A stretch of 64,000 nt of DNA from NCBI GenBank assembly GCA_965208675.1, contig OZ242351.1, positions 2,732,633 to 2,796,632 on the forward strand. Reading direction: 5' to 3'. A model generated the notes under the pieces. The model did not search any database. It was not told the origin of the DNA and worked only from the letters and a program-made list of their open reading frames with translations. Positions within the stretch are counted from its first letter, which is position 1; each line of letters starts with the position of its first letter. Position numbers and translations under genes: made by a program. Positions 1 to 64,000 of this stretch are shown one piece after another. Source of the stretch: Candidatus Poribacteria bacterium (GTDB taxonomy: Bacteria; Poribacteria; WGA-4E; PCPOR2b).

Positions 1-1444
1 ACGGCTTCAAATCGTTGCGGAAATCGTGTTGCAATCCAAAGGCGTGGCCAAGCTCATGTACCACTACATCATGGTCAAAACAGTCGCCGGAGGCCGGAAC
101 AATCACAGTCCCGCCAAAAGCCCCATCGGGCCCGCCACGGCCGCATACTTTACTGCCACTGCCGCCAATCCTTTGGCTGCCGATATCTATCGCCGCAACG
201 TAGATATTTATCGAGCGGTCAAAGTGCTCGTCTACTTCGTCCAAGACTCTGTTCCAAGTATCAATATGATAATGCCCATCATTGAACTTACCCTCCAGAC
301 GATGCACTACCGTCTTGCCGGCTTCATCGGTTTCCAACCGGAAGGTCTTATAGCCGAACCCGTAATAGTCCATCTGCCCGGCATAAGCCTTTTGGACATC
401 CCTTATTAACTTATCAAAGTTGCCGTTTATACCGCGCTGAGGTGAGCGATCGCTGGGAAGGAAATAGATTAGGCGAACTACATACCGCGGCCCTTGTCGC
501 GCCAAAAGGGTTTTGATATTCCGGACGCGGACCGCGCCATCTCTCCCGCCACTGGCAAGTATTGAACCGTCGGGAGAGAAGGCTACCGCCCTAATCCAAT
601 CCGAGCCTTCAGCCAGCGTTGCAAGCTTTTCGCCGTTCTTAATGGACCAGTGGCTGACCTCCCATCCCGATGCAGCGAGCGCATCTTCATCCGGAGAAAA
701 ATCAACCGAATAGACGGCGCCATTGTTCGGAATTGTTCCGAGGCGTTCCCAGTTCGACACATCCCACAAATTGATGAGATCGTCGTTTCCGCCGCTCACC
801 AGCGTTCGGCTATCCGGAGAAAATTTGAGAGATCCGACCGCCGCTGAATGGCCTTCTAGTTGAGCGACAATTCGCCGCTCTTGGACATTCCAAATCCGCA
901 CGATTCCGTTATGGTCTCCAGAGGCGAGAAGTCGTCCGTCGGGGGAGAACGCTGCCGACCAAATCCATGCGCCGTGCGGAAGGGTGGCAATCTCAGTTTG
1001 ATATACGGCATCAATCAGAATTACATGCTGACCGGCGGCGGCGATTAGCTGCCCATCGGGCGCGAAGGTTACTTCAGTTACGGGAAAAGGCACTTGGAAT
1101 GACACGGGTTCATGGGACGCGATCTCTTGCCAACCTGAAATTTCCCATGCCTTGACGGTGGAATCATCGCTGCCACTCACAAGGGTTTTGCCGTCCGGTG
1201 AAAATGCCACTGAATTGACCGTGCCTTCGTGGTTACCGAGAGTTTTCACGCTATTCTGCCGCAAATTCCACAGCTTAATAGTGTTATCCGCACCGGCACT
1301 GGCAATTATGGACGAATCCCGCGGGGAAAACGCTACCGAGTGGACGGTATCGCCGTGATTGAGAATCGTGGGTTCCTGCGCAAAACTGGACGGCAAAAAA
1401 CAGAGGAGGGCTAACGACAGAAAAGATGCAAATGTGATTTTCAT
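1..1444 (-). CDS. Secreted WD40-repeat protein with C-terminal metzincin-like zinc metallopeptidase domain (3' end runs off the window)
   Basis: ATG at 1444 on the minus strand, with the reading frame open to position 1 (no reported ORF means no in-frame stop). Translation MKITFASFLSLALLCFLPSSFAQ (signal peptide), then repeated WD motifs (HSVAFSPRDS..IKLWN, VNSVAFSPDGKTLVSGSDDSTVKAWE, SAAFSPDGRLLASGDHNGIVRIWN, etc.), then ...DHDVVVHELGHAFGLQHDF = HExxHxxGxxH metzincin signature near the window edge. Confidence 0.75.
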   Translation of the reverse strand, partial: MKITFASFLSLALLCFLPSSFAQEPTILNHGDTVHSVAFSPRDSSIIASAGADNTIKLWNLRQNSVKTLGNHEGTVNSVAFSPDGKTLVSGSDDSTVKAWEISGWQEIASHEPVSFQVPFPVTEVTFAPDGQLIAAAGQHVILIDAVYQTEIATLPHGAWIWSAAFSPDGRLLASGDHNGIVRIWNVQERRIVAQLEGHSAAVGSLKFSPDSRTLVSGGNDDLINLWDVSNWERLGTIPNNGAVYSVDFSPDEDALAASGWEVSHWSIKNGEKLATLAEGSDWIRAVAFSPDGSILASGGRDGAVRVRNIKTLLARQGPRYVVRLIYFLPSDRSPQRGINGNFDKLIRDVQKAYAGQMDYYGFGYKTFRLETDEAGKTVVHRLEGKFNDGHYHIDTWNRVLDEVDEHFDRSINIYVAAIDIGSQRIGGSGSKVCGRGGPDGAFGGTVIVPASGDCFDHDVVVHELGHAFGLQHDFRNDLKP

Positions 1445-1692
1445 CGGGAAGATTCTCTTATGAAGGCTTTGCCTAAAGCGGGTGTAGGTTTAGATTGAGC
1501 TGGCGGTTTCGGAGAAGACTATCGCAGTCGCTGTTCGCTCCTTTGATCCCTCGTTATTCACTCGGTTGATCCCTCCTTGCCAAGGAGGGGAATGAAGATT
1601 GGATGGACCGAAATCGGAACGGTATGTATCTGCGGTTATCCCGAGTGTCTACTCCGCACGACTTTTAACACTTGTGGGTAATAGTAAGCTTA

Positions 1693-2391
1693 CTAAGGGG
1701 GAGAATCTTTCAGCGCACCGTCCTTTTTGAGTTCGGCGATTACCATCTTCATGTCGTCCCAAACATCTCGTTTGGCGTTCGGGTTTCGGAGGAGGAATGC
1801 GGGGTGGTAGGTCGGCATGACTTTTACGCCGCGGTAATCGTGAAATTTCCCTTTCAGTGATGAAATTTTTTGATCGGTACGGAGTAGGGTCTGTGCGGCA
1901 AAGCTGCCAAGCGCACAGATAACTTTGGGTTGGATGAGTTCAATCTGTTTCAGGAGAAACGGTTCGCAGGTTTCGACCTCAACGGGTTTTGGGTTCCGAT
2001 TTCCGGGCGGACGGCATTTGATGACGTTCGCAATGTAGACCTGCTCGCGCGCATATCCCACGGCTTCAATAATCTTGGTCAAGAGTTGTCCGGCTCGACC
2101 GACAAAGGGTTCGCCCTGCCGGTCTTCATCGGCGCCGGGGGCTTCGCCGACAAACATGAGTTCGGCGTTTTCATCTCCTGTCCCAAAAACGACAGTGTTA
2201 CGGTTTTGATGCAATTCGCAGCGCGTGCAGTCCGCCGCTTCCTCACGCAGCCGTTTCAGGTCAAAATCGCCGGTCTGTTTTTTGGGTTCATGGTGCTCCG
2301 TAAAGCCGAGCTGCATCTGTTCTTCCACGTACTCCCTCACGGTTGCAACGATATCCAGATATTCTTGAACAATTTCTCTTGAATCTGACAT
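1693..2391 (-). CDS. Uracil-DNA glycosylase, family 4 (UdgA/SPO1-type)
   Basis: 232 aa. Has the C-x2-C element ([12 protein letters not shown]), GEAPGADED and [12 protein letters not shown] motifs typical of family-4 UDG. TAG stop. Confidence 0.9.
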
Positions 2392-2509
2392 TTTGGATAG
2401 TGAATAGGGTCGGGTTAAAAATTCGTGCTAATTTGCTTAGAAGAAACCGAGTTTTGGGGAAAAAACTCGGTTTCAAGTCTTGGGGCAAAACTCGGTTATG
2501 CCATATGCT

Positions 2510-3583
2510 TCAACCCATTTGCAAACGCCGTTTGAGCTCCTGGATCCGAACAACCGGAGTTGGGTCTTGGGCGTACGAGACGGCAAGATATAAGCTGGTC
2601 CAGTCGCCTACCGCGATTAGCGAAAGGAGGCGCGCCAACAGCGATTCGCCTTGCGAATGGACCTGCGCGATACCCGCGGTGTGCCTTTCAATAAGTTCGG
2701 CGGTGATTTCCATTCGCCGCTGCGTACGGTTGTGCGCGGCATCGTCACGCAGCATCACGACAAAGCAGCATCGCGTTAAATCGGATGGAAACTTCCAACC
2801 TTCGATTTCATTGTGGTTCATCTCAGGCAGAAGGTTGTGATACGCCAGCGATTTTGCGTTCTCATTAATCTGCGCTGTCCATCGGATTGCAACGGCGCCG
2901 AGTGATTGCGGCGCATAAATGATTGGCAGTTTCCCGCACATCTGGCGGGCAAGCTGTTTTGGGCGGTTGTCTTCGACATCAGGATGAAAGCCGTTTACCA
3001 ACCGCGACAGCAGATGGATTGCCTCTTGTGTATCGCCCCGGAAATCGAATCCCTGCGCAAATCCAAGTCGGTCAAGGATCGCTAGAACGGGTAAATAGAG
3101 ATATCCGAGCGCGGATCTGGGTTGGCCGCGGGCAGGAATAGTGAGGCAGGGAATGCCGCGCTGTACGGCAAATTCCGCGAGTTTGCCGCCGCCAGTGATG
3201 GCAATTAACTCCGCTCCACGCTCATACGCCGTTTCCACGGACATCAGCGTTTCTTCGGTGTTACCGGAGAAGCTGACGGCGATAAAAAGTGTCCCCTGCC
3301 CAACGAACGCGGGCAGCGAATAGTCGCGATGGACAGCAACAGGAATTGGGCAGTTATCGGCAACCACCGCTTTCACCAAATCGCCCCCGATACCGGACCC
3401 GCCCATTCCGGCGATGACAATGTTACGAATCTCAAGTTCAGTATACCCGTCGAGTTGGAAACCCTCGACAAGTTTTACCGCACCCGCGCACTGATCGGGA
3501 AAGCCTATCAGTTGGTCAAGCATGTTTTCTGGATCGTGGCGCCGAACCCGTATTGAATCGAGCATGGTAGGTAGTGTTGCCAA
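2510..3583 (-). CDS. Bifunctional phosphoglucose/phosphomannose isomerase (SIS-domain, archaeal-type PGI/PMI family)
   Basis: 357 aa. SIS-domain glycine motifs (IAGMGGSGIGGDL, AVSFSGNTEET). Length and overall pattern fit the PGI/PMI family. TGA stop. Confidence 0.7.
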   Translation of the reverse strand: MATLPTMLDSIRVRRHDPENMLDQLIGFPDQCAGAVKLVEGFQLDGYTELEIRNIVIAGMGGSGIGGDLVKAVVADNCPIPVAVHRDYSLPAFVGQGTLFIAVSFSGNTEETLMSVETAYERGAELIAITGGGKLAEFAVQRGIPCLTIPARGQPRSALGYLYLPVLAILDRLGFAQGFDFRGDTQEAIHLLSRLVNGFHPDVEDNRPKQLARQMCGKLPIIYAPQSLGAVAIRWTAQINENAKSLAYHNLLPEMNHNEIEGWKFPSDLTRCCFVVMLRDDAAHNRTQRRMEITAELIERHTAGIAQVHSQGESLLARLLSLIAVGDWTSLYLAVSYAQDPTPVVRIQELKRRLQMG

Positions 3584-3771
3584 TGCAAATTAAATATTAC
3601 ACAAATCGATCCATTCAAATTGGAGTGCGAGTGCCCAAATCAAGTGAAAACCTGAAATCTATAGTCTTAGGTATTCTTTCGCTTAATCCTTTGTCAGAGC
3701 AGTATAAGTAGGTCAGTCCAGATTACCCGGTCAATCGCTAAAGAACGCCGTAACTATGATAGAACCAAAAT

Positions 3772-5583
3772 TTATCCGCCGAGAAACTTGAGGAAGCGGT
3801 CAACGGGCTCAAGGCCCAGAATGTCATACCATGAGATATATAAGAACAGCCCAATGATAAAGACGACGCTAATTTTCAGCACAAGCATCTGCTTATGAAC
3901 GCTCAACGGTTTACCACGAATTTTTTCAAGCGCAAAGAATAGGATTTGACCGCCGTCCGCGATTGGAATCGGCAGCAGATTCACAATGCCCAAGTTGATG
4001 CTTATGAAGGCGACAATGTAAAGGAGGCCGCGCAGACCTGCACGCGCAGTTTCAGCAGTTGCCGTCACAATACCGATCGGCCCTGCGAGCAGCTTTGGAG
4101 AGACATCGAAGCTAAGGAGGCCGCCCAAGAGTGAAAACACGTTTGAAACAATAGTCCAGCTCTCTCCGAACCCGCGGCCCCAGGCGGTAATGATGTTATA
4201 TTTTTCAACGCGGCCCGGTTCGGCGAGTTGAAGGCCGCTGACCGACTCGCCGAACGTTAACCCCCAACCCTCAAATAGATTGCTAGCGTAGTCCGGCGGG
4301 ACTGCCACACCAAGCGCTACATCGCCGCGGCGAAATGCAAGCTGAATGGGCTGATTGGGATTTGCGCCGGCTAGTAGTTCTTGCAACTCCTCGCGGGAAT
4401 TAATCGTGTACGCGGATTCACCGTTCACCGAAACAAATTCATCTCCGGGCTGCACACCCGACTTTTCGGCTTCGCTCCCCTCCTGAACGCCGGCAACAAT
4501 AAACTGCCGGTAGATGCGCAAACTCATCTCTAGCGGCGCGCCGTCATGTTCGTAGATGTTTAACTTTTGCGCGTCCGCTCTAAGTACATATGTTATATCG
4601 CTATCAGAGAGCAGCCAACTCTCACCCGCCGATATTGTCGAGACTACCGGCGCATGAGACAGTCGGACACCGTTATCGCGAAGTGCACGTTTCAAAGCAG
4701 CCGGAATTTCGCCACTGTCCAGTTCGATTTGGGATTGAAGGTCGACCGCAAAAATAAATCCTCGTTTAATACTGAGGGCGACTTCCTCACCATGGTGTTG
4801 TGTGGCAGCGGCATAAAAGTCAAGATGTGAATAGACAGGTTCTCCATTGATTGCACCGATTTGGTCGCCAACTTGGATTCCGGCGGCTGACGCCGCGCTG
4901 CCGTCCCAGACGCGATAGACCTCCGCGTCCATTTTTGGCGTAACGCCAATGCGCCCGATTTCGCGCGCCCGAATTTTCTCGGTTTCCGGCACAACGGTTA
5001 GCGTCTGTTTTTGACCATCGCGAATTATTTCAATTTCGAGTTCTTTGCCGGGTTTTGTGAGGATTTTTGTGTTCAAATCTTGCCACCCCTGCAATCGGTT
5101 TCCGCTGATAGAAACAATTCGGTCACCCGGACGGATTCCGGCAACCTCTGCGGGGCTGTCTTTGACAACGTACCCAATCTGGGTAGTTTCGGTTGAACTC
5201 CGTACATAATTACCTGCGACCAGATATATCAGCGAAAAGACAATTATCCCGAACGCAAAGTTCATCGCAGGACCGGCAATGGCAACGAATATACGGTGTT
5301 CCACGGGGGCAGAGGAAAATTCGCCCGGCGCACCGGTACGTTCTTCAGGGTTCTCCCCCGGCATCTTCACGAATCCGCCAAACGGCAACACTGAGATGCA
5401 GTATTCGGTTTCTCCTTTCGTGAAGCCGACGAGTTTGGGTCCAAATCCGATAGAGAACTTCTCAACTCGAATGCCGCATCGCTTTGCAGCGAGGAAATGC
5501 CCAAGTTCATGAATAAAGATAAGGAAGCCGAGCGCAAGCACGGCAATAATGAATTCGTCGATTGACTGAAACATAAATTTCAC
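3772..5583 (-). CDS. rseP: RseP-type site-2 protease (M50 intramembrane zinc metalloprotease) with multiple PDZ domains
   Basis: 603 aa. N-terminal TM with HELGHFLAA (HExxH), PDZ-like segments (GIRPGDRIVSISG, GIQVGDQIGAINGEP, GVQPGDEFVSVNGE), C-terminal TM with LNLLPIPIADGG motif. TAA stop. Confidence 0.9.
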   Translation of the reverse strand: MKFMFQSIDEFIIAVLALGFLIFIHELGHFLAAKRCGIRVEKFSIGFGPKLVGFTKGETEYCISVLPFGGFVKMPGENPEERTGAPGEFSSAPVEHRIFVAIAGPAMNFAFGIIVFSLIYLVAGNYVRSSTETTQIGYVVKDSPAEVAGIRPGDRIVSISGNRLQGWQDLNTKILTKPGKELEIEIIRDGQKQTLTVVPETEKIRAREIGRIGVTPKMDAEVYRVWDGSAASAAGIQVGDQIGAINGEPVYSHLDFYAAATQHHGEEVALSIKRGFIFAVDLQSQIELDSGEIPAALKRALRDNGVRLSHAPVVSTISAGESWLLSDSDITYVLRADAQKLNIYEHDGAPLEMSLRIYRQFIVAGVQEGSEAEKSGVQPGDEFVSVNGESAYTINSREELQELLAGANPNQPIQLAFRRGDVALGVAVPPDYASNLFEGWGLTFGESVSGLQLAEPGRVEKYNIITAWGRGFGESWTIVSNVFSLLGGLLSFDVSPKLLAGPIGIVTATAETARAGLRGLLYIVAFISINLGIVNLLPIPIADGGQILFFALEKIRGKPLSVHKQMLVLKISVVFIIGLFLYISWYDILGLEPVDRFLKFLGG

Positions 5584-5617
5584 CTTTTATTGAGTAATAA
5601 ATTGTAAACGGAAGCGA

Positions 5618-6973
5618 CTACGTGTACCGCGCATTACGATATTTAGGTTGATAAAATTCCGGAAGCAGTTGGTCGACCTGCAGTAACCCCTTTCGCGTCA
5701 GCGAAATTTCATTGCTAGAATAGGTCAGCATACCCTCATCTCTCAGTTTTTTGTAAGTTGAACCAAACAGTTCCGAAATGTCCGCCCCGAATTTTTCTCG
5801 AAAATAGCCGGTTTCGATTTTCCCTAATTTTAGCTGAAGTATCATTTCTCTTATCAACTGTTCTCTTGAGGTCGTGGGAAATGCGCGGTCGTGCGGCAAC
5901 TTATTCTGGTTAAGCAACCGGATATAATCGTCCCACACGGACGCGTTTTGGAAATGCACACCGCCGACGTGGGAAAACGACGCCACGCCGGCGCCAATCA
6001 TGTCACAGCCGTGCCAAACCGCGTCCCGGTAGACGAAATTTATTGGGCTGCCTTTTTTTACCATGGTGTAAGCGCTGGAGGCCTCATACCCAGCAGCGGC
6101 GAACTGTTCAAACGCATGTTGATGCCATTCGCGCTTCGTCTTCCAATTCGCCACAGATAAGCCCGTCCCGCCGCCGAGAATGTCGTTTGAGTAAACGGTG
6201 TTAAACGGGAGTTCCATCTGATAAACGGTGATGCTGTCCAAATCCAAGTCGATGGTTTTCTTTACGGTATCACGCCAACTCGCCCACGTTTCGCCGACCA
6301 TGCCCGCAATGAGATCTACGTTGACTTGCTCGAATTCGAGGTCTTTTATCCACGGCACAACTGCATAGACCTCTTTGGACAGATGGGCTCTACCGTTTTC
6401 GTTTAGAATAGCATCGTTTAAATTTTCAACTCCGAGGCTCAAGCGCGTGACACCGATCTCTTTGATGGCGGTTAGTTTCGACTGCGTCAAAGTGCCGGGT
6501 TCACACTCGAAAGCGATTTCTTCGGCGTCATCCCAAGGCATCGACGCTTTGAGGCGGTTGACAAGCGTCTTCAGATGCTTAACGCTGATGTAAGAAGGGG
6601 TGCCGCCGCCAAAATAAACGAACGTCAAGGGACGTCCAAGAATTCTTGGCAGTTTGCTGTAAAGCGAAACCTCTCTTGTCAACGCTTCAAGATAGGTTTG
6701 AATCTCCGAGCTATTTTTGTCGGTGTAAACGCGGAAATAACAGAATTTACAGCGTTTGCGGCAGAACGGAATATGGAGGTAGAGTCCTAACGGCGTTTCA
6801 ATCGGAGAATTTGTCGAGGAATTCAGGACATCCATTAACACCGGCATGTTGTCTTTGCGCCAAAATGAATACGGCGGATAATTTGAAACGAAGACACTTC
6901 CGACTTGTGTTTCTTTTGAATCTTTCCGCGCTGTCGCCGGTTCGGGTTTTATCGTTTCCGTTTGTTTACTCAT
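5618..6973 (-). CDS. Radical SAM coproporphyrinogen-III oxidase-like protein (HemN/HemW family)
   Basis: CRKRCKFCYF (CxxxCxxC radical-SAM cluster motif) and GGGTPS. HemN-like length. Start is probably MSKQTE at 6973, which removes the overlap with the upstream gene. The longest ORF begins at 7012. Confidence 0.8.
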   Translation of the reverse strand: MSKQTETIKPEPATARKDSKETQVGSVFVSNYPPYSFWRKDNMPVLMDVLNSSTNSPIETPLGLYLHIPFCRKRCKFCYFRVYTDKNSSEIQTYLEALTREVSLYSKLPRILGRPLTFVYFGGGTPSYISVKHLKTLVNRLKASMPWDDAEEIAFECEPGTLTQSKLTAIKEIGVTRLSLGVENLNDAILNENGRAHLSKEVYAVVPWIKDLEFEQVNVDLIAGMVGETWASWRDTVKKTIDLDLDSITVYQMELPFNTVYSNDILGGGTGLSVANWKTKREWHQHAFEQFAAAGYEASSAYTMVKKGSPINFVYRDAVWHGCDMIGAGVASFSHVGGVHFQNASVWDDYIRLLNQNKLPHDRAFPTTSREQLIREMILQLKLGKIETGYFREKFGADISELFGSTYKKLRDEGMLTYSSNEISLTRKGLLQVDQLLPEFYQPKYRNARYT

Positions 6974-8159
6974 TGCTCCGTGTTCCTCCGCCAAAGCAGT
7001 ACAAAACTCCATCGTCCGAGCCGATTACAAGATTCCCGCCTGCAACGCATGGAGAGGCAACAATAGACGACCCTGTAACGAACTGCCAAACTGGTTCCCC
7101 CGTATTGATATTAAGTGCGTAAATGACACCGCCCACAGTTCCAAAGAGAACTCGGTTGCCGATGATTACGGGCGAGGAATCGACCCGCGCTTTGGTTGGA
7201 TATATCCACAGGGGTTCGCCCGTTTGCGGTTTGAGCGCATGGATTCGCTTATCCCTGCCGCCAACGATTACCGCGTCGTTCGTCACAGCGGCTGACGCAT
7301 AGAATGGAAACCCGCCCTTTGCAGGCTCGTAATTCCAGAGGATTTCGGCATGATTTAGGTCAACGCCTAACACTTGATTGCCAAATGTTCCGACAAAAGC
7401 CCGCGTCTTTAGAACAGCAGGGCTCGCCGCAACGTAATCTCCCAGCGGTATTTTGTTGTTCTCCTCGCCGTTGAGTACGTTTATGACGCGCAGATAACCG
7501 TCACAGCCCGTCGTAACCACAACATCATTCGGGTACGGCAAGCTGCCGCTGCTCCGAACGTCCACTACCGTCGGCGTGCCGTGAACGTATCCTTCGGTCT
7601 CAAACTTCCAGATTAACGCCCCGGTCTCCGCTGAAACGCTATACAGATACTGGTCATAGGAGCCAAACAGAACAGAATCGCCCGCAAAATTTGCGGATGA
7701 AATTATACCACCATCGGTCTGAAAAATCCATCTTTGTTGACCGGTTTCGGCATCCACGGCATGAAAAACTCCCATCTCGTCACCAAAGTATACAGTTTTC
7801 CTAAACACGGCTGGCGACGATTTAATCTCATCGGATGCACTATATTTCCATTTCAACGAACCGCTTTCAAGGTTAATGGCGTAAAGGTTTCCATCTAATG
7901 CCCCCACATAAACCGTGCCCGCAGCAATGGCAGCCGTAGACTCGATGCCCTCGCCCGCCTCGAACGTCCAGAGCAGTTGAGGGTTATCCGGGAAATCACC
8001 CGCAGCTACCCCTGTTAGTTGAGGATTTCCGCGGAAACTTACCCAGTCTCCGGCATCGGCTCGGCTTTGTGTGTTAAGTATGAGAATCGCACTTACAATG
8101 AAAGCCGAAAACCGGTAACGTCTGTTCGTATCGGCGTTTGATATATGGGTGTCGTTCAT
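6966..8159 (-). CDS. Secreted PQQ-repeat beta-propeller protein (BamB-like)
   Basis: Repeated G-x-[LVI]-[YF]-A-[LVI]-[DN]-x-x-[TS]-G-x-x-x-W motifs (GNLYAINLESGSLKWKY, VFHAVDAETGQQRWIF, YLYSVSAETGALIWKF, RIHALKPQTGEPLWIY, VIYALNINTGEPVWQF). Signal peptide from Met at 8159 (RRYRFSAFIVSAILILNTQSRA/DA). The ORF is open to 8252. Confidence 0.7.
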   Translation of the reverse strand: MNDTHISNADTNRRYRFSAFIVSAILILNTQSRADAGDWVSFRGNPQLTGVAAGDFPDNPQLLWTFEAGEGIESTAAIAAGTVYVGALDGNLYAINLESGSLKWKYSASDEIKSSPAVFRKTVYFGDEMGVFHAVDAETGQQRWIFQTDGGIISSANFAGDSVLFGSYDQYLYSVSAETGALIWKFETEGYVHGTPTVVDVRSSGSLPYPNDVVVTTGCDGYLRVINVLNGEENNKIPLGDYVAASPAVLKTRAFVGTFGNQVLGVDLNHAEILWNYEPAKGGFPFYASAAVTNDAVIVGGRDKRIHALKPQTGEPLWIYPTKARVDSSPVIIGNRVLFGTVGGVIYALNINTGEPVWQFVTGSSIVASPCVAGGNLVIGSDDGVLYCFGGGTRSNE

Positions 8160-8270
8160 CAATTTGCGAATTAAAGGCGGGAATTTTTGGGGTTTCACTT
8201 CCATACCGGCCGGATACAGACACCGGGTATACAAGAATAAACGCCGTTTCAAGTCTCATAGTGCTCTGAA

Positions 8271-9389
8271 TCAGTACGCCGCCTCATACAGTTCCAGCAA
8301 TTCGACTTCCCCGACTTGCCGTGGATTAAACCCGCCCGTCCATTGCGCCGCGGCTTCCTTTGCCAAATTGGGCAAATCCACTCTGTCAATATTGAAATCT
8401 CTCAGCCGCACCGGCAACCGTGCGGCGGTAATCAATTCGAAAATGCGTTCATCTAACGGTGAAGGATACAACTCGCGGTAAAGCGCGCCGACCGCCTGTC
8501 GGTTGAATCCCACAACGTGGGGCAGCATTAATCCCACCGCAACGCCGTGAATTACACCATATCGACTTGTCAAAGGATTGGCGCAGGCATGCGCTGCGCC
8601 GAGCATGGAGTTTTCTATCGCAGCACCAGCGAGATGCGCCCCCAGCAGCATTCGTCCTTGGGCGTCAACATTCTCGAGATTGCGTAGAACAGTTTCGAAA
8701 TTCCCCTCAAGCAGCCGCCACGCCTCTCTGGCAAACGCCTGCGAGATGGGATTCCGTTTCGTCGAAACATAACTTTCCACAGCGTGGGCGATTGCATCAA
8801 TGCCCGCCGCCGCCGCCACGTGGTTCGGGACGGTTGCCGTCAACACCGGATCGAGAATTACGGTTCGGAATCGGGCTTTTTTGTCGCCGCAGGCCATCTT
8901 TTGGCGGGAAACCTCTTGGGTGATTAACGCAAAAGACTGGGCTTCGCTGCCCGTGCCCGCGGTGGTCGGAACGCCGATGGAGGGGAGCATCGGTTTGGAG
9001 GCTTTGCCTTCGCCCCAATAATCCGCCATAGCGCCGCCGTTCGTGAGGAGGAAGTTGATTCCTTTAGCGCAGTCCATTGCGCTGCCGCCGCCTAAACCGA
9101 CGATTAGGTCAATCTTTCCTTGTGATGCCGCAAACCGAACACCGGATTCAACGTGCCGAGTTGTCGGATTTTCTTCTACACCGTCAAAAACAGAGACCGC
9201 TAACGATTCCTTCCTCAAGGATTTGAGCGCGTTTTCCACAATTCCGGCGCTGACGACGCCCGAATCGGACACAACCAGAACGCGCGTGCCGCCTAATTCC
9301 TTTGTCAAAGCCCCCAACTGAACGAGTGTATTCTCGCCGAATATGACGCGCGTACTCGGTTGAAAATCGAAAGGTTGCATTGCCCTCAA
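8271..9389 (-). CDS. Iron-containing alcohol dehydrogenase family protein
   Basis: 372 aa. GGGSAMDCAK and histidine-rich metal-site region (AHAVES..., HGVAVG). Overlaps the upstream ALDH gene by 4 bp, suggesting an operon. Confidence 0.85.
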   Translation of the reverse strand: MRAMQPFDFQPSTRVIFGENTLVQLGALTKELGGTRVLVVSDSGVVSAGIVENALKSLRKESLAVSVFDGVEENPTTRHVESGVRFAASQGKIDLIVGLGGGSAMDCAKGINFLLTNGGAMADYWGEGKASKPMLPSIGVPTTAGTGSEAQSFALITQEVSRQKMACGDKKARFRTVILDPVLTATVPNHVAAAAGIDAIAHAVESYVSTKRNPISQAFAREAWRLLEGNFETVLRNLENVDAQGRMLLGAHLAGAAIENSMLGAAHACANPLTSRYGVIHGVAVGLMLPHVVGFNRQAVGALYRELYPSPLDERIFELITAARLPVRLRDFNIDRVDLPNLAKEAAAQWTGGFNPRQVGEVELLELYEAAY

Positions 9390-10828
9390 TTTTTACGGCG
9401 CGTACTGGTCATCTGAAATGCCCGTTGCCGATACAGGTGCTCAAACAGATTGCCTTCGTGCGGCTGATCCCAAGCGATTTGATTGGTGCTAATCGCACCT
9501 AAATTAAGGCGTTCCACATCTGGGGAGCCAAGTAACTCATTGATAAAAGCTTCGTCTTCGGTGAAAGCGCTGACCACCAAGGTTGAGCCGATACGTTCCA
9601 AAATCTCTGGTTGCGGCACTTCTACCACACTGACGAAGGGAAACAGGTATTCTGTGTTCGCCAGTGGATGTTCCGGGCTTTCACACCAGATGACGGTTGG
9701 GAGAAGATAGGTGCAACCGGCTTTTTCAACTAGCCTTCCGCCCCCTCGAACTTCGGCTGTCACATCGCTAGCACCGGGTGTTTTCAGTTGATCGTCAATG
9801 AGACTTGAAAGCTGACGGGCGAACTTTGGATTCGAAAATGCGGCGATTTGTGCCTGCGGATCGTCCAGCGGCAGCGCGTCAATTTGCGCCAACCTTTTTG
9901 CTAAAGCCCCCGCGATTTCGCGGCTATGGGCGGGCGCCCAGATTCCGGAGGCGTTAATGCAGGACCTTCCACCGTTATCGACGATGGATGCGATCATGAC
10001 ATCCAGATATATTTCCCAATCTGAAATCTCGTCATTCGCGATGACAATCTTGCTACGGCCCGGCCCGTGAATCTGCACACGTGGATCGGTTTTCCATGGC
10101 GTCACGGTTGATTCGCCGCCGAACAGCATTGAGCGGCCGCTGCGAAGTAAAATTTCAGCGGCGCCTGTGTAGTCCGTTGGATAAAAGCCGAACGCCGCTG
10201 GAGGACAGTCCGATGCAATCAAAGCTTGCGCGATGCGGTAAGGCGTCCAAGGCTCTTCGCCTCCCGGTTTGAGAATCAGCGGGGTTTTCATCGGAATGGC
10301 AGGCAGCCAGAGCGAATGCACGCCTGGGGAGTTACTGGGCAGCACCGCCCCTAACACATTCGTTTGACGTACGTAGCTCAAGGGACGTTTATCTTGCACG
10401 CCCCAACCGTCGTCGAGTATGGAGAGATTCAGTCCGCGCGTCAACCCTCCCAGAACCGCTTCCATTTCATCCAGAACCGTCCGGATTTTGTTCATGTTGT
10501 TTCGGCAGAGACTTTCCGGCATGCCTGTCGTCGCAGAAAGCTGTCGAATGTAGTCGCCGGGCGATTGCGATTCGGCGCCCAAGGGAAGAACCGAATCAGT
10601 AAAACAATGGGCGGCTTTCTTACAAATTGCAACCAGTTCCGATACGGAAAGCGATTCAAGGGCGCGTTTGTGATGCGCGGCTGTGGTTAAGTCCTTGGCA
10701 ATTAACCCCCGATTCGACTGACTCACCTCAGCGATTGGTTCGCCTGTCTGGACGTGCCGCACGCGGTGGATATTTAGGCTGCGATAAGGGCATCCAGCTC
10801 GTAGAATCGGAATGTGTATCATTGTCAA
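9386..10828 (-). CDS. Aldehyde dehydrogenase superfamily protein (possibly acylating)
   Basis: 480 aa. ALDH-like catalytic region NGGRSCINASG and LILKPGGEEP. Translationally coupled to the Fe-ADH gene. Confidence 0.7.
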   Translation of the reverse strand: MTMIHIPILRAGCPYRSLNIHRVRHVQTGEPIAEVSQSNRGLIAKDLTTAAHHKRALESLSVSELVAICKKAAHCFTDSVLPLGAESQSPGDYIRQLSATTGMPESLCRNNMNKIRTVLDEMEAVLGGLTRGLNLSILDDGWGVQDKRPLSYVRQTNVLGAVLPSNSPGVHSLWLPAIPMKTPLILKPGGEEPWTPYRIAQALIASDCPPAAFGFYPTDYTGAAEILLRSGRSMLFGGESTVTPWKTDPRVQIHGPGRSKIVIANDEISDWEIYLDVMIASIVDNGGRSCINASGIWAPAHSREIAGALAKRLAQIDALPLDDPQAQIAAFSNPKFARQLSSLIDDQLKTPGASDVTAEVRGGGRLVEKAGCTYLLPTVIWCESPEHPLANTEYLFPFVSVVEVPQPEILERIGSTLVVSAFTEDEAFINELLGSPDVERLNLGAISTNQIAWDQPHEGNLFEHLYRQRAFQMTSTRRKN

Positions 10829-10888
10829 TGCGCTCTCGTTCTAGATGAAAAAATGGGTCGATAATCCTTGTCAAATGCGAGTTTCATT

Positions 10889-11665
10889 CTACGATCTCTT
10901 TTTCTTGCCGCCCTTCTTTCGACTTACGCCCAGCGCTTCAATTTCTTCCCATAGATTTTGATAGGACTTTGCGGCGGGGGACTTGGGCGCAAAGACCGAG
11001 ACCGGCTCTCGTTGGATTCCCATTCTTTCGACATGGGACAGATAAGGAATAGCGGTCTGCAGAACACCGTTGAAAACGCGTAACGACTCTTGCATCAGTT
11101 CACGGTGGATTTTTTTCCGCCTATCAACCATCGAAAAAAAGGTGTACAGGTTGCCCGAATCATAACCGCTTTTATCAAGGAAATCGATTAACTGCTTGTG
11201 TGTACGCACGGACAGCGTGGTTGGAATTAGCGGAACGAGGAGGGAGTCCGCAGCGTCGAAAATATTCTCCGCAAGCAGATCAATGGTACACGGACAGTCC
11301 AAAGTGATTAAGTCGTATTCATCCCGAAGCGGCTCTAGAATTCGTTTTAACCGACGTCTCGAACGCTTCAATTGATGAAAAGTGACCGCCAAATTTCGAT
11401 GCGTAAAATCCGATGGCAGCAGATCCAAATTGTCAAAATCCGTGCCTTTGATATTTCGTTCGATTCGCTTGCCGCCTTTAACGAACCCCTTTGTCCTTGA
11501 TTTGAGTTTGGGTTTGACTCGAAGGTAATATGTCGCAGAACTTTGCGCATCCAGATCGCAGATAAGGGTTTTTAGCCCCGCTTGAGCCGCTAAATATGAC
11601 AGGTTAACGGTTGTAGCAGTCTTTCCGACGCCGCCTTTATTACTGTAGATTGCCAGTGTTTTCAT
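10889..11665 (-). CDS. ParA/MinD-family P-loop ATPase (deviant Walker A) with lysine-rich C-terminal tail
   Basis: SNKGGVGKTATT deviant Walker A, DLDAQ, LITLDCP Walker B-like. C-terminus VSRKKGGKKKRS. No parB nearby. Confidence 0.85.
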   Translation of the reverse strand: MKTLAIYSNKGGVGKTATTVNLSYLAAQAGLKTLICDLDAQSSATYYLRVKPKLKSRTKGFVKGGKRIERNIKGTDFDNLDLLPSDFTHRNLAVTFHQLKRSRRRLKRILEPLRDEYDLITLDCPCTIDLLAENIFDAADSLLVPLIPTTLSVRTHKQLIDFLDKSGYDSGNLYTFFSMVDRRKKIHRELMQESLRVFNGVLQTAIPYLSHVERMGIQREPVSVFAPKSPAAKSYQNLWEEIEALGVSRKKGGKKKRS

Positions 11666-11682
11666 TCAACAAACTCGCGCAA

Positions 11683-13230
11683 TTACGAAGCGAAAAGTTC
11701 CCGGAACAACTTTCTGTTTGAAGAGGAAGCAAAATCGTTGAAAATATTGGAAAATGAGTTTTTAACGGTCTGTTTTTTTTGACTCAACGCCCCGATTAAA
11801 CTGCCTATTGCGAGAATTGTCCTTTTGGACTGCGAATTCGCTATAGGCAGTTCACCAGTAATCGTCTGAAGATATTCGTCCTGAATGCACACATCCTGAA
11901 AATCCCCAAGATTATCTTGCAAATTTTTCAACTGGTTTATTAAAATACTAATTTTTGGATAGGGAAACAGACTGGAAAAGAACTCCATCAAATACCGCAG
12001 TTTTTTGCATTCAATCCTGAGTTGATGCAACAGCTCATCTCCGGTATTCTCAAAGCTCAGGCGTCCAAGTTTAACGACATTCCGGTACCTCCTGTAGATT
12101 CGGTTCCGCGCAAGAAAAATTATTGGAACACCTGCGTTAAGTGCCGGTGAAGTGTTTTTCGACGGTTCGTCAAGAAAGGCTTCCCAATCCTTCAGCATCC
12201 GCGAGAGCCGTTTGGAGTTTAAATTGCCAACAACTTCCTTTAACGCTTCCGATCGTTTCACACGTAAATGGTCAAACAGCGGCTCAATGTCAACTTGAAA
12301 TACATTCGGAAGCATCGCCTTGTAGTTTCTTTCGTTAAGGAGATAAACATCCAAATCCCGCAGCGGATTCGAGAGTTTGCCCAATGCGGCGAACTCCCGC
12401 CTAAACCGGTCGATTGCATCCTCCGGGAACACAGACTTAATCTGGCTTAAAGCGGAACGTGTCCGGCGGATAGCAACGCGAAAATCGTGCAAAAATTCAG
12501 TGTCAAGGTCCGCCTTGATGCCCTCCACATTGCGATTGATGACTTTCAGTAGAAGCCGCAGCACAATTTTAGTCGCCTCATCAGCACGCATATCCGGGTC
12601 GAGTTTTAATTTCAATTTTGTAGAATAATCTCCCGGGTACTGATTTACCGCTCCCAAGATGTTGCGATAGATATCTTCCTCCCCAACTGTTGGAAATCCC
12701 AAATCGTGGAATTGGTTGGCCAACGTTCGAAAGTATGCCGGATATCCTCGAACCTGCTCTAAGGTCAGATGAGTTGACATCGCGGGCGCGTCAGGTTTAA
12801 GCCTGAACGCTTCGTAAACGAAGCGCGCCACTGTTTTTTCGTCGGGGTTCAAAATGCGGTAGGAATTTGAATGGGAGACGATTTCAGCGCGCTTCAAAAG
12901 CGCGCGTACCTTTATAATCGGCGACAGCAGGTCTTTCAATCGGCTGTCAGGAAAATCCCATATGAAGACGGGTTGAGCGCGGATGCGGGCGCGCTCCATC
13001 AACGTGTTTTGAGAAAGGTGATGCAGTACAAAGTGACTTCCAGTTCCGTACAAAGCAAGTGAATTATTGAATAAACGCCAGTCGAAGGTGTCGTAAATTG
13101 TAAAACGCTCTGTGGCGGACTGCTCTTCTTTGGTGGAGTACGATGCATCAGCCGATTCACGAATCAAACGCTCTTGACTATACCCGGCAGGTAGCTTAAA
13201 TTTCAGATAATTATGCAAGTCTGCCTCCAC
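11683..13230 (-). CDS. CHAD domain-containing protein (N-terminal ~220 aa of unknown function)
   Basis: HDFRVAIRRTRSALSQ and CKKLRYLMEFF are typical CHAD helical-motif signatures. Sits 17 bp upstream of the ParA-like gene. Confidence 0.7.
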   Translation of the reverse strand: MEADLHNYLKFKLPAGYSQERLIRESADASYSTKEEQSATERFTIYDTFDWRLFNNSLALYGTGSHFVLHHLSQNTLMERARIRAQPVFIWDFPDSRLKDLLSPIIKVRALLKRAEIVSHSNSYRILNPDEKTVARFVYEAFRLKPDAPAMSTHLTLEQVRGYPAYFRTLANQFHDLGFPTVGEEDIYRNILGAVNQYPGDYSTKLKLKLDPDMRADEATKIVLRLLLKVINRNVEGIKADLDTEFLHDFRVAIRRTRSALSQIKSVFPEDAIDRFRREFAALGKLSNPLRDLDVYLLNERNYKAMLPNVFQVDIEPLFDHLRVKRSEALKEVVGNLNSKRLSRMLKDWEAFLDEPSKNTSPALNAGVPIIFLARNRIYRRYRNVVKLGRLSFENTGDELLHQLRIECKKLRYLMEFFSSLFPYPKISILINQLKNLQDNLGDFQDVCIQDEYLQTITGELPIANSQSKRTILAIGSLIGALSQKKQTVKNSFSNIFNDFASSSNRKLFRELFAS

Positions 13231-13475
13231 AGCGTTGTCTTCGCACCGTCATTGATTTCGCCATCGCATTTCACAAGTTTCATTGTATCAGAACCGCTGT
13301 ATTTCATCAATAAGAATACCGCTGTGTCAGCAGACGCAGCGTTCATTATAGCATGATTGGGATCAGTGTCAATCATATTCAACTGCTTCATCCGTGAGGA
13401 GATAGTGCACCACATTCAGCGTGAGGCATTGGAGTGAAGAAACCCCAAATGCGTATTGTCACGGGTTCAAAATTA

Positions 13476-13504
13476 TTGACACGCATTGCGTCGGGTGGTA
13501 GAAT
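13476..13504 (+). promoter_or_regulatory. sigma-70-type promoter for rarA (TTGACA-17 bp-TAGAAT)
   Basis: TTGACA at 13476-13481, a 17-bp spacer, TAGAAT at 13499-13504, about 75 bp upstream of the rarA start. Confidence 0.5.
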
Positions 13505-13578
13505 GCATCCCGCGGTAGGTTGGGTGATCGGGCGGTCTATCTCAACCTGAACCGCCAGAATTTAGCGGAGGTCATCCA

Positions 13579-14931
13579 GTGAATGAGTCAGGAACCCCCA
13601 CCAATCTGTTCGACTCTCAGCCGACGTCCGGCAAAAGCGCGGGACCTCTGGCGCACCGGGTTCGCCCCAATTCACTCGACGGATTCGTCGGACAAGAGCA
13701 TCTGCTGGACAAGGGACAGCCTCTTCGTCGTGCAATCGAAGGCGACGTGTTGATGTCCTGCATCTTTTGGGGTCCGCCGGGGTGCGGCAAGACTACGCTG
13801 GCGCACATTATCGCCCAGTATTCAAAAGCGCACTTCGAGCCTATCAACGCGAGCACAACAGGCGTTCCGGAATTGCGTAAACGAATCGCCGCTGCTCAAG
13901 AACGCTTAAAAATCCAAAATCAACCTACCATCCTGTTCTTGGACGAAATCCACCGCTTTAACAAAGCGCAGCAGGATTTTCTGCTGTCCTTCGTGGAAAA
14001 CGGCACAATTGTGCTGATTGGTGCGACTACCGAAAACCCTTCCTTTGAGGTGAATACCCCGCTCCTCTCTCGCATGCAGGTTTACCCGTTCCACCCGCTA
14101 GAAACACGCCACATCCAGCAGATAGTGGATACGGCAATCTGCGATATTGAACGGGGACTTGGCAAGTATCGAGTCACACTTTCGGATGCGGCTATGGAAG
14201 CGCTCGTTCGGATTGCGGACGGCGATGTGCGGCTAGCACTTAATGCGTTGGAACTCGCGGTGCAAACGTGCAAGCCCAATTCGCAGCAAATCCGTCACTT
14301 GGATGCGGAGAGCGTCCGCCGCGCCGCACAGAAACGGATGCTGCGCCACGATAAAGCTGGCGATGAACATTACAACCTAATTTCGGCCTTTATCAAGAGT
14401 ATGCGTGCGTCCGATGCAGACGCTGCCATCTATTGGCTGGCGAGGCTCCTTGAAGCCGGAGAGGACGCGCGTTTCATTGCACGGAGAATGGTAATCTTGG
14501 CGTCTGAGGATGTCGGAAACGCCGACCCACAAGCGTTGTTGATTGCGGACGCGGCGGCACGCGCCGTGGAATTTGTCGGGCTTCCGGAGGCGCAACTCAA
14601 TTTGGCTCAGGCTGCCACCTACCTCGCGTGCGCACCGAAAAGTAATGCCTCATATCTGGCTTTACTAGCGGCTCAGAAAGATGTACGCCAAAAATCCGCC
14701 TACCCGGTACCGCTCCACCTGCGGAACGCACCCACGCAACTGATGCGAGAACTCGGGTACGGAAAGGGATACCAGTACGCTCACGATTTCGAAGAACACA
14801 TCGCCGACATGGAATGCCTCCCCGAACCTCTACACGGGCAACGCTACTATAAACCGACGGATATCGGATATGAAGCGGTCATCCGCGAATATCTGGAAAA
14901 AGTTAAAAACAAAATAGGGCGAACTGATTGA
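13579..14931 (+). CDS. rarA: Replication-associated recombination protein A (AAA+ ATPase RarA/MgsA)
   Basis: 450 aa. [11 protein letters not shown] Walker [17 protein letters not shown] Walker B/sensor, C-terminal MgsA helical domain. TGA stop. Confidence 0.9.
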
Positions 14932-14961
14932 GTCTAGCGGAGCGAAGGGCGAGCAAATTTG

Positions 14962-15042
14962 ATCTCACAATAGCGTACTCTCTATACGATAAATTCGCCG
15001 CTCTCCATCCTCTCTTCGCATCTCAAGAACGCACCCAATTTT
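14962..15042 (-). pseudogene. Remnant of the C-terminal KMRK..WRIY module of the ECF-fusion family
   Basis: Minus-strand translation ...LEMRREDGERRIYRIESTLL* resembles family C-termini (VKMRKEDGAWRIYE). Nucleotide similarity to 22640-22690. No upstream ORF. Confidence 0.45.
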
Positions 15043-15903
15043 CAAGTGCGTATCTCATTACGCGCGGTGTGCGTTCGGCCGATCGAGTTTGCGGCCTCAT
15101 TTGGTGTCAAAGTTGCAACCAAAACCTATCTTCTCAGGAGAATTTTCCGAGCGTTTTTGCCCTACATTTTAGTTGACACAGCATCTGAAACTCTGATAGG
15201 ATGTATTCAATTGAATCCGTGCATAAGGTAGGTATTTCTCTGGCGGGCTAAACGCTTGGGTACAACAGCGATGAATCTGCTTGCTTCTATCACAAATAAA
15301 ATCCCCTGTAACCCGTCCCGCAACCGCATTTCCCCGGAGGACAGGATTGATACTCCGACTATTATGGGATTATATTGGTCCGGATTCACCGAGAAACTTC
15401 ATACGCAATTATTTTTTCTTGCCAAGCGTCTTTGAAGAGGCAGGTTAGTTTGCCTCTCTGGAGGCGCTTTTTTGTTTGTGGAGCGTAACGATTTCTATAA
15501 GCCGATTCAATGGCTAAAATAGCAGTTTGCGGGAGCTTGAGTTGATATGCCAATCGGATTGAGGCAATGCTGACACAAGCTGGATCGTAATCCGAAGGCG
15601 AAGCGATTTGTGGCCGCAGGCGAAAACCGAAGAAAGAGCTGTTTCTGGTCGGATTTTCCGCCTTCGGCGGTGTCTTCTTGTGGCTCATTGGCTGTACCCG
15701 GTACCATAAATTAACCATGTTAGCGTGGGGTGGTTCATTTGTCCGCGCTCAAACGAAAACCGCGAAGGATCCCTTTGGGAGGAATGCGCTTAAAGTAAAA
15801 CCAACTCTAGCGATTGAGCTTATAGATTCGTTTTGACTCTTTCTTCATTCTTTAGAGATGAGGTTTTCCAACATGGCAACCATTCAAGAAAGGACAATAT
15901 CTC

Positions 15904-16725
15904 ATGAAAAAGACAGTTGTACGATTGACCTTTTTCTGCGTTGGCTTGGTCTTCGCCGGTTTGGTGTTGACGAGTATCAGTGATGCCGAAATTGACATGA
16001 CAGGCGCGAGGGCTATTTGGCTCTTTGACGAAGGGGAAGGTGATACAACTAGCGATATTTCTGGCAATGATTTTCACGCAACCCTCGCAAATGGTGCGGC
16101 ATGGACGGACGGCAAGTTCGGAGCAGGTGTGAGTTTCGATGGAGCGGATGATTATGTGGAAGCGAATGCCCCAGTCGTTGTCGAAACAGTCGATTTCACA
16201 ATGGGTCTTTGGCTAAATCCAGGCGAGACTCAATCCCAGTGGGCTAATGTCCTCTCCAGTCATGGCAGCGATCCAGGACCTCCGGAAATTTGCCGGGGAA
16301 TGTCCATTGAACAGGTTAGCGACTCCGCAAATCTGTTCTACTTTATCGCGGGTGGCGGGGAAAACGGTTGTTGGCTTGGTCAAGCGGCGCAAACCCAACT
16401 GGCAGCCGGTGTTTGGCAGCATTTCGTCATTGTACGGCAGGGGGCTACATTGACACATTACCTGAACGGCGAGGTATCCGCGGAGGGACGCGCTCAAAGA
16501 GATACACCCTACGCACCTGCCACACTTAATTTCCGCATCGGAAACTGGAGCGTCTTTGAGGGCAGGGGGTACAATGGCACAGTTGACGACGCTTTTATTT
16601 TCGATAGAGCACTGAGCCACGATGAAATTACCAGCCTTATGGACGATGGCTTTGATGTTGAAATCGCCGTTTCCCCGGCAAGGAAAATTTCTGCGGTCTG
16701 GGGAGGGATAAAAACACTATTTTAA
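15904..16725 (+). CDS. Secreted LamG/concanavalin A-like lectin-fold domain protein
   Basis: Signal peptide. LamG_3-like pattern (DGKFGAGVSFDGADDYVE..., FTMGLWLNPGE..., WQHFVIV..., LTHYLNGE, DDAFIFDRALSHDEI). Confidence 0.7.
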   Translation: MKKTVVRLTFFCVGLVFAGLVLTSISDAEIDMTGARAIWLFDEGEGDTTSDISGNDFHATLANGAAWTDGKFGAGVSFDGADDYVEANAPVVVETVDFTMGLWLNPGETQSQWANVLSSHGSDPGPPEICRGMSIEQVSDSANLFYFIAGGGENGCWLGQAAQTQLAAGVWQHFVIVRQGATLTHYLNGEVSAEGRAQRDTPYAPATLNFRIGNWSVFEGRGYNGTVDDAFIFDRALSHDEITSLMDDGFDVEIAVSPARKISAVWGGIKTLF

Positions 16726-17209
16726 TCTGAAATACGTCTTATCCTCGTGCAGAGGCAGGCGTGCCCGTGCTTACGCTATCATGTGGATTGTGATGGCTAG
16801 GAATCCAAGTTCCCGTCTTCGATACGGCTTTGAACCCTTCAGTGGTTTAACCTTCAAATCCATTCTACGTTAAGCACGCAAACGTTGAGTGCCAGCTGAT
16901 ATTCTTGTTCAATCTGAAACCGGATGTAGAATTGCAAGCCCTCTTGTGCGAACTGTAAGCGGCTAAGCTTTGATTAGTACCTAATATAGCAAAGAATAAT
17001 CCGTAATGAGTAATACGTGAGAAGAAGGTTAAATCTTATTGTGTTTACACGTGACGCGTGACTTCATTCTAATGAGAAATGGATTCCTCGATTAAAAACC
17101 CTGGACGAATCGAGATTGTGGCGTTAAATTGTCGGTCGGGATTCTAACACGGAGATTTCCTTGTCGATTTCGAAAACTCGACCGGCAAATTTTATAAGGA
17201 GATTGTCTT

Positions 17210-18040
17210 ATGAAGAGCACATCTGTCAGATTAACCGTCTTTTGTATCGGTCTGATCATCATCAGTCTGGTGTTAACAGGTAAAACCGACGCCCAACTTG
17301 ACATTGAAGGCGCTGTAGCGATATGGCTTTTTGACGAAGGTAGAGGCGATAAAGTAGCCGATGCCTCCGGCAATGGTAATGATGGAGAGTTTGTAAATAA
17401 TCCAGAATGGGTCGAAGGAAAATTTGGCGACGCTTTGGATTTCGATGGAATTGTTGACTATGTACAGATAAATGTCCCAGTCGTTGTGGAAACCGATGAC
17501 TTCACAATGGGCTGTTGGGTGAATCCAGGAAAAGTCCAAAAACAGTGGGCAAATATTCTCTCTAGCCATGGCGGCGATCCAGGTCCTCCGATAAATTGTG
17601 AGGGAATGTCCTTTGAACAGAATAGCGACACTCCAAATCGGTTCTACTTTATCGGGGGAGGTGCGCCGCGGCAATGTTGGCTTGGCCAAGCGGCGCAAAC
17701 TCAACTGAAGAGCGGTGTTTGGCAGCATTTCGTCGTTGTACGCAAGGATGGTAAACTGACACATTATCTGGACGGTGAGGTGTCCGCGGAGGTAGGCCTT
17801 CCACAAGACCTCGCGGTTGCCACAGATAGGTTTCGCATCGCTAACTGGAGTCGCCACGGGAACCGGGAATTCCAGGGGAAGGTTGACGAAGCCATGGTTT
17901 TCAGTCGAGCACTAAGCCACGATGAAATTACCACGGCCATGAATGAAGGTATTGCCGAGATATTGCCAGTTGCCCCAGTGGACAAAGCGCTCACTACGAC
18001 GTGGGGGACATTAAAATGGATGAATCGGAGAAGAGAATAA
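17210..18040 (+). CDS. Secreted LamG/concanavalin A-like domain protein (tandem paralog of 15904-16725)
   Basis: About 55% aa identity to the upstream paralog and the same motif order. Signal peptide. Confidence 0.7.
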   Translation: MKSTSVRLTVFCIGLIIISLVLTGKTDAQLDIEGAVAIWLFDEGRGDKVADASGNGNDGEFVNNPEWVEGKFGDALDFDGIVDYVQINVPVVVETDDFTMGCWVNPGKVQKQWANILSSHGGDPGPPINCEGMSFEQNSDTPNRFYFIGGGAPRQCWLGQAAQTQLKSGVWQHFVVVRKDGKLTHYLDGEVSAEVGLPQDLAVATDRFRIANWSRHGNREFQGKVDEAMVFSRALSHDEITTAMNEGIAEILPVAPVDKALTTTWGTLKWMNRRRE

Positions 18041-18549
18041 CGACCGGTTCATCTACTACCAAGTGGGCGATTTGGTAGAAGTCTTGTCGACACTTGAGAC
18101 AAGCGTTGTTTAATTCAAGGATTGAATCAAACAGTAAGGTCCCAAGGTATTCTAAGTGTTTCATCGTCTGAAACTAAGGTCCTGCCTCACTATTATTCAG
18201 TTTTCTTACCCTGCGCACTAGAGCAACTTCCGCTCCTTGCTGCTGTGGTGCGTCCATCCAACCTGTAATTATTCGGCGTTTTTGACCGCACAAGCCCGTT
18301 GAATTAGTGTAAAATTCTGTCAAAAGAAATTCCAGAATTTACTGTTCTATTCCCACACTGATACCGTCTAGCACATCGTTGGAAGAACAGTGATGCAGCA
18401 ACGCCCCAAGAAAACTCCACGACCAAATGCGATCGAAAATTCCATTGAAACACGATTCCCTCCGGTGGAATCTCGAAAGCCGTTCTGTTTCTGACCCAAT
18501 CTCGATTCTCTAATAGTAGGACTCTTTTCGTTTTCTGCAAAAGGCAATC

Positions 18550-20514
18550 ATGCCCGTAATTAGCAGACCGCCGCTCAGAAGATTTTTCAGTTGTAAGGTT
18601 TCGGCTCTGGCTTTGGTTATCCTGCTGGGGCTTAGCCGGGCGGCGCCAAGCCAGGCACCTGAAGGGTTCGAATTCGCCGATGTCGTGGAGAAATACCAGA
18701 AGGCTGTGGATGAATATCCGGCGTCGATAGAGGCGTATATGAATCTAGGCTTCGCGTATCTAGCGGTGGATGCGATGGAGCAAGCCAAGGAGATGTTCCG
18801 CGAGGTGCTCCGATTGGACGCGGAGTCTCCTGAAGGACACTATTGGCTAGGGCGAATCGACAATCTCCAGGGCAATTTTGAGAAATCAATTTTTTCTTTT
18901 CAGAGTGCTGTCCGTTTGCTTCCAAACTGGAGCGACGCGTATTCGGAGTTGGGATTGTGCTATTTTCGGACATACAAATATGATGAGGCTGAAGCCGCTT
19001 TCAAGAAGGCGCTTTCGCTGATGGCAATGTCGAAAACCCATCGCCCTCGATTTGCACCACCGCCCATCTTCGAAAAAGAAAACCAAGAATGGATAAATAA
19101 AGTGGCACCGATGCTAAAAAGCGGTATTGTTTATTATCTTAGCCTTATCGCATTCGAACGTCGACTTTTTGACGAGACTGCCGAATACTGCCGTCAAGTT
19201 ATCCGGATAGAACCCCAATTTGCGGAGGCGTATTTTCAGCTTGGGATGGTTCATGTTCAAAAAAAAGAGTGGGAAGCGGCAGAGAAAGCATTCGGCCAGG
19301 CAATTCACATTAGACCTCAAATGGGGCACGCCCACTACCAGTTGGGGTTATTGTATTTCAGACAAGGCAAACAGGCAGAAGCCGCCAACGCGATAGCGCA
19401 ATCTCAACAACTTAACAATTCTTTGGAACAACTCCGGAAGCAGCAATTATCCCTGATGTTGAACACAGACAAAGCCCCCGTCCTATCAAACCTCGGTTGG
19501 CAATATTTAAATGAGAAGAATTACGAAGCGGCTGTTCGGGAGTACAAAAAAGCACTCTGGCACAGCCCAAATCTCGCGGAAGCACACAACGGAATCGGTT
19601 ATGCATATACGATGCAAGGCCAACTTGAGAAAGCAATCCAAGCTCAACAGATGGCGATCCGATTGAAACCTCAGATGGCTGAAGCATACGCGGGCATGGG
19701 ACTCATTCGGCTAAAGCGTGCAGAAGTTTCTCAAAGCGAAGGAGATTATGAATTAGCCCTTTCGGCGTATCGCAAGGCAACAGAATTGAAGCCGGAATTC
19801 CCGGAAGCCCTCCTGAACCTTGGCAATATTGCCAATAAACTTTCTCGTCTTGAGGAAGCTGAAAAGGCTTATATAACATTGTTAACACTTCGGTCGAATC
19901 ACGCGCATACCCAACTTGGCGAAATTCCGATAAGCCGGATTCATCTGAATCTGGGCAAAATTTATTTGCGTCAAGAGAAATTCCCACAGGCAAATCGGCA
20001 TTATCAGGAAGCACTGAAGCAAAATCCGGATCTCGCCGAAGCGTTTTATGACTTGGGATTCATAGCATTTAAAGATGGCCGGGCAGATGACGCCGTCGAC
20101 AACTATAAGACTGCGCTAAAAATCCAACCCGATATGGCTGAAGCGCATTACTTCCTTGGAAAAATATACGTTGAACAGAATCAGTTTGAGCCGGCGGAGA
20201 AAGCATTTCAGAGGGTTATCGAGATTCAGCCCTCCTTCCACAGAGCCTATGAACGGTTAGCACACCTATACGGACAGACGGGCAGGTACACAAACAAGGC
20301 TGTGGCACTCGCCGAGAAAGCCGTAGAACTTCAACCCAATTCGGCGGCTTACCTCAATACCCTGTCATGGTTGTATTACATCAACAAAGATTATGTGCAG
20401 GCGGAAAGCGCCATAAAAAAAGCACTCGTGTTGCAACCCGATAATCGGCTCTACCAACGAGGACTCAAAGCCGTTCAACAAGCCACGGGCGTTGATGGAT
20501 CGGCGAGGAATTGA
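18550..20514 (+). CDS. Secreted tetratricopeptide (TPR) repeat protein
   Basis: 654 aa. Signal peptide. More than 12 TPR-like 34-aa repeats (AEAYFQLGMVHVQKKEWEAAEKAF..., AEAHNGIGYAYTMQGQLEKAIQ...). Confidence 0.85.
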   Translation: MPVISRPPLRRFFSCKVSALALVILLGLSRAAPSQAPEGFEFADVVEKYQKAVDEYPASIEAYMNLGFAYLAVDAMEQAKEMFREVLRLDAESPEGHYWLGRIDNLQGNFEKSIFSFQSAVRLLPNWSDAYSELGLCYFRTYKYDEAEAAFKKALSLMAMSKTHRPRFAPPPIFEKENQEWINKVAPMLKSGIVYYLSLIAFERRLFDETAEYCRQVIRIEPQFAEAYFQLGMVHVQKKEWEAAEKAFGQAIHIRPQMGHAHYQLGLLYFRQGKQAEAANAIAQSQQLNNSLEQLRKQQLSLMLNTDKAPVLSNLGWQYLNEKNYEAAVREYKKALWHSPNLAEAHNGIGYAYTMQGQLEKAIQAQQMAIRLKPQMAEAYAGMGLIRLKRAEVSQSEGDYELALSAYRKATELKPEFPEALLNLGNIANKLSRLEEAEKAYITLLTLRSNHAHTQLGEIPISRIHLNLGKIYLRQEKFPQANRHYQEALKQNPDLAEAFYDLGFIAFKDGRADDAVDNYKTALKIQPDMAEAHYFLGKIYVEQNQFEPAEKAFQRVIEIQPSFHRAYERLAHLYGQTGRYTNKAVALAEKAVELQPNSAAYLNTLSWLYYINKDYVQAESAIKKALVLQPDNRLYQRGLKAVQQATGVDGSARN

Positions 20515-22289
20515 GTGAGGGAATGGGGAAAGCGAAGGGGACTCGGAAGTTAATCCGTTCAGGATTCATATTCCCCGCATTCGGTTTTCTAGTCTTCTGG
20601 CTTTCTGGCTTGCCGGTGAACGCCCAATTCCACTTCACCGAAGTCCCCGCTCAAGTTACGGCTGCGGCATCCGTGTTCCGCGGGACCGGCATCCACTTTC
20701 AGCACTCAGACGGCCGCAGCGGTGAGCGGTATTTTGTTGAGACGCTTGGCTCCGGCGCCGCGTGGTTTGATTATGACGAAGATGGAGATTTGGACATCTA
20801 TTTCGTCAACGGCGCGGATTTGCCGAAGATGCGCTCGGATGTTCCGCCGACTAACGCACTTTACCGCAATAACGGCGACGGCACCTTCACCGATGTGACA
20901 TCTGATGCTGGCGTGGGCGATACGGGATATGGTTTTGGTTGCTGCGTAGGCGATTACGATAACGACGGTTACTCAGACCTTTATGTCACGAATTTCGGCC
21001 CAAATCTTCTGTATCACAATAACGGCGACGGCACCTTCACCGACATGACGCATGAAGCAGGTGTTGGAGATGAGCGGTGGGGAGCTTCCGCTGCTTTCGC
21101 CGATTATGACAACGATGGCGACATAGATTTATTTGTCGCCAACTATGTGACGTATCAATTAGAGAATAATCAGGATTGCTATGAGAGAGGCATCCGCGCC
21201 TATTGTCCGCCGGCAGATTTCGCGGGGGCGCTGGATGTGCTTTATCGAAACGACGGCAATGGCACGTTTACAGACATCACACAGAATGCGGGATTCATGA
21301 ACTCAAACGGCAAGGGGCTGGGCGTCGTTTGGGGGGACTATGACAACGACGGCTATGCTGACCTTTCCGTGGCGAATGATACGACGCCTGACACACTTTA
21401 TTGGAACAAGGGCGATGGCACTTTTATGGAGGTGGGGACTTTCGTTGGGGTTGCCTTTAGCGGCAGAGGCACTGCCTTAAGCGGGATGGGCATCAGTTTC
21501 GGCGATTATGACAACGACGGCTGGTTAGATCGGGTTGTGACGAACTTCCAGGATGAACCAAACACTCTCCATCACAACGACGGGATTGGGGAAAATACAG
21601 GGCTTCCCCCTGTTTTCGCCGATACGACTTTTTCAGCCGGCCTTGGAAGGCCAAGCCTTCCGTATCTCGCCTGGGGTGTGGATTTCGTAGATCTCGACAA
21701 CGATGGGCATCTGGACATCTTCGCGGCGAATGGGCATGTACACGACAAGGCCGAAGAAATTAACAGAGATGTCAATCAGAGCAGTACGTACGCCCAGCGA
21801 AACCAGGTCTTCAGAAATCGAGGCGATGGCGGTTTCTATGAGATTTCCGAGGGCATCGGCACCGGATTGCACATAAAGAAAGTAAGCCGCGGCGCCGCAT
21901 TCGGCGATTATGACAACGATGGCGACGTTGACATCTTGATTACCAATTCCAATCAGGCGCCGGACCTCATTCGGAACGACAGCGTAAATTCAAACCACTG
22001 GCTGATGCTGGAGACCATCGGCACGCAGAGTAATCGGGACGGGATTGGTGCCCGTGTGAAAGTGACCGCAGGAGGATTCTCACAAATCCGGGAAGTAAAA
22101 AGCGGCTCCAGTTACCTTTGTCAGAGCGATATGCGGTTACATTTTGGACTTGGCGAGGCATCAGAAGCCGATTCGGTGGAGATTCGATGGCCCAGCGGGT
22201 TGGTGGAGCGTTTTGAAGGCGTCAAAGCCAATCAGTTTGTGAAGGTGATAGAGGGGGAAGGACAGCTCCTGTCACAACCGTCTGAATGA
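20511..22289 (+). CDS. ASPIC/UnbV-domain protein with FG-GAP/VCBS repeats (CRTAC1-like)
   Basis: Repeated YRNNGDGTFTDVT / GDYDNDGxxDL FG-GAP-like units. C-terminal UnbV_ASPIC pattern (RDGIGARVKVTAGG..QIREVKSGSSYLCQSD..LHFGLG). TTG start overlaps the TPR gene stop by 4 bp. Confidence 0.85.
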   Translation: MSEGMGKAKGTRKLIRSGFIFPAFGFLVFWLSGLPVNAQFHFTEVPAQVTAAASVFRGTGIHFQHSDGRSGERYFVETLGSGAAWFDYDEDGDLDIYFVNGADLPKMRSDVPPTNALYRNNGDGTFTDVTSDAGVGDTGYGFGCCVGDYDNDGYSDLYVTNFGPNLLYHNNGDGTFTDMTHEAGVGDERWGASAAFADYDNDGDIDLFVANYVTYQLENNQDCYERGIRAYCPPADFAGALDVLYRNDGNGTFTDITQNAGFMNSNGKGLGVVWGDYDNDGYADLSVANDTTPDTLYWNKGDGTFMEVGTFVGVAFSGRGTALSGMGISFGDYDNDGWLDRVVTNFQDEPNTLHHNDGIGENTGLPPVFADTTFSAGLGRPSLPYLAWGVDFVDLDNDGHLDIFAANGHVHDKAEEINRDVNQSSTYAQRNQVFRNRGDGGFYEISEGIGTGLHIKKVSRGAAFGDYDNDGDVDILITNSNQAPDLIRNDSVNSNHWLMLETIGTQSNRDGIGARVKVTAGGFSQIREVKSGSSYLCQSDMRLHFGLGEASEADSVEIRWPSGLVERFEGVKANQFVKVIEGEGQLLSQPSE

Positions 22290-22339
22290 ACTTTGGAAAA
22301 TCCGCTTTACCCGGTGCGGCCCCATCTTCGAAACGCACT

Positions 22340-22590
22340 GGCGCAACAGATACGGGCACTCGGTTTCGGGAAATGGTGCCAGTACATTCACGATTTTGAA
22401 GAACACATCGCCTCCATGGAATATCTTCCCGACGCTCTTCACAGATAACGCTCCTAAGAGCCGGTCGACATCGTACATGAAGCGGTCATCCGTGAATATC
22501 TGGAAAAAGTGACAAAACAAAAAAGGGCGAATCAATTGAACCATGTTCGTCTGATGAAGTCTAGCGGAGCGAAGTCAGAATTAGTCTAAT
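22340..22590 (+). pseudogene. Degenerate duplicate of the rarA 3' end (last ~55 codons plus 3' flank)
   Basis: About 75-80% nucleotide identity to 14760-14950. Translates to ...[22 protein letters not shown] against rarA ...[23 protein letters not shown]. The shared downstream motif agtctagcggagcgaag occurs at both sites. Confidence 0.6.
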
Positions 22591-22593
22591 GCA

Positions 22594-24078
22594 TCAGTAT
22601 ATTACCCTTTCCTCCCTAAATAATTCGCCCATCATTATATTACCCTTCCCATCATAAATTCGCCACTCCCCATCCACTTTTCGCATTTTAAGAACGAATC
22701 CAGTGTTCCTGGGGCTATCCGACGTTGGCGCTTCTAATCGGAAATGAAATTCATCGCCGACATATTCACTACTCACAATCTCTATCTGACTATAACCCTC
22801 CCGCATCTTCGACTGTCCTTCCGGAGTTTGAATTGCATCCAGTCCCTTCAGTATAGACTGAATCACAGATTCTCTCGTCTTTTCTACTAACGCTTCTGGC
22901 ACCCCTTCTGGAAAATTATCTTCAATTGCATTTAAGGTTTCATTTACAAATTCTTCTGGAAACTCCCCTCCGAGGAAACGTAAACTAGTTTCAATATGAT
23001 CTCTGTAAGCTCCTGTCACAAAGGGGAGAGTTTCCTCTAAATCCACATTCTTAAGTGCTTCCACATAAGCGTTCATCACCTCTTCGGCGGATAAGATTGT
23101 GCCTTCTGATGCAACGGATGAATCGGTTTCGCCTGATTCGGAATCCTGATTAGATGCCCCGTCCGTTGCTAGTTGCGACGCCTGCGTTTCCGATTGTTCG
23201 TCGGCACCTTCTAGATGATCGAAGAAGTCCTCAATTTGCAGCATCTCTTCTGCGGAGATTTGCGGCTTATTTTCGGGTAAAGGTGCGCTGACCGCGCCTT
23301 TACGAGCGGTGTCCGTTTGAGCGACCGAGGTTTCAGACTCAGTTGGCGTCGAAGCTACAATCTCAACCGATGGAGACGAATCTTCTTTCGACGATATGAA
23401 CTGGCGCGTTCCGATGAAGGCGAGTACAATGATGGCTACCGCCCCGGCGGTGATTTTGGGTACTGTTCCAACTTTCATGACCGTTAATCCTCCTGAGTAG
23501 ATTTGTTTGAGTGTGGGCATCGGAGAAACAAACACACCAGTAAGCAGATGACCCAATCGTTTGGCGAGTTTCTGCTTGGCGCGCGAGAGCCGAAACGAAA
23601 TCGCCTTGTATGACAACCCATGCGTCCGAATCAGTTCGTCGTAGCCTGCGCCTTCAAGATAGTACGAGCGAGCGATTTCCCTATCTTTTTGCGGCAACGT
23701 TTCAATCGCGCGGCGAATCAGTTCCCTCTGTTCGCGGCGTATCAACTGTTCGTCGGGTGCGTCCGGGGTTAGGAGTGTGTGTGCGCTCGCTTCATCAATG
23801 GAAACAGTATTGACACGCTGTTTTCGCAACCAATCTCGTGCACTGTTTCGGGCAATCTCTGCCAGCCAGTATTTGAATTTTTCCCGATCCTCATACTGCA
23901 CCAAGCCACGGTAGGCGTTGAGAAAGGTGTCTTGCACAATCTCTTCGGCATCGTTCGGATTGTTTACAAATCCGATTACAACCGCATAAACAAAGGCGTA
24001 ATGCACCCGCATTAACTCCGTGAATGCACCTTCGTCCCCCGCTTGAACGCGGTAAATCAGATCTTTAGTGTTAGCCAC
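22594..24078 (-). CDS. ECF sigma factor fused to a TM segment and a C-terminal extracytoplasmic KMRK..WRIY module (subfamily A)
   Basis: GTG start with GGAGG RBS. Sigma region 2 (AEEIVQDTFLNAYRGL), region 4 HTH (LPQKDREIARSYYLEGAGYDELIRTHGLSYKAISFRLSRAKQKL), TM helix (KITAGAVAIIVLAFIGT), acidic S/P/E linker, PQISAEEMLQIEDFF motif, then EYVGDEFHFRL...KMRKVDGEWRIY. Has a 19-aa extension past the family C-terminus. Confidence 0.8.
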   Translation of the reverse strand: MANTKDLIYRVQAGDEGAFTELMRVHYAFVYAVVIGFVNNPNDAEEIVQDTFLNAYRGLVQYEDREKFKYWLAEIARNSARDWLRKQRVNTVSIDEASAHTLLTPDAPDEQLIRREQRELIRRAIETLPQKDREIARSYYLEGAGYDELIRTHGLSYKAISFRLSRAKQKLAKRLGHLLTGVFVSPMPTLKQIYSGGLTVMKVGTVPKITAGAVAIIVLAFIGTRQFISSKEDSSPSVEIVASTPTESETSVAQTDTARKGAVSAPLPENKPQISAEEMLQIEDFFDHLEGADEQSETQASQLATDGASNQDSESGETDSSVASEGTILSAEEVMNAYVEALKNVDLEETLPFVTGAYRDHIETSLRFLGGEFPEEFVNETLNAIEDNFPEGVPEALVEKTRESVIQSILKGLDAIQTPEGQSKMREGYSQIEIVSSEYVGDEFHFRLEAPTSDSPRNTGFVLKMRKVDGEWRIYDGKGNIMMGELFREERVIY

Positions 24079-24160
24079 TGTTCTTCATTCCTCCTTATAC
24101 CCCTTAATCAAACATAACGACGTTCTGCGATTTTTTCTAGCACTTTTTTTGAAGATGTAA

Positions 24161-24204
24161 CTGTCTGAATCAGGATTTACCGGATTAAAGGATTCCCAGG
24201 ATAT
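24161..24204 (-). promoter_or_regulatory. Conserved promoter core (phased AATCC x3 ... GATTCAGACAGTT) upstream of the 22594-24078 paralog
   Basis: Minus strand TATCCTGGGAATCCTTTAATCCGGTAAATCCTGATTCAGACAG. Followed by the conserved leader AAAAAGTGCTAGAAAAAATCGCAGAACG (24121-24150). Confidence 0.5.
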
Positions 24205-24219
24205 CAGATTAGTCGCGGG

Positions 24220-24257
24220 TTGAAAATAAAAAAGGCGAATGGGTTGTACCATTCGCC
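24220..24257 (-). terminator. Intrinsic terminator (9-bp stem GGCGAATGG/CCATTCGCC + T-tract) after the 24296-25765 gene
   Basis: Minus strand reads GGCGAATGGtacaacCCATTCGCC followed by TTTTTTATTTTC. Confidence 0.6.
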
Positions 24258-24295
24258 ACGTGAAGTCTTTGGGAATAGAGTTGGGAGTTTGTTGA

Positions 24296-25765
24296 TTATT
24301 CCCTTGCATAAATTATCCACACTCCATCAACATTCCGCATCTTAACGAGGCGCATTATGCTTTCTGGTGGCTTTGGAAACCCTGGAGGAAGCTCTCCCAA
24401 TCCCGGTAGTTTTGGCATCGGCACGCTCAATCGGAAGTGAAATTCATCACCGACATATTCGCTCCTCACAATCTCCATCTCCCCATACATTTCCTGTGCC
24501 ATTTGCCGTATCTTCGCCTGCACTTTTGAATTCTGGTTAATCTCCAACATCATTTGCTGCAGACTATCCATCTGTTTTTCTGACATCGCTTCTTTTTCTT
24601 TCGACATCTCGTCGGAAATACGATCTGCTACGTCTTCTGAAAACCCATCACTGAAGATGTGCAAAGTAGTTTCAATGTGATTTCTGGCGGTCCCATCTAC
24701 GTACGGGAGCAATGCCTCAAAGTCAAAAGTCCTATATGCATCGAGATAAGTATCCATCAACTCTTCGGCGGCAAAACTAGCGCTTTCGGCTTCAAAAGAT
24801 GAATCAGTGACATTGCCTTTTTGAAAATCTTGATTGGTTGTCTCGTGCGTTGCTAGTTGTGAGATAGCGGCCTCCGATTGCGCGTCTGACTCATCAAGGT
24901 GAGCGAAAAAGTTTTCGATTTGCTGCATCTCCTCTGCAGAGATTTGCGGTTTGTCTTCAGGCACAGACGCGACGACTGCGCTTTTACGAGCGGCGTCCGT
25001 TTGAGCGACCGAGGTTTCAGGCTCAGTTGGCGTTGAAGCAACAATCTCTTCCGATGGCGACGAATCTTCTTTCGACGATAGGAACTGGCGCGTTCCGATG
25101 AAGGCGAGTACAATGATGGCTACGGCCCCGGCGGTGATTTTGGGTACTGTTCCAACTTTCATGACCGTTAATCCTCCTGAATAGATTTGTTTGAGTGTGG
25201 TTATCGGAGAAACGAATACACCAGAAAGCAGATGACCCAACCGCTTGGCGAGTTTCTGTTTGGCGCGTGAGAGTCGAAACGAAATTGCCTTGTATGACAA
25301 CCCGTGCGTCCGAATCAGTTCGTCGTAGCTTGCGCCTTCAAGATAGTACGAACGCGCGATGTCCCTATCTTTTTGCGGCAAGGTTTCCATCGCGCGGCGA
25401 ATCAGTTCTCTCTGTTCGCGGCGTATCAACTCTTCGTCAGGTGAATCCGCGGTTTGAAGCGTACCTTCGCTCACCTCGTTGATGGATACGGCGTCGATTC
25501 GTTGTTGTTCTCGCAACCAGTTTAAGGCTCGATTTCGCGCAATTTTTGCGAGCCAGCCTTTGAATCTTTTCGTATCCTCAAGTTGTGGCAAACCGCGGTA
25601 AGCGTTAAGGAAGATTTCTTGGACAACTTCCTCGGCGTCGTTGGGATTGTTTACGATTCCGATTACAATCGCATAAACGAAGGCATAATACGCCTGCATT
25701 AACTCAGTGAACGCACCTTCGTCCCATGTTTGGGCGCGAGAAATGAGGGCGTTGTCGTTATCCAC
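24296..25765 (-). CDS. ECF sigma-TM-periplasmic module fusion protein (subfamily A paralog)
   Basis: Same architecture and motifs. GTG start. C-terminus ...VKMRNVDGVWIIYARE. The sigma-domain region is nearly identical in DNA to the neighbouring paralogs. Confidence 0.8.
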   Translation of the reverse strand: MDNDNALISRAQTWDEGAFTELMQAYYAFVYAIVIGIVNNPNDAEEVVQEIFLNAYRGLPQLEDTKRFKGWLAKIARNRALNWLREQQRIDAVSINEVSEGTLQTADSPDEELIRREQRELIRRAMETLPQKDRDIARSYYLEGASYDELIRTHGLSYKAISFRLSRAKQKLAKRLGHLLSGVFVSPITTLKQIYSGGLTVMKVGTVPKITAGAVAIIVLAFIGTRQFLSSKEDSSPSEEIVASTPTEPETSVAQTDAARKSAVVASVPEDKPQISAEEMQQIENFFAHLDESDAQSEAAISQLATHETTNQDFQKGNVTDSSFEAESASFAAEELMDTYLDAYRTFDFEALLPYVDGTARNHIETTLHIFSDGFSEDVADRISDEMSKEKEAMSEKQMDSLQQMMLEINQNSKVQAKIRQMAQEMYGEMEIVRSEYVGDEFHFRLSVPMPKLPGLGELPPGFPKPPESIMRLVKMRNVDGVWIIYARE

Positions 25766-25839
25766 AGTTTTTCGTTCCTCCGTTGCATTATATTAAGACA
25801 CTGTTCTGCGATTTTTTCTAGCACTTTTTTGTGATGTAA

Positions 25840-25883
25840 CTGTCTGACTCAGGATTTACCGGATTAAAGGATTCTCAGGATAT
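25840..25883 (-). promoter_or_regulatory. Conserved promoter core upstream of the 24296-25765 paralog
   Basis: TATCCTGAGAATCCTTTAATCCGGTAAATCCTGAGTCAGACAG plus the conserved leader. Confidence 0.5.
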
Positions 25884-25899
25884 CAGATTTTTCGCGGGC

Positions 25900-25937
25900 A
25901 GAAAATAAAAAAAGGCGAATGGGTTGAACCATTCGCC
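25900..25937 (-). terminator. Intrinsic terminator (same hairpin family) after the 25987-28728 gene
   Basis: GGCGAATGGttcaacCCATTCGCC + TTTTTTTATTTTC on the minus strand. Confidence 0.6.
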
Positions 25938-25986
25938 TTGTGAAATCTTGGGGAATACGGTTGTGGGTTTGTTAAGAGTTCCGCTT

Positions 25987-28728
25987 TTAATACAAATAAT
26001 TAACTTCGTAAATTTGCCATGCACCGTTCTCTTTTCGCATCTTAACAGACGTACCCGGCATCTCTAGGTGCTCGGGCATCTCCGGCAGCTCTATCCCCTG
26101 TAATTCGGGCATCTCCGATATGTCCGGTATCTCTATTTTCGGCATGGCTATTTTCAATTGGAAGTGGAATTCATCGTCGACATATTTACTGGTCACAATC
26201 TCAACCTGACTGAACATTGATCGCACCATCGGATTCTGCATCGTATCGTTTAACATCTGAATCATACCGTCCGCCATTTCTTCTGATAACCCAATGTCAT
26301 TATAATATATATCAACAAGCTCATCCGGAAGCTCACCGTTAAACATGCCTATAAGACCCGTTACCACTGGTCGGGCAGTGCCTGTCACATACGGCAGCAT
26401 CGTCTCAAGTTCAAGCTTTCTATACGCCTCTATATAGGCATTCATCAACTCTTCGGCGGATGCATTCGCGTCGGTTGTGCTGGACTCGGTTTCAGATTCA
26501 GACGGTAGTTGGGAGGTGTCCACTTCCGGTTCTTCGATTTGACCGAGGGAGTCCTTGCCAACGATGACGGTGGCGCGCTTGTTTCGAGGGAATACACTCG
26601 CCGCCAGGTGCTGCATGTCTGCATCGGTAACGCGCTGGATGGCATCACGCAATTCGTTGCCATCCAGTTTCAGTTGATACCGACGACCGGTGCTGAAAGC
26701 TAAACCGTAAAGGTTTTGCGCCCACATGGCATCCGGCACCTCAACTGTGCCCAACATTGCCATTGAGTTAAGCGTTCGCTGTTTGTCCTCCGGTGTAAGT
26801 TTTGTCGCCAACGCCGTGTTTAGGCGTTCGTCGAGTTGAATCAGTGCAATATGGTCGTCTGTGTCAGATTGTAGGTCGGTTTGGAGCACAAGTGTGGTAT
26901 CATCCTCCAGCGGTGTGAAGTACACACGCGGTGTTTTACCCGGCTGAAAGACGAACTGTGCGCTTGCCCACAAACGCGAGACAACTATCAGGAACGGCGC
27001 GTACTCCTTACTCCCGGGTCGGGGTGCAGCATATCCAATCGCTGCGACGCCGGTCGTATCGTCGTTCACAGGTTCTGCAGTAAGCAACCGCAGCCCGCCG
27101 GTCAATGCTATAGACTTGCGCGGTTTAATAGGGGGCGACACGCTGGGCGAAATGTGACCGAAGTTTTGGTGAATCAACTGCCGCGCTTCGGCAACGTCAA
27201 ACCCGCCTGCGATGGCAAGAATGGCGTTGTTCGGTTTGTAGTAATTCTGCCAAAATTGCTGGAGCTCGTCGAGCGTCATAGTCTCGATGTGCTCGGGCGC
27301 GACGCCGACGCGTCCGCCTTCGAGAATCGTGTGCAAGTGAGCTCGAACACTGTTTAAACCGACCAGCGACGGGACGCCACTATACATGTTCCTCAACTCC
27401 GCCATCACGCGAGGCACCTCACGATTCAGATCGGCTTGGGTAATGCGTAGGTCATTCATGCGGGTAGCCGCGTCCTTCAATTCGGACGCGAATTGTTTTG
27501 CTTCGACGACCCCGGCAAAAACGGTGTAGTCAAATCCCGTGTGCGAGTTCCAGCCTGCAACATAGCGTGCCTGAAGCTGTATGGCGCCGCGCGCTGGGGA
27601 GTCGCCGGCTGCAGCGGTATAATACAGGTGTTCAAGCAGGTGTGCTCTGCCGGACTTTCCGATCGGGTCGTGGTCTCCGCCCAAATTGAACAGCACTACA
27701 ACCGCCACTTGGCTTGACGTGGGAACAGGGCGTAGAATGACTGTCAGCCCATTTTCCAGTTTGTACGGCGCCCGTATCTCGGTCTTTGAAATTTTAACCT
27801 CGGCGACGGAGTTGATCGGACTCGGTTGCTCGGGCGAATTACCGACAATCCCCGTGCCGTGTTCACCAAGAACCGTTGGCGGTTTGGCCCCCTCGGCCAC
27901 GAGTTCCACCGGAATCTCTGCAAACATTGTCATCTGGATTTCGCTGGGAAGCGGTGAACTGGCCAGATCGCCGGGCGTAGCAACTGGTCGGAGAAATTGA
28001 TTGAAAAGCATAAAGGTAAGTACTATCCCGACGGTCGCTGAACCGATGAATGGAAGCAACGGCTTCGTTGAAATCGGTTGCACTTTGGTTGACTTAATGG
28101 CTTCGACGATTCGGAACGTAAAGCCTGACTGTAATTTTTTCTCTGCAAATGTGGTGTCTATCATCGAAATCAACTCCTCCTTCAGTTTGGTTCTGGCTCG
28201 CATCAACCGTTGGTTCACGGTGTTGACAGAAGTCCCCAAAAACCGCGCAATCTCCTTGCTACTCAGACCGCCAAGATAGTAGAGCGTCAACGTCTGTCGA
28301 TAGATTTCCGGCAATTGATCAATCGCCTCACGGATGGATTCGGCTGCGGCTTCGCTTCGATAGGCATCAATTGACGGTGTGTCCAAGAGCGCCGTGTCTT
28401 GGTCCTCGATGTAGTCTCCATCTGGACGGCGTAATCGGGATGTGAGAAAATTTGTGCACGAATTAACCGTAATTGAGAACAGCCACGCTAAGAAGTTATC
28501 CCGTCGCTTGAGGGTAGGAAGTTTCTGATAGGCTTTAATAAAGACTTCTTGGGTGATGTCCTCAGCATCGTGGAAGTTTCTAAGCTTTGTGTAAGCTAGG
28601 GCATAGACGCTCGACTTGTATTTATCAACGAGCAAGCCAAACGCCGCCGATTCTCCATTAAGGCATTTTCCGATGATGTATCCATCTTCTGTGTACACGG
28701 TTCTATTCCTCTCACCAAATGGCTTCAT
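25987..28728 (-). CDS. ECF sigma-TM fusion with periplasmic M16 (pitrilysin-like, HxxEH) peptidase domain and C-terminal KMRK..WRIY module (subfamily B)
   Basis: 913 aa. ECF regions 2 and 4 (DAEDITQEVFIKAYQKL; LSSKEIARFLGTSVNTVNQRLMRARTKL), TM (GSATVGIVLTFMLF), GKSGRAHLLEHLYYT inverted zinc motif, C-terminus ...SKYVDDEFHFQLK...VKMRKENGAWQIYEVNYLY. Confidence 0.8.
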   Translation of the reverse strand: MKPFGERNRTVYTEDGYIIGKCLNGESAAFGLLVDKYKSSVYALAYTKLRNFHDAEDITQEVFIKAYQKLPTLKRRDNFLAWLFSITVNSCTNFLTSRLRRPDGDYIEDQDTALLDTPSIDAYRSEAAAESIREAIDQLPEIYRQTLTLYYLGGLSSKEIARFLGTSVNTVNQRLMRARTKLKEELISMIDTTFAEKKLQSGFTFRIVEAIKSTKVQPISTKPLLPFIGSATVGIVLTFMLFNQFLRPVATPGDLASSPLPSEIQMTMFAEIPVELVAEGAKPPTVLGEHGTGIVGNSPEQPSPINSVAEVKISKTEIRAPYKLENGLTVILRPVPTSSQVAVVVLFNLGGDHDPIGKSGRAHLLEHLYYTAAAGDSPARGAIQLQARYVAGWNSHTGFDYTVFAGVVEAKQFASELKDAATRMNDLRITQADLNREVPRVMAELRNMYSGVPSLVGLNSVRAHLHTILEGGRVGVAPEHIETMTLDELQQFWQNYYKPNNAILAIAGGFDVAEARQLIHQNFGHISPSVSPPIKPRKSIALTGGLRLLTAEPVNDDTTGVAAIGYAAPRPGSKEYAPFLIVVSRLWASAQFVFQPGKTPRVYFTPLEDDTTLVLQTDLQSDTDDHIALIQLDERLNTALATKLTPEDKQRTLNSMAMLGTVEVPDAMWAQNLYGLAFSTGRRYQLKLDGNELRDAIQRVTDADMQHLAASVFPRNKRATVIVGKDSLGQIEEPEVDTSQLPSESETESSTTDANASAEELMNAYIEAYRKLELETMLPYVTGTARPVVTGLIGMFNGELPDELVDIYYNDIGLSEEMADGMIQMLNDTMQNPMVRSMFSQVEIVTSKYVDDEFHFQLKIAMPKIEIPDISEMPELQGIELPEMPEHLEMPGTSVKMRKENGAWQIYEVNYLY

Positions 28729-28822
28729 TTAGTATGACAATGCAAAAGACCGAAATATTACACGGGCAGACAATTTTTCGGTTGAAAGAGAGGATAAGTG
28801 ACAGGGTGTATCTGTTACCGAA

Positions 28823-28866
28823 CTGTCTGACTCAGGATTTACCGGATTAAAGGATTCTCAGGATAA
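28823..28866 (-). promoter_or_regulatory. Conserved promoter core upstream of the 25987-28728 (M16-containing) paralog
   Basis: TTATCCTGAGAATCCTTTAATCCGGTAAATCCTGAGTCAGACAG. The leader differs from the subfamily-A leader. Confidence 0.5.
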
Positions 28867-28882
28867 CAAATTTTTCGCGGGT

Positions 28883-28919
28883 TGAAAATAAAAAAGGCGA
28901 ATGGGTTGAACCATCCGCC
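28883..28919 (-). terminator. Intrinsic terminator (same hairpin family, 1 mismatch) after the 28966-30354 gene
   Basis: GGCGGATGGttcaacCCATTCGCC + TTTTTTATTTTC on the minus strand. Confidence 0.55.
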
Positions 28920-28965
28920 TTGCGAAGTCTTGTGGGATTGAGTTGCCGGTTGCTTTAACGTCTGA

Positions 28966-30354
28966 CTATTCATAAATTCGCCATGCCCCGTCCTCCTTTC
29001 GCATCTTAACAACGTTTTCTACGCTCTCCGGCAACTCTGGCATCTCGTCCAGTAGTTCCGCCCGTAGTTCTTCCGGCGTATCCCGCATCAGCGGTTCTAT
29101 CAGTGCTCCAAATTGTGGTAAAGTTGTTCTCACTCGAAAATGGAATTCATCGCCAACATATTCGCTGCTTACAACCTCGGACCCGCCAAGCACCGGGCCG
29201 AACGTCAACTCAATCATCTGCTTGAGCTCTGGATTTTCCTCCATAAAATCTTTCATGTCCGGCAAAACACTTTCCAGCTCTTCTTTAGCAGCCCCTGTCA
29301 ATAACGGGAGCATTGCCTAAAAGTCTAAATTCTTGGATGCCTCGATATAGGCGTTCATTACCTCTTCAGCGGATTGTTCCGTGTCTTCAACAACCGCATC
29401 GGTACTGATTGAGACATGCTGATCGAAGTCTTGCTGATGTGCGGCTTCTGCGTGTTGTGTTTTGTCCGATTGTGCGTCCGCTTCATCGAGTTGAGCGAAG
29501 AAGTTTTCAATTTGCTGCATCTCCTCTGCAGAGATTTGTGGTTTGTCTTCAGGCACAGGCGCGACGACTGCGCTTTTACGAGCGGCGTCCGTTTGAGCGG
29601 CGGAGGTTTCAGCCTCAGTTGGCGTTGAAGCAACAATCTCTACCGTTGGAGTCGAATCTTCTTTCGACGAAATGAACTGGCGTGTCCCGATGAAGGCGAG
29701 TGCGATGATGGCAACTGCCCCGGCGGTGATTTTGGGAACGGTTCCAACTTTCATGACCGTTAATCCTCCTGAGTAGATTTGTTTGAGTGTCAACGCGGGA
29801 AAGGCGAATACACCAGTGAGTAGATGGCTCAACCGCTTGGCGAGTTTCTGCTTGGCACGCGAAAGCCGAAACGAAATCGCCTTGTATGACAACCCATGCG
29901 TCCGAATCAGTTCGTCGTAGCTGGCGCCTTCAAGAAAGTAGGAGTGAGCGATGTCCCTATCTTTTTGCGGCAGCGATTCCATGGCACGTCGAATTAGTTC
30001 TCTCTGCTCGTCGCGAATCAAGCTTTCGTCAGCAGACTCTGACAACTGAACTGCCCGCTCATCCACTTCATCAATAGATACGGTGTCCAACCGCTGTTCG
30101 CGTAACCAGTTTAAGGCTCGATTTCGCGCAATTTTTGCCAGCCAACTCTTGAGTTTGGTCTGCTCCTCATACTGCGCTAAGGCGCAGTAGGCGTTGAGAA
30201 AGGTGTCTTGCACAATCTCTTCGGCGTCGTTGGGATTGTTCACGATTCCGATTACAACCGCATAAACGAAGGCATAATGCGCCCGCATCAATTCAGTGAA
30301 TGCACCTTCGTCTCCCGCTTGGGCGCGAGAAATGAGCGTATCGTCGTTCCTCAC
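28966..30354 (-). pseudogene. Subfamily-A ECF sigma-TM-module paralog interrupted by one in-frame TAG (29314-29316); may be expressed as two products
   Basis: ORFs 29317-30354 (sigma + TM + linker, ends ...KNLDF*) and 28966-29313 (AMLPLLTGAAKEE...VKMRKEDGAWRIYE) are in the same frame. Paralogs read DFEAM at this position, consistent with GAG to TAG. Confidence 0.6.
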
Positions 30355-30430
30355 CGTAATTCATTCCCTTCCATCTACGCTATACAGAACACAGCTTTTG
30401 AGATTTTTCTAGCACTTTTTGGGTATTTAA

Positions 30431-30474
30431 CTGTCTGAATCAGGATTTACCGGATTAAGGGATTCTCAGGATAA
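30431..30474 (-). promoter_or_regulatory. Conserved promoter core upstream of the 28966-30354 paralog
   Basis: TTATCCTGAGAATCCCTTAATCCGGTAAATCCTGATTCAGACAG plus the conserved leader. Confidence 0.5.
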
Positions 30475-30491
30475 CAAAATACACGCGGGTT

Positions 30492-30527
30492 GAAAATAAA
30501 AAAGGCGAATGGGTTGAACCATTCGCC
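30492..30527 (-). terminator. Intrinsic terminator (same hairpin family) after the WD40 gene
   Basis: GGCGAATGGttcaacCCATTCGCC + TTTTTTATTTTC on the minus strand. Confidence 0.6.
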
Positions 30528-30557
30528 TGGTGAAGTGTTGAGGAATTCGGTTGCGGG

Positions 30558-32441
30558 TCATCGAGAGACATCCCATAAAAGCACTGTTCCGTCGTAACTT
30601 CCACTCCCCAGCGTGCTCCCATCCGGGTTGAATGCCAGGGTACTAATGTACGACGTATGCCCCTTCAAGCTTCGTCGCTGCGTCTCCGTCTTGGCATCCC
30701 ACAGAAGGATGATTGCGTCGGCATCCCCACTCGCAAGCGTTCGTCCATTCGGGCTAAACTCTACCGCGGTAACATCTGCCGAGTGACCGTTTAGCGTTCT
30801 ACGGTGCGTCCCCGTGGCAGCATTCCAAAGCTGGACGGAATGGTCGCCGCTCCCACTGGCTATCTTGTTTCCGTCTGAGCTAAAGGCGACGCTCGTGATG
30901 TCCGCGGTATGACCCTTTAGTGTTCGGCGGTGCGCGCCCGTGGCGACATCCCAAAGTCGGATGGTTGCGTCGGTGCACCCGCTTGCCAACGTCGCGCCGT
31001 CTGGGCTGAACGCAAGCGTCGAGCGAGCCGGCCTGTAAACGCGAGGAACGGTGTCCGACGCCTCCCAGTGCAGGTTATGCAGTTGCGCACCCGTCTCGGC
31101 ATTCCACAGGCGGATAGTTGTTTCGCCGTTCCAACTTGCTACCGCTGAGCCATCCGGGCTGAACGCTATGCTGTGGTCTACGCCGTCATCGTTTCGTAAT
31201 GTCCGCAGATATGCACCTGTCTTTACATTCCAAAGGCAGACGGAATGATGCCCATTTCCACCTGCTAACGTTAGCCCATCCGGGCTAAATGCTATGCTAT
31301 GGGCCTCTGATAAATACCGGTCCAGTGACCGCTTGTGCTCGCCTGTCACAGCATCCCATAAACGAATGGGATTCAACCGGCTCGCACTTGCCAACGCCGC
31401 ACCGTTCGGGTTGAACGCTATGCTAATGACGGGTTTTATATGTCCATCCAGCGTCCCTAAGTGCGTATCCGTCACCGGATTCCACAGGCGAATTGTCCCG
31501 TCGTCACTCCCGCTTACCAACGTTGCACTATCCGGGCTGAAGACGACATGAGTGACCCAACCCGTATGTCCTTCTAGCTCCCGCAGCCGTGTTCCTGCCG
31601 CGACATTCCACAATCCGATGGTCGTGCCAGGCCCACCACTTGCCAAGATACTGCCATCCGGGCTGAACGCGACGCTCGAGACCATAGGTATGCGTTCTTC
31701 CAGTTGCCAAAGGTGTACTCCGGTCTTAGCGTTCCAAAGTCGGATGCTATCGCCCCAACCGCCGCTTGCCAGTACGCTGCCATCTGGGCTGAACGCGACC
31801 GCGGTGGCATACTCCGTGTGACCTTCCAGAGTTCGTACAGGTACGCCTGTCTCCACATCCCACAGACGAATAGTCTTGTCATAACTTGCGCCTGCCAACG
31901 TCGAGAAATCCGGGCTGAACGCGGCGGTACCAACGGAATATGTATCTCCCTGCGGAGTACGCAGTTCCAGTGACCGCGTATGTGTTTTAGTCTCGACATC
32001 CCACAGATGAACGGTCGTCTGCGACACACCTGCTAGTGTGCTGCCATCCGGGCTGAAAACCACGTTCAAGGTGCCCTCTGATTTTGCCTCCAGTGTATGT
32101 AGGTGTAAACCCGTCACGGCATCCCACAGACGAACGGTATTGTCCGAACTTCCACTCGCTAGCATGCTGCCATCCGGGCTGAACACTACGCTCGCCACAA
32201 TTCCCGAATGTCCGGTGAGCAGAGCTATCTCTTGATGGGTCGTTGTATCGTAGAGCCAGATACCGATTCCGCTGCCGACTGCAAGCCGAGCGCCATCGGG
32301 GGAATACTGTATTTGACCTATCGCCCCCTTTCCGATCCGCGCTACAACCCCTTCAGGCAAACCCCACTGCGAGGCATCTTGCGAAAAGGCGTTGCACAAG
32401 GTCAAGGAGAACAGTATATGCAAGGATAAAACTGTTTTCAT
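30558..32441 (-). CDS. Secreted WD40 beta-propeller repeat protein (~14 WD repeats)
   Basis: Signal peptide, then reiterated [HS]xxxVxSVAFSPDGxxLASGSxDxTIRLWD units throughout. Confidence 0.9.
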   Translation of the reverse strand: MKTVLSLHILFSLTLCNAFSQDASQWGLPEGVVARIGKGAIGQIQYSPDGARLAVGSGIGIWLYDTTTHQEIALLTGHSGIVASVVFSPDGSMLASGSSDNTVRLWDAVTGLHLHTLEAKSEGTLNVVFSPDGSTLAGVSQTTVHLWDVETKTHTRSLELRTPQGDTYSVGTAAFSPDFSTLAGASYDKTIRLWDVETGVPVRTLEGHTEYATAVAFSPDGSVLASGGWGDSIRLWNAKTGVHLWQLEERIPMVSSVAFSPDGSILASGGPGTTIGLWNVAAGTRLRELEGHTGWVTHVVFSPDSATLVSGSDDGTIRLWNPVTDTHLGTLDGHIKPVISIAFNPNGAALASASRLNPIRLWDAVTGEHKRSLDRYLSEAHSIAFSPDGLTLAGGNGHHSVCLWNVKTGAYLRTLRNDDGVDHSIAFSPDGSAVASWNGETTIRLWNAETGAQLHNLHWEASDTVPRVYRPARSTLAFSPDGATLASGCTDATIRLWDVATGAHRRTLKGHTADITSVAFSSDGNKIASGSGDHSVQLWNAATGTHRRTLNGHSADVTAVEFSPNGRTLASGDADAIILLWDAKTETQRRSLKGHTSYISTLAFNPDGSTLGSGSYDGTVLLWDVSR

Positions 32442-32681
32442 TTGAAGACTCCTTTACAACTAAAATCATTGCAATCAACGTTACAGAAAAAACCAATCGC
32501 AACATTTCGTCAATTCTACTACGAGTAGAACATGCTATTGGTGGGGTCAATCGTTTTCTTACCGCAAAAGAATTGTTGCGAACATGGAAGATGGATTCAA
32601 CAATCAAGTCATAGAGGCATGTTACGGCTTACACAATTTTCGACTGCACTTCAGACCATGGTTCTACAAGCCCGCTAACAA

Positions 32682-34895
32682 TTACTGATAATCAATGTCA
32701 TAAATTCGCCATTCATCAGCCTCTTTTCGCATCTTATAAGTCATATCCGGAATTTCCAGGTGGTCGGGCATCTCCGACAGTTCCATCCCCTCCGGCATTT
32801 CTATCCCTTGTAGTTCGGGCATTTCCGATACGTCCGGCATCTCTATTTTCGGTATCGGTATTCTCAATTTGAAATGAAATTCATTGCCGACAAATTCACT
32901 GCTTACAACCGTTAACTGACTGTATATTGAGCGCAAGCCTGCTTGCACCATGGGATTGTTCATAGAATCCTCCATCATCTGAACCGTGCCGTCCGGCATG
33001 GAATCTATAAGCTCTTCTGGAAACTCACCGCTAAACACGTCCATGGTACTTTTTACCTCTTCTAGGGCGGTGCCTGACAAATACGGGAGCATCGTATCAA
33101 GGTCAAGATTTTTATGTGCCTCTACAAAGGCGTTCATCACCTCTTCGGCGGATACGCCTGCGCTATCAACGCTTAATCGTGCATCCGATTCTTCAGAAGA
33201 GAGCAGAGAAGCGCCGCCAACGATGACGGTGTCGCGTTTCTCTGGCGAGAATACATTCGCTGCCAGGTGCTGCATATCTACATCGGTTACACGCTGGATG
33301 GCATCGCGCAGATCCCCGCCATTTAGTTTCAGTTGATACCGGCGGCCAATGCTGAACGCTAATCCGTACGGATTTTGCGCCCACATGGCATCCGGTACAT
33401 CAACTGTGCCCATCATTGCCATTGAGTTTATCGTTAGCTGTTTGTCCGCCGGCGTGAGTTTCGGCGTCAATGCCGTGTTTAGGCGTTGGTCGAGTTGATC
33501 GAGCGCTGACTCAATGTCCGCCTCAATTTGCACGTCGGTCTGGAGCACAAGCGTGGTGCCATCGTCCAATGGTGTAAAGTACACAGGCGGTGTTTTGCCC
33601 GGCTGAAATGCAGCCTGCGCGCCTGCCCACAAACGTGAGACAACTATCAGGAACGGCGCGTATTCCTTGCTCCCGGGTCGGGGTGCAGCATATCCAATCG
33701 CTGCGACGCCGGTCGTAACGTCGTTCACAGGTTCCGCGGTGATGAAGCGAATTGCCCCGGTCTTCGCTGCAGGCTTGGGCGGCTTTGCAGGCGGAGGCAT
33801 ACCGGACGGAATCAGGCTGAAGTTTTGGTCAATCAAATGCCGCGCTTCGGCAACGTCAAACCCGCCTGCGATGACAAGAACGGCGTTGTTCGGCTTGTAG
33901 TAATCCTGCCATAACTGCTGCAGTTCACCGAGAGTCATTGTCTCAATGTGCTCGGGCGCACCGCCGACCCGTCCGCTTTCGGGGATGGGGTGCACCTGAG
34001 CTCGCACACGGTTTATGCCGACCAGCGACGGCACGCCGCTGTACATGTTACTCAATTCTGTCATCACGCGAGGCACCTCGCGGATTAGATCAGCTAAGGT
34101 GATTTGCAAATCGTTCATGCGCGCAGCCGCATCCTTCAACTCCAACGCGAATTGCCCTGCTTCGACGACACCTGCAAAAACAGTGTAGTCGAACCCTGTT
34201 TGCGCGTTCCAGCCTGCAACATAGCGTTCTTGAAGCTTCATGGCGTCGCGCGCTGGGGTGTCACCGGCTGCAGCGGTGCAATACAGGTGTTCAAGCAGGT
34301 GTGCTCTGCCGGACTTTCCGATCGGGTCGTGGTCTCCGCCCAAATTGAACAGCACTACAACCGCCACTTGGCTTGACGTGGGAACAGGACGTAGAATGAC
34401 TGTCAGCCCATTGTCCAGTTTGTACGGGGTTGGTATCTCAGAATTCGAAATTGTAGCGGCGGCGTTCATCGAACTCGGTTGACCGGGCGAATTGCCGACA
34501 ACCCCCGTTCCGGGCTCACCGGCAACCGTCGGCGGTTTGGAGGCATCAGCAACGAGTTCAACCGGAATCTCTCCAATCATTGTCATCTGGATATCGCTGG
34601 GGTACGGTGAACTGGCCAGATCGCCGCGCGCAGCGGCTGGACGGAGCAATTGACTGAAAAACATAAAGGTAAGCACAATCCCGACTGCTGCTGAACCGAT
34701 GAACGCAGGCAACGGCTTTGTTGAAATTGGTTGCACTTTGGTTGACTTAATAGCTTCCACGATTCGGAACGTAAAGCCTGACTGTAATTTTCTCTCTGTA
34801 AATGTGGTGTCTATCATTGCAATTGACTCCTCCTTCAGTTTGGTTCTGGCTCGCATCAGCCAGTCGTTGACGGTATTGACGGAACGCTCAAACAC
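32682..34895 (-). CDS. Subfamily-B paralog lacking most of the sigma domain: region-4 remnant + TM + M16 peptidase domain + KMRK..WRIY module
   Basis: About 75% aa identity to 25987-28728 from SVNTVN..LMRARTKLKEE onward. HLLEH is intact. C-terminus ...YKMRKEADEWRIYDIDYQ. The ORF starts inside the sigma region-4 helix. Confidence 0.65.
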   Translation of the reverse strand: MFERSVNTVNDWLMRARTKLKEESIAMIDTTFTERKLQSGFTFRIVEAIKSTKVQPISTKPLPAFIGSAAVGIVLTFMFFSQLLRPAAARGDLASSPYPSDIQMTMIGEIPVELVADASKPPTVAGEPGTGVVGNSPGQPSSMNAAATISNSEIPTPYKLDNGLTVILRPVPTSSQVAVVVLFNLGGDHDPIGKSGRAHLLEHLYCTAAAGDTPARDAMKLQERYVAGWNAQTGFDYTVFAGVVEAGQFALELKDAAARMNDLQITLADLIREVPRVMTELSNMYSGVPSLVGINRVRAQVHPIPESGRVGGAPEHIETMTLGELQQLWQDYYKPNNAVLVIAGGFDVAEARHLIDQNFSLIPSGMPPPAKPPKPAAKTGAIRFITAEPVNDVTTGVAAIGYAAPRPGSKEYAPFLIVVSRLWAGAQAAFQPGKTPPVYFTPLDDGTTLVLQTDVQIEADIESALDQLDQRLNTALTPKLTPADKQLTINSMAMMGTVDVPDAMWAQNPYGLAFSIGRRYQLKLNGGDLRDAIQRVTDVDMQHLAANVFSPEKRDTVIVGGASLLSSEESDARLSVDSAGVSAEEVMNAFVEAHKNLDLDTMLPYLSGTALEEVKSTMDVFSGEFPEELIDSMPDGTVQMMEDSMNNPMVQAGLRSIYSQLTVVSSEFVGNEFHFKLRIPIPKIEMPDVSEMPELQGIEMPEGMELSEMPDHLEIPDMTYKMRKEADEWRIYDIDYQ

Positions 34896-35205
34896 TGCGC
34901 AATCTCTTTAGTAAATAGCCCCCTAGTATTTAACCCTTTGCTACGGGTAGAGAGATTCTGATACACTTAAAAAACATTACGTGCGCGGCATCCTCATCAT
35001 TAATTAAGTTACTCAGCTTTGCGTAAGCGAGAGCGTAGACGCTCGACTTGTATTTATCAAAGAGCAAGGCAAATGCCGCCGATTCTCTATTAAGGCATTT
35101 TCCGATGATGTATCCATCTTCCGTGTACACGCTGCTGCTCCTCTCACTGAACGACTTCATTTTGTAAGACAATGCAAAAGACTGAAAAATTACAAGGGTG
35201 GACAA
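34896..35205 (-). pseudogene. Disrupted N-terminal (sigma region 2) remnant of the 32682-34895 paralog
   Basis: ORF 34930-35205 translates MKSFSERSSSVYTEDGYIIGKCLNRESAAFALLFDKYKSSVYALAYAKL, which matches the N-terminus of the 25987-28728 paralog. About 300 bp covering sigma regions 2.3 to 4 are missing or garbled before the frame resumes at 34895. Confidence 0.6.
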
Positions 35206-35253
35206 TTTCTGGGCGGAAAGAGAGGATAATTATTGAGGTGAATCTGTTGCCAA

Positions 35254-35297
35254 ACTGTCTGAATCCGTATTTACTGGAATAAAGGATTCTTAGGATA
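35254..35297 (-). promoter_or_regulatory. Conserved promoter core (slightly diverged) upstream of the disrupted 32682-35205 paralog
   Basis: TTATCCTAAGAATCCTTTATTCCAGTAAATACGGATTCAGACAG. Confidence 0.45.
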
Positions 35298-35314
35298 ACA
35301 GATTTGTCGCGGGT

Positions 35315-35350
35315 TGGAAATAAAAAAGGCGAATGGGTTGAACCATTCGC
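35315..35350 (-). terminator. Intrinsic terminator (same hairpin family) after the 35427-36308 gene
   Basis: GGCGAATGGttcaacCCATTCGCC + TTTTTTATTTCC on the minus strand. Confidence 0.6.
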
Positions 35351-35426
35351 CTGGTGTATCGGGGCAAGGAAACTCCTCATACCAATGTCTACAGTACTCA
35401 TCCGACAGTTAATCGGTACTATGGAA

Positions 35427-36308
35427 TTATTCAGGGGAAGCCGAGTCGAAAGTGAAGCGCGTCTTCTGTGTATTTAGGGTCCCCTGGCGTTCGAGAAACT
35501 CGGCTAAAGGTTTAATATCTTCAATTGCGGTTTCTAAATTTTCAATCTCCTTGGCATGTTTTTCAGGGGAATGGTCTTTTAGCATCTGCTTTTTTAATTC
35601 GAGAAACCGAATAATCTCTGGAATCGTGCCTTCTTTCTCACGAGAAAGACGAAAAAAGAGTTCCTCCCATTCTTTTGTGAGAGGGTGTCCATGAAACGCG
35701 AGCGCGCTGAATGAGACAAGTTCCGCCCTTGCAGCTTTCGGGTCCGTCTGGAGCAGTTCATGAAATGCATGCAAATGCTCTTGCCCGACCTTGGTGTCCA
35801 AGATCGCCCCTGTTTTTGACGGCTCCTTCTGTTCATCCTGTTCCCGCGTTTCAAGAGTTGGCTCTGAACGTTCCCACATTTTTTTCAACTCATCGTAGTG
35901 TTCCAGCATTTTGCGGTGGTGTTGTATCTGTCTGGCAAACTCCCGGGCATTGATGTGTGTCAACATTCGGATTTCCAATTCGGACACCCGTTTGAGATCC
36001 GAAAGATGTTCAGTACCTTCTCGGCTAAGGCGAAAGTAGAGGGGCACCCATTCTTCAGCGAGTGCGTGTCCGCCAAACATTTTTTTTGCAACGTTTTGGA
36101 GTTCTGAGCGGGCTGCTGCAGGGTCGGTGGGCAGGCGTTTCTTAAATGTGTCGAGGTGCTCTGTCCAAAGTGTGCAGTCTATACGATACGGTTGAGAACG
36201 TGCAGGCCTCAGGTGTGGGGGTTCTGTGGGTTCACCTGAATGACCAAAAGAAAGAGATCCAATGCTGCAAAAAGTTAAGTAAAGCAAGCAAGTGATTATA
36301 TACCTCAT
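35427..36308 (-). CDS. Secreted hypothetical protein with an internal ~100-aa tandem duplication
   Basis: Signal peptide. Two repeats sharing TDPxAARxEL...GHxLxxEWxxLxFRLSRE... Confidence 0.55.
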   Translation of the reverse strand: MRYIITCLLYLTFCSIGSLSFGHSGEPTEPPHLRPARSQPYRIDCTLWTEHLDTFKKRLPTDPAAARSELQNVAKKMFGGHALAEEWVPLYFRLSREGTEHLSDLKRVSELEIRMLTHINAREFARQIQHHRKMLEHYDELKKMWERSEPTLETREQDEQKEPSKTGAILDTKVGQEHLHAFHELLQTDPKAARAELVSFSALAFHGHPLTKEWEELFFRLSREKEGTIPEIIRFLELKKQMLKDHSPEKHAKEIENLETAIEDIKPLAEFLERQGTLNTQKTRFTFDSASPE

Positions 36309-36478
36309 GATTCACTCCTTTTGAGGAAGGTGTTTTGCTCTCAGTATAACGGTGACGAAAGTAGTGTAGGTACGATAGGTTTGAACTTTCTGATACTGTC
36401 GGATAGAGTTGCGAGCTAGTCTAATGTTTCACTGTCATAAATTCGCCACACGCCATTCTCTTTTCGCATCTTGATAAT

Positions 36479-36919
36479 CTAATTCGAGGCGGTCACTTTT
36501 GAGATTGCCATTCCTGATATCTCCGGCATCTCGGGCGGCGGTCCGCCCATTTTGAAGTGGAATTCATCCCCAACATATTTGCTACTCACAACTCCTAACC
36601 GACTAAAATACTCAAGTACAGTTTGTTCAACCATCTGACGCATCTCAGCCGGCATTTCCGGTACAATTTCCGGATCCATGAGCGGGAAGCCCATTACCGC
36701 AGCCTTTTCAAACTCCTCTTTGGCAGTCCCTGTCATTAGCGAACCCATCGCCTCAAAGTCCATATTCTTAAACGCCTTCACGAAAGTATTCATCACATCT
36801 TCAGCAGATTGAGACGTGCTCCCTGACGGCATTTCCACATCTTTTTTCTCCGATACACTCAATGAACAGCCGTTAACAAACAAAGGCAAACAGACAAGGC
36901 TCACAATCAAAAATCGCAT
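36479..36919 (-). CDS. Stand-alone lipoprotein carrying the family's periplasmic module (no sigma, no TM), ending at an in-frame TAG
   Basis: Start MRFLIVSLVCLPLFVNGC (lipobox) with GGAG RBS. Contains FKNMDFEAMGSLMTGTAKEE and VSSKYVGDEFHFKM. The TAG at 36479-36481 is followed in frame by IIKMRKENGVWRIYDSETLD* up to about 36413. Confidence 0.6.
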   Translation of the reverse strand: MRFLIVSLVCLPLFVNGCSLSVSEKKDVEMPSGSTSQSAEDVMNTFVKAFKNMDFEAMGSLMTGTAKEEFEKAAVMGFPLMDPEIVPEMPAEMRQMVEQTVLEYFSRLGVVSSKYVGDEFHFKMGGPPPEMPEISGMAISKVTASN

Positions 36920-37136
36920 TTTCTCTCCTTTGTGGTAGTAGCGATTGGTAGACAAACCGTGTATGGCATTAGCGACAGGTTGCTTATCGCGGGAAGCTAG
37001 GAATGATTTGAGCATGCATCCACGTACATGTAATGACATTGACTACAACAAATTTTTGACCGCCACTCAGAAAAATGAAGTTGTCGTGAGGAGGCAAGAG
37101 TTCAGCCACAAGCCGATTATTCACCATCGGCTGCGT

Positions 37137-38639
37137 TCAATCGGATACTGATTCGCGCGAGTCCAATATCTCACTCTCATAAACCCGCCACGCGCCATTC
37201 CCTTTCCGCATCTTGAAAAGTGTATTTGGCACAATGACGTCTGAGATTTCTATCCATGTAATCTCCGACTTATCCGGCGCTGGTCCTCCCAATACAAAGT
37301 GAAATTCATCGCCGACATATTCGTTACGCACCACATCTAGCTGACTGAGAGATTTCAGCCACACGTTTCGCATCTTCCGCTCAAATGCCCCACTTCTTAT
37401 CTCTTGTTCAATACTCCGCATCTGCTGTTCAGCCATCTGACGCATCTCAACCGGCAAATCCGACAAATCTTTTAGCCTATCTAGCAGTTTAGCTAGTTCA
37501 GCCGGGTCTAGGATTGGGAAGTTGCCTGTCGCCGCCATGGCCCACTCTCCTTTGATGCGTCCTGTGGATAGAGAGTGTACCGCTTCAAAGTCAAGATTCT
37601 GAAACCCTTTCACATAAGCGTTCATCACTTCTTCTGCGGATAAGTCCGTGTCTTCTGCTACAACAGGTGAATCGGTGTCGCCTAATTCGGAATCCTGATT
37701 AGATGCTTCATCTGTTGCTAGTTGTGGCGAATCTGCCTCCGATTGTGCGTCTGCACCCTCAAGTTGAGCGAAGAAGTCCTCAATCTGCCCCATCTCCTCC
37801 GCTGAAATTTGCGGCTTACCCTCACGCGAGGGTGCGGCGAACGTACCTTTACGCGTGGCGTCCGTTTGTGAGGCTAGGTTTGCAGACTCAGTTGATGTTA
37901 CAATCTCGACCGTAGGGGAGTTATCCTCTTTCGACGATATGAACTGGCGTGTCCCGATGAAAGCGAGTACAATGATGGCTACCGCACCGGCAGTGATTTT
38001 GGCAACTGTTCCAACTTTCATGACCGTTAATCCTCCTGAATAGAAATTTTTGAGTGAGGTTATCGGAGAAACGAACACACCGCTGAGCAGATGCTCCAAC
38101 CGTTTGGCAAGTTTCTGTTTGGCGCGCGAAAGTCGAACCGAAATCGCTTTGTAAGACAGTCCGTGCGTACTCATTAGTTCGTCATAGTCCGCACCGTCAA
38201 GGTAATAAGAGTGAACAATCTCCCGCTCTTTTGGAGAAAGCGTTCCAAGTGCGCGTCGAATCAGCTCCCTCTGTTCACTGAGAATCAACTGTTCGTCTGG
38301 CAATTCTTGCGTCTTGACGGTGGATTTACCGATTTCATCAAACAGGCTTAATTCGTCTATAGGAACAGTATCAATCCGTTGTTTTCTCAGCCAACTTCGT
38401 GCGCGATTTCGAGCAATCTCTGCGAGCCAAGTTTTGAATTTTGACCTCTCCTCATACTGCGCCAAACCACGGTAGACGTTGAGAAAGGTGTCCTGGACAA
38501 TCTCTTCGGCGTCTTGGGGGTTGTTCACCATATCGATGACGATTGCATAAACGAAAGAGTGATATGCCCGTATCAGATCGACAAATGCACCTTCATCCCC
38601 AGCTCGCGCGCGACAAATGAGTGCGCTGTCATTATCCAC
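37137..38639 (-). CDS. ECF sigma-TM-periplasmic module fusion protein (subfamily A paralog)
   Basis: 500 aa. GTG start. Sigma regions 2 and 4, TM (KITAGAVAIIVLAFIGT), PQISAEEMGQIEDFF, C-terminus ...NEYVGDEFHFVL...FKMRKGNGAWRVYESEILD... Confidence 0.8.
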   Translation of the reverse strand: MDNDSALICRARAGDEGAFVDLIRAYHSFVYAIVIDMVNNPQDAEEIVQDTFLNVYRGLAQYEERSKFKTWLAEIARNRARSWLRKQRIDTVPIDELSLFDEIGKSTVKTQELPDEQLILSEQRELIRRALGTLSPKEREIVHSYYLDGADYDELMSTHGLSYKAISVRLSRAKQKLAKRLEHLLSGVFVSPITSLKNFYSGGLTVMKVGTVAKITAGAVAIIVLAFIGTRQFISSKEDNSPTVEIVTSTESANLASQTDATRKGTFAAPSREGKPQISAEEMGQIEDFFAQLEGADAQSEADSPQLATDEASNQDSELGDTDSPVVAEDTDLSAEEVMNAYVKGFQNLDFEAVHSLSTGRIKGEWAMAATGNFPILDPAELAKLLDRLKDLSDLPVEMRQMAEQQMRSIEQEIRSGAFERKMRNVWLKSLSQLDVVRNEYVGDEFHFVLGGPAPDKSEITWIEISDVIVPNTLFKMRKGNGAWRVYESEILDSRESVSD

Positions 38640-38714
38640 TGTGCTTCGTTCCTCTCTTGTACCTTAACCAAAACGCCGTTCTGCGATTTTTTCTACTACT
38701 TTTTTGGGTATTTT

Positions 38715-38749
38715 CTGTCTGAATCAGGATTTACTGGAGTAAGGATTTA
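38715..38749 (-). promoter_or_regulatory. Partial promoter core upstream of the 37137-38639 paralog, split from its upstream half by a ~140-bp insertion
   Basis: TAAATCCTTACTCCAGTAAATCCTGATTCAGACAG. The matching upstream half (...ATCCTGAAAAG and the hairpin remnant) lies at 38896-38960. Confidence 0.4.
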
Positions 38750-39039
38750 CACAGCTGAACACCCAAAGGTTCGTAGTAGGACAATTTAATGCCCGTTTTT
38801 ACTTAAAAATATGTCAGGTCAAGGGTGTGAAGGACATACCGGACGCGCAATAAATTACGCTACTACAAGCTGAACTGCCTATGTCCTAGGAATACAGGCT
38901 TTTCAGGATAAAAAAATTTTCACGGGTTGAAAATGAAACAGGCGAATGGGTAAAAATAATTGCCTAGCGAGGGGCTGGGGTGAGAGACGTTGGTTGTTTA
39001 ACTTTTCATCCGATAGATGCGCCATTCCCCGTCTACTTT

Positions 39040-39807
39040 TCACATGCTAACGACTAGTCCAAAATTGCTGTATGCATCGGCCATCGGCACGGTCAATCGG
39101 AATTGGAATTCATCGCCGACATATTCACTACCCACGATTGTCGTCTGACGGAAAATTCGACGCCATTTCGCTAGGTTTTCCGGAGATCGAATTGAATCCA
39201 TTGCTTTGTAAGCCGACTCAACTGCCTCGTCTATTTCAGTTTCGGACATACCATCGTCGATTGAAGTCAGGTAGTCATTCAGCATTTTTTCCGGCATCAC
39301 CCCACCGAGAACACTCAAAAGGTTTTCAATAGGTTTCCTGGCATTCTCAGTAGTGAATGGGAGAACCGTCTCCAAATCGAAATCCCTAAACGCATCCACG
39401 AACTTATTCATCACTTGTTCAGCGGGATGCTCTAGATTTGCACCCGAGTCTTCGGAGAAGTGTTCAGCGCTATCCTGTATTATCTCTGCGTTTAGTGATG
39501 ATTTCGGTTCATCCAACTCTGGTTGTTCAGCCATGTCTTCGAGTTGGGCGAAAAAGTCCTCAATTTGCTGCAGCTCTGCGGCAGAGATTCGCAGCGTGTC
39601 TTCTGGCAAAGCGCTATCGATTTCGGCATTTCGCGCCGTACGCGTTTGAGCGGCCGAATCTGAAAACTCCTTTGGCGATGATATTACAATCTCAACCTCT
39701 CGATCCGAATCCTCTTCAGCCGAAATGAACCAGAGTGTTATAATCGTGCCGACTAAAATGAGGGCTACTGCACCGGCTACGGTTTTGTGAAGCGTTCCAA
39801 ATTTCAT
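39040..39807 (-). CDS. Sigma-less family member (TM anchor + acidic linker + periplasmic module) with premature TGA in the KMRK motif
   Basis: Starts MKFGTLHKTVAGAVALILVGTIITL, homologous to the ...MKVGTVPKITAGAVAIIVLAFIGT segment of full-length paralogs. Contains LRISAAELQQIEDFFAQLED and ...SEYVGDEFQFRL...VVSM. The TGA at 39040-39042 is followed in frame by KVDGEWRIYRMKS* (CGA to TGA at the Arg of KMRK). Confidence 0.65.
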   Translation of the reverse strand: MKFGTLHKTVAGAVALILVGTIITLWFISAEEDSDREVEIVISSPKEFSDSAAQTRTARNAEIDSALPEDTLRISAAELQQIEDFFAQLEDMAEQPELDEPKSSLNAEIIQDSAEHFSEDSGANLEHPAEQVMNKFVDAFRDFDLETVLPFTTENARKPIENLLSVLGGVMPEKMLNDYLTSIDDGMSETEIDEAVESAYKAMDSIRSPENLAKWRRIFRQTTIVGSEYVGDEFQFRLTVPMADAYSNFGLVVSM

Positions 39808-39860
39808 AATTTCTCCTGTATAGCGTTTTCGCGTGTGGGTATCGGAAACAGGAACCGTTT

Positions 39861-40598
39861 CTAGCTTTCTCTAACATTGTGCCGGTCTTTACATTCATCG
39901 CGCGGAAAACGCTCCAGCAGCAGGTCAGCGGGTGTGTAATGCCATGCGGCGCAGTAGCGCGTTCGATTGCTGCGATTATCGTGGCTGCCGTGCAGCAGGT
40001 TTGCTGAGAATATCACAACCGAACCTGCCGGCACTTCGACATCAACCGCTTTCGATTCATCGATTTGAACCCAACTGCCATACGTGTTGGGGTTTCTGTG
40101 ATGTTTTGCGATAACTTTCGATTTATGGCTATTGGGAACCACCCGCAAGCAGCCGTTTTCCCGGTCCGCGTCTTGAAGGTAAATCGCGCAGCTTACAACC
40201 CGCCCCGTGTTCGTCCCGAAGTAGAAGTTATCCTGATGCCAGAAGACAGATGTTCCGCCGCCGGGGAGTTTTGGGAAGAACTTTGTCCCAAACACGTCAA
40301 TGTCCGGTCCGATTAGCGGCGCAACGCGGTCAAGGATTTCCGGTTCTTTAGCCAGGGCAACGATGCGCGGCTCAAGAACGCAGACGCCTTGAATTTTGTG
40401 CAAAAAGCCCGGAATCTGCTGACCGTTTTTGTCAATTTCGAATGACCAGTGCGGCGTATCGACAGGGACATGTGCGCTTCGCTTAACCAATTCATCGAAG
40501 ACCGCTACATAATGGGCAAGTTTCTCGCGGGAAATAAGCCTTTCAAAAACGACGTACCCTTCTTCATGAAACCGGATTTCCGCTTTCTCGCTTAACAT
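39861..40598 (-). CDS. Phytanoyl-CoA dioxygenase (PhyH) family Fe(II)/2OG oxygenase
   Basis: 245 aa. WHQD...H facial-triad pattern (VFWHQDNFYF, LLHGSHDN), PhyH-like. Confidence 0.8.
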   Translation of the reverse strand: MLSEKAEIRFHEEGYVVFERLISREKLAHYVAVFDELVKRSAHVPVDTPHWSFEIDKNGQQIPGFLHKIQGVCVLEPRIVALAKEPEILDRVAPLIGPDIDVFGTKFFPKLPGGGTSVFWHQDNFYFGTNTGRVVSCAIYLQDADRENGCLRVVPNSHKSKVIAKHHRNPNTYGSWVQIDESKAVDVEVPAGSVVIFSANLLHGSHDNRSNRTRYCAAWHYTPADLLLERFPRDECKDRHNVRES

Positions 40599-40660
40599 CG
40601 TAATGACTCATTTCTGCTGCATTTAGACCAAAATCTTATTCCGCCCGCGGCCCCATTCCG

Positions 40661-41458
40661 CTACAATCCCTTTAGCAATTCCACAAATCGCTTCCAGGCT
40701 TTTTCAACCGTTGCCTTTTCGGCATTACTCGCATCATCAGCCATCCCGTGTCTGAGGAATCCGTGGCCAACGCCGGAATAAATTACCGGTTCATAGCTCA
40801 CGCCTGCTGCGTCAGCGGCGGCTTTGGTGCGTTCAATTGTGGCATTAACTCGATTATCGTTCTCGCCATAAAATCCGTAGACAGGGCATTTAATATCACG
40901 GATGGCTTCGCCGCTTGGCGGAGGACCATAGAAGACAAACGCCCCGGCAATTGTGTCGTCGTTCGCCGCGAACCGAAATGTCTGTCCGCCGCCCCAGCAG
41001 AACCCACTCACAGCAACCTTGTCCGTTGTTGAGGGCAGGTCTCGAAGGTATTTCGCTGTCGCTTTCAAATCGGCTGTAATTTGACCGGCGTCGAGATTCC
41101 GAATGGCTCTGCGAACATCGTCGCCGGACTCGAAACTCTCTGTGCCGCCGCCGTCCATACCTGAAAGCATGTCGGGGCAGATGGCTACAAAACCTGCTTC
41201 AGCGAGTCTGTCGCCGACGAGCCTTACCCAATCGGTCAGTCCGAAAATCTCGTGGATGACAATCACCGAAGTCGCCTGCTCTTTAATCTCAGGAAAAACA
41301 ATAAAGGCATTCACGCTCCGCCCTTTAGTCGACGGGATTTTCACCCATTCGCCGTGCCGCGGCGAATTTTCAAGCTGCTCCTTCGCACTCGCAGCCGCTG
41401 CATCGGATCCGAGTATCAAAGCGAGGCAAATTGTACATATGAAGTTCGGTACTTTCAT
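40661..41458 (-). CDS. Secreted dienelactone hydrolase family protein
   Basis: Signal peptide. VIVIHEIFGL, GFCWGG nucleophile elbow, GVGHGF. Confidence 0.85.
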   Translation of the reverse strand: MKVPNFICTICLALILGSDAAAASAKEQLENSPRHGEWVKIPSTKGRSVNAFIVFPEIKEQATSVIVIHEIFGLTDWVRLVGDRLAEAGFVAICPDMLSGMDGGGTESFESGDDVRRAIRNLDAGQITADLKATAKYLRDLPSTTDKVAVSGFCWGGGQTFRFAANDDTIAGAFVFYGPPPSGEAIRDIKCPVYGFYGENDNRVNATIERTKAAADAAGVSYEPVIYSGVGHGFLRHGMADDASNAEKATVEKAWKRFVELLKGL

Positions 41459-41540
41459 AATTCTGTTCTCCCTACTGTGAATGGTTCGATTTACGTGCCG
41501 GCAGGCGGTTCAGACCGCGTGCGTTTTCGTTCGATTTTAG

Positions 41541-41590
41541 GGACTACCCGATTAAAGAATTTTTAGGATAGCAGATTCTCCGATGAGGTG
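41541..41590 (-). promoter_or_regulatory. Degenerate copy of the promoter core upstream of the dienelactone hydrolase gene
   Basis: TATCCTAAAAATTCTTTAATCGGGTAGTCCC matches the 5' half of the core. The GATTCAGACAG half is absent. Confidence 0.35.
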
Positions 41591-41643
41591 ATACCCAAAG
41601 TGAAGAATTAGCTAGTTTAATACCCGTGCAGGAGGTTTTTCCT

Positions 41644-43317
41644 CTAAAAACGGTAAAACCACGTTGTAGCGAATTCGATTCCGCGTCCGGATTCAAGGGG
41701 TTTGAAAAAGTTCATTCTGGAAATAGGGCTGTCCTCCGAGAACTGTAAACCGATACCGACATCTGTCTTTGGATCAAAGCGGTACGGTTTATCAGATATA
41801 CTCCAAACTTGCCCTTCATTAAGGGACAACACGATGAACCACTCATTCAGAAACCCCCAATGGTACAGATTTGAGAGACGGTATAAATATTCTATATTGA
41901 GCAGGGCGCCGTGATCTCCTGAAAATGCGTAGAGTGGATATCCGTTCAAGAGACCAGGCCCCCCAATAAAGAATTGGCGTTGAATCGGCAGTTCATCCGT
42001 AGCAAAGCCCAACATCAGCCGCGTTTGGACAATGTTATTTCCTTTCCCTACTGCATATCGCAGGTGCAACTGAAACCGCGTAAAATCAAAATCGGAATCA
42101 ACGGCAGGACTGCTGTGCTCGACGAGAAGGGTATTGTGCCAACCGAGGTTTTTGTTTTTCCTAGTGTTCAGGTCGTACGTAAATTCGACACTCCGCAGCC
42201 GCCCGGGGTCTATCCGTGGATTTTCTCTCGCTTTTGGAACTGAATCCCAATTGTAAAGATGCCAATCCGTAGATTTACGCAGGCTTTCGTGTGATTCGGC
42301 GCGCATCGTGAATTTGAGCGAATGCGTGAACTCCCGCGGTTCCCATCGAATCGACATCTCAACCCCTTCTCTTAAATAGTAGTTATGTAGCTGAGTCAGC
42401 CCCAGAACGCTACACCAGACGTACCATCCATCCTCGTAGGACGGGAAAAGATCCGGAGAGACGACAGCGGTGGTGCGATGGATTTGAGCCGTGACGCCCA
42501 AATTCCAGATGTTGGGTTGCCCCTGGATAGCTTCTCCACCCACTCTGTAATTGAGATACTTATTTCCAAATCCGTAGCCAATCTCTCCAAATAATTTTGG
42601 CAGATGCGCTCTAGCCGAGCTAGGGATGTCCCACATCCAGAGCGGTCCCATCTGCCACCGTTTTCCCAGTTCGAGGCGAGTAGCCAGCAACCATCCGGTG
42701 ACACGATTAAACCGAATGAGCGGAACTGGACCGAGATAATAGTTTGAAGAGAGCGCTTTTTCGGCGACGGTAATTATCGCAACGAGCTTTGTGCCGTCAT
42801 TCGTATACTCTAAGGTGACCCGACTAAAATAGGGTAAGAAATCCTTTAAGGTGTCAACTGCTTTGTTGAGGTCTTCAGGTCCGTATTCAAGGCCGCCTCG
42901 AATCTCCGCCTCGGAAACTTTCTGATTTCCTCGAATCCGAATTTCATGAATTGGGTGTCCCGCGGCAGTCCGAAACCGCGTCGTTGGTGGAGTTGGCGAA
43001 CTCTGCCTATCCGGCTGCGTTACAACGATAATTGTTGCTACACGCCTCGAACCGTCATGCTTAATTTCCAAGATGGCCCTATTCAAATCGGGCAAAGGCA
43101 AGGTTGTAATCGCTTTTGTGATATCCTCAGGTGCGTTTTCAAGGGCGCTTCGAATTTGTGCTTCGCTGATTTGCTGATTTCCTTGAATCCGGACTTCATG
43201 AATCGGTTCGCCTTCGGCAGTCCGAAACCGCGTGGAATCGTTTTGCGGATGTGCGCTCGCCGCAACACCAATCTCTACCGTCAAAAATGAAATGACGAGG
43301 AGCATTACGCGGTTCAT
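41644..43317 (-). CDS. Omp85-superfamily outer-membrane beta-barrel protein with two tandem POTRA-like repeats
   Basis: Signal peptide. Duplicated ~75-aa unit (TRFRTAEGEPIHEVRIQGNQQISEAQIR... and TRFRTAAGHPIHEIRIRGNQKVSEAEIR...). A long barrel-like region with alternating hydrophobic residues ends in ...WFYRF, with a terminal Phe. Confidence 0.65.
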   Translation of the reverse strand: MNRVMLLVISFLTVEIGVAASAHPQNDSTRFRTAEGEPIHEVRIQGNQQISEAQIRSALENAPEDITKAITTLPLPDLNRAILEIKHDGSRRVATIIVVTQPDRQSSPTPPTTRFRTAAGHPIHEIRIRGNQKVSEAEIRGGLEYGPEDLNKAVDTLKDFLPYFSRVTLEYTNDGTKLVAIITVAEKALSSNYYLGPVPLIRFNRVTGWLLATRLELGKRWQMGPLWMWDIPSSARAHLPKLFGEIGYGFGNKYLNYRVGGEAIQGQPNIWNLGVTAQIHRTTAVVSPDLFPSYEDGWYVWCSVLGLTQLHNYYLREGVEMSIRWEPREFTHSLKFTMRAESHESLRKSTDWHLYNWDSVPKARENPRIDPGRLRSVEFTYDLNTRKNKNLGWHNTLLVEHSSPAVDSDFDFTRFQLHLRYAVGKGNNIVQTRLMLGFATDELPIQRQFFIGGPGLLNGYPLYAFSGDHGALLNIEYLYRLSNLYHWGFLNEWFIVLSLNEGQVWSISDKPYRFDPKTDVGIGLQFSEDSPISRMNFFKPLESGRGIEFATTWFYRF

Positions 43318-43430
43318 CTGGCACCTCCTTTAGGTACAATCCGTATGCTTCCCGTTGTGAAATCGGAACTTCGGCCATATTCAACTACAAAATCCAGATA
43401 AATTTCTTGCCACTTTTATCGGGTGATAAA

Positions 43431-43474
43431 CAGTCTGAATCAGGATTTACTGGATCAAAGGATTCTCAGAATAG
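43431..43474 (-). promoter_or_regulatory. Intact conserved promoter core upstream of the Omp85/POTRA gene
   Basis: TATTCTGAGAATCCTTTGATCCAGTAAATCCTGATTCAGACTG, about 115 bp upstream of the ATG at 43317. Confidence 0.5.
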
Positions 43475-43491
43475 CAGATTTTTAGCGGTAT

Positions 43492-43527
43492 GAAAAGAAA
43501 AAAGGCGAATGGATTGAACCATTCGCC
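43492..43527 (-). terminator. Intrinsic terminator (same hairpin family) after the orphan module fragment, upstream of the Omp85 gene
   Basis: GGCGAATGGttcaatCCATTCGCC + TTTTTTCTTTTC on the minus strand. Confidence 0.55.
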
Positions 43528-43544
43528 TTGTGTAGTTTTTGGAC

Positions 43545-43710
43545 TAGGAATTCAGGTTAGTGATGGTACACCTCATCTTCAATTTCATGAATGTGCCATG
43601 TTCCACCGACGCTGGCACACCAAACGTTCTCCAGCGGAAGTGCAATTCATCGCCGACATGCACACTGCTCAAAATCCCGACCCAATAAGGCTCTGTAGAT
43701 ATTTCACCTA
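43545..43710 (-). pseudogene. Orphan fragment of the family C-terminal module
   Basis: Minus-strand translation ...ILSSVHVGDELHFRWRTFGVPASVEHGTFMKLKMRCTITNLNS* resembles SSEYVGDEFHFRL...KMRK. There is no upstream ORF. Confidence 0.5.
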
Positions 43711-44026
43711 ACTAGACGACCGAATTAACGAAACCGAGAAACCCAAGATGGCATTCGGCAAGGCACTCAGACCAAGAAAAGATTCGCCGATAGTGCTTGG
43801 TTATGTTTTTAAACTATCCATTAGAGTCTTTCATGACAAAGACAGGCATTATAGCATTTAAGTGACGGCTTTTGGCACGCGGGAAACAACCGGCATTGCA
43901 CCCCAGTAGGTTAAACTATACGAATGAATCATGTTCATTGGTGAAACCCTGAACTAACGACCCAACACAGATGATTCGTGGCGCTGTCCCGCGCTTAGCG
44001 TGTAGCGTAATGGATTGCTCAAACCA

Positions 44027-44410
44027 TCAGCCGTGATACGGTATTGTGAGATTCTGATTCAGTTGTTTTCGATTGTTCTCTGATTTCCAAGAGGGAGAAG
44101 GTGCCGACAAAGAATTAAAATTATTAGTTGCTGAATTCCTCTCGCTAACCTCAGCTTTGTACGATTTTATTAGATTGACTGTTGCCCACACAAACAACGC
44201 GATCGCAACCACCACAAACACAAACATAACCGGTCTTAGTTTTTCACTCCATGGTGTCCGTTTTCCCCAAGCCGCCGCTGCCGCGGAAAAGAGAAGCAAC
44301 CCCGTCATGAATAACGTCTCTGTAGTAACACCCGTAACCGTGATTTGAATTAGTATAATAATCAATCCTATTACGAGGGTAACCAAGGCAATTCGTTTTT
44401 TGCGATTCAT
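44027..44410 (-). CDS. Small hypothetical membrane protein (3 predicted TM helices)
   Basis: Start MNRKKRIALVTLVIGLIIILI... Three hydrophobic stretches. Confidence 0.45.
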   Translation of the reverse strand: MNRKKRIALVTLVIGLIIILIQITVTGVTTETLFMTGLLLFSAAAAAWGKRTPWSEKLRPVMFVFVVVAIALFVWATVNLIKSYKAEVSERNSATNNFNSLSAPSPSWKSENNRKQLNQNLTIPYHG

Positions 44411-45130
44411 AAAAACCCTTCCATAAATGAGCATATAGTCATGGCACAATTATAACGGCAGTTTCCATTGTTATGCCGTTTAGCAATCGGTGTTTTTTCT
44501 TAGCCTCTCGAATTTGCTGTGAGATGGAACATTCCTCCACTCGTTGAAACACCTCATAATGATCATGTTTAACGAACTCGTAACCTTTTTGCAAGTCACG
44601 CTGCAGACGCACGCGCATTCATCATTCGAATACAAGATGTCCTCGTTCTTCAAACATATCGGCGAGGTGAATCCCTATAGAAACTGAAAATTTGCCATCT
44701 TCAGTTGTGTGTATAGCCATGAATTTATCAATGTCGCTACCTTCAACTGACGCAAGAGTGCCTAATCATAGGGCAATCCGGAGATTCTCCTTATGTATCT
44801 CAAGGGCATTTAGGTGAGTTTTACGTGTTTGCCTGAAAGATTCACAAGCATGATCGATTCTCCTTATCAAGTGTACGTGATGCTGCTAGACATTGGTTTC
44901 TTTTACAGAAAGCTGTGTCACTATGGCATTCGGCGAGTCAAACTGAGCAAAGAACCAGTTTGTCACATCTTCGACCGTTTTACACAAGCGTAACAATTCC
45001 GCCTCAGTGTCGTAACAATACACGGATTTTTACGGACGTAATCTGTGGTGTAAGCAACGGAACTGGAGCAAGGTGTTCCTTGATGAGAACTCATGGGGCG
45101 GGTTGCGAGTTATTGTGAAACTTCTCTCTA

Positions 45131-46564
45131 CTATTCATAAATCTGCCATGTACCGTTCTCTTTTCGCATCTTATGAAGAAAGTCGGGCATTTCCGGCATC
45201 TCAGGCATCTGAAATGTCTCGGGAATCTCTGAAATGTCCTGCCCAAACCTTCCTAGCATCTCTGACATTTCCGGCAACTGGCTCCTTAATCGAAAGTGGA
45301 ATTCCTCGCCGACAAACTCACTGCTCACAATCTCTGCTTGACTAAACATCTGTTTAAGGATTGGTTGCATCATTCCTTGTATCATCTGAAGTGTCTCATC
45401 TGCCTCGTCTTCTGGCAAACCACTATCATAAAAAATTTCCTCAATCTCTTGTGGTAACCCTCCTAAAGGCAAACTACTTTCAAACTCTTCTTTGGCTGCA
45501 CCTGTCAGAAATGAGAGCATCGCGCCAGCGTCAAAATTCCGGAACGCCTTCAGATAAGCGTTCATTACATCTTCAGCGGATTGAGTGGTGTCTTCTGGCG
45601 TCGCCCATGAGTCGGTGGCATCGCCCGCATCGGCGTTCTTATCTAAGGCTTCGTCCGTTACTTGTTGCGACGTATCCGTCGCCGAATGCGAGTCTGCCTC
45701 GTCAAGTTGAGCGAAGAAGTCCTCAATCTGCTGCATCTCTTCTGCGGAGATTCGCGGTTTATCTTCACGCGGGGGTGCGGTGACTGCATTACTTCGTATG
45801 GCATCCGTTTGGATGGCCGGTTGCGCGGACTCTGTTGAAGTCACAATCTCAACCGACGAGGACGTATCCTCTTCTGACGAAATGAACTGGCGCGTCCCGA
45901 TGTAGGCTAGTATGACGACGGCTACTACCCCCGCGGTGATTTTGGGTATTGTTCCAACTTTCATGACCGTTAATCCTCCTGAATAGATTTTTTTGAGTGT
46001 CGACGCGGGAATAGCGAACACCCCAGTGAGCAGATGACCCAACCGCTTGGAGAGTTTCTGTTTGGCACGCGAAAGCCGTACCGAAACCGCTTTGTACGAC
46101 AACCCATGCGTCCTCGTCAACTCGTCGTAGCTTGCGCCTTCAATATAGTACGACCGGGCAATCTCCCGCTCACCTGGCGAAAGCGTCTCTATCGCACGGC
46201 GAATGAGTTCGCTCTGTTCACGGTGTATCAACTCGTCGTCCGGTGCATCCGAGGGCGATAGTGTGTGCTCCCCCACCTCATTGATGGACACGGTATCAAT
46301 CCGCTGTTCTCGCTGCCAGTTGAGCGCACGATTTCGCGCAATTTTTGCCAGCCAGTTTTTAAACTTTTTCGCATCCTCGAGGTCTGGCAGGCCGCGATAA
46401 GCGTTGAGAAAAGAATCTTGCACGACCTCTTCGGCGTCTTGGGGATTTTTCACGATTCCGATAACAATCGCATAGACATAACCATAATGCACCCGCAATA
46501 GATCGACGAATGCACCTTCGTCCCCGGATTGTGCGCGAGCAATTGTGTCCTCGTTAATAATCAC
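45131..46564 (-). CDS. ECF sigma-TM-periplasmic module fusion protein (subfamily A paralog); lacks the conserved promoter core upstream
   Basis: 477 aa. GTG start. Sigma regions 2 and 4, TM (KITAGVVAVVILAYIGT), PRISAEEMQQIEDFF, C-terminus ...SEFVGEEFHFRL...LHKMRKENGTWQIYE. Confidence 0.8.
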   Translation of the reverse strand: MIINEDTIARAQSGDEGAFVDLLRVHYGYVYAIVIGIVKNPQDAEEVVQDSFLNAYRGLPDLEDAKKFKNWLAKIARNRALNWQREQRIDTVSINEVGEHTLSPSDAPDDELIHREQSELIRRAIETLSPGEREIARSYYIEGASYDELTRTHGLSYKAVSVRLSRAKQKLSKRLGHLLTGVFAIPASTLKKIYSGGLTVMKVGTIPKITAGVVAVVILAYIGTRQFISSEEDTSSSVEIVTSTESAQPAIQTDAIRSNAVTAPPREDKPRISAEEMQQIEDFFAQLDEADSHSATDTSQQVTDEALDKNADAGDATDSWATPEDTTQSAEDVMNAYLKAFRNFDAGAMLSFLTGAAKEEFESSLPLGGLPQEIEEIFYDSGLPEDEADETLQMIQGMMQPILKQMFSQAEIVSSEFVGEEFHFRLRSQLPEMSEMLGRFGQDISEIPETFQMPEMPEMPDFLHKMRKENGTWQIYE

Positions 46565-46812
46565 TGTGAGTTGTTCCTCTCTTTAACCTAATAAAGACAC
46601 GGTTTTACGACTTTTTCTACTTCTTTTTTGCTTTCGTTCTCCTGTTGTTGCTATTTCCTTTCAAAACTGGGGGACGAACCATGCTGCGATTAGTGATTGC
46701 GGAACCAACTGACGCCGTGCTAAAATTGAAATTTGATTCCCTAATTCTTTCGCCGCTAGATGCCACCATCGCGCATCATCCGACATAATACTCCGCTTGT
46801 CAGTTTGACACT

Positions 46813-47859
46813 ATGAACATTCGGCATAGCGTCACAAACCTTCAGCTTGTCCATCCATTCAAAATCTCAAGGCGGGATGCCGATCAATATCGACAGGTTA
46901 TCTACGTCGAGATTGATGGCGGTATTGGCGAAGCTGCGCCGGCTCGGTTCTACGGCGAAACTGTCGCGACGGTTCAGGGTGCTCTAGAAATTTTCGATTC
47001 GAATCTAGATGAGAATCTAGATGAGAATCTAGATGCCATTCAAGCCGTGATGGATAGGTTGGAATGTACGCTACCAGGGAATTACGCGGCGAAGTGCGCA
47101 GTTGATATGGCGTTGCATGATCGGCTCGGCAAGCGGTTAGGCGTGCCGCTTTACCGGTTGTGGGGACTCAATCCCAATAAAACCCCGCGCACCGCATTCA
47201 CAATTGGGTTGGACGAACCGGAGATTATGGGTCGTAAAGCGCGCGAGGCGCGAGATTACCCAATCCTAAAGGTTAAACTCGGCACGCCTCACGACCTCCA
47301 GATAATCCGCGCAATCCGCCGTACAACGGATAAACCGATTTATGTCGATGCAAACACATCGTGGACGCCCAAAGAGGCGGTACGTAAAATCGAAGACCTA
47401 GTCCCTTACAGGATTGAACTCATCGAGCAGCCAACGAGCGCTGACGATTTGGAGGGGCTAAGATATATCAAAGAACACGTGGATGTCCCCATTATCGCCG
47501 ATGAAAGTGTCAAACGCGCCGTGGATATCCCCCCGCTTCTGGGTTGTGTTGACGGAATAAACATTAAGTTGACCAAATGCGGCGGCCTCCTCGAAGCCGT
47601 GCGGATGATTCACGCCGCGCGCACCCACGGTCTACAGGTCATGATCGGCTGCATGATAGAAAGTTCGCTTGGCATCACGGCGGCTGCCCACCTCACGCCG
47701 TTTGTGGATTACGCCGATCTTGATGGGCATCTTCTCATTGTTAACGATCCGCATGTCGGCGTTACGCTTGAGGCGGGGAAAATCATCCTCCCCGATCGGC
47801 CCGGGATTGGCGTTGTCCCCCGTGAATGCCGCCGCACGCCGCCATCAGATACGCTTTGA
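46813..47859 (+). CDS. Enolase-superfamily dipeptide epimerase-like protein (MR/MLE family)
   Basis: KVKLG, DANTSW, ELIEQP, IADES, KLTKCGG. Metal-ligand spacing typical of L-Ala-D/L-Glu epimerase-like enzymes. Confidence 0.8.
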   Translation: MNIRHSVTNLQLVHPFKISRRDADQYRQVIYVEIDGGIGEAAPARFYGETVATVQGALEIFDSNLDENLDENLDAIQAVMDRLECTLPGNYAAKCAVDMALHDRLGKRLGVPLYRLWGLNPNKTPRTAFTIGLDEPEIMGRKAREARDYPILKVKLGTPHDLQIIRAIRRTTDKPIYVDANTSWTPKEAVRKIEDLVPYRIELIEQPTSADDLEGLRYIKEHVDVPIIADESVKRAVDIPPLLGCVDGINIKLTKCGGLLEAVRMIHAARTHGLQVMIGCMIESSLGITAAAHLTPFVDYADLDGHLLIVNDPHVGVTLEAGKIILPDRPGIGVVPRECRRTPPSDTL

Positions 47860-47888
47860 AGCCGTGCGAGATGGTTCGGCATCGCAAT

Positions 47889-48620
47889 TCAATCGAGTTC
47901 AACCGGCACGCCGTCCAGCAAACCATTTTCGTGCATATCCACCCATTCGTCCATGAAGATTTTGTTCCATTGGTCGGTCAGCGGGTGCTCCAGCATATCA
48001 CGATACACCGTCCACATGGTGACCAGCTCGTCGGCGCCGTCACGGAATGCCGCGTGCGCCGTCTCTACTGAACGCACGAGCGCCGCCATTATAAATGGCC
48101 GCTCCTCCCATCCGCTGAACATCTGTACACACTCACGTATCAGTTGTGTCGGATTGCCGCCCACGGATTTGACCGGATCGCAGAACGGCAAGACGTGGTC
48201 GACACCAGCCTGCGCGACAGCGGCGGCTTGGGTCAAGGAGAAGACAGTCGTACAAAACGTCTCAATCCCGTCCTTCTTGAGCGCGCTGAACGCCTTAAGC
48301 CCGTTTGCCGAGCATGGGATTTTCAGGATAATCTGACCCGACAGGTCGGTAAAAACCTTCCCAACCGAGAGCAGTTCCTCGACCGTATGACCATCGATTT
48401 CCACAACTACGGGTTTGTCCGTGATGTTGAGATATTCCTTAATCAGTGCAATTACCGAACCGTACGGCTTGGCGTACTGGTTCAGCACTACGGTGTTGGT
48501 CACAATTCCAGCTATTCCCAGCGGCATCCACGGTGCTAAATCGTCGGGGGTACCGGCGAGCCAAATGGTGGGGCCGCGGCCTTCAGAACGCGCTTTCGGC
48601 ACAGGTCCGTTTGAAGTCAT
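47889..48620 (-). CDS. Transaldolase/fructose-6-phosphate aldolase family protein
   Basis: 243 aa. GIAGIVTNTVV resembles the G..GVTTNPS motif. Class-I aldolase TIM-barrel pattern. Confidence 0.65.
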   Translation of the reverse strand: MTSNGPVPKARSEGRGPTIWLAGTPDDLAPWMPLGIAGIVTNTVVLNQYAKPYGSVIALIKEYLNITDKPVVVEIDGHTVEELLSVGKVFTDLSGQIILKIPCSANGLKAFSALKKDGIETFCTTVFSLTQAAAVAQAGVDHVLPFCDPVKSVGGNPTQLIRECVQMFSGWEERPFIMAALVRSVETAHAAFRDGADELVTMWTVYRDMLEHPLTDQWNKIFMDEWVDMHENGLLDGVPVELD

Positions 48621-48934
48621 TACGATGTTCTCCTAGTTTTGGCAAATTCTTGGGTATGTATTTGGAAGTATAGTCGATTTTGTGAATCAGGTCAATTCGT
48701 TTCTCCGCTCGATCGCATCTGTGCGATTCACAACGCCAATGACAGTGAACCGGCTACCGACAACCGCATTTTGCGCATTATCAAATCCAAAATTGGTAGC
48801 CCTGCGTTGCTGTCGTTGTGGTATAATATTTACATTTCTGAATTGATGTAAACATTGATAAAAGGCAAATACTTCGCTGTCGGACCATGAATAAACAATA
48901 ACTTTTGCAATAACCATTGACCAGGAGGGCTGAT

Positions 48935-49666
48935 ATGCCGAACAGAGGTTTATCCAATGAGGAGATAGAGCAGCTAAAGCGGTACGACTCGCCTACAGTG
49001 TGCAACGTCATCGAGCTATTCGATGTGCGTCCGAGAGACGCGGGGTATATGAACGAACATGTGAAGTGTTGCTTCCCGGAAATGCCGCCGATGGTAGGAT
49101 ACGCCTCTACGGCGATGCGGCGCTGTGCGAGCGCTCCAAGGACGAGCAGCGAGCAGGTGAGTTTAGAAGCGCAATTGGAGAGTTTCGAGGCGCTGCCGGG
49201 GCCGGCTGTGGTGGTGTACCAGGACCTCGATGAGCCGAAGGTAGCGGCGACGTTCGGCGATATCATGTGCAAGTCGCTCAAGACTTTCGGCGCTGTGGGA
49301 ATCGTAACCAGCGGTACCGGGCGGGACCTTGATCAGGTACGGGCGCTGGACTTCCCCGCGTTTACCAACGGCGCAATCTCTTCGCACGGTTACGGCTACA
49401 CCGCTGCCATCGGGATACCCGTTCATGTGGGCGGCATCACCATACACCCAGGCGATCTTCTCTACGGGGACTGCAACGGCGTGACGACAATACCGAACGA
49501 AATTGCCAGTGAAGTGGTTGACTGTTGTGCCGAGTTCGCCGCCGCAGAAGCCGTCGTGCTCAACTATCTTGACCGTAGCGATGCGACGCCAAAAGGCCTA
49601 ACGGAGGCTCAGAACGAATGCAAGCGAAGGCTGGCGGAACTAAGTGAGCGCGTACGGACGAAATGA
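48935..49666 (+). CDS. RraA family protein (putative 4-hydroxy-4-methyl-2-oxoglutarate aldolase / RNase E regulator-like)
   Basis: FGDIMCKSLKTFGAVGIVTSGTGRD and GDLLYGDCNGV motifs of the RraA/MenG-like fold. RBS AGGAGGG upstream. Extended -10 TGGTATAAT at 48817-48825. Confidence 0.7.
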   Translation: MPNRGLSNEEIEQLKRYDSPTVCNVIELFDVRPRDAGYMNEHVKCCFPEMPPMVGYASTAMRRCASAPRTSSEQVSLEAQLESFEALPGPAVVVYQDLDEPKVAATFGDIMCKSLKTFGAVGIVTSGTGRDLDQVRALDFPAFTNGAISSHGYGYTAAIGIPVHVGGITIHPGDLLYGDCNGVTTIPNEIASEVVDCCAEFAAAEAVVLNYLDRSDATPKGLTEAQNECKRRLAELSERVRTK

Positions 49667-49747
49667 AATCGCCCTTGGGTGTATTTTTCGGGGTTACCGC
49701 AACTGAGTTGAAATGCGCCGACGGATTTGGGAAAGTCCTTACGTATT

Positions 49748-50407
49748 TTATACATCGTAACTGCTGACAACAGCGAGTTTTAACGGCTCATCGCCAACGT
49801 TTCGATATGCGTGCGTTACGTGTCGGGGAATAAATGCGACGCTCCCCGCACCCAACGCCGCTTCTTCTTCGCCAATCTTGACAGACGCCTGCCCCGAAAT
49901 TATGTAGTAGACTTTCTCTCGGTCGGAGTGAGCGTGTGCTTCGACGCCGCCTTGCAATCCGTAGGTCACCTCTGCCACACCTAATTTGCTCGGAGGGACA
50001 TCGTCGAACTGGTAGGTATGGAGATCCAGCAAGGTTAGCAGTTCCTCCCCCGCATTGTGGAACCCGTGCGGTATGCCCAACGCAATCAAGGCGACGCCTC
50101 CTGGTCCGAGCACCGATGTGTCCTCTCCAATCGTAACTGATGCTTGACCCGCGATAATGTAGTAGGCTTGTTCGTTGTCGTCGTGTACGTGCTTGTCATG
50201 GCTTCCACCGGTTGCATAGGTAAGTACAACGAACTGCATCCGGCTGGAACTGATATTTCCGAGGTTGTATTCGCCGAATATTTTGTCTGGACCAATCAGC
50301 GCCCTGCCGAAGCGGTATTCCTTTGGGGCAAGATTCCCAAATCTTTTTTGCCAAAAGACCGTAATTGGAAGCAATGGGTCCTCTGGGGTCCGCATATATT
50401 TCTTCAT
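49748..50407 (-). CDS. Bicupin domain protein
   Basis: Two cupin motifs: HDKHVHDDNEQAYYIIAGQASVTIG and HAHSDREKVYYIISGQASVKIG. Confidence 0.7.
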   Translation of the reverse strand: MKKYMRTPEDPLLPITVFWQKRFGNLAPKEYRFGRALIGPDKIFGEYNLGNISSSRMQFVVLTYATGGSHDKHVHDDNEQAYYIIAGQASVTIGEDTSVLGPGGVALIALGIPHGFHNAGEELLTLLDLHTYQFDDVPPSKLGVAEVTYGLQGGVEAHAHSDREKVYYIISGQASVKIGEEEAALGAGSVAFIPRHVTHAYRNVGDEPLKLAVVSSYDV

Positions 50408-50483
50408 GTGCGCTTTCCATCTCCTGAAATCAAAGACCGGCTAGGGTTACAACCGTTGAGATGTTTAAAATACAAATCATCCT

Positions 50484-50888
50484 TTATAGTTCGTAACTGC
50501 TAATTACCACGACGGTCAACGGTTCATCGCCTGCATTGGCAAATCCGTGCGGCATATTCAGCGGGATATATACTACCCCACCCGGGCCGACGATGCCTTC
50601 TTCAACACCCACTGTAGCTTTCGCCTGACCGGACACGATGTAATAGGCTTGCTCCTTATCGGGATGGGTGTGTTCTTCCGTGTAACCGTCCGGCGTGTAG
50701 GTATCGACAGAAATTTCCAATCGTTTTGATACCATGTTGCCGAGATTAAACTTGCCGTGAATTACATCGGGGCCAAGAAACAGCCATGAAGCCAGTTGAT
50801 CTTTGTGATCGTCCGGATGTAGCTCAGCGATCGAAATTTGTCCAGAGCGCATGTCGTGGTCTGGAGTACGTATGTATTTTTGCATCAT
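50484..50888 (-). CDS. Cupin domain protein
   Basis: EEHTHPDKEQAYYIVSGQAKATVG...PLNMPHGFANAG. Confidence 0.7.
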   Translation of the reverse strand: MMQKYIRTPDHDMRSGQISIAELHPDDHKDQLASWLFLGPDVIHGKFNLGNMVSKRLEISVDTYTPDGYTEEHTHPDKEQAYYIVSGQAKATVGVEEGIVGPGGVVYIPLNMPHGFANAGDEPLTVVVISSYEL

Positions 50889-51154
50889 TATTCTCCTTTA
50901 CCACCTGTCACCCCGGTCACGCGGGCGACAAGTAGCGTTGCGTAGATTGTGAAAAGTGTGAGGTTGAGTTGTGCCGCAGCAAACCGTAAAATTATACCTA
51001 GATTCCAATTTAAATACAAGCGTTATGTCTAGACGGTCAATATCTTGACACTCACGGTGCTGCGTGTTACTATTTTGTAGAATACTCTTCGATTGGCCCG
51101 CTTTGGAAGCAGCGTGTCTGGGATTGTTGGTGGGAAAATGGAGGAGGAGATAAA

Positions 51155-51661
51155 ATGACACGAATAACGGCTTTGTTCATAATCGTGGTATGTTTGATAA
51201 TCGACACCGGTTGCGCTAATCGATTATCAGACCGGGCGGACGTTGCGGCGGGCGAAGAGAGTAGACTACTGCAAACCAACGAGGCTCACTCAGATAATGG
51301 TTCTGTTACAATTTACACCAATCCTGCTGCGCATCCGCATTCACGAATCAACAAAAAACGTGCAATTGACAGCTTTCTTCGGTCAGACCCTGGCAGAACC
51401 AAACAACTTCAAGAGTTATATGAAGAATACAATAAAAGAGCAAGCAATCCGCCGACCGAAGACAAGCTCCGGAATTCGCTGTTAGCTATTCCCGAACTCA
51501 GTCATTCGGTGAATAGCGCCATCGCTGCCGCTAAAATAATACGCGGCCACCACAGGCGCCTTGATATATCTATGGAAGATGCGATTTTCATGTACCTGAC
51601 ACAAGACTGTAATTGGGATGCGGAGAACGCACGGTCGATTCTAGAGCGAATCGAGTATTGA
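51155..51661 (+). CDS. Hypothetical lipoprotein/secreted protein
   Basis: N-terminal hydrophobic signal region ending in the non-canonical IDTGC. Confidence 0.45.
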   Translation: MTRITALFIIVVCLIIDTGCANRLSDRADVAAGEESRLLQTNEAHSDNGSVTIYTNPAAHPHSRINKKRAIDSFLRSDPGRTKQLQELYEEYNKRASNPPTEDKLRNSLLAIPELSHSVNSAIAAAKIIRGHHRRLDISMEDAIFMYLTQDCNWDAENARSILERIEY

Positions 51662-51924
51662 GCGCAACACTGCAGAATTGCTTTCAAGAGCATCAAGCGG
51701 GTTCAATGATTGCTTTCTATAGTTGTGATATTCCACGCTTACGACGCAATAACGACGCAACCACATGATAACTCAGACGCTAGACTTATCATCCTACTTG
51801 TCACTCGATCATAAATCGTATCCAATGGTATAATTTCCGCCGACGGCGGCGCAGTTTGGTACGCCTTTGACATTACAACAATGAACATTTGTATGCCGAA
51901 ACCTACCTGAAAGGAAATTGAGCT

Positions 51925-52275
51925 GTGAACGCCCCGACCACTGTTTATTGCATTACTGTGAAGTTGACCCCGGAACCAGAAGGCGGTTATACAGTAACAT
52001 GTGAGGAATTGCCTGAGTTGATAACGGACGGGAATTCGGTAGATGAGGCGTTAAATAACGTCATAGACGCATTCATCGCAACACTCGAACTATATGAAGA
52101 TTTAGGGCGTACATTGCCTGACAACATTATTCAAAAGTCCAAACAAGAACCTATAGTTCATCCGTTTCAGACACTGACACCAAAATTAAACGGGGCTGAT
52201 GGCTCGCCTGTACCATACGTCTTTCAAGCCACTCTAAATCGTGAGCGCCATGACATATCGAGAAATGTCGCGTAA
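51925..52275 (+). CDS. hicB: HicB-family (UPF0150-like) antitoxin
   Basis: YCITVKLTPEPEGGYTVTCEELPELITDGNSVDEALNNVIDAFIATLE matches the HicB/UPF0150 N-terminal fold. Extended -10 TGGTATAAT at 51829-51837. The true stop may lie earlier than the ORF end. Confidence 0.6.
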   Translation: MNAPTTVYCITVKLTPEPEGGYTVTCEELPELITDGNSVDEALNNVIDAFIATLELYEDLGRTLPDNIIQKSKQEPIVHPFQTLTPKLNGADGSPVPYVFQATLNRERHDISRNVA

Positions 52276-52462
52276 ACTCAAAAAACTCGGTTGTCGCGAA
52301 ACGAAACACAGAACACGAGGCTCTCATCGAAAATGATTCAACCCCCTTACGGAAAGCGCGACAGTTATTCCTGATCACGGAACTAACGATATGCCAATTG
52401 GAACACTTCGCGCAGGTATTAGGCAATTGGGGATAAATTGGACAGATTTCAAACGCACCTAG
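52250..52462 (+). pseudogene. hicA: HicA-family toxin gene interrupted by one in-frame TGA (52334-52336)
   Basis: MTYREMSRKLKKLGCRETKHRTRGSHRK*FNPLTESATVIPDHGTNDMPIGTLRAGIRQLGINWTDFKRT*. GSH..., TVP.H and DLPIGTL..I..LG are HicA hallmarks. One reading frame throughout. Confidence 0.6.
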
Positions 52463-52866
52463 TCCCTCCGCGAATCCAAACCTCCTAGCCCCTACGATTA
52501 TTGGTTCGTCCTTAATTTTGAGCATCGCTAACAATCAAGGGTATCGGTATTCAGTCGCCATGCAATACGACGAACCGAGTGAACGAATCATTCTAGGCAA
52601 CGAATTGAACCCGCCGCGCTGCCGGGAAGGGCAATATCCCGAACAGAACGAAATCCTTGTGTTCCCAGCCGATGAAACAAACCCACCAGACGAACGCACT
52701 CCCCGAAAGCCGCCGTTCGCGTTGTTAAGACCTTCGTCCGATGAGTGACACCGCTTACAAAAAGGCGCCAGCGGTGCCATAGCTCACCACGCCATATTGA
52801 GGGTTTTGAAATTTCGTTCAAATTCGATTGTTACTTCTTCTTATTCTTATGGCAATGTGATTATTC

Positions 52867-53680
52867 TCACGAATGACGGGTGTCGTGCGGATACACCAAC
52901 GCATGCCGTTCGTGTAATTGAGCGAGGTGGCGCATACGCTGTGGACTCGCGGTATTGAGCATGAGTTCGGTGTACATGCCGCCAATCTTGAATCCGTGCG
53001 CGACGGGGCAGTGGCCGCGGACATATTCGTCAATACGCGCCATTTCGCTCTCGGTGGCTGCGTGCTTATTCAAGTTCATTGTGAACATCCGCCGTTGGGT
53101 TGATCCGCCAAACGAAGCGTGGAGGATGTCGTGGTAAAAGACCACCAAATCTCCCGGATTCGTCGCCAATGCGGCGGCACCAGGAATCTCGGATGGCGAA
53201 AATCCCCACAAATGCTGCGCATCTCTGGGATGGATTTCACCGGACCGCCATATGGAGTCGCGTCGGTGGCTGCCGGGAAGCACGCGAAGGCAGCCGGTGT
53301 CGCGTGTGAGCCGGTCTAGGTAGAAAACCATCTTGATCGCGAAGAGTTCAGGGTAGTTCCCGTCTGTGTGCCAATCCGTGTCGCCGCAATAATAGTTGCC
53401 GTCGCCCGAAGCATAGTTGAAGCCATCACCCAAAATGGCGGACGCGATACCCTCAATTCGGGCATCGTCGAGCAGCGTGCATAACCGTTCGCTGTGATCG
53501 ATGGTCGGAACAATCATGGTCGGCTTCGATCCATCGTGCATCTTACCGCCGCCGCAGGTCTGCATAACGTCCTCAAACTCATCGATAATCCAAGCGATCT
53601 CATCCGGACCAAAAAGTTCACGGAAAACCAGATAGCCGAAGGTGTGAAAGAAGTTGAGTTGATGTGTTGTGAGTTGCATG
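52867..53680 (-). CDS. Phytanoyl-CoA dioxygenase (PhyH) family protein (second copy)
   Basis: Start MQLTTHQLNFFHTFGYLVFRELF. HTDGNYPE and VFYHDILHAS motifs. The longest ORF extends to 53946, but that N-terminus is atypical. Confidence 0.7.
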
Positions 53681-53998
53681 GCAAAAACTCCGTGTATGTA
53701 TTCAATACCCTTTAAAGTTTTGTCCTGTCCGAATCGAAACTGTGTTGCCGCGATGGTATGATTGAGTCGTCCTAAACTGTCATAATGATCCAATTCAGCG
53801 TGTGTGATTATATCACCTTTGTGGTGGATTTCCAAACCATACTTGACAGCGCTGATGAGGGATGCACGACAAGTGCAATGTGATTTGGATGCGCGCTCTG
53901 ACGAGGTAAAACAACTGTAGAAGTTTATGGTTGATGGAGATAGCATTCCTTTGGTAAAATTTCATGCAGTTTGAATGTCTATAAATTAAGAAAGCAAC

Positions 53999-55414
53999 AT
54001 GGCGAATAAATCTCTCAATCAACTCCTAACCGCGGTAACGGTCGTCATCGACTTCTGCCTCATCGGAATTTCGATCCGCACCGCCTACTGGCTCAGGTTT
54101 GAGTCGGGCTGGTTGCAGGCAGTTGCCATCCACACGGGCGGAAATCCACCGCTCGCATTCTACTTTCAGCTCATCCCATTGAACGCGGCAATCTGGATAT
54201 TGACACTTCGGGGATTAGGGCTTTATCGGGTCGAAAACGAGATTACGCTGGAAACTGGCCTAACGCTTCTGAAGGCTTCAGCCGTCGCGTTAATTTCCAC
54301 ACTTGGCGCCGTCTTTTTCTTCTATCACCACCACGAATTTTCTCGCTGGGTAATGCTTTTGGCGTGCGGGACGAGCGCGGTTTTTCTTTACTTGAATCGG
54401 CTCGCGGTGCAGCGGTTCAAGCAAACGCTGCAGCAGGCAGGTATTGGTGTAAGCCAAGTCGCCGTTGTCGGCTTTAACGCAACCACAAGGCAACTCATCC
54501 ATTCTATCCGAGGAAAAGCCCGTAAAAGTTACCAATTACTCGGTGTTATAATCGGAAAGCAACTACCGCCTGAGCCAATTTCTCAGTATGTTCTTGGCGG
54601 CACAACCGAAGTGCGCAGCCTCGTCCAAAAGTATCAGATTAACGAACTGTTCATCACGTCACCGGCAATTTCTCATGAAGAGATTTTACAGATTGTGCAT
54701 GATTGCGAAGGGCTGCCCGTTCAGATTCGGGTTCTCCCGGACCTCTACGAAGTTATGATTGGGAAAACGCATGTGGTGGATTTTGACGGGATTCCGGTTG
54801 TTCAGTTGAAAGAACTTCCACTACACGGCTGGTGCGGGCTGATTAAGCGGGGGTTGGACATCGCCTTAAGCACGTTTGCCTTGGTTATTTTGAGTCCGGT
54901 TATGGTTGCGATTGCGATTGCGGTGAAGTTAACATCTGCAGGTTCAGTCATTTTCCGCCAAGAACGGATTAGCAGGGATGGGACAGCCTTTCGCATCTAC
55001 AAATTCAGATCTATGCGCCAAGATGCGGAGGCGGGAATTGGACACACATGGGCTGCGCCGGACGATCCACGGCAAACGCGGCTCGGGCGATTCTTGAGGC
55101 GTTGGGGTTTAGACGAACTTCCGCAACTTGTCAATGTAGTCAAGGGGGATATGAGTCTAGTGGGACCCCGGCCGGAGATGTCAGGGCTGATTGATGATTT
55201 TAGCAAATCTTTCCCTCACTACTTGGATCGGCATCGGGTGAAATGCGGTTTAACGGGTTGGGCGCAAGTCAATGGTCTGCGCGGAAACACCTCACTCGAA
55301 GAGCGGCTCCGTTACGATTTATTCTACATTGAAAACTGGTCGCTCGGCTTTGACATCAAAATCCTGCTCAAGACTTTGTGGGCGATCAAAAAGGGCGGTT
55401 CATTTCAGAAGTAA
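53999..55414 (+). CDS. Polyprenyl-phosphate sugar-1-phosphate transferase (WbaP/EPS priming glycosyltransferase; bacterial sugar transferase family)
   Basis: N-terminal TM helices. C-terminal RQERISRDGTAFRIYKFRSM...DELPQLVNVVKGDMSLVGPRPE (PF02397-type). Confidence 0.9.
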   Translation: MANKSLNQLLTAVTVVIDFCLIGISIRTAYWLRFESGWLQAVAIHTGGNPPLAFYFQLIPLNAAIWILTLRGLGLYRVENEITLETGLTLLKASAVALISTLGAVFFFYHHHEFSRWVMLLACGTSAVFLYLNRLAVQRFKQTLQQAGIGVSQVAVVGFNATTRQLIHSIRGKARKSYQLLGVIIGKQLPPEPISQYVLGGTTEVRSLVQKYQINELFITSPAISHEEILQIVHDCEGLPVQIRVLPDLYEVMIGKTHVVDFDGIPVVQLKELPLHGWCGLIKRGLDIALSTFALVILSPVMVAIAIAVKLTSAGSVIFRQERISRDGTAFRIYKFRSMRQDAEAGIGHTWAAPDDPRQTRLGRFLRRWGLDELPQLVNVVKGDMSLVGPRPEMSGLIDDFSKSFPHYLDRHRVKCGLTGWAQVNGLRGNTSLEERLRYDLFYIENWSLGFDIKILLKTLWAIKKGGSFQK

Positions 55415-55606
55415 GGGGGCCAGATTTGAAAGGATTTGGCAACCTGCCGAATTATAGCCATTTTGGATTTTATTTACACAAGGGGTGATTGATAATCGAG
55501 GCTAGGAAGCCTCGCCCACAAACCGATGGTAAATGGCCGCAATGGCTATAAGGTGTAGATATGCTATTTCTTACCATGAGACTAGATTGAGGGGAAAGAT
55601 TCTCCC

Positions 55607-57253
55607 ATGCGTACGCTCCTCTCCAAAAAATGGCTTCTTCTCAGTTTGATTGGCGCGCTCCTCGTCCTGCTAGTCGCGCTAGTATTATTGTATCGGTCGA
55701 TTTCCCTCCGGGAGCCGGATCGGAGTCTGCTCACCCTGCTTCCTGACGCACCAATCTGTTATCTAAGTGTAAAAGATCTCGGCGGATTTGTTGAAACCTT
55801 TGGGCGCAGCGAGTTTGGAAAACAGACAATGAAGATGCCGCTCCTTACAGAAATCCAACGAGAATCGTGGTGGCGCCAAATTGTGTATCAGAAACAACAC
55901 TGGGAGTATGAAATGGGCGGGGAGTTAAATCTAAAGGCACTTAAAGGCTACTTTGGAGAAGAAGCGATTTTGAGCCTTTACCATCGCGGAGACGAAATTT
56001 CTTTCCTGTTGATTAGTATTGTTGGCGCGAAAGAGAAATTAGAGATTGCGGCACTCACAGCCACAGATTTTGTCAACCCAAAATACAAGCGGAAAAAGGA
56101 GAATTACAGGGGAATTGATATCAACACAATTACCGGCTATCCGCGAGATTTCAGCTACGCCTTTATCGGCAAGATAGGTCTGTTGGGACTCGACAAATCA
56201 TTAATTCAGGAGACAATTGATATGCATTCAGATGCGAGGCAGGATTTCATCAGCCTCGATCCTACCCGGGAATACATGCGCCAACGGTATGACTCGGACA
56301 GTAACACAATGTATATCAATGTTTCCAGATTTACTCAAGCCTTCGCGTTGAACGGCGGCCTCAAGTCATTATTGGCACCTGTCAACGCGTGGAGCGTCGG
56401 TAATCGCTATGAAAATGGTGTTATTCACTCTCGACATCGGTTAACATGGGACGCAACTCCGAAAATCATGCCGAATGATTCGCGTCCAATCAATCAAAGC
56501 CTATTATCCATACTCCCGGCAACCACGGCATTTCTTTGCGCAAGCAGAGACGAAGATTTTTTAGCGTTGGGGACGCCGATGGAAAACGCCCAATTCATCC
56601 AATTTCAAGGGAACCGTATTGAACTCTTTCGCCATTTAAACTCGCAGTTTGCGTTTTTGCTGCTTGATGCCCAAGGCACAAACCCGATGGCAATACCGCC
56701 AGCACTGCTCATTCTCACCATCCGCGATGACTCTAATTTTAGAGCGGATTTTGCGGAGCTGCGGAACGCAAAGGTCTCCATTTTCGGTAAACCGCTCCAA
56801 TTTCTAAAACCTCAAGATTATCACGGAACAGAGATTTACCCCGTCCAACTTCGTTTCGGGTTCTTGTTCTCCGTAACAGGCGGCTGTGCAATTGTCGATA
56901 ATTATTGGATTATCAGTTCTACGCTCGATGGATTGAAAACCGCCATTGATACTTCTGAGGGACGAATCGCGGCGTTGCCTGAAACAGGATTCTCAACTTC
57001 AACTCATCAATCCGCTGAAAGTCAAATCTTTATTCAACCCAACCGATTCTTTCCTCAACTAAAACGCCTCACCTCAATACTCGGGTTGATTGCATCCACT
57101 TCCGGTCAAGGCGATGGTTCAGCGTTGATGACTCGCATTACAAATAATCTCTTCCCATTGGAAGCGCTTGGCGCAATCAACGCTGAGATAGATTTTGACA
57201 GCGGAGCTGTTGATGCACAAATTCGGATTGTATTGGAGCCTACGGAAGGTTGA
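55607..57253 (+). CDS. Hypothetical membrane-anchored protein (N-terminal TM, large extracytoplasmic domain)
   Basis: MRTLLSKKWLLLSLIGALLVLLVALVLLY TM anchor. No recognisable catalytic motifs. Confidence 0.5.
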   Translation: MRTLLSKKWLLLSLIGALLVLLVALVLLYRSISLREPDRSLLTLLPDAPICYLSVKDLGGFVETFGRSEFGKQTMKMPLLTEIQRESWWRQIVYQKQHWEYEMGGELNLKALKGYFGEEAILSLYHRGDEISFLLISIVGAKEKLEIAALTATDFVNPKYKRKKENYRGIDINTITGYPRDFSYAFIGKIGLLGLDKSLIQETIDMHSDARQDFISLDPTREYMRQRYDSDSNTMYINVSRFTQAFALNGGLKSLLAPVNAWSVGNRYENGVIHSRHRLTWDATPKIMPNDSRPINQSLLSILPATTAFLCASRDEDFLALGTPMENAQFIQFQGNRIELFRHLNSQFAFLLLDAQGTNPMAIPPALLILTIRDDSNFRADFAELRNAKVSIFGKPLQFLKPQDYHGTEIYPVQLRFGFLFSVTGGCAIVDNYWIISSTLDGLKTAIDTSEGRIAALPETGFSTSTHQSAESQIFIQPNRFFPQLKRLTSILGLIASTSGQGDGSALMTRITNNLFPLEALGAINAEIDFDSGAVDAQIRIVLEPTEG

Positions 57254-57367
57254 ACGCGGGGGGCGAAAATTAAATTCGCCGCGCCACAAACATTTCAGTT
57301 GACAAGGGTAAGTCGGTTGGGTTATGATTTTGTGGTGAGCAGATATAAAACATTGGGTGATTGTCGA

Positions 57368-57832
57368 ATGAAAAAGTATAATTTTCAGATTAGGTTCTTT
57401 TTGGTCGTGGTTCTAGGCAGCACGGTTCTCGGCGGGTGCGATAGTTCTCCATCGGGCGGAAGTGGATCGTTGGATCTTCTCCAAGGTGAACCTGCGATTC
57501 TAGAGGCTGTCCTCGCGGTAGATCTCATTGACGATCGGCCGGTAGGAATCACCGATACCTTTTTCGGGTCAAGCGACCGCATCTACTTATGGATGTATTG
57601 GGCGGCCGTAGAAGGGCGGCATACCGCTGAAGTCAGCTGGTATTCACCAGCACAAGACGTGGACGATCCACCATTTCGAGATGACGCTGAATCCTTTACC
57701 TCATCAACCGGCGATCAGATTACATGGTTTTTTATCGACCGTCCCTCTGGCGGATTTACCGACGGCGAATGGTCAGTTGACATCTTTTTAGACGGACTGT
57801 TCGAGCGGAGCATTTTTTTCGCCGTGGAGTGA
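57368..57832 (+). CDS. Hypothetical lipoprotein
   Basis: MKKYNFQIRFFLVVVLGSTVLGGC lipobox, followed by a Gly/Ser linker. Confidence 0.5.
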   Translation: MKKYNFQIRFFLVVVLGSTVLGGCDSSPSGGSGSLDLLQGEPAILEAVLAVDLIDDRPVGITDTFFGSSDRIYLWMYWAAVEGRHTAEVSWYSPAQDVDDPPFRDDAESFTSSTGDQITWFFIDRPSGGFTDGEWSVDIFLDGLFERSIFFAVE

Positions 57833-57895
57833 TGCAGTACATAGTTCCTGTTGTGCTTCGTCGCCTTCCCATCCACGTTTCCCGCAATTTTACCT

Positions 57896-58798
57896 TTACA
57901 CCAAATCCTTTCCAACAATCATGCGGTACACGTCCAGATATTTTTCGCTGGTTTTCTCGACTACTTCTTCCGGCAGTTCAGGGACAGGCGGCTGTTTATT
58001 CCATCCAATCTCATTGAGATAGTCGCGCACGTACTGTTTATCGAAGCTGCGCTGCGACCTGCCCGGTTCATATTCGTCTTTTGGCCAAAACCGAGATGAA
58101 TCCGGAGTAAAGACTTCGTCAATGAGGATAAGTTTCTCGCCGAGCAGACCAAACTCGAATTTCGTGTCACAAAGTATCAGCCCGACTTCTTCTGCCCGCT
58201 CGCTTGCCGCTTCAAACAACGCAACGCTTGTCTGCATTACGCGCTCCGCCAAGTCCTTTCCAATGATACCTTCCATCTGAGCAATTGAAATGTTCTCGTC
58301 GTGCTCCCCGTATTCAGCCTTTGTGGCGGGTGTAAAGATTAGTTCGGACAAGCGGTCAGATTCCTGCAACCCTTCCGGAAGCCTTGCCCCGCACACAGTC
58401 CCATCTTTTTTGTATTCCGCCCAGGCAGAACCGGCGATATATCCGCGTACCACGCATTCGACATCTATCCGATTCGCTTTATGGACAAGCATGGAACGGC
58501 CTTCGACAGAGTCAGCATTGTGCCGAACATTATCTGGGTACGCTGCCACATCCGTCGTAATAAGATGATTTTCGACAATGGAACTTGTGAAATCAAACCA
58601 GAATTCGGAAAGCGCGGTTAAGACGCGTCCCTTGTATGGGATGCCGTTAGGCAGTACGTAATCAAACGCCGATATCCGGTCGGTAGAGATAATTAACAGC
58701 CGATCGTCCAGATCGTAGAGATCGCGAACCTTGCCCCTATGAAGCAGCTTTAGGTCTGCGAGATTTGTTTCTGCAACAACATTTTTAGACATAAGCAA
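57896..58798 (-). CDS. purC: Phosphoribosylaminoimidazole-succinocarboxamide synthase (SAICAR synthetase)
   Basis: 300 aa. GKVRDLY, LLIISTDRISAFD, LILCDTKFEFG motifs. Confidence 0.9.
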   Translation of the reverse strand: MLMSKNVVAETNLADLKLLHRGKVRDLYDLDDRLLIISTDRISAFDYVLPNGIPYKGRVLTALSEFWFDFTSSIVENHLITTDVAAYPDNVRHNADSVEGRSMLVHKANRIDVECVVRGYIAGSAWAEYKKDGTVCGARLPEGLQESDRLSELIFTPATKAEYGEHDENISIAQMEGIIGKDLAERVMQTSVALFEAASERAEEVGLILCDTKFEFGLLGEKLILIDEVFTPDSSRFWPKDEYEPGRSQRSFDKQYVRDYLNEIGWNKQPPVPELPEEVVEKTSEKYLDVYRMIVGKDLV

Positions 58799-58889
58799 CT
58801 CCCAAATTCTATCTGTGATGGGTAGCAGTTCCGTTCGTGGAGGAGGTTTGGGTCATTTGAGGGAATTTGACTAGGAGACTAGCAGGAGG

Positions 58890-60020
58890 TTAGTTAAGAA
58901 TCTCATAGAAAAAATTCCGCCGTTTTGGGGTGAATCCGAAGTCGGAAATTGTCCGCTCGATTTCTTCGATTGGCATGCAGTAAACCGTTCCCGCTTTACT
59001 CACAACATTCTCCTCTATCATGGTGCCGCCCATGTCATTCGCGCCGAATCTGAGGGACAACTGACCAATTTTTGGCCCCTGAGTTACCCATGAAGACTGG
59101 AAGTTGTCAAAATTGTCAAGCATCAGGCGGGATATTGCTAATGTTTTAAGATACTCAAAACTTCCAGCGGGCGGCATGTGTTCGAGGCGGGTGTTATTGG
59201 GTTGTAGCGACCAACAAATGAAAGCGGTGAATCCGCCGGTCTCGTCTTGCAACTCGCGCAAACGGAGGAGATGTTCTACGCGCTCCGCATAACTTTCGGC
59301 ATGTCCGTACATCATCGTGGCGCTTGATTTAAGCCCTACATAGTGCCCTTGCCGCATCACTTCCAACCACTCGTCCGCAGTGCATTTTTTCGGACTAATC
59401 TCGTTTCTGGCATGGTCGGTCAAAATCTCTGCGCCCCCGCCCGGAATTGAATCCAATCCAGCATCGCGCAATCGAATTAACGTCTCTTTCAGCGTAAGCC
59501 TGTTAATCTTAGCAAACCAGTCAATTTCCGGCGGTGAGAAACCGTGAATGTGGATGTCATAATTTGCCTTAATCCACTGGAGGTAATCTTCGTACCAGTC
59601 GAGCTTCAGTTTGGGGTGTAATCCGCCTTGCATCAGGATGAGAACGCCGCCGAGATCGATTGTCTCTTGAATCTTACTGCCTAACTCTGCTTTGGACATC
59701 ACATATGCGTCAGGATCGCTTTTATGGCGATAGAAACCGCAAAATTCGCAGTCGACATAGCACCAGTTAGTGTAGTTGATATTGCGATCTACAATATAGG
59801 TGATACGTCCCTCCGGGTGATTCCGCTGGCGGATGGTGTCGGCTGCACTGCCAATCGACAACAAATCGAAACTCTTAAAAAGCGTTAAACCGTCGTCAAA
59901 ATCCAATCGTTCCGCGGCTAATGCTTTTTCCAATATCGGCTGAATGGTCTCATCCATAAGGATTACTGGTTCCTTCGTTGCATTGATAGCATTTTGCATC
60001 CATAGGAATTTCACGGGCAT
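58890..60020 (-). CDS. Radical SAM enzyme of the MqnC/MqnE/CofH family (futalosine-pathway menaquinone or F420-like biosynthesis)
   Basis: CYVDCEFCGF (Cx3Cx2C). About 375 aa. LILMQGG pattern of this family. Confidence 0.7.
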   Translation of the reverse strand: MPVKFLWMQNAINATKEPVILMDETIQPILEKALAAERLDFDDGLTLFKSFDLLSIGSAADTIRQRNHPEGRITYIVDRNINYTNWCYVDCEFCGFYRHKSDPDAYVMSKAELGSKIQETIDLGGVLILMQGGLHPKLKLDWYEDYLQWIKANYDIHIHGFSPPEIDWFAKINRLTLKETLIRLRDAGLDSIPGGGAEILTDHARNEISPKKCTADEWLEVMRQGHYVGLKSSATMMYGHAESYAERVEHLLRLRELQDETGGFTAFICWSLQPNNTRLEHMPPAGSFEYLKTLAISRLMLDNFDNFQSSWVTQGPKIGQLSLRFGANDMGGTMIEENVVSKAGTVYCMPIEEIERTISDFGFTPKRRNFFYEILN

Positions 60021-60159
60021 TGATTAATGATTCGAAACCGCTTCGCTGCCAACCTGTGTTTCCAGCTTAGTATTGTATCACTTCTATCAAGCCTCGTCAA
60101 CCCAAGTTATCAACGTAGTGATCCATTCGTGCTTCAACGACTGGAACATCCCATTTCTC

Positions 60160-60756
60160 TCAGAATTCCAGTAGACGTTCAATTGACAAGGCAGCCGTGT
60201 TTTGGGGGTCAACCTGAATGGCGGCTTCCACTGCCCCTTTCGCAAGCTCCTTCTCTCCCAGATAGAAATAACATGCGCCTCTCAGCGCGTGTAAGTCTGC
60301 GATCGACTGATAATCGTGTCGAAAGAGAGTGGCGTGATCGGCTTTCAGCGCATTATCTATGGCGAGCAGCGCGGTTTGAAAGTCCGTGGGGTTTTCGCGC
60401 CGGAGAAAAAGCGTGTTTGCTAACCCGATCCACGCATCGGCATTTGACACGTCTAGACGTATAGCTTCCTCGAAAGCATCCTGTGCCTTTGCGACAATCT
60501 GAGGATTCACTGAAGAAGTCCGTGATGCGCTCAGGTGGCTCCAGCCCAAGCCGTTGCGCGCATCCGGCAGGGTCTCATCCAGATTGACTGCACGCTCAAA
60601 ACTCAAAAGTGCAGCGGAAAAATCGCCGTCATTGTAGGCAGTCCAGCCGGCAACCTGGTTTTTTCGGGCTGCCTCCGTATCAATTTCCTGATCGTTAGAA
60701 CAGCCCAACAGTACAACAAGTGAAAAACACAGGCTAACAGCGATGAAACGGTTCAT
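60160..60756 (-). CDS. TPR-repeat lipoprotein
   Basis: MNRFIAVSLCFSLVVLLGC lipobox. TPR-like repeats (AWIGLANTLFLRRENPTDFQTALLAID...). Confidence 0.65.
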   Translation of the reverse strand: MNRFIAVSLCFSLVVLLGCSNDQEIDTEAARKNQVAGWTAYNDGDFSAALLSFERAVNLDETLPDARNGLGWSHLSASRTSSVNPQIVAKAQDAFEEAIRLDVSNADAWIGLANTLFLRRENPTDFQTALLAIDNALKADHATLFRHDYQSIADLHALRGACYFYLGEKELAKGAVEAAIQVDPQNTAALSIERLLEF

Positions 60757-60830
60757 TCGATGCAGACTCCTTTAGGACGCTTCTGCACTACCTCAATAAC
60801 AAACCCTTATGTTTCCCGACAGTAGAGTTT

Positions 60831-61424
60831 TCAAGCAATCGCACGTTGATAAGAGAAATCGAGTAGAAGCCTAATCTCTTTGACTTGTGCGGCTCTTAGG
60901 AACTCCACCACGTTCTCATCGGACGTGCCCGCTGCATCCTGGCACCAATCGACAAACTGAAACGCGTCCCAGTCCGTCTTCTGCTGTATGGCTGACGCAT
61001 AATCCGCGAGTCCAGACGCGTGGTTGGATCGCTCTTCTATCAACGCTAGCACCTGTTCTCGAAGCGCCGGAAAAATGGCGTGCGCGCCTGCACGGCGGAA
61101 CCAGTATTTGGCGTTGCTATAGTCAGGCTCGCGGCGATGCATGATACCGTGCCAATAGCTGCCGGTTTGACCCTCGATTTTCTGAGAGATTTTGTGCGAT
61201 ACGTCCAAGGCATCGTTCCAAAGCAGCAACCCACTCTTCACTGAAGCGCCGAAAGTATCATCTTTAACCGCTTGGCCGTCAAAGAGTATATCTACGGAGA
61301 CTCCCTGAATTCGATTCGTTAGATCACTATTCCAATCGTTCTGTGGCACAAGCGGCGGGAGCGGACGACGCGCGTCGAGCTCTTGGACAATCGCTGCAAT
61401 TGTCGATGAATACTCTGAACCCAT
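60831..61424 (-). CDS. Hypothetical protein
   Basis: 197-aa ORF with RBS-like context. No recognisable motifs. Confidence 0.45.
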   Translation of the reverse strand: MGSEYSSTIAAIVQELDARRPLPPLVPQNDWNSDLTNRIQGVSVDILFDGQAVKDDTFGASVKSGLLLWNDALDVSHKISQKIEGQTGSYWHGIMHRREPDYSNAKYWFRRAGAHAIFPALREQVLALIEERSNHASGLADYASAIQQKTDWDAFQFVDWCQDAAGTSDENVVEFLRAAQVKEIRLLLDFSYQRAIA

Positions 61425-61752
61425 TGTGTTCTCCTTCAGTTATTCGAGCGTGGCATTTGTGTAAGACTTGAGATTTAGCTAAATTATAACCCGCGGCAAC
61501 TAGCAGAGCAAGTCAAAGTCGTACAAGCCGCAAATGTTCGGGGTGGCTGTGAACCTCCCAATATTCATAGACCGCCGTTTGTGCGGGCGCAGTATAAACC
61601 GCCCTCCATGCAAATCCGTCAAATTTGGTGCGGCGGCGACTGGGAAGGTTATATTTTGAGATTAATGCGTCACCTTAAAACACGCCAATTCGATCCGGAA
61701 TCGTCTAAAATAATTTTGTATCGTTCATATCTGTAACGAGTTCTATCCTAAC

Positions 61753-62427
61753 ATGCGTGAGAAATTACTTCAACTGTATGATAGTTTATATGCCGAATAC
61801 GGTCCGCAGAATTGGTGGCCCGCTGAGACTCCATTCGAGGTGATAATTGGAGCGATTCTTGTACAATCGACCGCATGGAAGAATGTCGATCACGCAATTA
61901 AAAATCTAAAAACCGCCGAGCTGTTAACGCCCGAACGGTTGTGCGAATGCCCCCAAGACACGCTGGAAGCGCTCATCCGTCCATCTGGCTACTACCGTGT
62001 CAAGACGAAGAAGATTCAGGCGTTCATGGAGCATCTACGAATTAATTACCGGAATAGTTTAGACGCATTATTGGCAATGGACCAGCCACCGCTTCGGGAA
62101 GAACTGCTTTCGATTTATGGAATTGGGGAAGAGACAGCGGACTCCATTCTGCTTTATGCAGCTCGCAAGCCCATCTTTGTGGTCGATGCATATACATACC
62201 GCTTACTCACACGGCTTGGCTGGACGGACGGAAAATACGACTACGGTAAATTTCAAAAAATCTTCATGGACGCTTTACCAAAGGATACCGACCTGTTTAA
62301 CGAGTATCACGCCCTGATTGTACGTCATGGTAAAGCAACATGCGCCAAAACTCCGAAATGCTCAGTGTGTGCGCTGTCTCAGCAGTGCCCTTACCCCATC
62401 TCTTGTCAAAACAAGCTAACACGATAA
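61753..62427 (+). CDS. HhH-GPD superfamily base-excision DNA glycosylase (endonuclease III-like) with C-terminal [4Fe-4S] motif
   Basis: Helix-hairpin-helix LLSIYGIGEETADSILLYAA with catalytic Asp (VVDAYTYR). CAKTPKCSVCALSQQC = C-x6-C-x2-C-x5-C. Confidence 0.8.
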   Translation: MREKLLQLYDSLYAEYGPQNWWPAETPFEVIIGAILVQSTAWKNVDHAIKNLKTAELLTPERLCECPQDTLEALIRPSGYYRVKTKKIQAFMEHLRINYRNSLDALLAMDQPPLREELLSIYGIGEETADSILLYAARKPIFVVDAYTYRLLTRLGWTDGKYDYGKFQKIFMDALPKDTDLFNEYHALIVRHGKATCAKTPKCSVCALSQQCPYPISCQNKLTR

Positions 62428-62740
62428 CGGGCATTTCCATACAGCCAAAGCCCCAGAGCGGGATCAAGCGACCGAATAGGGAGCGCGATAGAAGTTCCAA
62501 TGATTGTAACCACTCAATCGCTCAAGTATGGGTTTGGCGCTTAATTTTCAAACAAGCTCTAAGCGTTCATCAGTCGCGGGTTTATCCATGACTTTTCACC
62601 CCGCTTGTGCTATAATGATCGCAGCGAATTCAGTGGAGACAACGGACGAACTCTCAAGATTAAATAATCTGAAATAGTTAGTTCCATAGTACCTATCAAT
62701 TTTGCACGCTTGACGTCCCAGCATTCAGAGGTTGTGATAC

Positions 62741-63862
62741 ATGGCATACGCCTATACCCCAGGTCTCAAAGTTACAACAGGTTCGAAGATTCGGAAAGAG
62801 CGCAGGTTGCCGCTTAAAGGAGACGTGCTTGTCCAGAGGGGCGATGCGGTGCGTTCGGAAGACGTCGTTGCAAGAACGAACCGGCCGGGGAACGTCCAAC
62901 TAGTAAACGTTGCAAATCTCCTGAGTATTCCGCCCGAAGACGTCAAAGATTATATGCATAAAACAGAGGGAGAAGCTGTTGCAAAAGACGAAACACTCGC
63001 AATGACAAAGGGAATATTCGGGCTGTTTAGGTCACTGGCGCGTTCTCCGATTGATGGAACAATCGAGACCATCTCTAAGGTTACCGGGCAAGTGATTTTG
63101 CGTGAACCGCCGTTGCCCGTTGAAATGAAGGCATTCATCAATGGAACGGTTGTAGAGGTTTTTCCCGATAAAGGCGTCGTTGTAGAAGCATATGGGACGT
63201 ACGTTCAGGGAATTTTCGGCGTTGGAGGTGAAGCCGTCGGTACCATGAACGTAGTTGTTGATTCGCCCAATGCGCCACTGACGCCGGACGCCATTCAGAC
63301 TACACATCGCGGCAAAATCCTCGTAGGCGGCTCCATCGTTGGGTATGACGCGCTTCAGGAAGCCATACGGTGCGGCGTAAAAGGAGTTGTCGCGGGTGGA
63401 ATAAACGACACCGATCTCCGGAAGTTCTTGGGTTACGAACTCGGCGTCGCAATCACGGGTACAGAAGCACTTGGGATTACGCTTATCATTACTGAAGGTT
63501 TTGGCAAAATTAGTATGGCAGGGCGTACATATAATTTGCTCAAAGATCAGGAAGGGATGCAAGCCTCAATTAACGGTGCCACGCAAATTCGAGCCGGGGT
63601 CGTGCGCCCCGAAATTGTCATACCATTTGAAAATCGTGAACAATCCCCCCAAACCGCGCATGAAAGCGGCGTGCTTGAAGTCGATACTCCTATCCGCATT
63701 ATCCGTGAACCCTATTTCGGGCAACTTGGACGTGTCACCGCCTTGCCGGTCGACCTTCAACAGCTTGAAACTGAAGCAAATGTGCGGGTACTGGAAGTTG
63801 AGCTAGATGACGGCGCACGCATCACACTGCCGCGCGCAAATGTGGAGATTATTGAGGCGTAA
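62741..63862 (+). CDS. Conserved hypothetical protein
   Basis: 373-aa ORF. No motifs that could be assigned with confidence. Confidence 0.5.
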   Translation: MAYAYTPGLKVTTGSKIRKERRLPLKGDVLVQRGDAVRSEDVVARTNRPGNVQLVNVANLLSIPPEDVKDYMHKTEGEAVAKDETLAMTKGIFGLFRSLARSPIDGTIETISKVTGQVILREPPLPVEMKAFINGTVVEVFPDKGVVVEAYGTYVQGIFGVGGEAVGTMNVVVDSPNAPLTPDAIQTTHRGKILVGGSIVGYDALQEAIRCGVKGVVAGGINDTDLRKFLGYELGVAITGTEALGITLIITEGFGKISMAGRTYNLLKDQEGMQASINGATQIRAGVVRPEIVIPFENREQSPQTAHESGVLEVDTPIRIIREPYFGQLGRVTALPVDLQQLETEANVRVLEVELDDGARITLPRANVEIIEA

Positions 63863-64000
63863 AGGACGGCGCTAAGCATTTCCAAAAATGAGAATGTTGT
63901 CGGGCGTTTCCAAGTAGACGCTTGAACCACACAATGCATTTCACCGGTAAATCGTTATGAATAACAACCGCAAAGACAATTCGAATCGTGCATTAACCGT

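Follow-up and report, generated by a model that had tools for sequence, protein, structure and literature searches.

A sigma factor joined through a transmembrane helix to an M16B peptidase unit in Candidatus Poribacteria

What does a sigma factor gain from carrying a peptidase across the membrane? The question is raised by a reverse-strand open reading frame at 25987-28728 in a 64,000-nucleotide stretch of Candidatus Poribacteria DNA (contig OZ242351.1 of assembly GCA_965208675.1; hereafter the window). From the letters alone, this gene (copy 1) and a paralog at 32682-34895 (copy 2) were originally predicted to encode sigma factors linked through a membrane span to an M16 metallopeptidase domain, an arrangement that could work either as a self-processing site-1 protease or as a substrate sensor. 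The architecture holds for 25987-28728, and it recurs in Poribacteria and Planctomycetota, but it does not hold for 32682-34895. The product of copy 1 consists, in order, of an ECF sigma factor, a short helix, one transmembrane (TM) helix, a linker, an M16B unit and an NTF2-like module. The gene and the parts up to the linker are as follows.

25987-28728 (-): full ORF of the sigma-TM-M16B-NTF2 protein, 913 aa
28432-28632 (-): ECF sigma region 2, aa 33-99 (Pfam Sigma70_r2, 57.3 bits)
28183-28341 (-): ECF sigma region 4, aa 130-182 (Pfam Sigma70_r4_2, 67.2 bits)
28093-28122 (-): cytoplasmic juxtamembrane helix FTFRIVEAIK between sigma region 4 and the TM helix (AF2 helix, aa 203-212)
27994-28059 (-): single TM helix LLPFIGSATVGIVLTFMLFNQF, aa 224-245 (hydropathy scan)
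27775-27993 (-): extracytoplasmic juxtamembrane linker, aa 246-318 (predicted disordered, AF2 pLDDT <35)

The probable true start is the GTG at 28698, which gives a protein of 903 aa, lies just 3' of GAGAGGA and is equivalent to the codon from which homologues are annotated. The sigma part also matches TIGR02937 with 97.3 bits (cutoff 42.9) and Sigma70_ECF with 31 bits, and it comprises sigma2 and sigma4 only, as expected for ECF (group 4) sigma-70 factors. With one hydrophobic span preceded by a Lys-rich stretch, the predicted topology is N-in and single-pass. The C-terminal part is placed outside the cytoplasm because standalone homologues of the ectodomain bear N-terminal signal or anchor sequences.

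Only about 35 residues, including one 10-residue helix, separate sigma region 4 from the membrane span. Neither Pfam nor the AF2 model places a FecR-type or zinc-finger anti-sigma domain in this interval, and no anti-sigma Pfam family matched the fusion protein or the scanned homologues. The FTFRIVEAIK helix stands where such a domain would be expected. An anti-sigma factor encoded next door was also considered and rejected, the neighbours being sigma-TM-NTF2 paralogs, a WD40 protein and small ORFs of the NTF2 module. A neighbouring paralog has a GAG-to-TAG nonsense codon. On the other side of the membrane, the linker carries the motif SPLPSE-x7-(A/G)EIPVELV (AEIPVELV in W1).

The peptidase had been proposed from an HLLEH motif in the stretch GKSGRAHLLEHLY(Y/C)TAAAGD, which is indeed found in both copies, as is the downstream segment REVPRVM(A/T)E. 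In copy 1 the relevant features are these.

26548-27774 (-): complete M16B unit, active-type N-domain plus C-domain, aa 319-727 (Pfam M16, M16_C)
27628-27642 (-): inverted zinc motif H363-L-L-E366-H367 (alignment)
27397-27420 (-): E437-VPRVMA-E444, with E444 as the third zinc ligand (aligned to the E...E of 4nnz)

Peptidase_M16 matches aa 330-446 with 25.1 bits (cutoff 22.3) and Peptidase_M16_C matches aa 484-579 with 43.5 bits (cutoff 23). The zinc ligands and the catalytic Glu are all present (H363xxE366H367, E437 and E444), with canonical HxxEH-76-E spacing, E444 being H367 + 77. In the AF2 model most of the M16 region has a pLDDT >90, and the model matches whole M16B subunits in Foldseek (TM 0.75-0.79, ~425 columns), so that both M16 halves are present, including the second, inactive one. 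A chance occurrence of HLLEH was rejected since profile, spacing and fold all agree. A PDB sequence search with the M16 unit matched 4nnz, 5euf, the beta subunit of mitochondrial processing peptidase (MPP-beta) and 3amj; with the C-terminal half as query only the inter-domain region aligned, the C-domain being too divergent from solved structures for the substrate-binding R/Y pair of M16B enzymes to be placed residue by residue. An invariant GRR(Y/H)QL motif is present in the C-domain of this family. On sequence grounds, the fusion belongs to peptidase family M16, subfamily M16B, and is predicted to hydrolyze peptide bonds. The M16 assignment held up in every check suggested with the original prediction, from profile, zinc site and second half to structure model and orthologous fusions.

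The protein ends in a further module.

25990-26469 (-): NTF2-like module, aa 754-913, ...KMRKENGAWQIYE, common to the neighbouring sigma-TM paralogs

It folds as an alpha+beta cone of the NTF2-like superfamily, with N-terminal helices packed on a curved antiparallel sheet, and it comes from the neighbouring paralog family. The original description of an M16 domain "inserted into" these paralogs was imprecise, because only the C-terminal module is common to the neighbours, while the 913-aa protein shares just ~30% identity with their sigma over its sigma-TM part. The relatives of the sigma cassette lie elsewhere: residues 1-308 are 90% identical to sigma-TM-WD40 proteins of related genomes, and the sigma-TM-linker cassette is ~57% identical to cassettes fused to Kelch domains. 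Both FTFRIVEAIK and SPLPSE..(A/G)EIPVELV are conserved across the M16, WD40 and Kelch fusions. As for the peptidase, a widespread standalone M16B protein of ~443 aa, secreted or anchored, is present in most Poribacteria MAGs; the M16 of the fusion is 55-71% identical to it and derives from it. The fusion protein combines, as a mosaic, three modules that circulate separately.

A contig scan with the alignment as query placed all close loci of the fusion region in Candidatus Poribacteria MAGs. Syntenic loci have either the full fusion or a sigma-less form, and domain combinations vary among closely related genomes. Orthologous fusions, for which the original prediction had suggested a search, exist in full length at 70-82% identity; copy 1 itself is apparently missing from the protein collection searched, in which the best match was 82%. 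Remoter sigma-TM-M16 proteins are found at 33-42% identity, and those with a taxon label are Planctomycetota. In trees of the M16 unit, built by neighbour joining only (Kimura distances, 100 bootstraps), the poribacterial fusion clade was monophyletic in 83 of 100 replicates and nested among the standalone poribacterial M16B proteins in 88-90 of 100, apart from the planctomycete fusions, whose own monophyly was weak (59/100). This nesting implies at least two fusion events, and the sigma-TM-M16 fusions of Planctomycetota probably arose separately. Ten representatives of the M16 subfamily with long N-terminal extensions were examined: six carry an ECF sigma factor, and one is built as Ser/Thr-kinase-TM-M16. 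Fusion to both sigma factors and a Ser/Thr kinase marks this subfamily as an input domain that has been used repeatedly outside the cytoplasm.

Among the other fusion classes, 7/9 class-A and 8/8 class-C representatives have an intact active site. In a sister poribacterial class of 875-aa proteins, 20 of 30 representatives combine a change of E366 to A, G or S with E444K, and three more have E444K alone. The whole architecture is kept in these 23 proteins, which are without the catalytic Glu and/or the zinc-ligand Glu, so that catalysis is dispensable in the sister clade. Within the fusion, dN/dS is lowest in the sigma part (0.09-0.16), followed by the linker and TM region (aa 196-318; 0.22-0.24) and the M16 unit (0.29-0.36); the NTF2 module is more relaxed than the other parts (0.5-0.6).

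The second copy is a different kind of protein.

32682-34817 (-): copy 2, TM-M16B-NTF2 protein, 711 aa from ATG 34817 (mechanical ORF to 34895)
34936-35194 (-): remnant of the copy 2 sigma N-terminus with a retained promoter-like motif

The prediction that M16 sits in two sigma fusions was half right. M16 is present in both: copy 2 has HLLEH at 34287-34301 and EVPRVMTE at 34056-34079, a Peptidase_M16_C match of 49.2 bits and a Peptidase_M16 match of 21.5 bits, just short of the cutoff of 22.3. But copy 2 is without a sigma factor, residues ~75-150 having been deleted; of sigma region 4 no more than the final ~30 residues remain. Upstream, at 34936-35160, lie 75 codons that match aa 1-74 of copy 1 at 64% identity and run into a stop, and before them the promoter-like motif at 35164-35194. 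The shortening was considered as an assembly artefact and this was rejected, since independent MAGs have the same breakpoint: orthologues of copy 2 with an identical breakpoint occur in other Poribacteria, and copy 2 itself is 100% identical to the database protein P0034. Across its TM region copy 2 also gives a weak CnrY match, which was not considered significant (E 0.027; 15.3 bits, cutoff 25). The M16 unit of copy 2 has a dN/dS of 0.36. Copy 2 is no sigma fusion but a conserved sigma-less derivative, a membrane-anchored M16-NTF2 protein which copy 1 may have as a target, as a dimer partner, or both.

The DNA around copy 1 bears on how the sigma factor might be used.

28732-28762 (-): bipartite promoter-like motif TGTAAT-N17-TGTCATAC, directly upstream of the fusion gene
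25912-25939 (-): intrinsic-terminator-like hairpin after the fusion gene

The motif matches twice in the window, where 0.02 matches are expected, and the two sites are those before the fusion gene and before the copy 2 remnant. Among the fetched loci, 9 have it and 55 do not, and it stands solely upstream of W1-type sigma cassettes. A scan for sigma-70-type promoters near the fusion gene gave nothing above chance. The 150 nt upstream of the gene are conserved across species, and in close relatives the conservation of the motif could simply reflect duplication of the cassette; the Kelch fusion with 57% sigma identity alone argues otherwise, as it has TGTCAG-N17-TGTCAT within otherwise unrelated sequence. 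TGTAAT-N17-TGTCATAC is a candidate ECF-type, possibly autoregulated promoter tied to the sigma cassette. The terminator-like hairpin recurs at 28894-28921, ahead of the promoter region, and hairpins at both ends give the gene a monocistronic appearance. The window also encodes, at 3772-5583, an RseP-like M50 protease with PDZ domains. As a housekeeping gene 20 kb away, it offers weak support for release of the sigma factor.

The reading we favor, with somewhat better than even confidence, is that of a one-component, membrane-tethered ECF sigma factor with a peptide-binding M16 sensor, probably released by intramembrane proteolysis. The M16 clamshell, probably dimeric as in other M16B enzymes, would be the extracytoplasmic input domain and capture unstructured peptides, which in copy 1 it probably also cleaves. 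Occupancy by a ligand would alter how far the conserved juxtamembrane segment is open to a site-1 cut, after which an RseP-type site-2 protease would cut the TM helix and free the sigma domain. The freed sigma factor would then drive the TGTAAT-N17-TGTCATAC promoter before its own gene and probably the same promoter before copy 2. Of the two functions first suggested, the substrate sensor is the better supported, by the catalytically dead sister clade, by the kinase with the same kind of ectodomain and by the WD40 and Kelch domains on the same cassette; as the active site of copy 1 is intact, "sensor rather than enzyme" is here an extrapolation from the dead clade.

It is unlikely, in our judgment, that the protein is mainly a membrane-anchored housekeeping scavenger of peptides, with a sigma factor that is either permanently tethered, in the style of ToxR or CadC, or freed at protein turnover as homeostatic feedback. 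The close similarity of its M16 unit to the standalone M16B of most Poribacteria MAGs (55-71%) would fit such a role, as would the stable maintenance of a sigma-less version and a gene with its own conserved promoter and terminators. There is also no anti-sigma domain to keep the sigma factor inactive, and a sigma factor of this kind may work while tethered. However, M16 has been joined independently to sigma factors and to a kinase, which points to an input role and not to mere anchoring, catalytically dead versions have been kept, and binding of RNA polymerase and DNA by a sigma factor held ~35 residues away from the membrane would be sterically awkward.

A third possibility, which we regard as quite improbable, is that M16 is itself the site-1 protease and cuts the tether (aa 246-318) in cis or in trans before RseP frees the sigma factor. 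Cutting of extended segments at the N-terminus of larger proteins is known from M16B enzymes such as mitochondrial processing peptidase, whose MPP-beta is one of the nearest structural matches, and an unstructured yet conserved segment of ~70 residues lies directly N-terminal to an M16 unit whose active site is intact, with canonical geometry, in copy 1 and in the class-A and class-C proportions given above. Yet the same segment is conserved in WD40 and Kelch fusions without a protease domain, so that its processing, if any, must be possible without M16. The 23 of 30 sister-class proteins that have lost a zinc ligand and/or the catalytic Glu retain sigma, TM, linker and M16, and AF2 does not place the linker in the M16 cavity (pLDDT <35). 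An extended version, in which one polypeptide is sensor, site-1 protease and transcription factor of a self-contained cascade, seems to us similarly doubtful. Here a pair of tethered M16 halves would shut on a periplasmic peptide or the (A/G)EIPVELV segment of the partner, and this substrate-induced closure, or cleavage, would license the intramembrane cut and sigma release; the sigma-less copy 2 would be a titrating heterodimer partner, and the dead sister clade a binding-only derivative.

That cassette shuffling in the paralog array has left the fusion as a non-functional or decaying by-product, on its way to the state of copy 2, is very improbable: copy 2 has lost its sigma part, a neighbouring paralog carries the nonsense codon and closely related genomes differ in their domain combinations, but the 913-aa ORF is intact, every part is under purifying selection (dN/dS 0.09-0.36, with the more relaxed NTF2 module at 0.5-0.6), full-length orthologues occur in many MAGs, and promoter, Shine-Dalgarno sequence and terminator are all conserved.

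The interest of this family goes beyond the locus. Membrane-spanning C-terminal extensions of ECF sigma factors are abundant in Planctomycetota and related phyla, and their mechanism has been characterized only for IutY. The portable cassette described here, made of a sigma factor, a 10-residue helix, a TM helix and a conserved juxtamembrane motif without an anti-sigma domain, is found with M16, WD40 and Kelch ectodomains, so that domain swaps in a heterologous host offer a direct test of how a tethered sigma factor lacking an anti-sigma domain is controlled. The M16B subfamily is a recurrent input domain on the extracytoplasmic side, fused at least twice to sigma factors and also to a Ser/Thr kinase, with naturally inactivated variants; to our knowledge, M16 enzymes have not been discussed before as receptors. 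In sponge symbionts, the tandem sigma arrays suggest a large, lineage-specific capacity for sensing proteinaceous cues.

Several known systems share parts of this design. In the DegS-RseA-sigmaE pathway of E. coli, a periplasmic protease that senses peptides of unfolded proteins starts the RseP cascade that frees an ECF sigma factor. That pathway uses at least three separate proteins, with a serine protease and a PDZ sensor among its features, whereas the fusion is one polypeptide with no anti-sigma factor. The two-domain protomer of ~420 residues is that of bacterial M16B proteins such as Sph2681/2682 (3ami/3amj), PA0371-PA0372 (4nnz), TTHA1264/1265 (7v4y, 5hxk), BH2405 (3hdi) and H. pylori 5euf, and of mitochondrial processing peptidase beta (1hr6). 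They agree with the fusion in overall fold (TM 0.75-0.79) and in the HxxEH-76-E zinc site, although sequence identity is only 14-20%; they are soluble or stand-alone homo- or heterodimers, and none is covalently joined to a transcription factor.

ECF57 sigma factors reportedly include WD40-containing proteins. ECF sigma factors with TM-containing C-terminal extensions are described in the groups ECF52 (SCO4117), ECF48/53 and ECF57 (PMC8999054, PMC7826278); these are abundant in Planctomycetes and, like the fusion, are one-component sigma factors that span the membrane and have their sensor domain outside. ECF52, ECF48 and ECF53 differ from it in their zinc-finger anti-sigma-like segment and their carbohydrate-binding or proline-rich ectodomains. 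An M16 ectodomain is mentioned neither in the main text of the ECF classification paper nor in the literature searched, and searches for sigma with M16 or pitrilysin and for Poribacteria with ECF returned nothing relevant. The M16 ectodomain on a membrane-tethered sigma factor is an undescribed variant, while "one-protein" membrane signalling sigma factors as such were already known. A peptidase-like domain next to an NTF2 fold is also seen in the ectodomain of RsgI9, an anti-sigma-I factor of Clostridium thermocellum in which the peptidase-like part is of the S1C type (PDB 7sjy; PMC12203970). RsgI9 is, however, a Firmicute anti-sigma factor with a serine S1C fold and an autocleaving periplasmic domain, whereas the fusion is a sigma factor with a metallopeptidase M16 unit, and outside the NTF2 fold the two share no homology.

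A further parallel is IutY of Pseudomonas putida (ECF243), a sigma/anti-sigma hybrid that is activated by Prc and RseP; for no other fused sigma factor has regulated intramembrane proteolysis been shown to bring about release (PMC8999054). Like the fusion, IutY combines an ECF sigma factor at the N-terminus, one membrane span and an extracytoplasmic C-terminal part in one chain. It differs in having a FecR-type anti-sigma domain between sigma factor and membrane, where the fusion has its ~35 residues and no detectable domain of this type, and in receiving its signal from a TonB-dependent receptor, whereas the ectodomain of the fusion is an M16B peptidase followed by an NTF2 module.

The open reading frame (ORF) at 25987-28728 on the minus strand encodes 913 aa, the numbering used here for copy 1. 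Its true start is likely GTG 28698, since GAGAGGA precedes it, the annotation of homologues begins at the equivalent codon and a Kelch-fused relative has ATG in that place. The protein scores 97.3 bits against TIGR02937, the NCBIfam ECF superfamily model (cutoff 42.9), and contains only one hydrophobic span, at aa 224-245. Its topology and parts are established, with the following Pfam domains:

Pfam domains of copy 1
aa 33-99, Sigma70_r2
aa 130-182, Sigma70_r4_2
aa 330-446, Peptidase_M16 (25.1 bits; gathering cutoff 22.3)
aa 484-579, Peptidase_M16_C (43.5 bits; cutoff 23)

The original prediction of an M16 peptidase, made from the inverted zinc motif, is borne out by these two above-cutoff matches. 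The zinc ligands and catalytic Glu are all present: H363-L-L-E366-H367 is followed by R-E437-VPRVMA-E444, with exactly 76 residues from H367 to E444 (the canonical M16 spacing) and E437/E444 aligned with the corresponding Glu pair in PDB 4nnz. An AlphaFold2 model of full-length copy 1 (mean pLDDT 77.7; >90 over most of the M16 region) has the M16B fold and matches the whole M16B subunits 3ami, 5euf, 4nnz, TTHA1265, 3hdi and MPP-beta (target-normalised TM 0.75-0.79, ~425 aligned columns), so the active-type N-half is present together with the second half. From sequence and model, the unit is a complete, active-looking M16B protomer. In the C-domain, where M16B enzymes have their substrate-binding residues, there is an invariant GRR(Y/H)QL motif, but the domain has diverged too far from solved structures to be aligned with them residue by residue.

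The C-terminal module is NTF2-like. Pfam returns only sub-threshold matches for it, to NTF2-clan families, and the module recurs in at least 8 other ORFs of the window. Five paralogs in tandem consist of an ECF sigma domain, a TM helix, an acidic low-complexity linker and this module:

Sigma-TM-NTF2 array
22594-24078, minus strand, paralog
24296-25765, minus strand, paralog
28966-30354, minus strand, paralog with one in-frame TAG
37137-38639, minus strand, paralog
45131-46564, minus strand, paralog

The TAG (29314-29319, minus strand; ..NLDF*AMLP..) stands where relatives read GAG, and is either a recent nonsense mutation or a sequencing error. Every related Poribacteria locus that was examined (L001-L009, L026, L062) has comparable arrays. 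Two small sigma-less ORFs (36479-37039 and 39040-39807, minus strand) carry a hydrophobic N-terminus and then the NTF2-like module alone, one of them missing the final KMRK..W.IY strands. Between the copy 2 remnant and the next NTF2-module ORF lies a 293-aa ORF (35427-36308, minus strand) that has no Pfam match; it has a signal peptide and, internally, two repeats of ~90 aa (..G.P/ALxxEW..L(Y/F)FRLSRE..).

It had been proposed that M16 was inserted into sigma-fusion paralogs of this cluster. This is imprecise: residues 1-308 of copy 1 share 90% identity with the N-termini of the sigma-TM-WD40 proteins P0046 and P0047 and ~57% with those of many sigma-TM-Kelch proteins, whereas identity to the sigma domains of the five neighbouring paralogs is only ~30%. 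The M16, WD40 and Kelch fusions have in common the cytoplasmic helix FTFRIVEAIK and the periplasmic segment SPLPSE-x7-(A/G)EIPVELV. In copy 1, aa 196-318 show a dN/dS of 0.22-0.24, despite AF2-predicted disorder of the periplasmic part (aa 215-314); decay of the fusion is very improbable. These comparisons show copy 1 to be a mosaic whose base is a portable sigma cassette. The gene at 30558-32441 (minus strand), which lies between the two copies, encodes a multi-blade WD40 protein that is secreted and shares 66-68% identity with the ectodomains of relatives' sigma-TM-WD40 fusions; at the junction QDAS(E/Q)WGLPEG, where those fusions have the sigma cassette, it has a signal peptide of its own. 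Ectodomains thus occur both free and sigma-tethered. In one relative, a sigma-TM-WD40 gene comes after the sigma-less M16 gene.

Two sigma-M16 fusions had been claimed; copy 1 is one, but copy 2 (32682-34895, minus strand) is not, as it lacks residues ~75-150, comprising the sigma2 end, the linker and the sigma4 start. Its ORF aligns with copy 1 from aa 151 at 69% identity, and a separate upstream remnant of aa 1-74 (34936-35160) is closed by a stop codon. Translated from the internal ATG 34817, it matches the database protein P0034 at 100% identity. Copy 2 is a stable membrane-anchored M16-NTF2 derivative, because other Poribacteria genomes contain sigma-less orthologues broken at the same point, purifying selection acts on its M16 part (dN/dS 0.36) and all catalytic residues are kept, among them those of the zinc motif noted in both copies at the outset. 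Against the sigma-less orthologue L004 5527-7761, dS is 0.065 in the M16 segment and 0.21-0.28 in the flanks, a hint that the M16 part was recently recombined or gene-converted.

Orthologous fusions were found in a subset of Poribacteria. A pattern scan that took a single genome from each species gave 58 loci. Among the closest 27, at 54-71% identity, 23 bear a Candidatus Poribacteria MAG label and the others are labelled uncultured or Planctomycetota; two of these loci are syntenic with the window (Omp85, DLH and PhyH to one side; FG-GAP and TPR to the other). Sigma-TM-M16 fusions also occur in Isosphaeraceae and other Planctomycetota at ~40% M16 identity, some with additional TM helices or a DUF4159 domain. 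In most Poribacteria there is a standalone M16B of ~443 aa whose N-terminus is a signal or anchor sequence; it is 54-71% identical to the M16 domain of the window and always has HxxEH. In a neighbour-joining tree of M16 domains, the poribacterial fusions are monophyletic (83/100), next to a standalone poribacterial M16B (88/100); the planctomycete fusions fall outside the clade to which both belong (90/100), and the sigma-M16 fusion therefore probably arose at least twice. An exhaustive search covered 1.84 billion representatives; the best 150 M16 relatives are mostly standalone proteins of ~440 aa, while some 15 carry a long N-terminal extension. Of ten extended proteins tested, six proved to be ECF sigma fusions and one an erythromycin-esterase fusion; another, P0136 (830 aa, metagenomic), joins a Ser/Thr protein kinase through a TM helix to an M16B ectodomain from this subfamily whose active site is intact (HLSEH + RE..E), a receptor-kinase-like architecture. 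Further ectodomains or extensions found on ECF sigma factors of these phyla (L003 5657-7939; P0104; P0052, P0084) include ankyrin repeats, thioredoxin/TPR, and DUF4159 before or after the M16 unit.

Catalytic residues (H363, E366, H367, E437, E444) differ in retention among architectural classes:

Catalytic set intact, by class
Class A (copy 1 included), sigma-TM-M16-NTF2: 7/9
Class C (copy 2 included), TM-M16-NTF2, no sigma: 8/8
Class B (875 aa), sigma-TM-M16, different C-terminus: 7/30

Class B losses combine E366 to A/G/S with E444 to K (20/30) or consist of E444K alone (3/30); the distant planctomycete fusions all keep the motifs. Catalysis is thus dispensable in this sister clade. We favour, at slightly better than even confidence, a one-component membrane-tethered ECF sigma factor with a peptide-binding M16 sensor. 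That copy 1, with its intact catalytic set, is instead a tethered or turnover-reporting peptidase is doubtful. Slightly less probable still is self-processing by its own M16 domain, one of the two functions first proposed: as an obligatory step, it is at odds with the catalytically dead sister clade and with the WD40 and Kelch fusions on the same cassette.

In the favoured sensor reading, the M16 unit would be the extracytoplasmic input domain, capturing unstructured peptides and, in copy 1, probably cleaving them too, and the conserved juxtamembrane segment would be the common regulatory element. No anti-sigma domain was found by domain searches or in the AF2 model, in copy 1 or the homologues scanned; the sigma domain would therefore have to be held in check by the short FTFRIVEAIK helix or by being tethered. 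Release would probably follow the route of IutY, a fused sigma factor with demonstrated release by regulated intramembrane proteolysis (PMC8999054). An RseP-type site-2 protease (3772-5583, minus strand; Peptidase_M50 and several PDZ domains) is a candidate for cleaving the genome's many single-pass tethered sigma factors.

The 150 nt upstream of copy 1 are conserved across species. TGTAAT-N17-TGTCATAC has two matches in the window against 0.02 expected, before copy 1 and before the copy 2 remnant; among the fetched loci it is present in 9 and absent from 55, only ahead of cassettes of the copy 1 kind. Upstream of the Kelch fusion is TGTCAG-N17-TGTCAT, in otherwise unrelated sequence. The motif is a candidate autoregulated ECF-type promoter. 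The copy 1 gene is flanked on both sides by identical terminator-like hairpins, 25-nt and GC-rich (AGGCGAATGGTTCAACCCATTCGCC, then a T-run), six of which occur, each just downstream of a gene in the sigma-paralog cluster:

24234-24258, minus strand, hairpin
25914-25938, minus strand, hairpin
28896-28920, minus strand, hairpin
30504-30528, minus strand, hairpin
35328-35352, minus strand, hairpin
43504-43528, minus strand, hairpin

The hairpin is either a small repeat element or a terminator that was copied when the gene cassettes were duplicated.

Sigma factors whose extensions contain TM helices are already known (ECF52/48/53/57, IutY; PMC8999054, PMC7826278), and our literature search, including the main text of the classification paper, turned up no sigma factor described as carrying an M16 ectodomain; the M16 fusion is therefore rated, from the literature searched, as new within a known kind. 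Like copy 1, RsgI9 uses a protease-fold and NTF2 ectodomain, in its case as a sensor in sigma signalling (PMC12203970).

Follow-up and report, generated by a model that had tools for sequence, protein, structure and literature searches.

In-frame stop codons in three members of a Candidatus Poribacteria gene family of predicted membrane-tethered ECF sigma factors

The gene family and its arrangement

The window analysed here, meaning the whole stretch of 64,000 nt, is taken from the forward strand of contig OZ242351.1 (positions 2,732,633–2,796,632; GCA_965208675.1) of a Candidatus Poribacteria bacterium. The members of one multigene family found in it, together with the premature stops and possible remnants, are as follows (positions within the window).

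22594–24078, minus strand: paralog A, intact, 494 aa; Pfam sigma domains; 81% identical to L2_s494
24296–25765, minus strand: paralog B, intact, 489 aa; Pfam sigma domains
25987–28728, minus strand: paralog H, intact, 913 aa; sigma domain, transmembrane (TM) helix, M16-like domains and NTF2-like domain
28966–30354, minus strand: paralog C; ECF sigma domain, single TM helix, acidic linker and NTF2-like domain, with an in-frame TAG as codon 346
28966–29313, minus strand: orphaned 115-codon rest of the C NTF2-like domain, starting at an ATG one codon past the stop
29317–29319, minus strand: premature TAG in C, GAG to TAG (G to T)
32682–35205, minus strand: I, an H-type copy with a destroyed sigma domain
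36416–36919, minus strand: D, sigma-less, predicted lipoprotein form, natural length 167 aa; signal peptide with a ...VNGC lipobox, then NTF2-like domain
36479–36481, minus strand: codon 147 of D, changed from GAG to a premature TAG (G to T)
37137–38639, minus strand: paralog E, intact, 500 aa; Pfam sigma domains
38998–39807, minus strand: F, sigma-less form of natural length 269 aa, anchored by an N-terminal TM segment that is followed by a linker and the NTF2-like domain
39040–39042, minus strand: codon 256 of F, changed from CGA to a premature TGA (C to T), inside the invariant KMRK motif
43544–43700, minus strand: possible decayed C-terminal-domain remnant (VGDELHFRW...KLKMR); weak match, not significant in phmmer (E = 0.84)
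45131–46564, minus strand: paralog G, intact, 477 aa

Judged by their sequences, C, D and F are members of a Candidatus Poribacteria multigene family with three forms. The main form runs from an ECF sigma domain through one TM helix and an acidic linker to an NTF2-like outer domain, while two conserved forms without the sigma domain are represented by the 167-aa D, a predicted lipoprotein, and the 269-aa membrane-anchored F; D and F are thereby assigned to conserved sigma-less subfamilies and not to decaying sigma-fusion copies. Sigma70_r2 and Sigma70_r4_2 scored above the Pfam cutoff in A, B, C, E and H, and no Pfam match to sigma region 3 or 1 was obtained in these five proteins; the presence of regions 2 and 4 and the absence of 1.1 and 3 place the family among the ECF (group 4) sigma factors. 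The family sigma core scored 100 bits with NCBIfam TIGR02937 (cutoff 43), and no NCBIfam equivalog or subfamily model reached its own cutoff. A single Kyte-Doolittle peak of 1.8–2.1 was located by hydropathy only at residues ~206–230, right behind sigma region 4, in A, B, C, E, G and H (residues 206–224 in C), with a gap of only ~25–30 residues between region 4 and the helix and with an acidic linker of ~100–130 residues in the sigma fusions. From this topology we infer that the main-form protein is an ECF sigma factor tethered to the membrane by one helix, and its extracytoplasmic NTF2-like domain is presumably a sensor.

Past the sigma core, no domain matched Pfam or NCBIfam, including no anti-sigma domain (ZAS, RskA or FecR-like) before the TM helix and no Pfam entry, SnoaL included, in the outer domain. 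The AlphaFold2 model of the C-terminal domain comprised four helices and four strands (mean pLDDT 74, core >90), and all top Foldseek matches in the PDB were NTF2-like, but with weak scores (best E = 4.5e-4, TM 0.3–0.55). Strands beta3 and beta4 occupy residues 147–165 of the model (pLDDT ~90), and the most conserved motif of the family, KMRKxxGxWRIY, lies near the C-terminus. Members of the family occur only in Poribacteria and their close relatives, in tandem arrays. The paper that reclassified the ECF groups does not mention them, and tethered ECF sigma factors of Poribacteria that carry an outer NTF2-like domain are apparently undescribed as a family.

All three stops listed in the initial annotation exist, but that list was incomplete, as it omitted the weak remnant near 43.6 kb and the broken sigma domain of ORF I. 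In the latter, residues 1–74 of H match 34936–35160 in another frame, ~220 nt have been lost, and the sequence continues as a 737-aa ORF; a sigma-less form of I (714–742 aa) is common to L086 and L087. An M50/PDZ (RseP-type site-2) protease gene is also present in the window, at 3772–5583.

The three stops and their orthologous sites

The three in-frame stops were confirmed on the minus strand as clean substitutions. The TAG in C divides 28966–30354 into a 345-codon and a 115-codon ORF and lies 3 nt higher than first annotated (29314–29316 is the following GCA codon), and it is indeed one base away from GAG, the codon of five window paralogs; one further paralog has GAA. The orthologous codon is GAG in L086 and L002, and C-type orthologs are full length at 473–481 aa (473–476 aa in P0001, P0002 and L2_s473). 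The C stop is predicted to leave the sigma domain, TM helix and linker in place and to remove the sensor domain.

The TAG in D was correctly positioned, and the 21 codons said to be cut correspond to 20 sense codons and the natural TAG. The claim of a one-base change failed against the in-window sibling E (ACA, in a variable column) and held against the true orthologs, which read GAG in L083 (96.8% nucleotide identity) and GAA in L084; eight closely similar D orthologs (167 aa, 86–95% identity) all carry Glu at the stop site (...SASNEIIKMRK...). This stop would delete the predicted strands beta3 and beta4. For the TGA in F, both the position and the CGA-to-TGA change were borne out, with CGA in six window paralogs and in the L087 ortholog, the latter being intact and located directly after PhyH. 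The F orthologs P0121–P0132 are exactly 269 aa long (65–83% identity) and have R at this site, or Q in one.

Thus, C, D and F each carry an in-frame stop where orthologs, all full length elsewhere, read sense through the conserved C-terminus, as pseudogenes do. Constraint nevertheless persists behind the stops: nonsynonymous changes are absent from the 20 codons downstream of the D stop (omega 0), omega is 0.18 over 13 codons in F, and it is 0.34–0.46 over 116 codons in C when compared with orthologs. The C remainder has no excess of private changes (2/43, as in intact orthologs), although 9 aa have been deleted in frame in C alone. In none of the three genes did the sequence downstream of the stop show the relaxation of constraint (indels, omega near 1) that marks older pseudogenes. 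Because the downstream codons are still conserved, the lesions appear to be young, or else these genes have not, in evolutionary terms, become pseudogenes yet; by itself, the lack of detectable decay is equally compatible with an artefact, with read-through or with a very recent origin.

Nonsense codons were found in three of nine family genes and in none of the 18 non-family window genes whose lengths could be checked against relatives (hypergeometric p ~0.03, calculated by hand), or p ~0.004 if every one of the ~43 other ORFs is taken to be intact. Two of the stops fall at most five aligned codons apart, just before or inside the terminal motif, a closeness that might point to selection and not to neutral decay.

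In five related genomes, the cluster showed further nonsense codons, frameshifts, deletions, breaks adjacent to transposase genes and swaps of sigma and sensor modules, and these independent lesions support the birth-and-death decay proposed in the initial annotation. The A ortholog of L010 is frameshifted; frameshifts or truncations occur in P0134, P0135, P0136, P0008 and P0207; and an H/I-type gene of L084 contains a TAG. E and the WD40 gene are reduced to stubs in L087, and in L086 both are interrupted beside transposase genes and an H-WD40 chimera is present. Compared with L087, the family genes had omega values of 0.25–0.47, higher than those of most flanking genes (0–0.19).

Origin of the stops

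We favour, with a probability of about 0.7, the reading that all three stops arose as genuine point mutations of recent date (two G-to-T and one C-to-T) at an early stage of birth-and-death decay in the family. Such mutations would just have knocked out or crippled three members, and the D and F products, deprived of the last two of four core beta-strands together with KMRKxxGxWRIY, would most likely be misfolded nulls. The family is redundant and weakly constrained, and its cluster turns over fast through recombination, deletion and gene breaks adjacent to transposase genes; under these circumstances, lesions of this kind would be expected to arise and persist repeatedly.

It is improbable that errors of consensus or assembly produced the stops, or that the assembler picked minority haplotypes, with intact real genes behind them. 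The stop alleles are confined to one assembly, with the truncated products found solely in the source contig (4.89 Mb), and metagenome scans for the D stop site found nothing; an artefact would also account for the conserved codons behind the stops. Paralog-rich regions are harder to polish, and L082 and L086, from another sample, contain many fragmented genes that are possibly driven by errors. However, all three lesions are clean substitutions, as opposed to the homopolymer indels typical of long-read error, and the other window genes whose lengths were checked are all unbroken. At the C and F sites, the stop-creating base occurs in no window paralog, and thus gene conversion, cross-paralog mis-polishing or mis-mapped reads cannot explain those two stops. 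Related chromosome-level Poribacteria genomes were assembled from PacBio HiFi reads with metaMDBG at 35–89x (contig names; Wellcome Open Research sponge genome notes), and if the source assembly was likewise produced from HiFi reads, as we infer, substitution errors would be expected to be far rarer than three per 64 kb. Sequencing error is therefore an unlikely cause of the stops.

Decoding of the stops, by programmed read-through, as selenocysteine (TGA) or pyrrolysine (the TAGs), or by a suppressor tRNA, would allow full-length proteins still to be made and would fit the frames that stay open and conserved from each stop to the natural stop in C, D and F. The residues lost to the stops are Glu, Glu and Arg (Gln in one F ortholog), however, and neither Cys nor Lys; no stable SECIS-like fold was found downstream of the F TGA (z = 0.24), no tRNA gene or Rfam element was detected in the 64-kb window, and stops at these positions are absent from every ortholog in the other genomes compared. 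The terminators in the window (19 TGA, 15 TAA and 9 TAG) include those of many conserved genes: UDG, HemN and ParA end in TAG and PGI, ADH and rarA in TGA, as the initial annotation had it, and we add PhyH, DLH and Omp85 for TAG and WD40 and TPR for TGA. Several of these genes have the lengths of their orthologs (PhyH, 245 aa; Omp85, 557 aa; rarA, 450 aa; WD40, 627 aa; TPR, 654 aa). Normal termination at TAG and TGA, the lack of a SECIS-like structure and the Glu and Arg identities of the lost residues together make recoding very unlikely, as had been supposed, and we regard decoding of these stops as barely credible.

Selection for the truncated genes as functional variants is possible but unlikely. 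C would then be a tethered sigma factor without a sensor, either blind to its signal or constitutively released, and D and F, in altered form, would serve the sigma fusions next to them as decoys or regulators. The intact sigma domain, TM helix and linker of C, the RseP-type site-2 protease encoded in the window, the clustering of two stops at the terminal motif and the recurrence of lesions near this motif in other lineages (P0008 and P0207) are in line with such roles. Against them, every close ortholog keeps the full domain, the post-stop codons are still conserved, which would be unexpected had the truncated form long been selected, and, according to the model, D and F should not stay folded once two of their four core beta-strands are gone. 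In addition, lesions at the 3' end do the least harm, so that even if decay is neutral or slightly deleterious they would be the last to disappear. Distinctly improbable, finally, is a diversification system of which the stops are one face, with truncated, sigma-less and broken copies serving as recombination donors or decoys and with recurrent loss of the terminal beta-hairpin under selection. Sigma and sensor modules have been re-assorted between neighbouring paralogs via the homogenised TM/linker segment; if diversification were the cause, hairpin loss might, for example, serve to lock individual sensing channels or switch them off in the sponge host.

Comparison with known systems

As recent point mutations, the stops are an ordinary finding, namely very young, putatively inactivated alleles in a redundant family carried by an uncultured sponge symbiont, and their value for annotation is that the ORFs of C, D and F should be flagged as disrupted. 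They resemble nonsense pseudogenes in other expanded paralog families, in which single-base stops likewise affect some tandem members while siblings and orthologs stay intact, accompanied by nearby deletions, frameshifts, transposase-adjacent breaks, chimeras and weaker constraint than in neighbouring genes. Unlike in the usual cases, no measurable relaxation is seen behind the stops, and two of the three lesions lie in conserved sigma-less subfamilies instead of redundant sigma-fusion duplicates. The tandem clusters change fast between close relatives, and the family could serve as a model for the diversification of one-component-like sigma signalling in host-associated bacteria.

A sigma2-sigma4 core, a TM segment and an extracytoplasmic domain are likewise combined in one polypeptide in IutY/ECF243, SCO4117/ECF52, ECF48 and ECF53. 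By analogy with the ECF243 IutY and ECF52 fusions, the sigma domain could plausibly be freed by regulated proteolysis through site-1 and site-2 proteases, for which the RseP-type gene in the window is circumstantial evidence. Truncating the C-terminal extension alters activity in the ECF fusions studied (PMC8999054). In contrast to the ECF243/ECF52-type fusions, the Poribacteria family has no anti-sigma, zinc-finger or FecR-like domain, and its outer domain is predicted to be NTF2-like. ECF41, ECF56, ECF205, ECF294 and ECF295 also have an NTF2-superfamily (SnoaL-like) domain C-terminal to the ECF core; there it is cytoplasmic and touches the sigma core directly, whereas the Poribacteria domain is predicted to lie outside the cytoplasm, past the TM helix and linker. 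RsgI9 of Clostridium thermocellum differs in being a separate anti-sigma protein with a peptidase-like domain, and likewise has an NTF2-like extracytoplasmic module in a sigma-regulating membrane protein (S1C-NTF2, PDB 7sjy); this entry was among our structural matches, with weak scores based on structure only (E ~8e-3, TM 0.15–0.27).

Nine-member family and its three in-frame stops

A profile search against the six-frame translation of the window, which comes from a 4.89-Mb contig of a Candidatus Poribacteria bacterium, detected nine family members inside 25 kb, all encoded on the minus strand:

22594-24078, minus strand: A, sigma-fusion paralog
24296-25765, minus strand: B, sigma-fusion paralog
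25987-28728, minus strand: H, 913 aa, carrying an insertion of M16-like domains
28966-30354, minus strand: C, sigma-fusion paralog, with a premature stop
32682-35205, minus strand: I, an H-type gene (737-aa ORF)
36416-36919, minus strand: D, sigma-less lipoprotein-like form, with a premature stop
37137-38639, minus strand: E, sigma-fusion paralog
38998-39807, minus strand: F, sigma-less form with a predicted transmembrane (TM) anchor, with a premature stop
45131-46564, minus strand: G, sigma-fusion paralog

A, B, C, E, and G shared one architecture, consisting of an ECF sigma core (Sigma70_r2 and r4_2 in Pfam; only TIGR02937 in NCBIfam), a single hydrophobic helix ~25–30 residues after region 4, an acidic linker (22 Asp/Glu vs 4 Lys/Arg across 100 residues of A), and a C-terminal domain of ~115–170 residues with the terminal motif KMRKxxGxWRIY. 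This last domain had no match in Pfam or NCBIfam. An intact D ortholog modelled with AlphaFold2 had four helices and a four-stranded sheet (core pLDDT >90), and the top PDB matches were all NTF2-like folds, with weak scores. The sigma part is a bona fide ECF core, and the architecture resembles those of the TM-containing sigma/anti-sigma fusions ECF243, ECF52, ECF48, and ECF53, but the Poribacteria family has no anti-sigma domain. A second resemblance is to the SnoaL-extended groups (ECF41 and related), from which the family differs in that its probable NTF2-like domain is predicted to lie outside the membrane. Poribacteria do not appear in the ECF reclassification paper, and our literature search found no paper tying Poribacteria to ECF sigma factors. 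The sigma-less N-terminus (MKFGT/MKVGT; start of F at 39807, and P0137–P0143) corresponds to a conserved internal Met of the sigma fusions (LTVMKVGTVPK, ~23460 in A). This match points to the fusion of a sigma gene with a membrane protein encoded downstream, or to their fission, or possibly to an internal start. The window also encodes a 603-aa RseP-type site-2 protease (3772-5583, minus strand; Peptidase_M50 and PDZ domains), a candidate releaser of membrane-tethered sigma factors.

The three in-frame stops reported in the initial annotation were present in C, D, and F. The coordinates of the TAG in D (36479-36481) and the TGA in F (39040-39042) were exact, while the TAG in C lies at 29317-29319 and not at 29314-29316, which holds the next codon, GCA. 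Each stop had been described as one base away from the sibling codon. In a codon-level alignment of all window paralogs, this held for C, where the siblings have GAG (five) or GAA (one), and for F, where they have CGA (six) or CGG (two) within the invariant KMRK motif; it failed for D against its closest in-window sibling E, which has ACA in a column that varies among the paralogs. An ortholog with 96.8% identity to D has GAG at this codon, and the D stop is therefore also a one-base change.

Orthologs were uninterrupted at all three sites. The nearest homologs of C (473–481 aa) read DFEAM across the stop site, with GAG in the DNA of two orthologs. The D-type subfamily comprises conserved 167-aa lipoprotein-like proteins, and eight sequences from independent samples (86–95% identity) all had SASNEIIKMRKENGVWRIYDSETLD at the stop site; two metagenome scans for this site recovered neither the stop allele nor the sense allele. 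Members of the conserved, sigma-less F-type subfamily were exactly 269 aa long, the read-through length of F, with Arg at the stop site (CGA in the related genome L087). The alternative that F is what remains of a sigma fusion after loss of its 5' part was rejected because twelve sigma-less 269-aa orthologs exist.

A stop has been lost at the 3' end of E (37137-37160), where TCG (Ser) replaces the TAG that follows SETLD in D and in the ortholog from the related genome L010 (12345-12347), and E reads six codons further (ILDSRESVSD). An apparent in-frame stop in the L010 ortholog was an artefact of a tblastn alignment that ran beyond its natural end at SETLD.

Weighing recoding, assembly error, and mutation

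The initial annotation judged recoding unlikely, and we agree. Among window ORFs of at least 150 aa, TGA, TAA, and TAG terminated 19, 15, and 9, respectively; a Pfam check bore out the cited examples of ordinary termination by TAG (UDG, HemN, and ParA) and TGA (PGI, ADH, and rarA); and PhyH, Omp85, rarA, the WD40 and TPR genes, and the 293-aa gene had the lengths of their orthologs. No significant structure was found 3' of the TGA in F (z = 0.24), the replaced residues are Glu, Glu, and Arg, and tRNA gene and Rfam scans of the whole window found none. Within the limits of the window, recoding is excluded. Regarding sequencing or assembly error, all three changes were clean substitutions, and in the codon alignment no window paralog carried the stop-creating base at the C and F sites, so that paralog mis-polishing or gene conversion cannot account for those two. 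Truncations affected three of the nine family genes vs none of the 18 non-family window genes with a counterpart in relatives (hypergeometric p ~0.03, hand-calculated). Contig names of related chromosome-level Poribacteria MAGs follow the metaMDBG style, with 35–89× coverage, and according to the Wellcome sponge genome notes such MAGs were assembled from PacBio HiFi data with metaMDBG; we infer that the source assembly of the window is of the same kind, including its coverage and sequencing technology. Two same-frame ORF pairs were considered as further broken genes and ruled out: 52151-52534/52535-52780 had a non-coding-like composition, and 50484-50888/50898-51161 consisted of an intact 134-aa cupin (100% identity to its L087 counterpart) and a spurious upstream ORF.

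The family is redundant and under weak constraint, and the stops most likely represent loss-of-function alleles or an early stage of pseudogenisation. Truncated C would retain the sigma domain, TM helix, and linker, and would lack the presumed sensor domain; going by the structural model, the truncated forms of D and F would be left with half of the sheet, beta3 and beta4 being removed, and probably would not fold. Truncated IutY (PMC8999054) offers an analogy for a rival, less probable view, in which C without its sensor could be signal-blind or constitutively active. Literature matches for Poribacteria and pseudogenes dealt with other taxa.

Age of the lesions and turnover of the cluster

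Downstream of the stops, where the initial annotation had proposed computing dN/dS, codons were still conserved in all three genes. No nonsynonymous change was found across the 20 codons after the D stop, and omega was 0.18 over the 13 codons after the F stop. In C, omega was 0.34–0.46 over the 116 downstream codons and 0.21–0.27 before the stop, with two private changes at 43 downstream sites that are otherwise invariant (0–3 in most intact orthologs) and one private in-frame deletion of 9 aa. The F stop postdates the split from the genome of L087, the closest relative, whose flanking proteins are 95–100% identical to those of the window. dS against L087 was 0.07–0.33 across the region and uneven over 18550-50888 (0.07–0.14 in the outer flanking genes, 0.18–0.33 from TAL through F). 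Family genes had omega values of 0.25–0.47 vs 0–0.19 for most flanking genes. Omega against L087 was highest in F (0.47) and I (0.38), followed by the flanking genes Omp85 and PhyH (both 0.30).

The syntenic cluster is in rapid turnover, and the proposed birth-and-death decay is supported by independent lesions at the same cluster in related genomes.

Gene order of the cluster in a related genome and in the window
L002: Omp85, sigma, DLH, PhyH, sigma490, H, sigma473, sigma494, rarA
Window: G, gap, Omp85, DLH, PhyH, F (premature stop), E, D (premature stop), 293-aa gene, I, WD40, C (premature stop), H, B, A

Frameshifts occur in the L010 ortholog of A, in the F-type P0134 and, near the terminal motif, in the C-type P0008 and D-type P0207; the F-type P0135 and P0136 are short. 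The counterpart of I in L084, an H/I-type gene (5482-8085), is interrupted by a TAG in frame at a position of Gln in H (between SVNTVN and RLMRAR). In window gene I, deletions of ~220 nt and a scrambled segment destroyed the sigma domain, and L086 and L087 have a sigma-less form of 714–742 aa. In L087, E is reduced to a 3' stub and the WD40 gene to its last 36 codons. In L086, E is interrupted and adjoins a transposase gene, and the WD40 gene is split by a different one. A 642-aa ORF of L086 (5688-7616) joins an H-type sigma N-terminus (90% identity to H residues 1–307) to WD40 repeats and is a chimera that probably arose by deletion.

L082 and L086, two contigs of one sample (ERZ21830300), contain several transposase genes, and many of their genes are fragmented (MR_MLE, G-type sigma, F-type, FG-GAP, and TPR); the genome is truly decaying, or low coverage led to errors in assembly. 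L002 and L010 have a sigma gene between Omp85 and DLH that the window lacks. An ORF-poor 1.8-kb gap between Omp85 and G (43317-45131), missing from L001 and L087, contains a 140-aa hydrophobic ORF (44027-44449) with no Pfam match; a weak match to the family C-terminal motif at ~43544-43700 (E = 0.84) is only a suggestion of a family remnant.

Module exchange among paralogs

The stop codons are an ordinary phenomenon; of greater interest, as a by-product, is the family with its swapping of modules. Paralogs in the window (22594-46564), L002, and L010 have re-assorted their sigma modules and C-terminal sensor modules. The sigma module of A matches the 473-residue sigma fusion of L002 (86%) and its sensor the 494-residue fusion (84%), and C has the opposite pairing. 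The 490-residue fusion of L002 and the E ortholog of L010 (L10_E482) have 99–100% nucleotide identity over the first ~840 nt and 40–60% thereafter, where the former matches B at 81–91%. The TM/linker segment is 70–93% identical across all paralogs, and the breakpoints lie within it.

Follow-up and report, generated by a model that had tools for sequence, protein, structure and literature searches.

Among the ECF sigma factors, hybrids of a sigma and an anti-sigma factor that are activated by regulated proteolysis have been described, such as IutY of Pseudomonas putida (ECF243), and the same is predicted for ECF48, ECF52 and ECF53, e.g. SCO4117 (PMC8999054). Members of ECF41, ECF56 and ECF294 have SnoaL/NTF2-like extensions at the C terminus (PMC7826278, PMC8999054). 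Sigma factors of this type that are fused to a membrane sensor are a known, poorly understood class, and the locus described here shows the outcome when the sigma part is lost.

The window, a stretch of 64,000 nucleotides, belongs to a Candidatus Poribacteria genome, and the related loci all bear Candidatus Poribacteria titles. Among the papers listed by a literature search for Poribacteria together with ECF sigma factors, none linked both. The window holds an expanded set of single-polypeptide ECF sigma factors, referred to here as the parent family. Pfam and the sequence give its layout as sigma regions 2 and 4, a short linker, one TM helix and a periplasmic NTF2-like module, with an additional M16 zinc-peptidase unit in one subtype. 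Sigma70 r2 and r4 were both found by Pfam in paralogs A, C, D and G.

The parent family resembles the hybrid ECF factors in joining ECF sigma2-sigma4, a membrane-spanning segment and an extracytoplasmic domain in one polypeptide. However, its sigma-to-TM linker of ~25-35 residues has no recognisable ZAS or FecR-type anti-sigma domain, and outside the membrane it has an NTF2-like module that may or may not come with the M16 peptidase. With ECF41, ECF56 and ECF294 it shares an NTF2-superfamily domain C-terminal to the ECF sigma, but the extension of those groups lies in the cytoplasm, in direct contact with sigma, whereas the TM helix puts the module of the parent family outside the cytoplasm.

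Three copies without a sigma domain

The initial annotation had picked out three copies, here called E, F and H, as lacking a functional sigma domain. Their positions hold, all on the minus strand (Table 1), and Pfam finds neither r2 nor r4 in any of them. A tblastn search recovered fragments of sigma, matching C residues 1-74 and 167-194, only in the DNA upstream of E; F and H gave none. The proposal that these copies are stand-alone anti-sigma proteins finds no support: the cytoplasmic residues number ~35 in E, ~8 in H and 0 in F, and no anti-sigma family in Pfam matches E, F or H. They do appear to be, now or recently, stand-alone genes rather than debris, as had been envisaged, since several related genomes have the sigma-less architectures in intact form, and their position is conserved. 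Frameshifts scattered throughout, which had been named as the sign of dead genes, were seen in none of the three.

Judged from sequence comparison, E, F and H are not equivalent; they are conserved old sigma-less genes and not fresh wrecks, and two of the three have a new premature stop here. We consider it likely that they mark three steps, one after another, in the loss of sigma, and that each step has given a conserved sigma-less type in the clade, with the F and H alleles of the window most likely null.

Table 1. Positions in the window of the sigma-less copies and of the features that adjoin them.
Feature	Position	Strand	Basis or remark
E, sigma-less gene, 711 aa	32682..34817	-	ORF; gene callers on this genome give exactly this 711-aa product
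E NTF2-like module	32685-33161	-	part of E
E M16 peptidase unit with HLLEH	~33234-34427	-	Pfam M16_C 49 bits, PDB 4nnz
E TM helix	~34647-34712	-	part of E
E cytoplasmic stub	34713-34817	-	part of E
Sigma region 4 remnant, probable 5' leader of E, with GAAGGAGGAG ribosome-binding site	34818..34904	-	alignments
Scrambled stretch and deletion junction, regions 2.3 to 4.1 lost	34905..35005	-	alignment; same junction in L087, L004
Dead 5' sigma remnant, region 1.2-2.2 codons ending at a stop	34930..35160	-	ORF and alignment
E upstream region, homologous to C upstream	35161..35326	-	alignment; one weak sigma-70-like match 35253-35226
Former F 3' end, in frame, IIKMRKENGVWRIYDSETLD then stop	36416..36478	-	translation past TAG
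Premature TAG in F	36479..36481	-	Glu in L004, L087 orthologs and other 90%-cluster members
F, 146-aa ORF: probable lipoprotein signal peptide (LFVNGC) and truncated NTF2-like module	36482..36919	-	ORF, homologs
Conserved non-coding 5' region of F, invariant AAAGGAGAGAAA before ATG	36920..37070	-	comparison of orthologous loci
G, intact full-length sigma-TM-module paralog between H and F	37137..38639	-	context; likely source of F's module type
Former H 3' end, in frame, KVDGEWRIYRMKS then stop	38998..39039	-	translation past TGA
Premature TGA in H, at Arg codon of invariant KMRK motif	39040..39042	-	L004 CGA; L093 encodes Arg
H, 255-aa ORF: 8 cytoplasmic residues, TM helix (~39724-39783), acidic linker, truncated NTF2-like module	39043..39807	-	ORF; orthologs
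Sigma-TM linker relic with AGGAG ribosome-binding site, between PhyH stop and H start	39808..39860	-	paralog alignment

Copy E: sigma loss, selection and the peptidase unit

Aligning the DNA of E with C (25987-28728), a full-length paralog, shows how the sigma part was lost. E retains the region upstream of C and the first ~55 sigma codons; a scrambled stretch of ~55 nt with a frameshift of 1 nt comes next, then two gaps, and homology picks up again inside region 4. This agrees with the earlier description of a deletion or garbling that took out sigma regions 2.3 to 4.1, but the net loss is ~220 bp and not the ~300 bp given there. The junction is common to the window, L087 and L004, and a single deletion appears to have occurred before at least three of the sampled lineages diverged. 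Promoter evidence for the sigma-less copies consists of sequence conservation and the one weak consensus match upstream of E.

The ORF had been said to start inside region 4, which is true of the mechanical start, GTG 34895, but the likely start is ATG 34817 (MIDTTF). GTG 34895 was rejected, as dN/dS over the 26 codons before ATG 34817 is small and scattered (0.3-2.0) and the GTG is absent in L093. Translation of E most likely starts at the internal GGAGG-ATG at 34817, immediately after the former region 4.

The dead sigma remnant has diverged from that of L087 by 0.155, with 2 indels, which is close to the dS of 0.13, and it is wholly gone in L004 and L093. Between the window and L004, the E sigma remnant shows a divergence of only 0.05 against a dS of 0.30. 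Recombination may explain this odd closeness, as may an unrecognised function.

At least five lineages keep the 711-codon frame of E open (those of the window, L087, L093, P0150 and P0152), and in L004 the frame has one CAG-to-TAG change. Compared with the L087, L004 and L093 orthologs, dN/dS is 0.28-0.37; neutral simulation gave a median of about 0.75-0.8, with 0 of 500 runs as low as observed. The same values are found for C against its outgroups (0.33-0.37). Such clear purifying selection (dN/dS about 0.3) supports the view that E is not neutral debris. Its frame is undisrupted and its evolution non-neutral, contrary to what is expected of a pseudogene, and E is probably a working gene. The most constrained part is the cytoplasmic stub of 35 residues (dN/dS 0.06-0.17 in most comparisons), which is nearly identical to the matching segment of C.

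The M16 unit of E is 60-65% identical to widespread stand-alone pitrilysins of ~437 aa. Residues 131-528 align with the PDB zinc protease 4nnz (E=1e-19), with HLLEH on HALEH and REVPRVMTE on the segment SEIEVIKEE. The Pfam M16_C match exceeds the 23-bit cut-off, and the N-lobe, at 21.5 bits, falls just below its cut-off of 22.3. The HxxEH motif with a downstream Glu and the two-lobe M16/M16_C architecture place E in the M16 (pitrilysin) family. The predicted product of E is a pitrilysin-like peptidase in the periplasm, anchored in the membrane with its N terminus inside and ending in an NTF2-like module; its activity is likewise predicted, and it could serve the envelope as a protease or sensor in its own right, with no transcriptional output.

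Copies H and F: modules with and without a TM anchor

In H the principle of E seems to be carried further, with the entire sigma part gone and the gene beginning at the TM-helix ATG. H had been noted to start at the TM anchor with former linker DNA upstream, and this is confirmed: its ATG is the TM-opening ATG of every full-length paralog, and 39808-39860 aligns with the paralogs. H sits just after a PhyH gene. Its deletion junction is common to the window, L004, L089 and L090, i.e. across clades. Intact H has 269 aa in L093 and P0297, and an intact H-type chimera of 255 aa is found in L088-L090, whose comparison for selection involves only 0-1 differences. An independent TAA is present in the H of L004, L005 and L006. 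Frameshifts in the L092 ortholog were discounted; that assembly fragments many conserved genes, and they may be assembly errors.

In F, a lipoprotein signal peptide would have taken the place of the TM helix and linker. The LFVNGC signal reported before the module was seen in the sequence, as MRFLIVSLVCLPLFVNGC and then the module. Among the homologs read that have the signal peptide, all but L004 (Tyr) keep the lipobox Cys. An Asn at lipobox position -2, as in F, is atypical. The homologs of F are sigma-less without exception (18/18), and most have the same signal peptide. In L004, L087 and L091 the gene lies directly after a G-type sigma fusion. A longer F ORF (to 37039) was rejected as coding, the upstream frame having stops or a frameshift in L004, L087, L091 and L093.

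Two in-frame stops had been overlooked in the initial annotation: a TAG in F, with the conserved end still in frame behind it, and a TGA in H, where orthologs have CGA. Within its 90% cluster F is shorter than every other member, all of which read past the stop position, and the full terminal strand is present in nearly all homolog sequences read (e.g. P0121-P0127, P0133-P0136). Stop-codon reassignment and programmed readthrough were rejected, as TAG, TGA and TAA are all involved and ordinary genes of the window end at these codons.

The module has the alpha+beta cone fold of the NTF2-like superfamily, with N-terminal helices on a curved antiparallel sheet; none of the SnoaL models in Pfam reaches threshold with it. 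The F and H stops each remove the terminal beta-hairpin, where K, R, W and Y account for 4 of the 10 invariant module columns, and half of the beta-sheet of the module is taken away. The alleles of the window are probably inactive. Intact H and F would be periplasmic NTF2-module proteins, binding whatever the module binds in the sigma-fused paralogs.

As is typical of pseudogenes, both alleles are shorter than the intact orthologs and have lost conserved residues. They do not evolve neutrally: dN/dS, resting on few substitutions, is mostly below neutral simulations, at 0.29-0.48 for F (P = 0.002-0.16) and 0.22-0.47 for H (P = 0.03). Inactivation by the stops must therefore be recent, although dN/dS cannot date the nonsense mutations, and the TAG and TGA of the window are known from one assembly. 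The fallback suggestion that the copies are pseudogenes thus survives in part. It fits the F and H of the window, each with one lineage-specific nonsense codon that deletes invariant residues, but not E, which is intact and under purifying selection.

Disruption is also frequent elsewhere in the family, with roughly 9 of 41 sigma-fused copies split across loci. An informal tally from gene tables gives ~4-5 of 14 sigma-less copies disrupted against these 9 of 41, with no clear excess in the sigma-less forms. That the F and H alleles are most likely null fits the rapid birth-and-death turnover seen family-wide. Many proteins of 270-290 aa in the 50%-identity library begin at the TM ATG; as at least some come from frameshifted sigma fusions, their count is an upper bound for sigma-less forms.

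Alternative readings and comparison with known systems

The sigma-less copies could be periplasmic decoys or partners that bind the sigma-fused module or its ligand and tune sigma release, and the truncated alleles could then be dominant-negative. This is unlikely. The module type of F is like that of its neighbour G and the G orthologs (53-58% identity; 74% to the L089 chimera), the order of G then F is kept in four lineages, and an internal GGAGG-ATG would allow sigma-less isoforms from full-length genes. However, L093 has intact H, F-type and E genes while its G is reduced to a fragment, which argues against strict dependence on G, and the F-type signal peptide occurs with different module subtypes. 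The loss of half of the beta-sheet also makes a folded dominant-negative product unlikely.

It is rather improbable that all three copies are pseudogenes, decaying leftovers of duplicated sigma fusions whose frames are open only because little time has passed. The premature stops in the window, the nonsense mutation of E and the independent mutation of H in L004, the splitting of sigma-fused copies across the family and a degraded terminator hairpin downstream of H would all be expected of decay. Yet the sigma loss of E is older than a divergence of dS 0.13-0.30, and its codons have stayed open and constrained in the lineages listed above. Many lineages have intact F-type and H-type genes in conserved synteny, and against L087 the dead sigma remnant has gained indels and diverged at about the synonymous rate, whereas the E ORF has not.

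More doubtful still is the idea that the family makes two products per gene, a tethered sigma factor and a sigma-less TM-module protein from the internal GGAGG-ATG, which is found at the TM start in nearly all of ~28 full-length paralog copies examined. On this view E, H and F would encode the sigma-less isoform alone, and their modules would pair with those of sigma-fused paralogs and gate the proteolytic release of the latter; such a system, if real, would amount to a decoy layer built into one-polypeptide sigma factors. Least probable is that E is a trans-acting anti-sigma-like protein whose stub binds the sigma domain of C or released sigma: the constraint on the stub and its near identity to C would suit such a role, but at 35 residues it is shorter than class I anti-sigma domains typically are, it matches no anti-sigma family, and its conservation could also reflect membrane-insertion or protease-recognition signals.

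Under the preferred reading, of three conserved stages of sigma loss, selection can maintain the sensor half of a fused sigma factor as a gene of its own, which here encodes either a membrane-anchored peptidase or a periplasmic NTF2-like protein. With its fused, sigma-remnant, TM-anchored and lipoprotein forms, in that order, the locus provides a natural series in which to study the outer module by itself. It also carries a warning for annotation, as two of the three ORFs in the window are truncated alleles and the mechanical start of the third (E) is wrong.

Having no sigma part, E, F and H cannot work like the hybrid ECF factors. In the co-component systems ToxR/ToxS and VtrA/VtrC, a membrane-tethered regulator has a periplasmic partner (PMC9214523). 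The G-F pair is like these in gene order only, a tethered transcription protein (G) being followed by F, a periplasmic protein akin to the sensor domain of G; its fold differs (NTF2-like), and F-type genes persist without G in L093. E is comparable to stand-alone periplasmic M16 peptidases (4nnz and the ~437-aa 'pitrilysin family protein' of Poribacteria), with which its central 400 residues align over both lobes and the HxxEH motif is conserved, but to this unit E adds a cytoplasmic stub and TM anchor derived from a sigma fusion, and a C-terminal NTF2-like module.

Architecture and gene order of the family

A tandem gene family occupies 22.5-46.6 kb of the minus strand of the window. Four full-length members (A, B, G and K; 477-500 aa each) carry ECF sigma regions 2 and 4 (Pfam) in their N-terminal part, followed by a linker of ~25 residues, one transmembrane (TM) helix, an acidic linker and a C-terminal, probably periplasmic NTF2-like module of ~150 residues, which ends in GDEFHF...KMRKxxGxWRIY. 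In C (913 aa), the ECF sigma domain is unlike that of A, B, G and K, and an M16 peptidase unit is placed between TM helix and module. The full-length paralog D is split by one in-frame TAG early in the module, at a site that is GAG or GAA in the paralogs; its remainder is still in frame, and gene callers report 345 + 115 aa. The module family is small, with 105 representatives among 1.84 billion proteins. Ten columns of its alignment are invariant, and the last hairpin holds four of these (K, R, W and Y). Many modules also have a Met/Pro/Glu-rich variable insert, e.g. EMPDVSEMPELQGIEMPEGMELSEMPD, in the loop that connects strands 2 and 3, flanked by the conserved GDEFHF and KMRK strands; the structure model has low confidence there.

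Three further copies, E, F and H, lack the sigma domain. Their anatomy, as described in the initial annotation, was confirmed by alignment with the paralogs; the in-frame stop codons that terminate both F and H had been missed.

Features of the sigma fusion family and its neighbours in the window
Feature	Position	Strand	Description
A	22594-24078	minus	full-length sigma-TM-module member
B	24296-25765	minus	full-length sigma-TM-module member
C	25987-28728	minus	sigma-M16-module member
D	28966-30354	minus	split sigma-TM-module paralog
TAG of D	29317-29319		
WD40 protein	30558-32441		
E	32682-34817	minus	sigma-less M16 gene
X	35427-36308	minus	neighbour gene
Premature stop of F	36479-36481	minus	TAG; conserved last codons still in frame behind
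F	36482-36919	minus	probable lipoprotein signal plus module
G	37137-38639	minus	full-length sigma-TM-module member
Premature stop of H	39040-39042	minus	TGA; conserved last codons still in frame behind
H	39043-39807	minus	TM-anchored module
Sigma-TM linker relic	39808-39860		adjoins stop of upstream PhyH-like gene
K	45131-46564	minus	full-length sigma-TM-module member
AGGAGG-ATG sites	23480-23500, 25165-25185, 38020-38040, 45965-45985		same site in L001-L007, L087
C/E-subtype sites	34817-34845, 28145-28175		GAAGGAGGAG before MIDTTF
Module inserts	32720-32830, 26020-26120, 45160-45260		Met/Pro/Glu-rich
Hairpin/repeat sites	~24150-24250, 25850-25950, 28800-28900, 30440-30520, 35230-35352, 38920-38960		terminator hairpin and ~90-nt element

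Syntenic loci in several Poribacteria were reached via orthologs of G (Candidatus Poribacteria is the organism named in the titles of the related loci). The more distant loci L001, L002 and L003 have the order PhyH, one full sigma fusion, X, one full sigma-M16 fusion and further sigma fusions, and L007 matches them except that X was not detected. In the nearer relatives, sigma-less genes occupy the same positions as in the window: L004, L005 and L006 read PhyH-H-G-F-X-E, L087 with L092 has H, G, F and E, and L093 has PhyH, H, a G remnant, an F-type gene and E. L091 has a G-type then an F-type gene, and L088-L090 have PhyH followed by an H-type gene. X encodes a 293-aa signal-peptide protein, apparently of two similar ~120-aa halves, with no Pfam match. 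X is conserved as a neighbour in most related loci, where it lies between the G/F genes and E (its dN/dS vs L004 is 0.57).

The sigma-less M16 gene E

Aligned with C, E retains about 55 sigma codons and the sequence upstream of them. Next come about 55 scrambled bases with a frameshift, the net loss amounting to about 220 bp, before homology restarts inside sigma region 4. The window, L087 and L004 share both the scrambled stretch and the deletion junction; sigma loss was therefore one event that preceded their split. The remaining gene is undisrupted in the window (711 aa), in L087 and L093 (714 aa) and in the related proteins P0150 and P0152; a single CAG-to-TAG change interrupts it in L004. 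Among E orthologs dN/dS is 0.28-0.37 (pairwise Nei-Gojobori), matching that of sigma-bearing C against its outgroups (0.33-0.37). In neutral simulations, with random mutations that followed the observed transition bias, the median was close to 0.8, and all 500 runs stayed above the observed value.

The most constrained part of E is the first 35 codons from ATG 34817 (dN/dS 0.06-0.17 in most comparisons). Further upstream, the 26 codons between GTG 34895 and this ATG give small, scattered estimates (0.3-2.0), and the GTG is absent in L093. Codon constraint, the presence of GAAGGAGGAG before ATG 34817 in all copies and the choice of gene callers together point to this ATG as the true start. The dead sigma remnant diverges from that of L087 by 0.155 plus two indels, near the synonymous rate (0.13). 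Against L004 (~14080-14301) the pattern is reversed, as remnant and leader (34818-35040) differ by 0.05 and synonymous sites by 0.30. This mismatch suggests that lineages have recombined or that the region is under an unrecognised constraint.

A zinc protease of solved structure, 4nnz, aligns with residues 131-528 of E at E=1e-19, HLLEH falling on HALEH, and the peptidase unit is 60-65% identical to widespread pitrilysin-family proteins of ~437 aa. The best reading of E is a functioning, membrane-anchored M16 peptidase that lacks sigma and ends in an NTF2-like tail.

The module genes F and H

The first codon of H is the ATG with which the TM helix begins in all paralogs, and the linker relic is still recognisable upstream. 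The junction, from just past the PhyH stop into the linker, is identical in the window, L004, L089 and L090, so sigma loss in H was a single old event. Intact H (269 aa) is found in L093 and P0297, and L088-L090 have an intact 255-aa gene, probably a recombinant, joining an H-like TM-linker to an F-like module. L004, L005 and L006 carry a separate nonsense codon, a mid-module TAA independent of the window TGA.

In F, MRFLIVSLVCLPLFVNGC precedes the module; a longer upstream ORF was rejected as not conserved as coding. None of the 18 proteins retrieved with F has a sigma domain. Most share the signal peptide MRFxIVxLVCLxLxVxGCSLGVSEKKD and most have the full terminal strand, while some join the same signal peptide to a different module subtype. 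The window F is the shortest in its 90% cluster, the remaining members continuing past its stop. Estimates of dN/dS, based on few changes, are 0.29-0.48 for F and 0.22-0.47 for H.

Beyond both stops lies a conserved 3' stretch of ~13-20 codons. The window F and H lack the last hairpin, half of the sheet, and both alleles are probably inactive. The two private stops sit just before or inside KMRK, at most about five aligned codons apart; the chance of such close placement is about 5% (rough estimate).

A role as stand-alone anti-sigma proteins, raised in the initial annotation, finds no support: no anti-sigma domain was recognised in E, F or H, and H and F have almost no cytoplasmic sequence. 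For the decoy role also proposed there, the G-then-F order, with F-type genes directly 3' of a G-type sigma fusion in L004, L087 and L091, and module similarity speak for some link between F and G; however, L093 keeps the sigma-less genes while its G is only a fragment.

Turnover, internal starts and shuffling

Turnover is fast across the whole family. Of the sigma-fused copies in the sampled loci, about one in five is split, and broken copies differ between strains ~98% identical over aligned DNA. The F and H nonsense alleles fit this turnover. Compared with L088 (1197-2645), small indels near the sigma-domain end in L089 (930-2377) and L090 (379-1815) have broken the fused gene in two: a sigma ORF of ~186 aa and a TM-module ORF of ~282 aa that begins at the internal ATG. 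Such a split resembles an initial stage on the way to H-type genes.

The sequence TCA GGA GGn ... ATG marks the TM-helix start in nearly all of the ~28 full-length paralogs examined; its AGGAGG lies about 8-9 nt ahead of the in-frame ATG, and neighbouring third codon positions vary. H and E begin at exactly these ATGs. Translation may start internally at this motif, or the motif may be left over from a two-gene ancestor.

The sigma-TM cassette appears to have been shuffled among different periplasmic domains. In L087 (13401-15329) a C-type sigma domain, a stub and the TM helix are fused to a WD40 propeller, in a gene broken by a transposase; the window WD40 protein instead bears a signal peptide of its own. 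All family units share a downstream terminator hairpin (GGCGAATGG...CCATTCGCC with a T-run) and, with it, a ~90-nt repeated element (..ATCCTGAGAATCCTTTAATCCGGTAAATCCTGATTCAGACAGTT..), which in L004 directly abuts the E sigma remnant. This repeated element is a likely substrate for rearrangements of the family.

Among the papers listed by a literature search, none tied Poribacteria to ECF sigma factors. The underlying processes of duplication, domain loss and pseudogenisation are ordinary; the conserved sigma-less descendants of a sigma factor made as one polypeptide vary a known theme in a new way.

Follow-up and report, generated by a model that had tools for sequence, protein, structure and literature searches.

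What does an intergenic sequence that is shared between neighboring genes tell us about their regulation? The question is raised by a locus in the genome of a Candidatus Poribacteria bacterium, a sponge symbiont, of which we analyzed one stretch of 64,000 nucleotides (GCA_965208675.1 OZ242351.1:2732633-2796632; here called the window). An earlier note on this DNA had proposed that two envelope genes, one for an Omp85-family outer-membrane protein and one for a secreted dienelactone hydrolase (DLH), sit behind copies of the terminator and "promoter core" found in a nearby array of sigma-fusion genes, that they belong to the regulon of those genes, and that the Omp85 protein could be a dedicated transporter of the TpsB type. 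Both genes are real. On balance, we think it probable that the Omp85 protein is of the BamA/TamA type and is coupled with the sigma-fusions, that its 5′ flank is a duplicated piece of the array, and that the conserved core within the flank is the arm of a repeat and not a promoter consensus. The features on which the argument turns are collected in Table 1.

Table 1. Features of the Omp85 locus in the order of the minus strand; positions count from the first nucleotide of the window.
Feature	Position	Strand	Description	Basis
sig45131, first sigma-fusion gene of the array	45131..46564	-	ECF sigma domain, TM helix, C-terminal domain	Pfam
Relic 3′ end of a sigma-fusion family gene	43540..43720	-	...GILSSVHVGDELHFRWRTF...FMKLKMRCTITNLNS, then stop	Translation
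Intrinsic terminator	43502..43529	-	Hairpin with 11-bp stem (6 GC pairs), then T-run TTTTCTTTTC; belongs to the decayed upstream paralogue	
Block A	43479..43497	-	CCGCTAAAAATCTGCTA	Alignments
"Core", a solo arm	43429..43478	-	Four 9-nt units (A)AATCCTGN, then ATTCAGAC	Core profile, E=2e-13
Putative family-leader remnant	43375..43420	-	GATAAAAGTGGCAAGAAATTT...TGTAGTTGAATAT; colinear with block B, unrecognizable by profile	Alignment
Omp85-superfamily outer-membrane protein gene	41644..43317	-	557 aa; short form of a Poribacteria-wide family	ORF, RBS, Pfam
POTRA-like unit 1	43015..43233	-	aa 29-101; modeled as beta-alpha-alpha-beta-beta, pLDDT 77-86	POTRA_1 match, model
POTRA-like unit 2	42760..42981	-	aa 113-186; modeled POTRA fold, pLDDT 65-77	POTRA match, model
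Predicted beta-barrel, 16 strands	41647..42750	-	aa 190-557; L6-like loop FFIGGPGLLNGY; C-terminal ...WFYRF	AlphaFold, Foldseek
Degenerate block A and arm, upstream of DLH	41544..41582	-	Terminal CCTGATTCAGAC lost	Profiles, synteny
Insertion of about 35 nt	41485..41537	-	GC hairpin GCGGTCTGAACCGC, flanked by direct repeats AAATCGAAC	Alignment
Dienelactone hydrolase (DLH), secreted	40661..41458	-	265 aa	PF01738, E=9e-45
PhyH-family 2OG-Fe(II) oxygenase	39861..40598	-	Next gene of the probable operon	PF05721, E=4e-34
Membrane-anchored protein with the sigma-fusion-family C-terminal domain, no sigma domain	39040..39807	-	Last gene ahead of the next, degenerate cassette	

The Omp85 gene begins with an ATG, and AAAGGAGGTG lies just 5′ of it as a ribosome binding site (RBS). 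The earlier note had named a barrel-domain HMM search as a check on its Omp85/POTRA call, and the call holds: in the Pfam search the protein matched PF01103 (Omp85; residues 376-534, 27.4 bits vs. a gathering score of 24), POTRA_1 (residues 38-63, 26.4 vs. 23) and POTRA (residues 123-177, 23.9 vs. 21.3). These scores are marginal, barely over threshold; relatives reach 28-47 bits with PF01103, the best of them 40-47. The two POTRA-like units are 56% identical across 73 amino acids (E=3e-29), and the two peptides from which the note had deduced an internal duplication fall within them. In the full-length AlphaFold model the barrel was poor (pLDDT 51), and it was therefore run alone with a more diverse alignment, which gave 16 long strands with moderate confidence (pLDDT 73, pTM 0.75). 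This model superposes on the barrels of TamA, BamA, and Sam50 with TM scores of 0.5-0.6, its best 50 Foldseek matches are TamA, BamA, Sam50, and Toc75, and in a profile-to-PDB search the TamA barrel ranks best, at E=0.03. The L6 loop (QRQFFIGGPGLLNGY) has the GG and GY that are invariant in the family, while the Arg of the motif (V/I)RG(Y/F) is replaced by Asn or Ser. The product is thus a BamA/TamA-like outer-membrane protein of the Omp85 superfamily, in which, as modeled, a signal peptide is followed by two POTRA units and a 16-strand barrel.

Where the protein belongs within the superfamily is best seen from its relatives. We scored 495 homologues; the 67 genome loci are Poribacterial without exception, and most genomes have 2 to 3 paralogues of the family per locus. 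The number of POTRA-like units ranges from 2 to 5 among the relatives, the longer of which have an additional N-terminal domain of about 170 amino acids, so the two-POTRA state of the window protein is a truncated one. By these sequence comparisons, the window Omp85 is a shortened member of a paralogue family specific to Poribacteria.

The resemblance to TamA, BamA, and mitochondrial Sam50 (for example, E. coli TamA, 4C00) takes in several features: N-terminal POTRA units followed by a 16-strand barrel, PF01103 over threshold, an L6 loop of the form FF-x-GG...GY, an aromatic C-terminus, and the best structural matches. As BamA and TamA are also the nearest profiles, and one homologue is labeled "BamA/TamA family outer membrane protein" at NCBI, the gene might be taken for a plain housekeeping bamA or tamA that lies next to the array by accident. 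We consider this very unlikely. The protein scores 19.4 bits against a cut-off of 297 for the BamA equivalog (TIGR03303) and 18.7 against 625 for TamA (NF047950), far under both, and it has two POTRA units rather than the five or three of those classes. Moreover, the conserved Arg of VRGY/F is Asn here (LNGY), the relatives vary from 2 to 5 units with a novel N-terminal domain, and the family is multi-copy, turned up in the genome scan in Poribacteria alone, and shows a conserved linkage to ECF-sigma fusion genes. No TamB-like or BAM-lipoprotein gene was found adjacent to it, the neighbors being DLH, PhyH, and the sigma-fusions.

A TpsB-like transporter (FhaC/ShlB) dedicated to a specific cargo of two-partner secretion, as the note had suggested, appears less probable still. 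Two POTRA domains and an Omp85-type barrel are what one would expect of TpsB, and some distant paralogues match ShlB weakly (L041 at 22.8 bits vs. a gathering score of 22.7, others below). However, the window protein itself has no match to ShlB (PF03865) or POTRA_2 (PF08479) at E<=0.1, and FhaC is absent from the best 50 structural matches of the barrel. Among relatives the number of units ranges from 2 to 5, and an extra N-terminal domain is found. The note had also advised looking for cargo: a scan of 16 window ORFs (18.5-48.6 kb) turned up no Haemagg_act or TPS-domain protein, and so no TpsA gene, and instead of large exoproteins the conserved neighbors encode sigma-fusions and a PA14 membrane protein.

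We now turn to the 5′ flank. The note had placed an intact terminator and core at 43431-43527, and a copy is indeed present at 43429-43529: the segment 43412-43530 matches the profile of the other cassette copies with E=2e-34, and the window has 6 occurrences of the 28-mer of the core, where 0 are expected. Ahead of Omp85 there is a genuine copy of the unit that separates the genes of the sigma-fusion array. Farther upstream, the relic contains a copy of the D11 repeat (43635-43676), and its blastn matches are the 3′ ends of sigma-fusion genes in the genomes L002, L003, L006, and L014. Other genes of the array are followed by the same hairpin as that of the terminator here. Since the cassette adjoins what is left of the 3′ end of a sigma-fusion paralogue, its arrangement indicates that it arrived by segmental duplication. 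The flank would then be a duplicated piece of the array, in the order: 3′ end of the relic paralogue, its terminator, block A, a 45-nt solo arm, and what appears to be a decayed family leader. At the junction, the TGC of block A and the TATTCT of the arm make up a string resembling an extended -10, TGnTAT(C/T)CT, which may be regarded as a promoter by inference only.

The DLH gene matches PF01738 (153 bits vs. 21) and a YghX-like model (131 bits). By inspection, its N-terminus (MKVPNFICTICLALILGSDAAAASA) resembles a Sec signal peptide and the triad motifs GFCWGG, ENDNR, and GHGF (Cys/Ser-Asp-His) are visible, in keeping with the secreted hydrolase that had been proposed. The terminator scan predicted none between Omp85 and DLH, and hence DLH is probably co-transcribed with Omp85. 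Judging from the short gaps as well, Omp85 probably heads an operon of Omp85, DLH, PhyH, and the family protein without a sigma domain; the DLH-PhyH pair is kept in L001-L003.

A degenerate core copy was also claimed in front of DLH (41541-41590). Alone, the matching stretch (Table 1) is weak, with E=0.0015 for the cassette profile and E=0.12 for the core-only profile; its homology is established because L002 and L003 have an intact terminator and core in the syntenic position, 18 nt ahead of the DLH start. The window and L001, in which the copy is degenerate, share the insertion next to it; in L002 and L003 the copy is intact and the insertion is missing. An intervening sigma-fusion gene, which L002 and L003 still have, was probably lost here, and the decaying copy ahead of DLH would be what this loss left behind. 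In the same two genomes there is no core before Omp85, and the Omp85 gene is intact. In the L004 array the arm is unrecognizable throughout, and blocks A and B persist. We do not claim an "empty site" in L004 with a GTTA target duplication, because in the alignment the filler there has the length of the arm (51 vs. 50 nt), and a decayed arm is equally likely.

The element common to all of the sigma-fusion genes of about 475 amino acids is block B (AAAAAGTGCTAGAAAAA...), which is different from the core. It is a 5′ element of the family, AAAAAGTGCTAGAAAAAATCGCAGAAC..CGTC, expected some 30 nt ahead of the start codon, and its profile finds it before every one of these genes, including those without an arm. 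The first genes of the array and many other sigma-fusion genes keep block B with the arm absent. A case in point is sig45131, with block B at 46593-46630 (19.4 bits), no arm, and no match to the cassette or core profile upstream. Before Omp85 the block B profile gives at most 1.3 bits in any of four genomes, with no match in the window, and before DLH there is none.

What, then, is the core? By sequence comparison it is mostly one solo arm of a widespread palindromic repeat of about 105 nt. The window cores match the arm pattern ATCCTGnAAATCCTnnAATCCTGnAAATCCTGATTCWGACA, and a 24-nt pattern based on them hits Nostocales plasmids as well as more than 120 metagenome contigs, which come from unrelated habitats. 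Full palindromic elements were also seen, and the repeat often flanks genes for GxxExxY nucleases. The copies of the window are solo arms lacking the inverted partner, and tblastn found no GxxExxY gene in the window or in L001-L067. A match in a Rhizobium plasmid proved to be the microsatellite (CAGGATTTA)5 only, not the palindromic repeat. A search of a phage collection gave no match, and nothing relevant was found in the literature on the repeat sequence or on GxxExxY. In relation to gene starts the arms have no bias of orientation (52 against 50 overall, 15 against 20 for solo arms). The picture recalls promoter-carrying miniature repeats such as the Correia elements of Neisseria, and the REP/RAYT systems: an intergenic repeat, short and palindromic, whose inverted arms are long and whose many dispersed copies sometimes lie near gene starts, associated with a small nuclease-fold gene. 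The sequences themselves are unrelated. The arms here are 9-nt iterations, the partner gene is a GxxExxY PD-(D/E)XK rather than RAYT or a DDE transposase, and the repeat crosses phyla (Cyanobacteria, Poribacteria, contigs of 30-64% GC). Conservation of the core would thus reflect its origin as a repeat arm and co-amplification with the array, not a promoter consensus.

Several observations run counter to our preferred explanation, among them the DLH start of L002 and L003 and the -10-like string, both taken up below. Further, all 38 of the 38 core matches in Poribacteria loci are co-oriented with the downstream gene, and four distant genomes (L041, L049, L050, L060) also have the arm ahead of paralogues of the Omp85 family. 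These last two could mean that the arm has been locally co-opted as a regulatory site in Poribacteria.

A direct search for promoters was negative within its scope. A sigma-70 scan for -35/-10 pairs (16-18 nt spacing) found no site on the minus strand of 43318-43530 or 41459-41643, and none in the other cassette cores; the scan addresses the sigma-70 type, not extended -10 or ECF-type promoters. Other readings of the core fared no better. Those as sigma-54, SigR-type (GGAAT-N18-GTT), or PvdS-type (TAAAT-N16-CGT) promoters, or as sites for IHF, DnaA (DnaA-box), or a CsrA sponge, were compared by eye and have the wrong spacing or miss key bases. Structured RNA is unlikely given the folding z-scores of the core and leader, -1.0 to +0.9 on either strand, and an Rfam search of 22-47 kb (both strands, E<=1) found no family. 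A conserved "promoter core" is thus not supported for what is a solo arm without a sigma-70-type -35/-10, belonging to a repeat that occurs in either orientation relative to genes.

Even so, block A and the arm together might form a working promoter, for example with TGnTATCCT as an extended -10 and the arm transcribed as 5′ UTR, or with the promoter inside the arm itself, such that the genes behind a copy (sigma-fusions, Omp85, and DLH) are expressed alike and make up one regulon. Every gene of the array lies behind a strong terminator and so needs a promoter of its own. In L002 and L003, DLH starts 18 nt past the arm, block A and the arm alone separate the terminator from the RBS, and the promoter must therefore lie in block A/arm, unless there is read-through. 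The string TGnTAT(C/T)CT is present in every window copy except that at 38889, L004 carries TGTTAAAAT in the same place, and TGnTATCCT, where block A meets the arm, would be plausible as an extended -10. That the arms of the Poribacteria loci are uniformly oriented, and that arms precede distant Omp85 paralogues, also speaks for this possibility. Tandem duplication of one unit, however, accounts for most of this uniformity, and taken over all copies the arm favors neither orientation with respect to gene starts. Genes at the head of the array, and many other sigma-fusion genes, do with block B and without the arm; L002 and L003 have deleted the core before an intact Omp85 gene; the copy ahead of DLH is in decay both in the window and in L001; and the -35/-10 scan found nothing. 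On this evidence we regard a single regulon run from block A and the arm as rather unlikely. Under our preferred explanation, transcription of Omp85 might start either from TGCTATTCT, the string resembling an extended -10 where block A meets the arm, or from the conserved A/T-rich leader.

A bolder version, which we offer tentatively and think unlikely, would make the core the terminal inverted repeat of an undescribed selfish element that crosses phyla. Its autonomous form, of about 545 bp, would encode a GxxExxY PD-(D/E)XK nuclease between two 45-nt arms of 9-nt iterations, and palindromic derivatives of about 105 nt and tandem ones would be abundant. In Poribacteria, the expanding array of sigma-fusion genes would have picked up a solo arm in its intergenic unit; co-opted with block A as a promoter/operator, the arm would place Omp85 and the secreted hydrolase under the same control. 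If mobile, the repeat would give a function to the very large uncharacterized GxxExxY family, which has at least 7995 members with E<=1e-20 among the 8000 matches listed.

In sum, the "promoter core" being mostly the arm of a widespread repeat, it is no proof of co-regulation: as far as its sequence goes, the core before Omp85 and DLH does not show that they are co-regulated with the neighboring sigma-factor genes. The proposal that the two genes belong to the sigma-fusion regulon thus survives in part. A biological link is backed by synteny, as described below, whereas the cassette fails as its basis, being a repeat arm without block B, lost before Omp85 in L002 and L003 and degenerate before DLH in the window and L001. 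More generally, near-identical intergenic "cassettes" in tandem arrays are possibly duplicated terminators and repeat arms rather than promoters, and regulon calls that rest on them need TSS data.

The link itself is seen across the phylum. In 43 of 49 Poribacteria loci a co-oriented sigma-domain gene is found within 6 kb upstream of Omp85-family genes, against 3 of 58 downstream. Across the phylum, then, Omp85-family genes follow immediately after genes for membrane-anchored ECF-sigma fusions, in the same orientation. From this conserved synteny, functional coupling of the Omp85 family with the sigma-fusions is likely, and the Omp85 protein could be either the target of the sigma-fusion regulator or its partner in the envelope. 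Nothing relevant was found in the literature on Poribacteria with ECF or Omp85. By analogy, the arrangement may be likened to cell-surface signaling modules of the FecA-FecR-FecI type (outer-membrane protein, membrane-spanning regulator, ECF sigma), in which an outer-membrane beta-barrel gene is also linked to an ECF sigma whose activity must be coupled to the envelope. In the present case, the sigma would be fused via a TM helix to periplasmic domains, making sigma and sensor one polypeptide, and the outer-membrane component would be of the Omp85 type, not a TonB-dependent transducer. The phylum-wide pairing of an Omp85 barrel with ECF-sigma fusions suggests an envelope signaling or assembly module that is specific to these sponge symbionts.

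The window Omp85 protein scores slightly over the gathering thresholds of the Pfam profiles Omp85 (27.4 against 24), POTRA_1 (26.4 against 23) and POTRA (23.9 against 21.3), and far under the NCBIfam equivalog cut-offs for BamA and TamA. Its two POTRA units, whose starts are the peptides cited in the earlier note, are 56% identical to each other (E=3e-29), and both show the beta-alpha-alpha-beta-beta POTRA fold in the full-length AlphaFold model (pLDDT about 65-86). The barrel part of that model is poor. A barrel-only model, made from an alignment of greater diversity, has 16 long strands (pLDDT 73, pTM 0.75), and its best 50 PDB matches are TamA, BamA, Sam50 and Toc75. In a family profile search the closest solved sequence is the TamA barrel (E=0.03). 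The L6-like loop, FFIGGPGLLNGY, carries Asn in place of the Arg that is usual in Omp85 proteins, and the C-terminal residues are WFYRF. Within the Omp85 superfamily the protein belongs to the BamA/TamA type, as a new member specific to its lineage, and it has a conserved neighbourhood of sigma-fusion genes (ECF sigma, TM helix, extracytoplasmic domain).

The proposal that the two POTRA domains mark a TpsB-like transporter was not borne out: neither ShlB nor POTRA_2 matches the protein, no TPS-domain cargo is found among the ORFs adjoining its gene, and FhaC is not among the best 50 PDB matches of the barrel model. All 67 related genome loci are from Candidatus Poribacteria, the nearest relatives being L001, L002 and L003 (83, 79 and 78% amino acid identity), and family members are 557, 715, about 800 and 894 aa long. 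The long ones have an extra N-terminal domain (~170 aa) and as many as five POTRA-like units, whereas the window protein retains just the two units adjoining the barrel. Two POTRAs are therefore a truncated state of the family rather than a TpsB hallmark.

Features of the window and example copies of the repeat
Feature	Coordinates	Strand	Remarks
Dienelactone hydrolase (DLH) gene	40661-41458	-	PF01738, E=9e-45; signal-peptide-like N-terminus
Hairpin insertion upstream of DLH	41485-41537		
Omp85 gene	41644-43317	-	557-aa ORF, strong RBS in front
Match to intergenic-unit profile	43412-43530		
Intrinsic terminator	43502-43529		hairpin and T-run, good quality
Relic of sigma-fusion C-terminus	43540-43720		translation ...GILSSVHVGDELHFRWRTF...FMKLKMRCTITNLNS*; directly upstream of cassette
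Stretch between relic and sig45131	43720-45130		~1.4 kb
ORF within this stretch	44027-44449		140 aa
Intact sigma-fusion gene sig45131	45131-46564	-	
Block B of a gene without arm	46593-46630		
Window cores	24159-24208, 25838-25887, 28821-28869, 30429-30477, 35253-35302, 38715-38748, 43429-43478		
Example copies in contigs L068-L187	L105 281-825; L136 1796-1900; L115 388-1022		

The Omp85 gene with its duplicated POTRA unit, the DLH gene and the cassette copies (in full form terminator, block A and a 45-nt core) were all confirmed, the copy before Omp85 by the profile of the array's intergenic unit (E=2e-34). At the DNA level the sigma-fusion relic is closest to the 3' end of the L002 sigma gene preceding Omp85, and less similar to the adjacent intact sigma-fusion gene. 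The cassette therefore arrived within a duplicated or recombined gene end. The stretch between relic and sig45131, which resembles neither the remainder of the window nor any of the 67 Poribacteria loci, includes an ORF with several hydrophobic segments. L001 has neither this insert nor the relic.

The full cassette precedes Omp85 in L001. L002 and L003 keep terminator and downstream leader there but lack 64 nt with block A and core. Before DLH, these two genomes have an additional sigma-fusion gene, then a terminator, then an intact core whose end is 18 nt from the DLH start; in the window and L001 that gene and its terminator are lost and a degenerate core is retained, the window copy being the one that the earlier note had pointed out. 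Given the intact counterpart, the window copy is a decaying relic. The window and L001 share an insertion of ~35 nt that L002 and L003 lack; it contains a GC-rich hairpin and is bounded on both sides by a direct repeat of 9 nt, AAATCGAAC.

Four 9-nt units, (A)AATCCTGN, make up the core, with the terminus ATTCWGACA; no sigma-70-type hexamers, Rfam match or RNA-structure signal were found in it. A 24-nt pattern derived from it matches at least 120 metagenome contigs, those listed coming from lakes, soils, termite guts and bioreactors, with unrelated flanks and a GC content of 30 to 64%; further matches are on plasmids of the Nostocales genera Dolichospermum and Anabaena. In the contigs the motif takes the form of a ~105-nt palindrome (TGTCTGAATCAGGATTTnCAGGATT ... 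AATCCTGnAAATCCTGATTCAGACA), with 45-nt arms of 9-nt CAGGATTTn units and termini TGTCTGAATCAGG..., or of tandem arrays or solo arms. Among the matches listed there is no orientation bias relative to genes, either overall (52 co-oriented starts vs. 50 convergent 3' ends) or for solo arms (15 vs. 20). In at least 10 contigs a GxxExxY/PDDEXK_3 gene (~125 aa) lies between outward-facing arms, the L105 copy being a complete 545-bp unit of arm, gene and arm, and in ~10% of the sampled contigs the repeat flanks such a PD-(D/E)XK nuclease gene. The flanked protein (TIGR04256, 132 bits) has its C-terminal tail encoded by the arm, and its relatives at 80% identity or more are found in several Bacteroidota orders and Desulfobacteraceae. 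No description of the arm/GxxExxY element was found in the searchable literature; the palindromic repeat may be an undescribed mobile element.

Related sequences are seen elsewhere in Poribacteria. In L017 the arm terminus (AAATCCGCGATTCAGAC) recurs in several tandem variants, with REP-like hairpins (GGTAGGCACAAGGCCTACC) interspersed, in an intergenic zone (17820-18200) ahead of an unrelated gene of 728 aa. An orthologous solo arm is kept beside a divergent PhyH gene in L027 (19276-19320), L028 (19032-19074) and L053 (16868-16910); the gene on its downstream side varies (PhyH, none, DNA methylase), and the conserved neighbour is on the side opposite to that expected of a promoter.

In front of sigma-fusion genes the order is terminator, block A (CCCGCGAAAAATCTGnTA), arm and block B (AAAAAGTGCTAGAAAAAATCGCAGAAC..CGTC), the last about 30 nt ahead of the start codon. 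Across all genomes, a block-B profile finds a match ahead of each ~475-aa sigma-fusion gene. The first array genes, which have no arm, still have block B, as does L004, where unrecognisable filler takes the place of the arm. Block B may be the autoregulated promoter of these genes. In a targeted test it scored 19.4 bits before sig45131; before Omp85 the score did not exceed 1.3 bits in four genomes, and DLH had no match. Since block B is universal yet absent at Omp85 and DLH, what these share with the family is its dispensable part, not the family-wide element.

Could block A and the arm be an active promoter by themselves? The array genes each lie behind a strong terminator and need a promoter of their own, and in L002 and L003 nothing but block A and the arm stands in front of DLH. 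Their junction, TGnTATCCT, is extended -10-like, with TGTTAAAAT at the same place in L004, and the arm is also found ahead of Omp85-family paralogues in four distant Poribacteria. On these four points we leave some room for promoter activity, which we consider unlikely. What was called a "promoter cassette" consists of a terminator and the arm of a repeat element, with a putative regulatory role. The earlier interpretation is partly supported: a functional link to the sigma-fusions is favored by synteny; the lack of block B, and of the core before Omp85 in L002 and L003, speaks against a regulon defined by the cassette.

The array itself (window 22594-46564 and L001-L016) is large, with ECF-sigma fused through the TM helix to the family C-domain or M16 peptidase-like domains. 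In the window it includes a WD40 beta-propeller gene (30558-32441) whose DNA is clearly periodic at 126 nt (repeat families D7 and D12). Right past the last array gene is one copy (22308-22526) of a direct repeat of 219 nt; the other copy (14701-14919), at 77% identity, is 7.6 kb off.

The Omp85 and DLH genes lie within a long minus-strand gene run. DLH is followed by a PhyH oxygenase gene and one for a membrane protein with the sigma-fusion family C-terminal domain. No terminator is predicted between these genes, so the simplest reading is that all four form one operon.

The link between Omp85 and the sigma-fusions stands independently of the cassette. In 43 of 49 loci the first Omp85-family gene has upstream of it a co-oriented gene with an N-terminal ECF-sigma domain, whose end is no more than 6 kb away; the same count downstream of Omp85-family genes is 3 of 58. 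The extracytoplasmic modules fused to the sigma domain vary: the family C-domain or M16 peptidase-like domains in the array, BNR/sortilin propellers or ankyrin repeats elsewhere in the phylum. In L010 (8179-9333) a TM-anchored Pro-rich protein with a C-terminal PA14 domain, absent from the window, is encoded between two tandem Omp85 genes; gaps of similar size separate tandem Omp85-family genes in other loci. The conservation of this gene neighbourhood is the strongest argument that the Omp85 protein would work with the sigma-fusions or be controlled by them, by a mechanism that is inferred.
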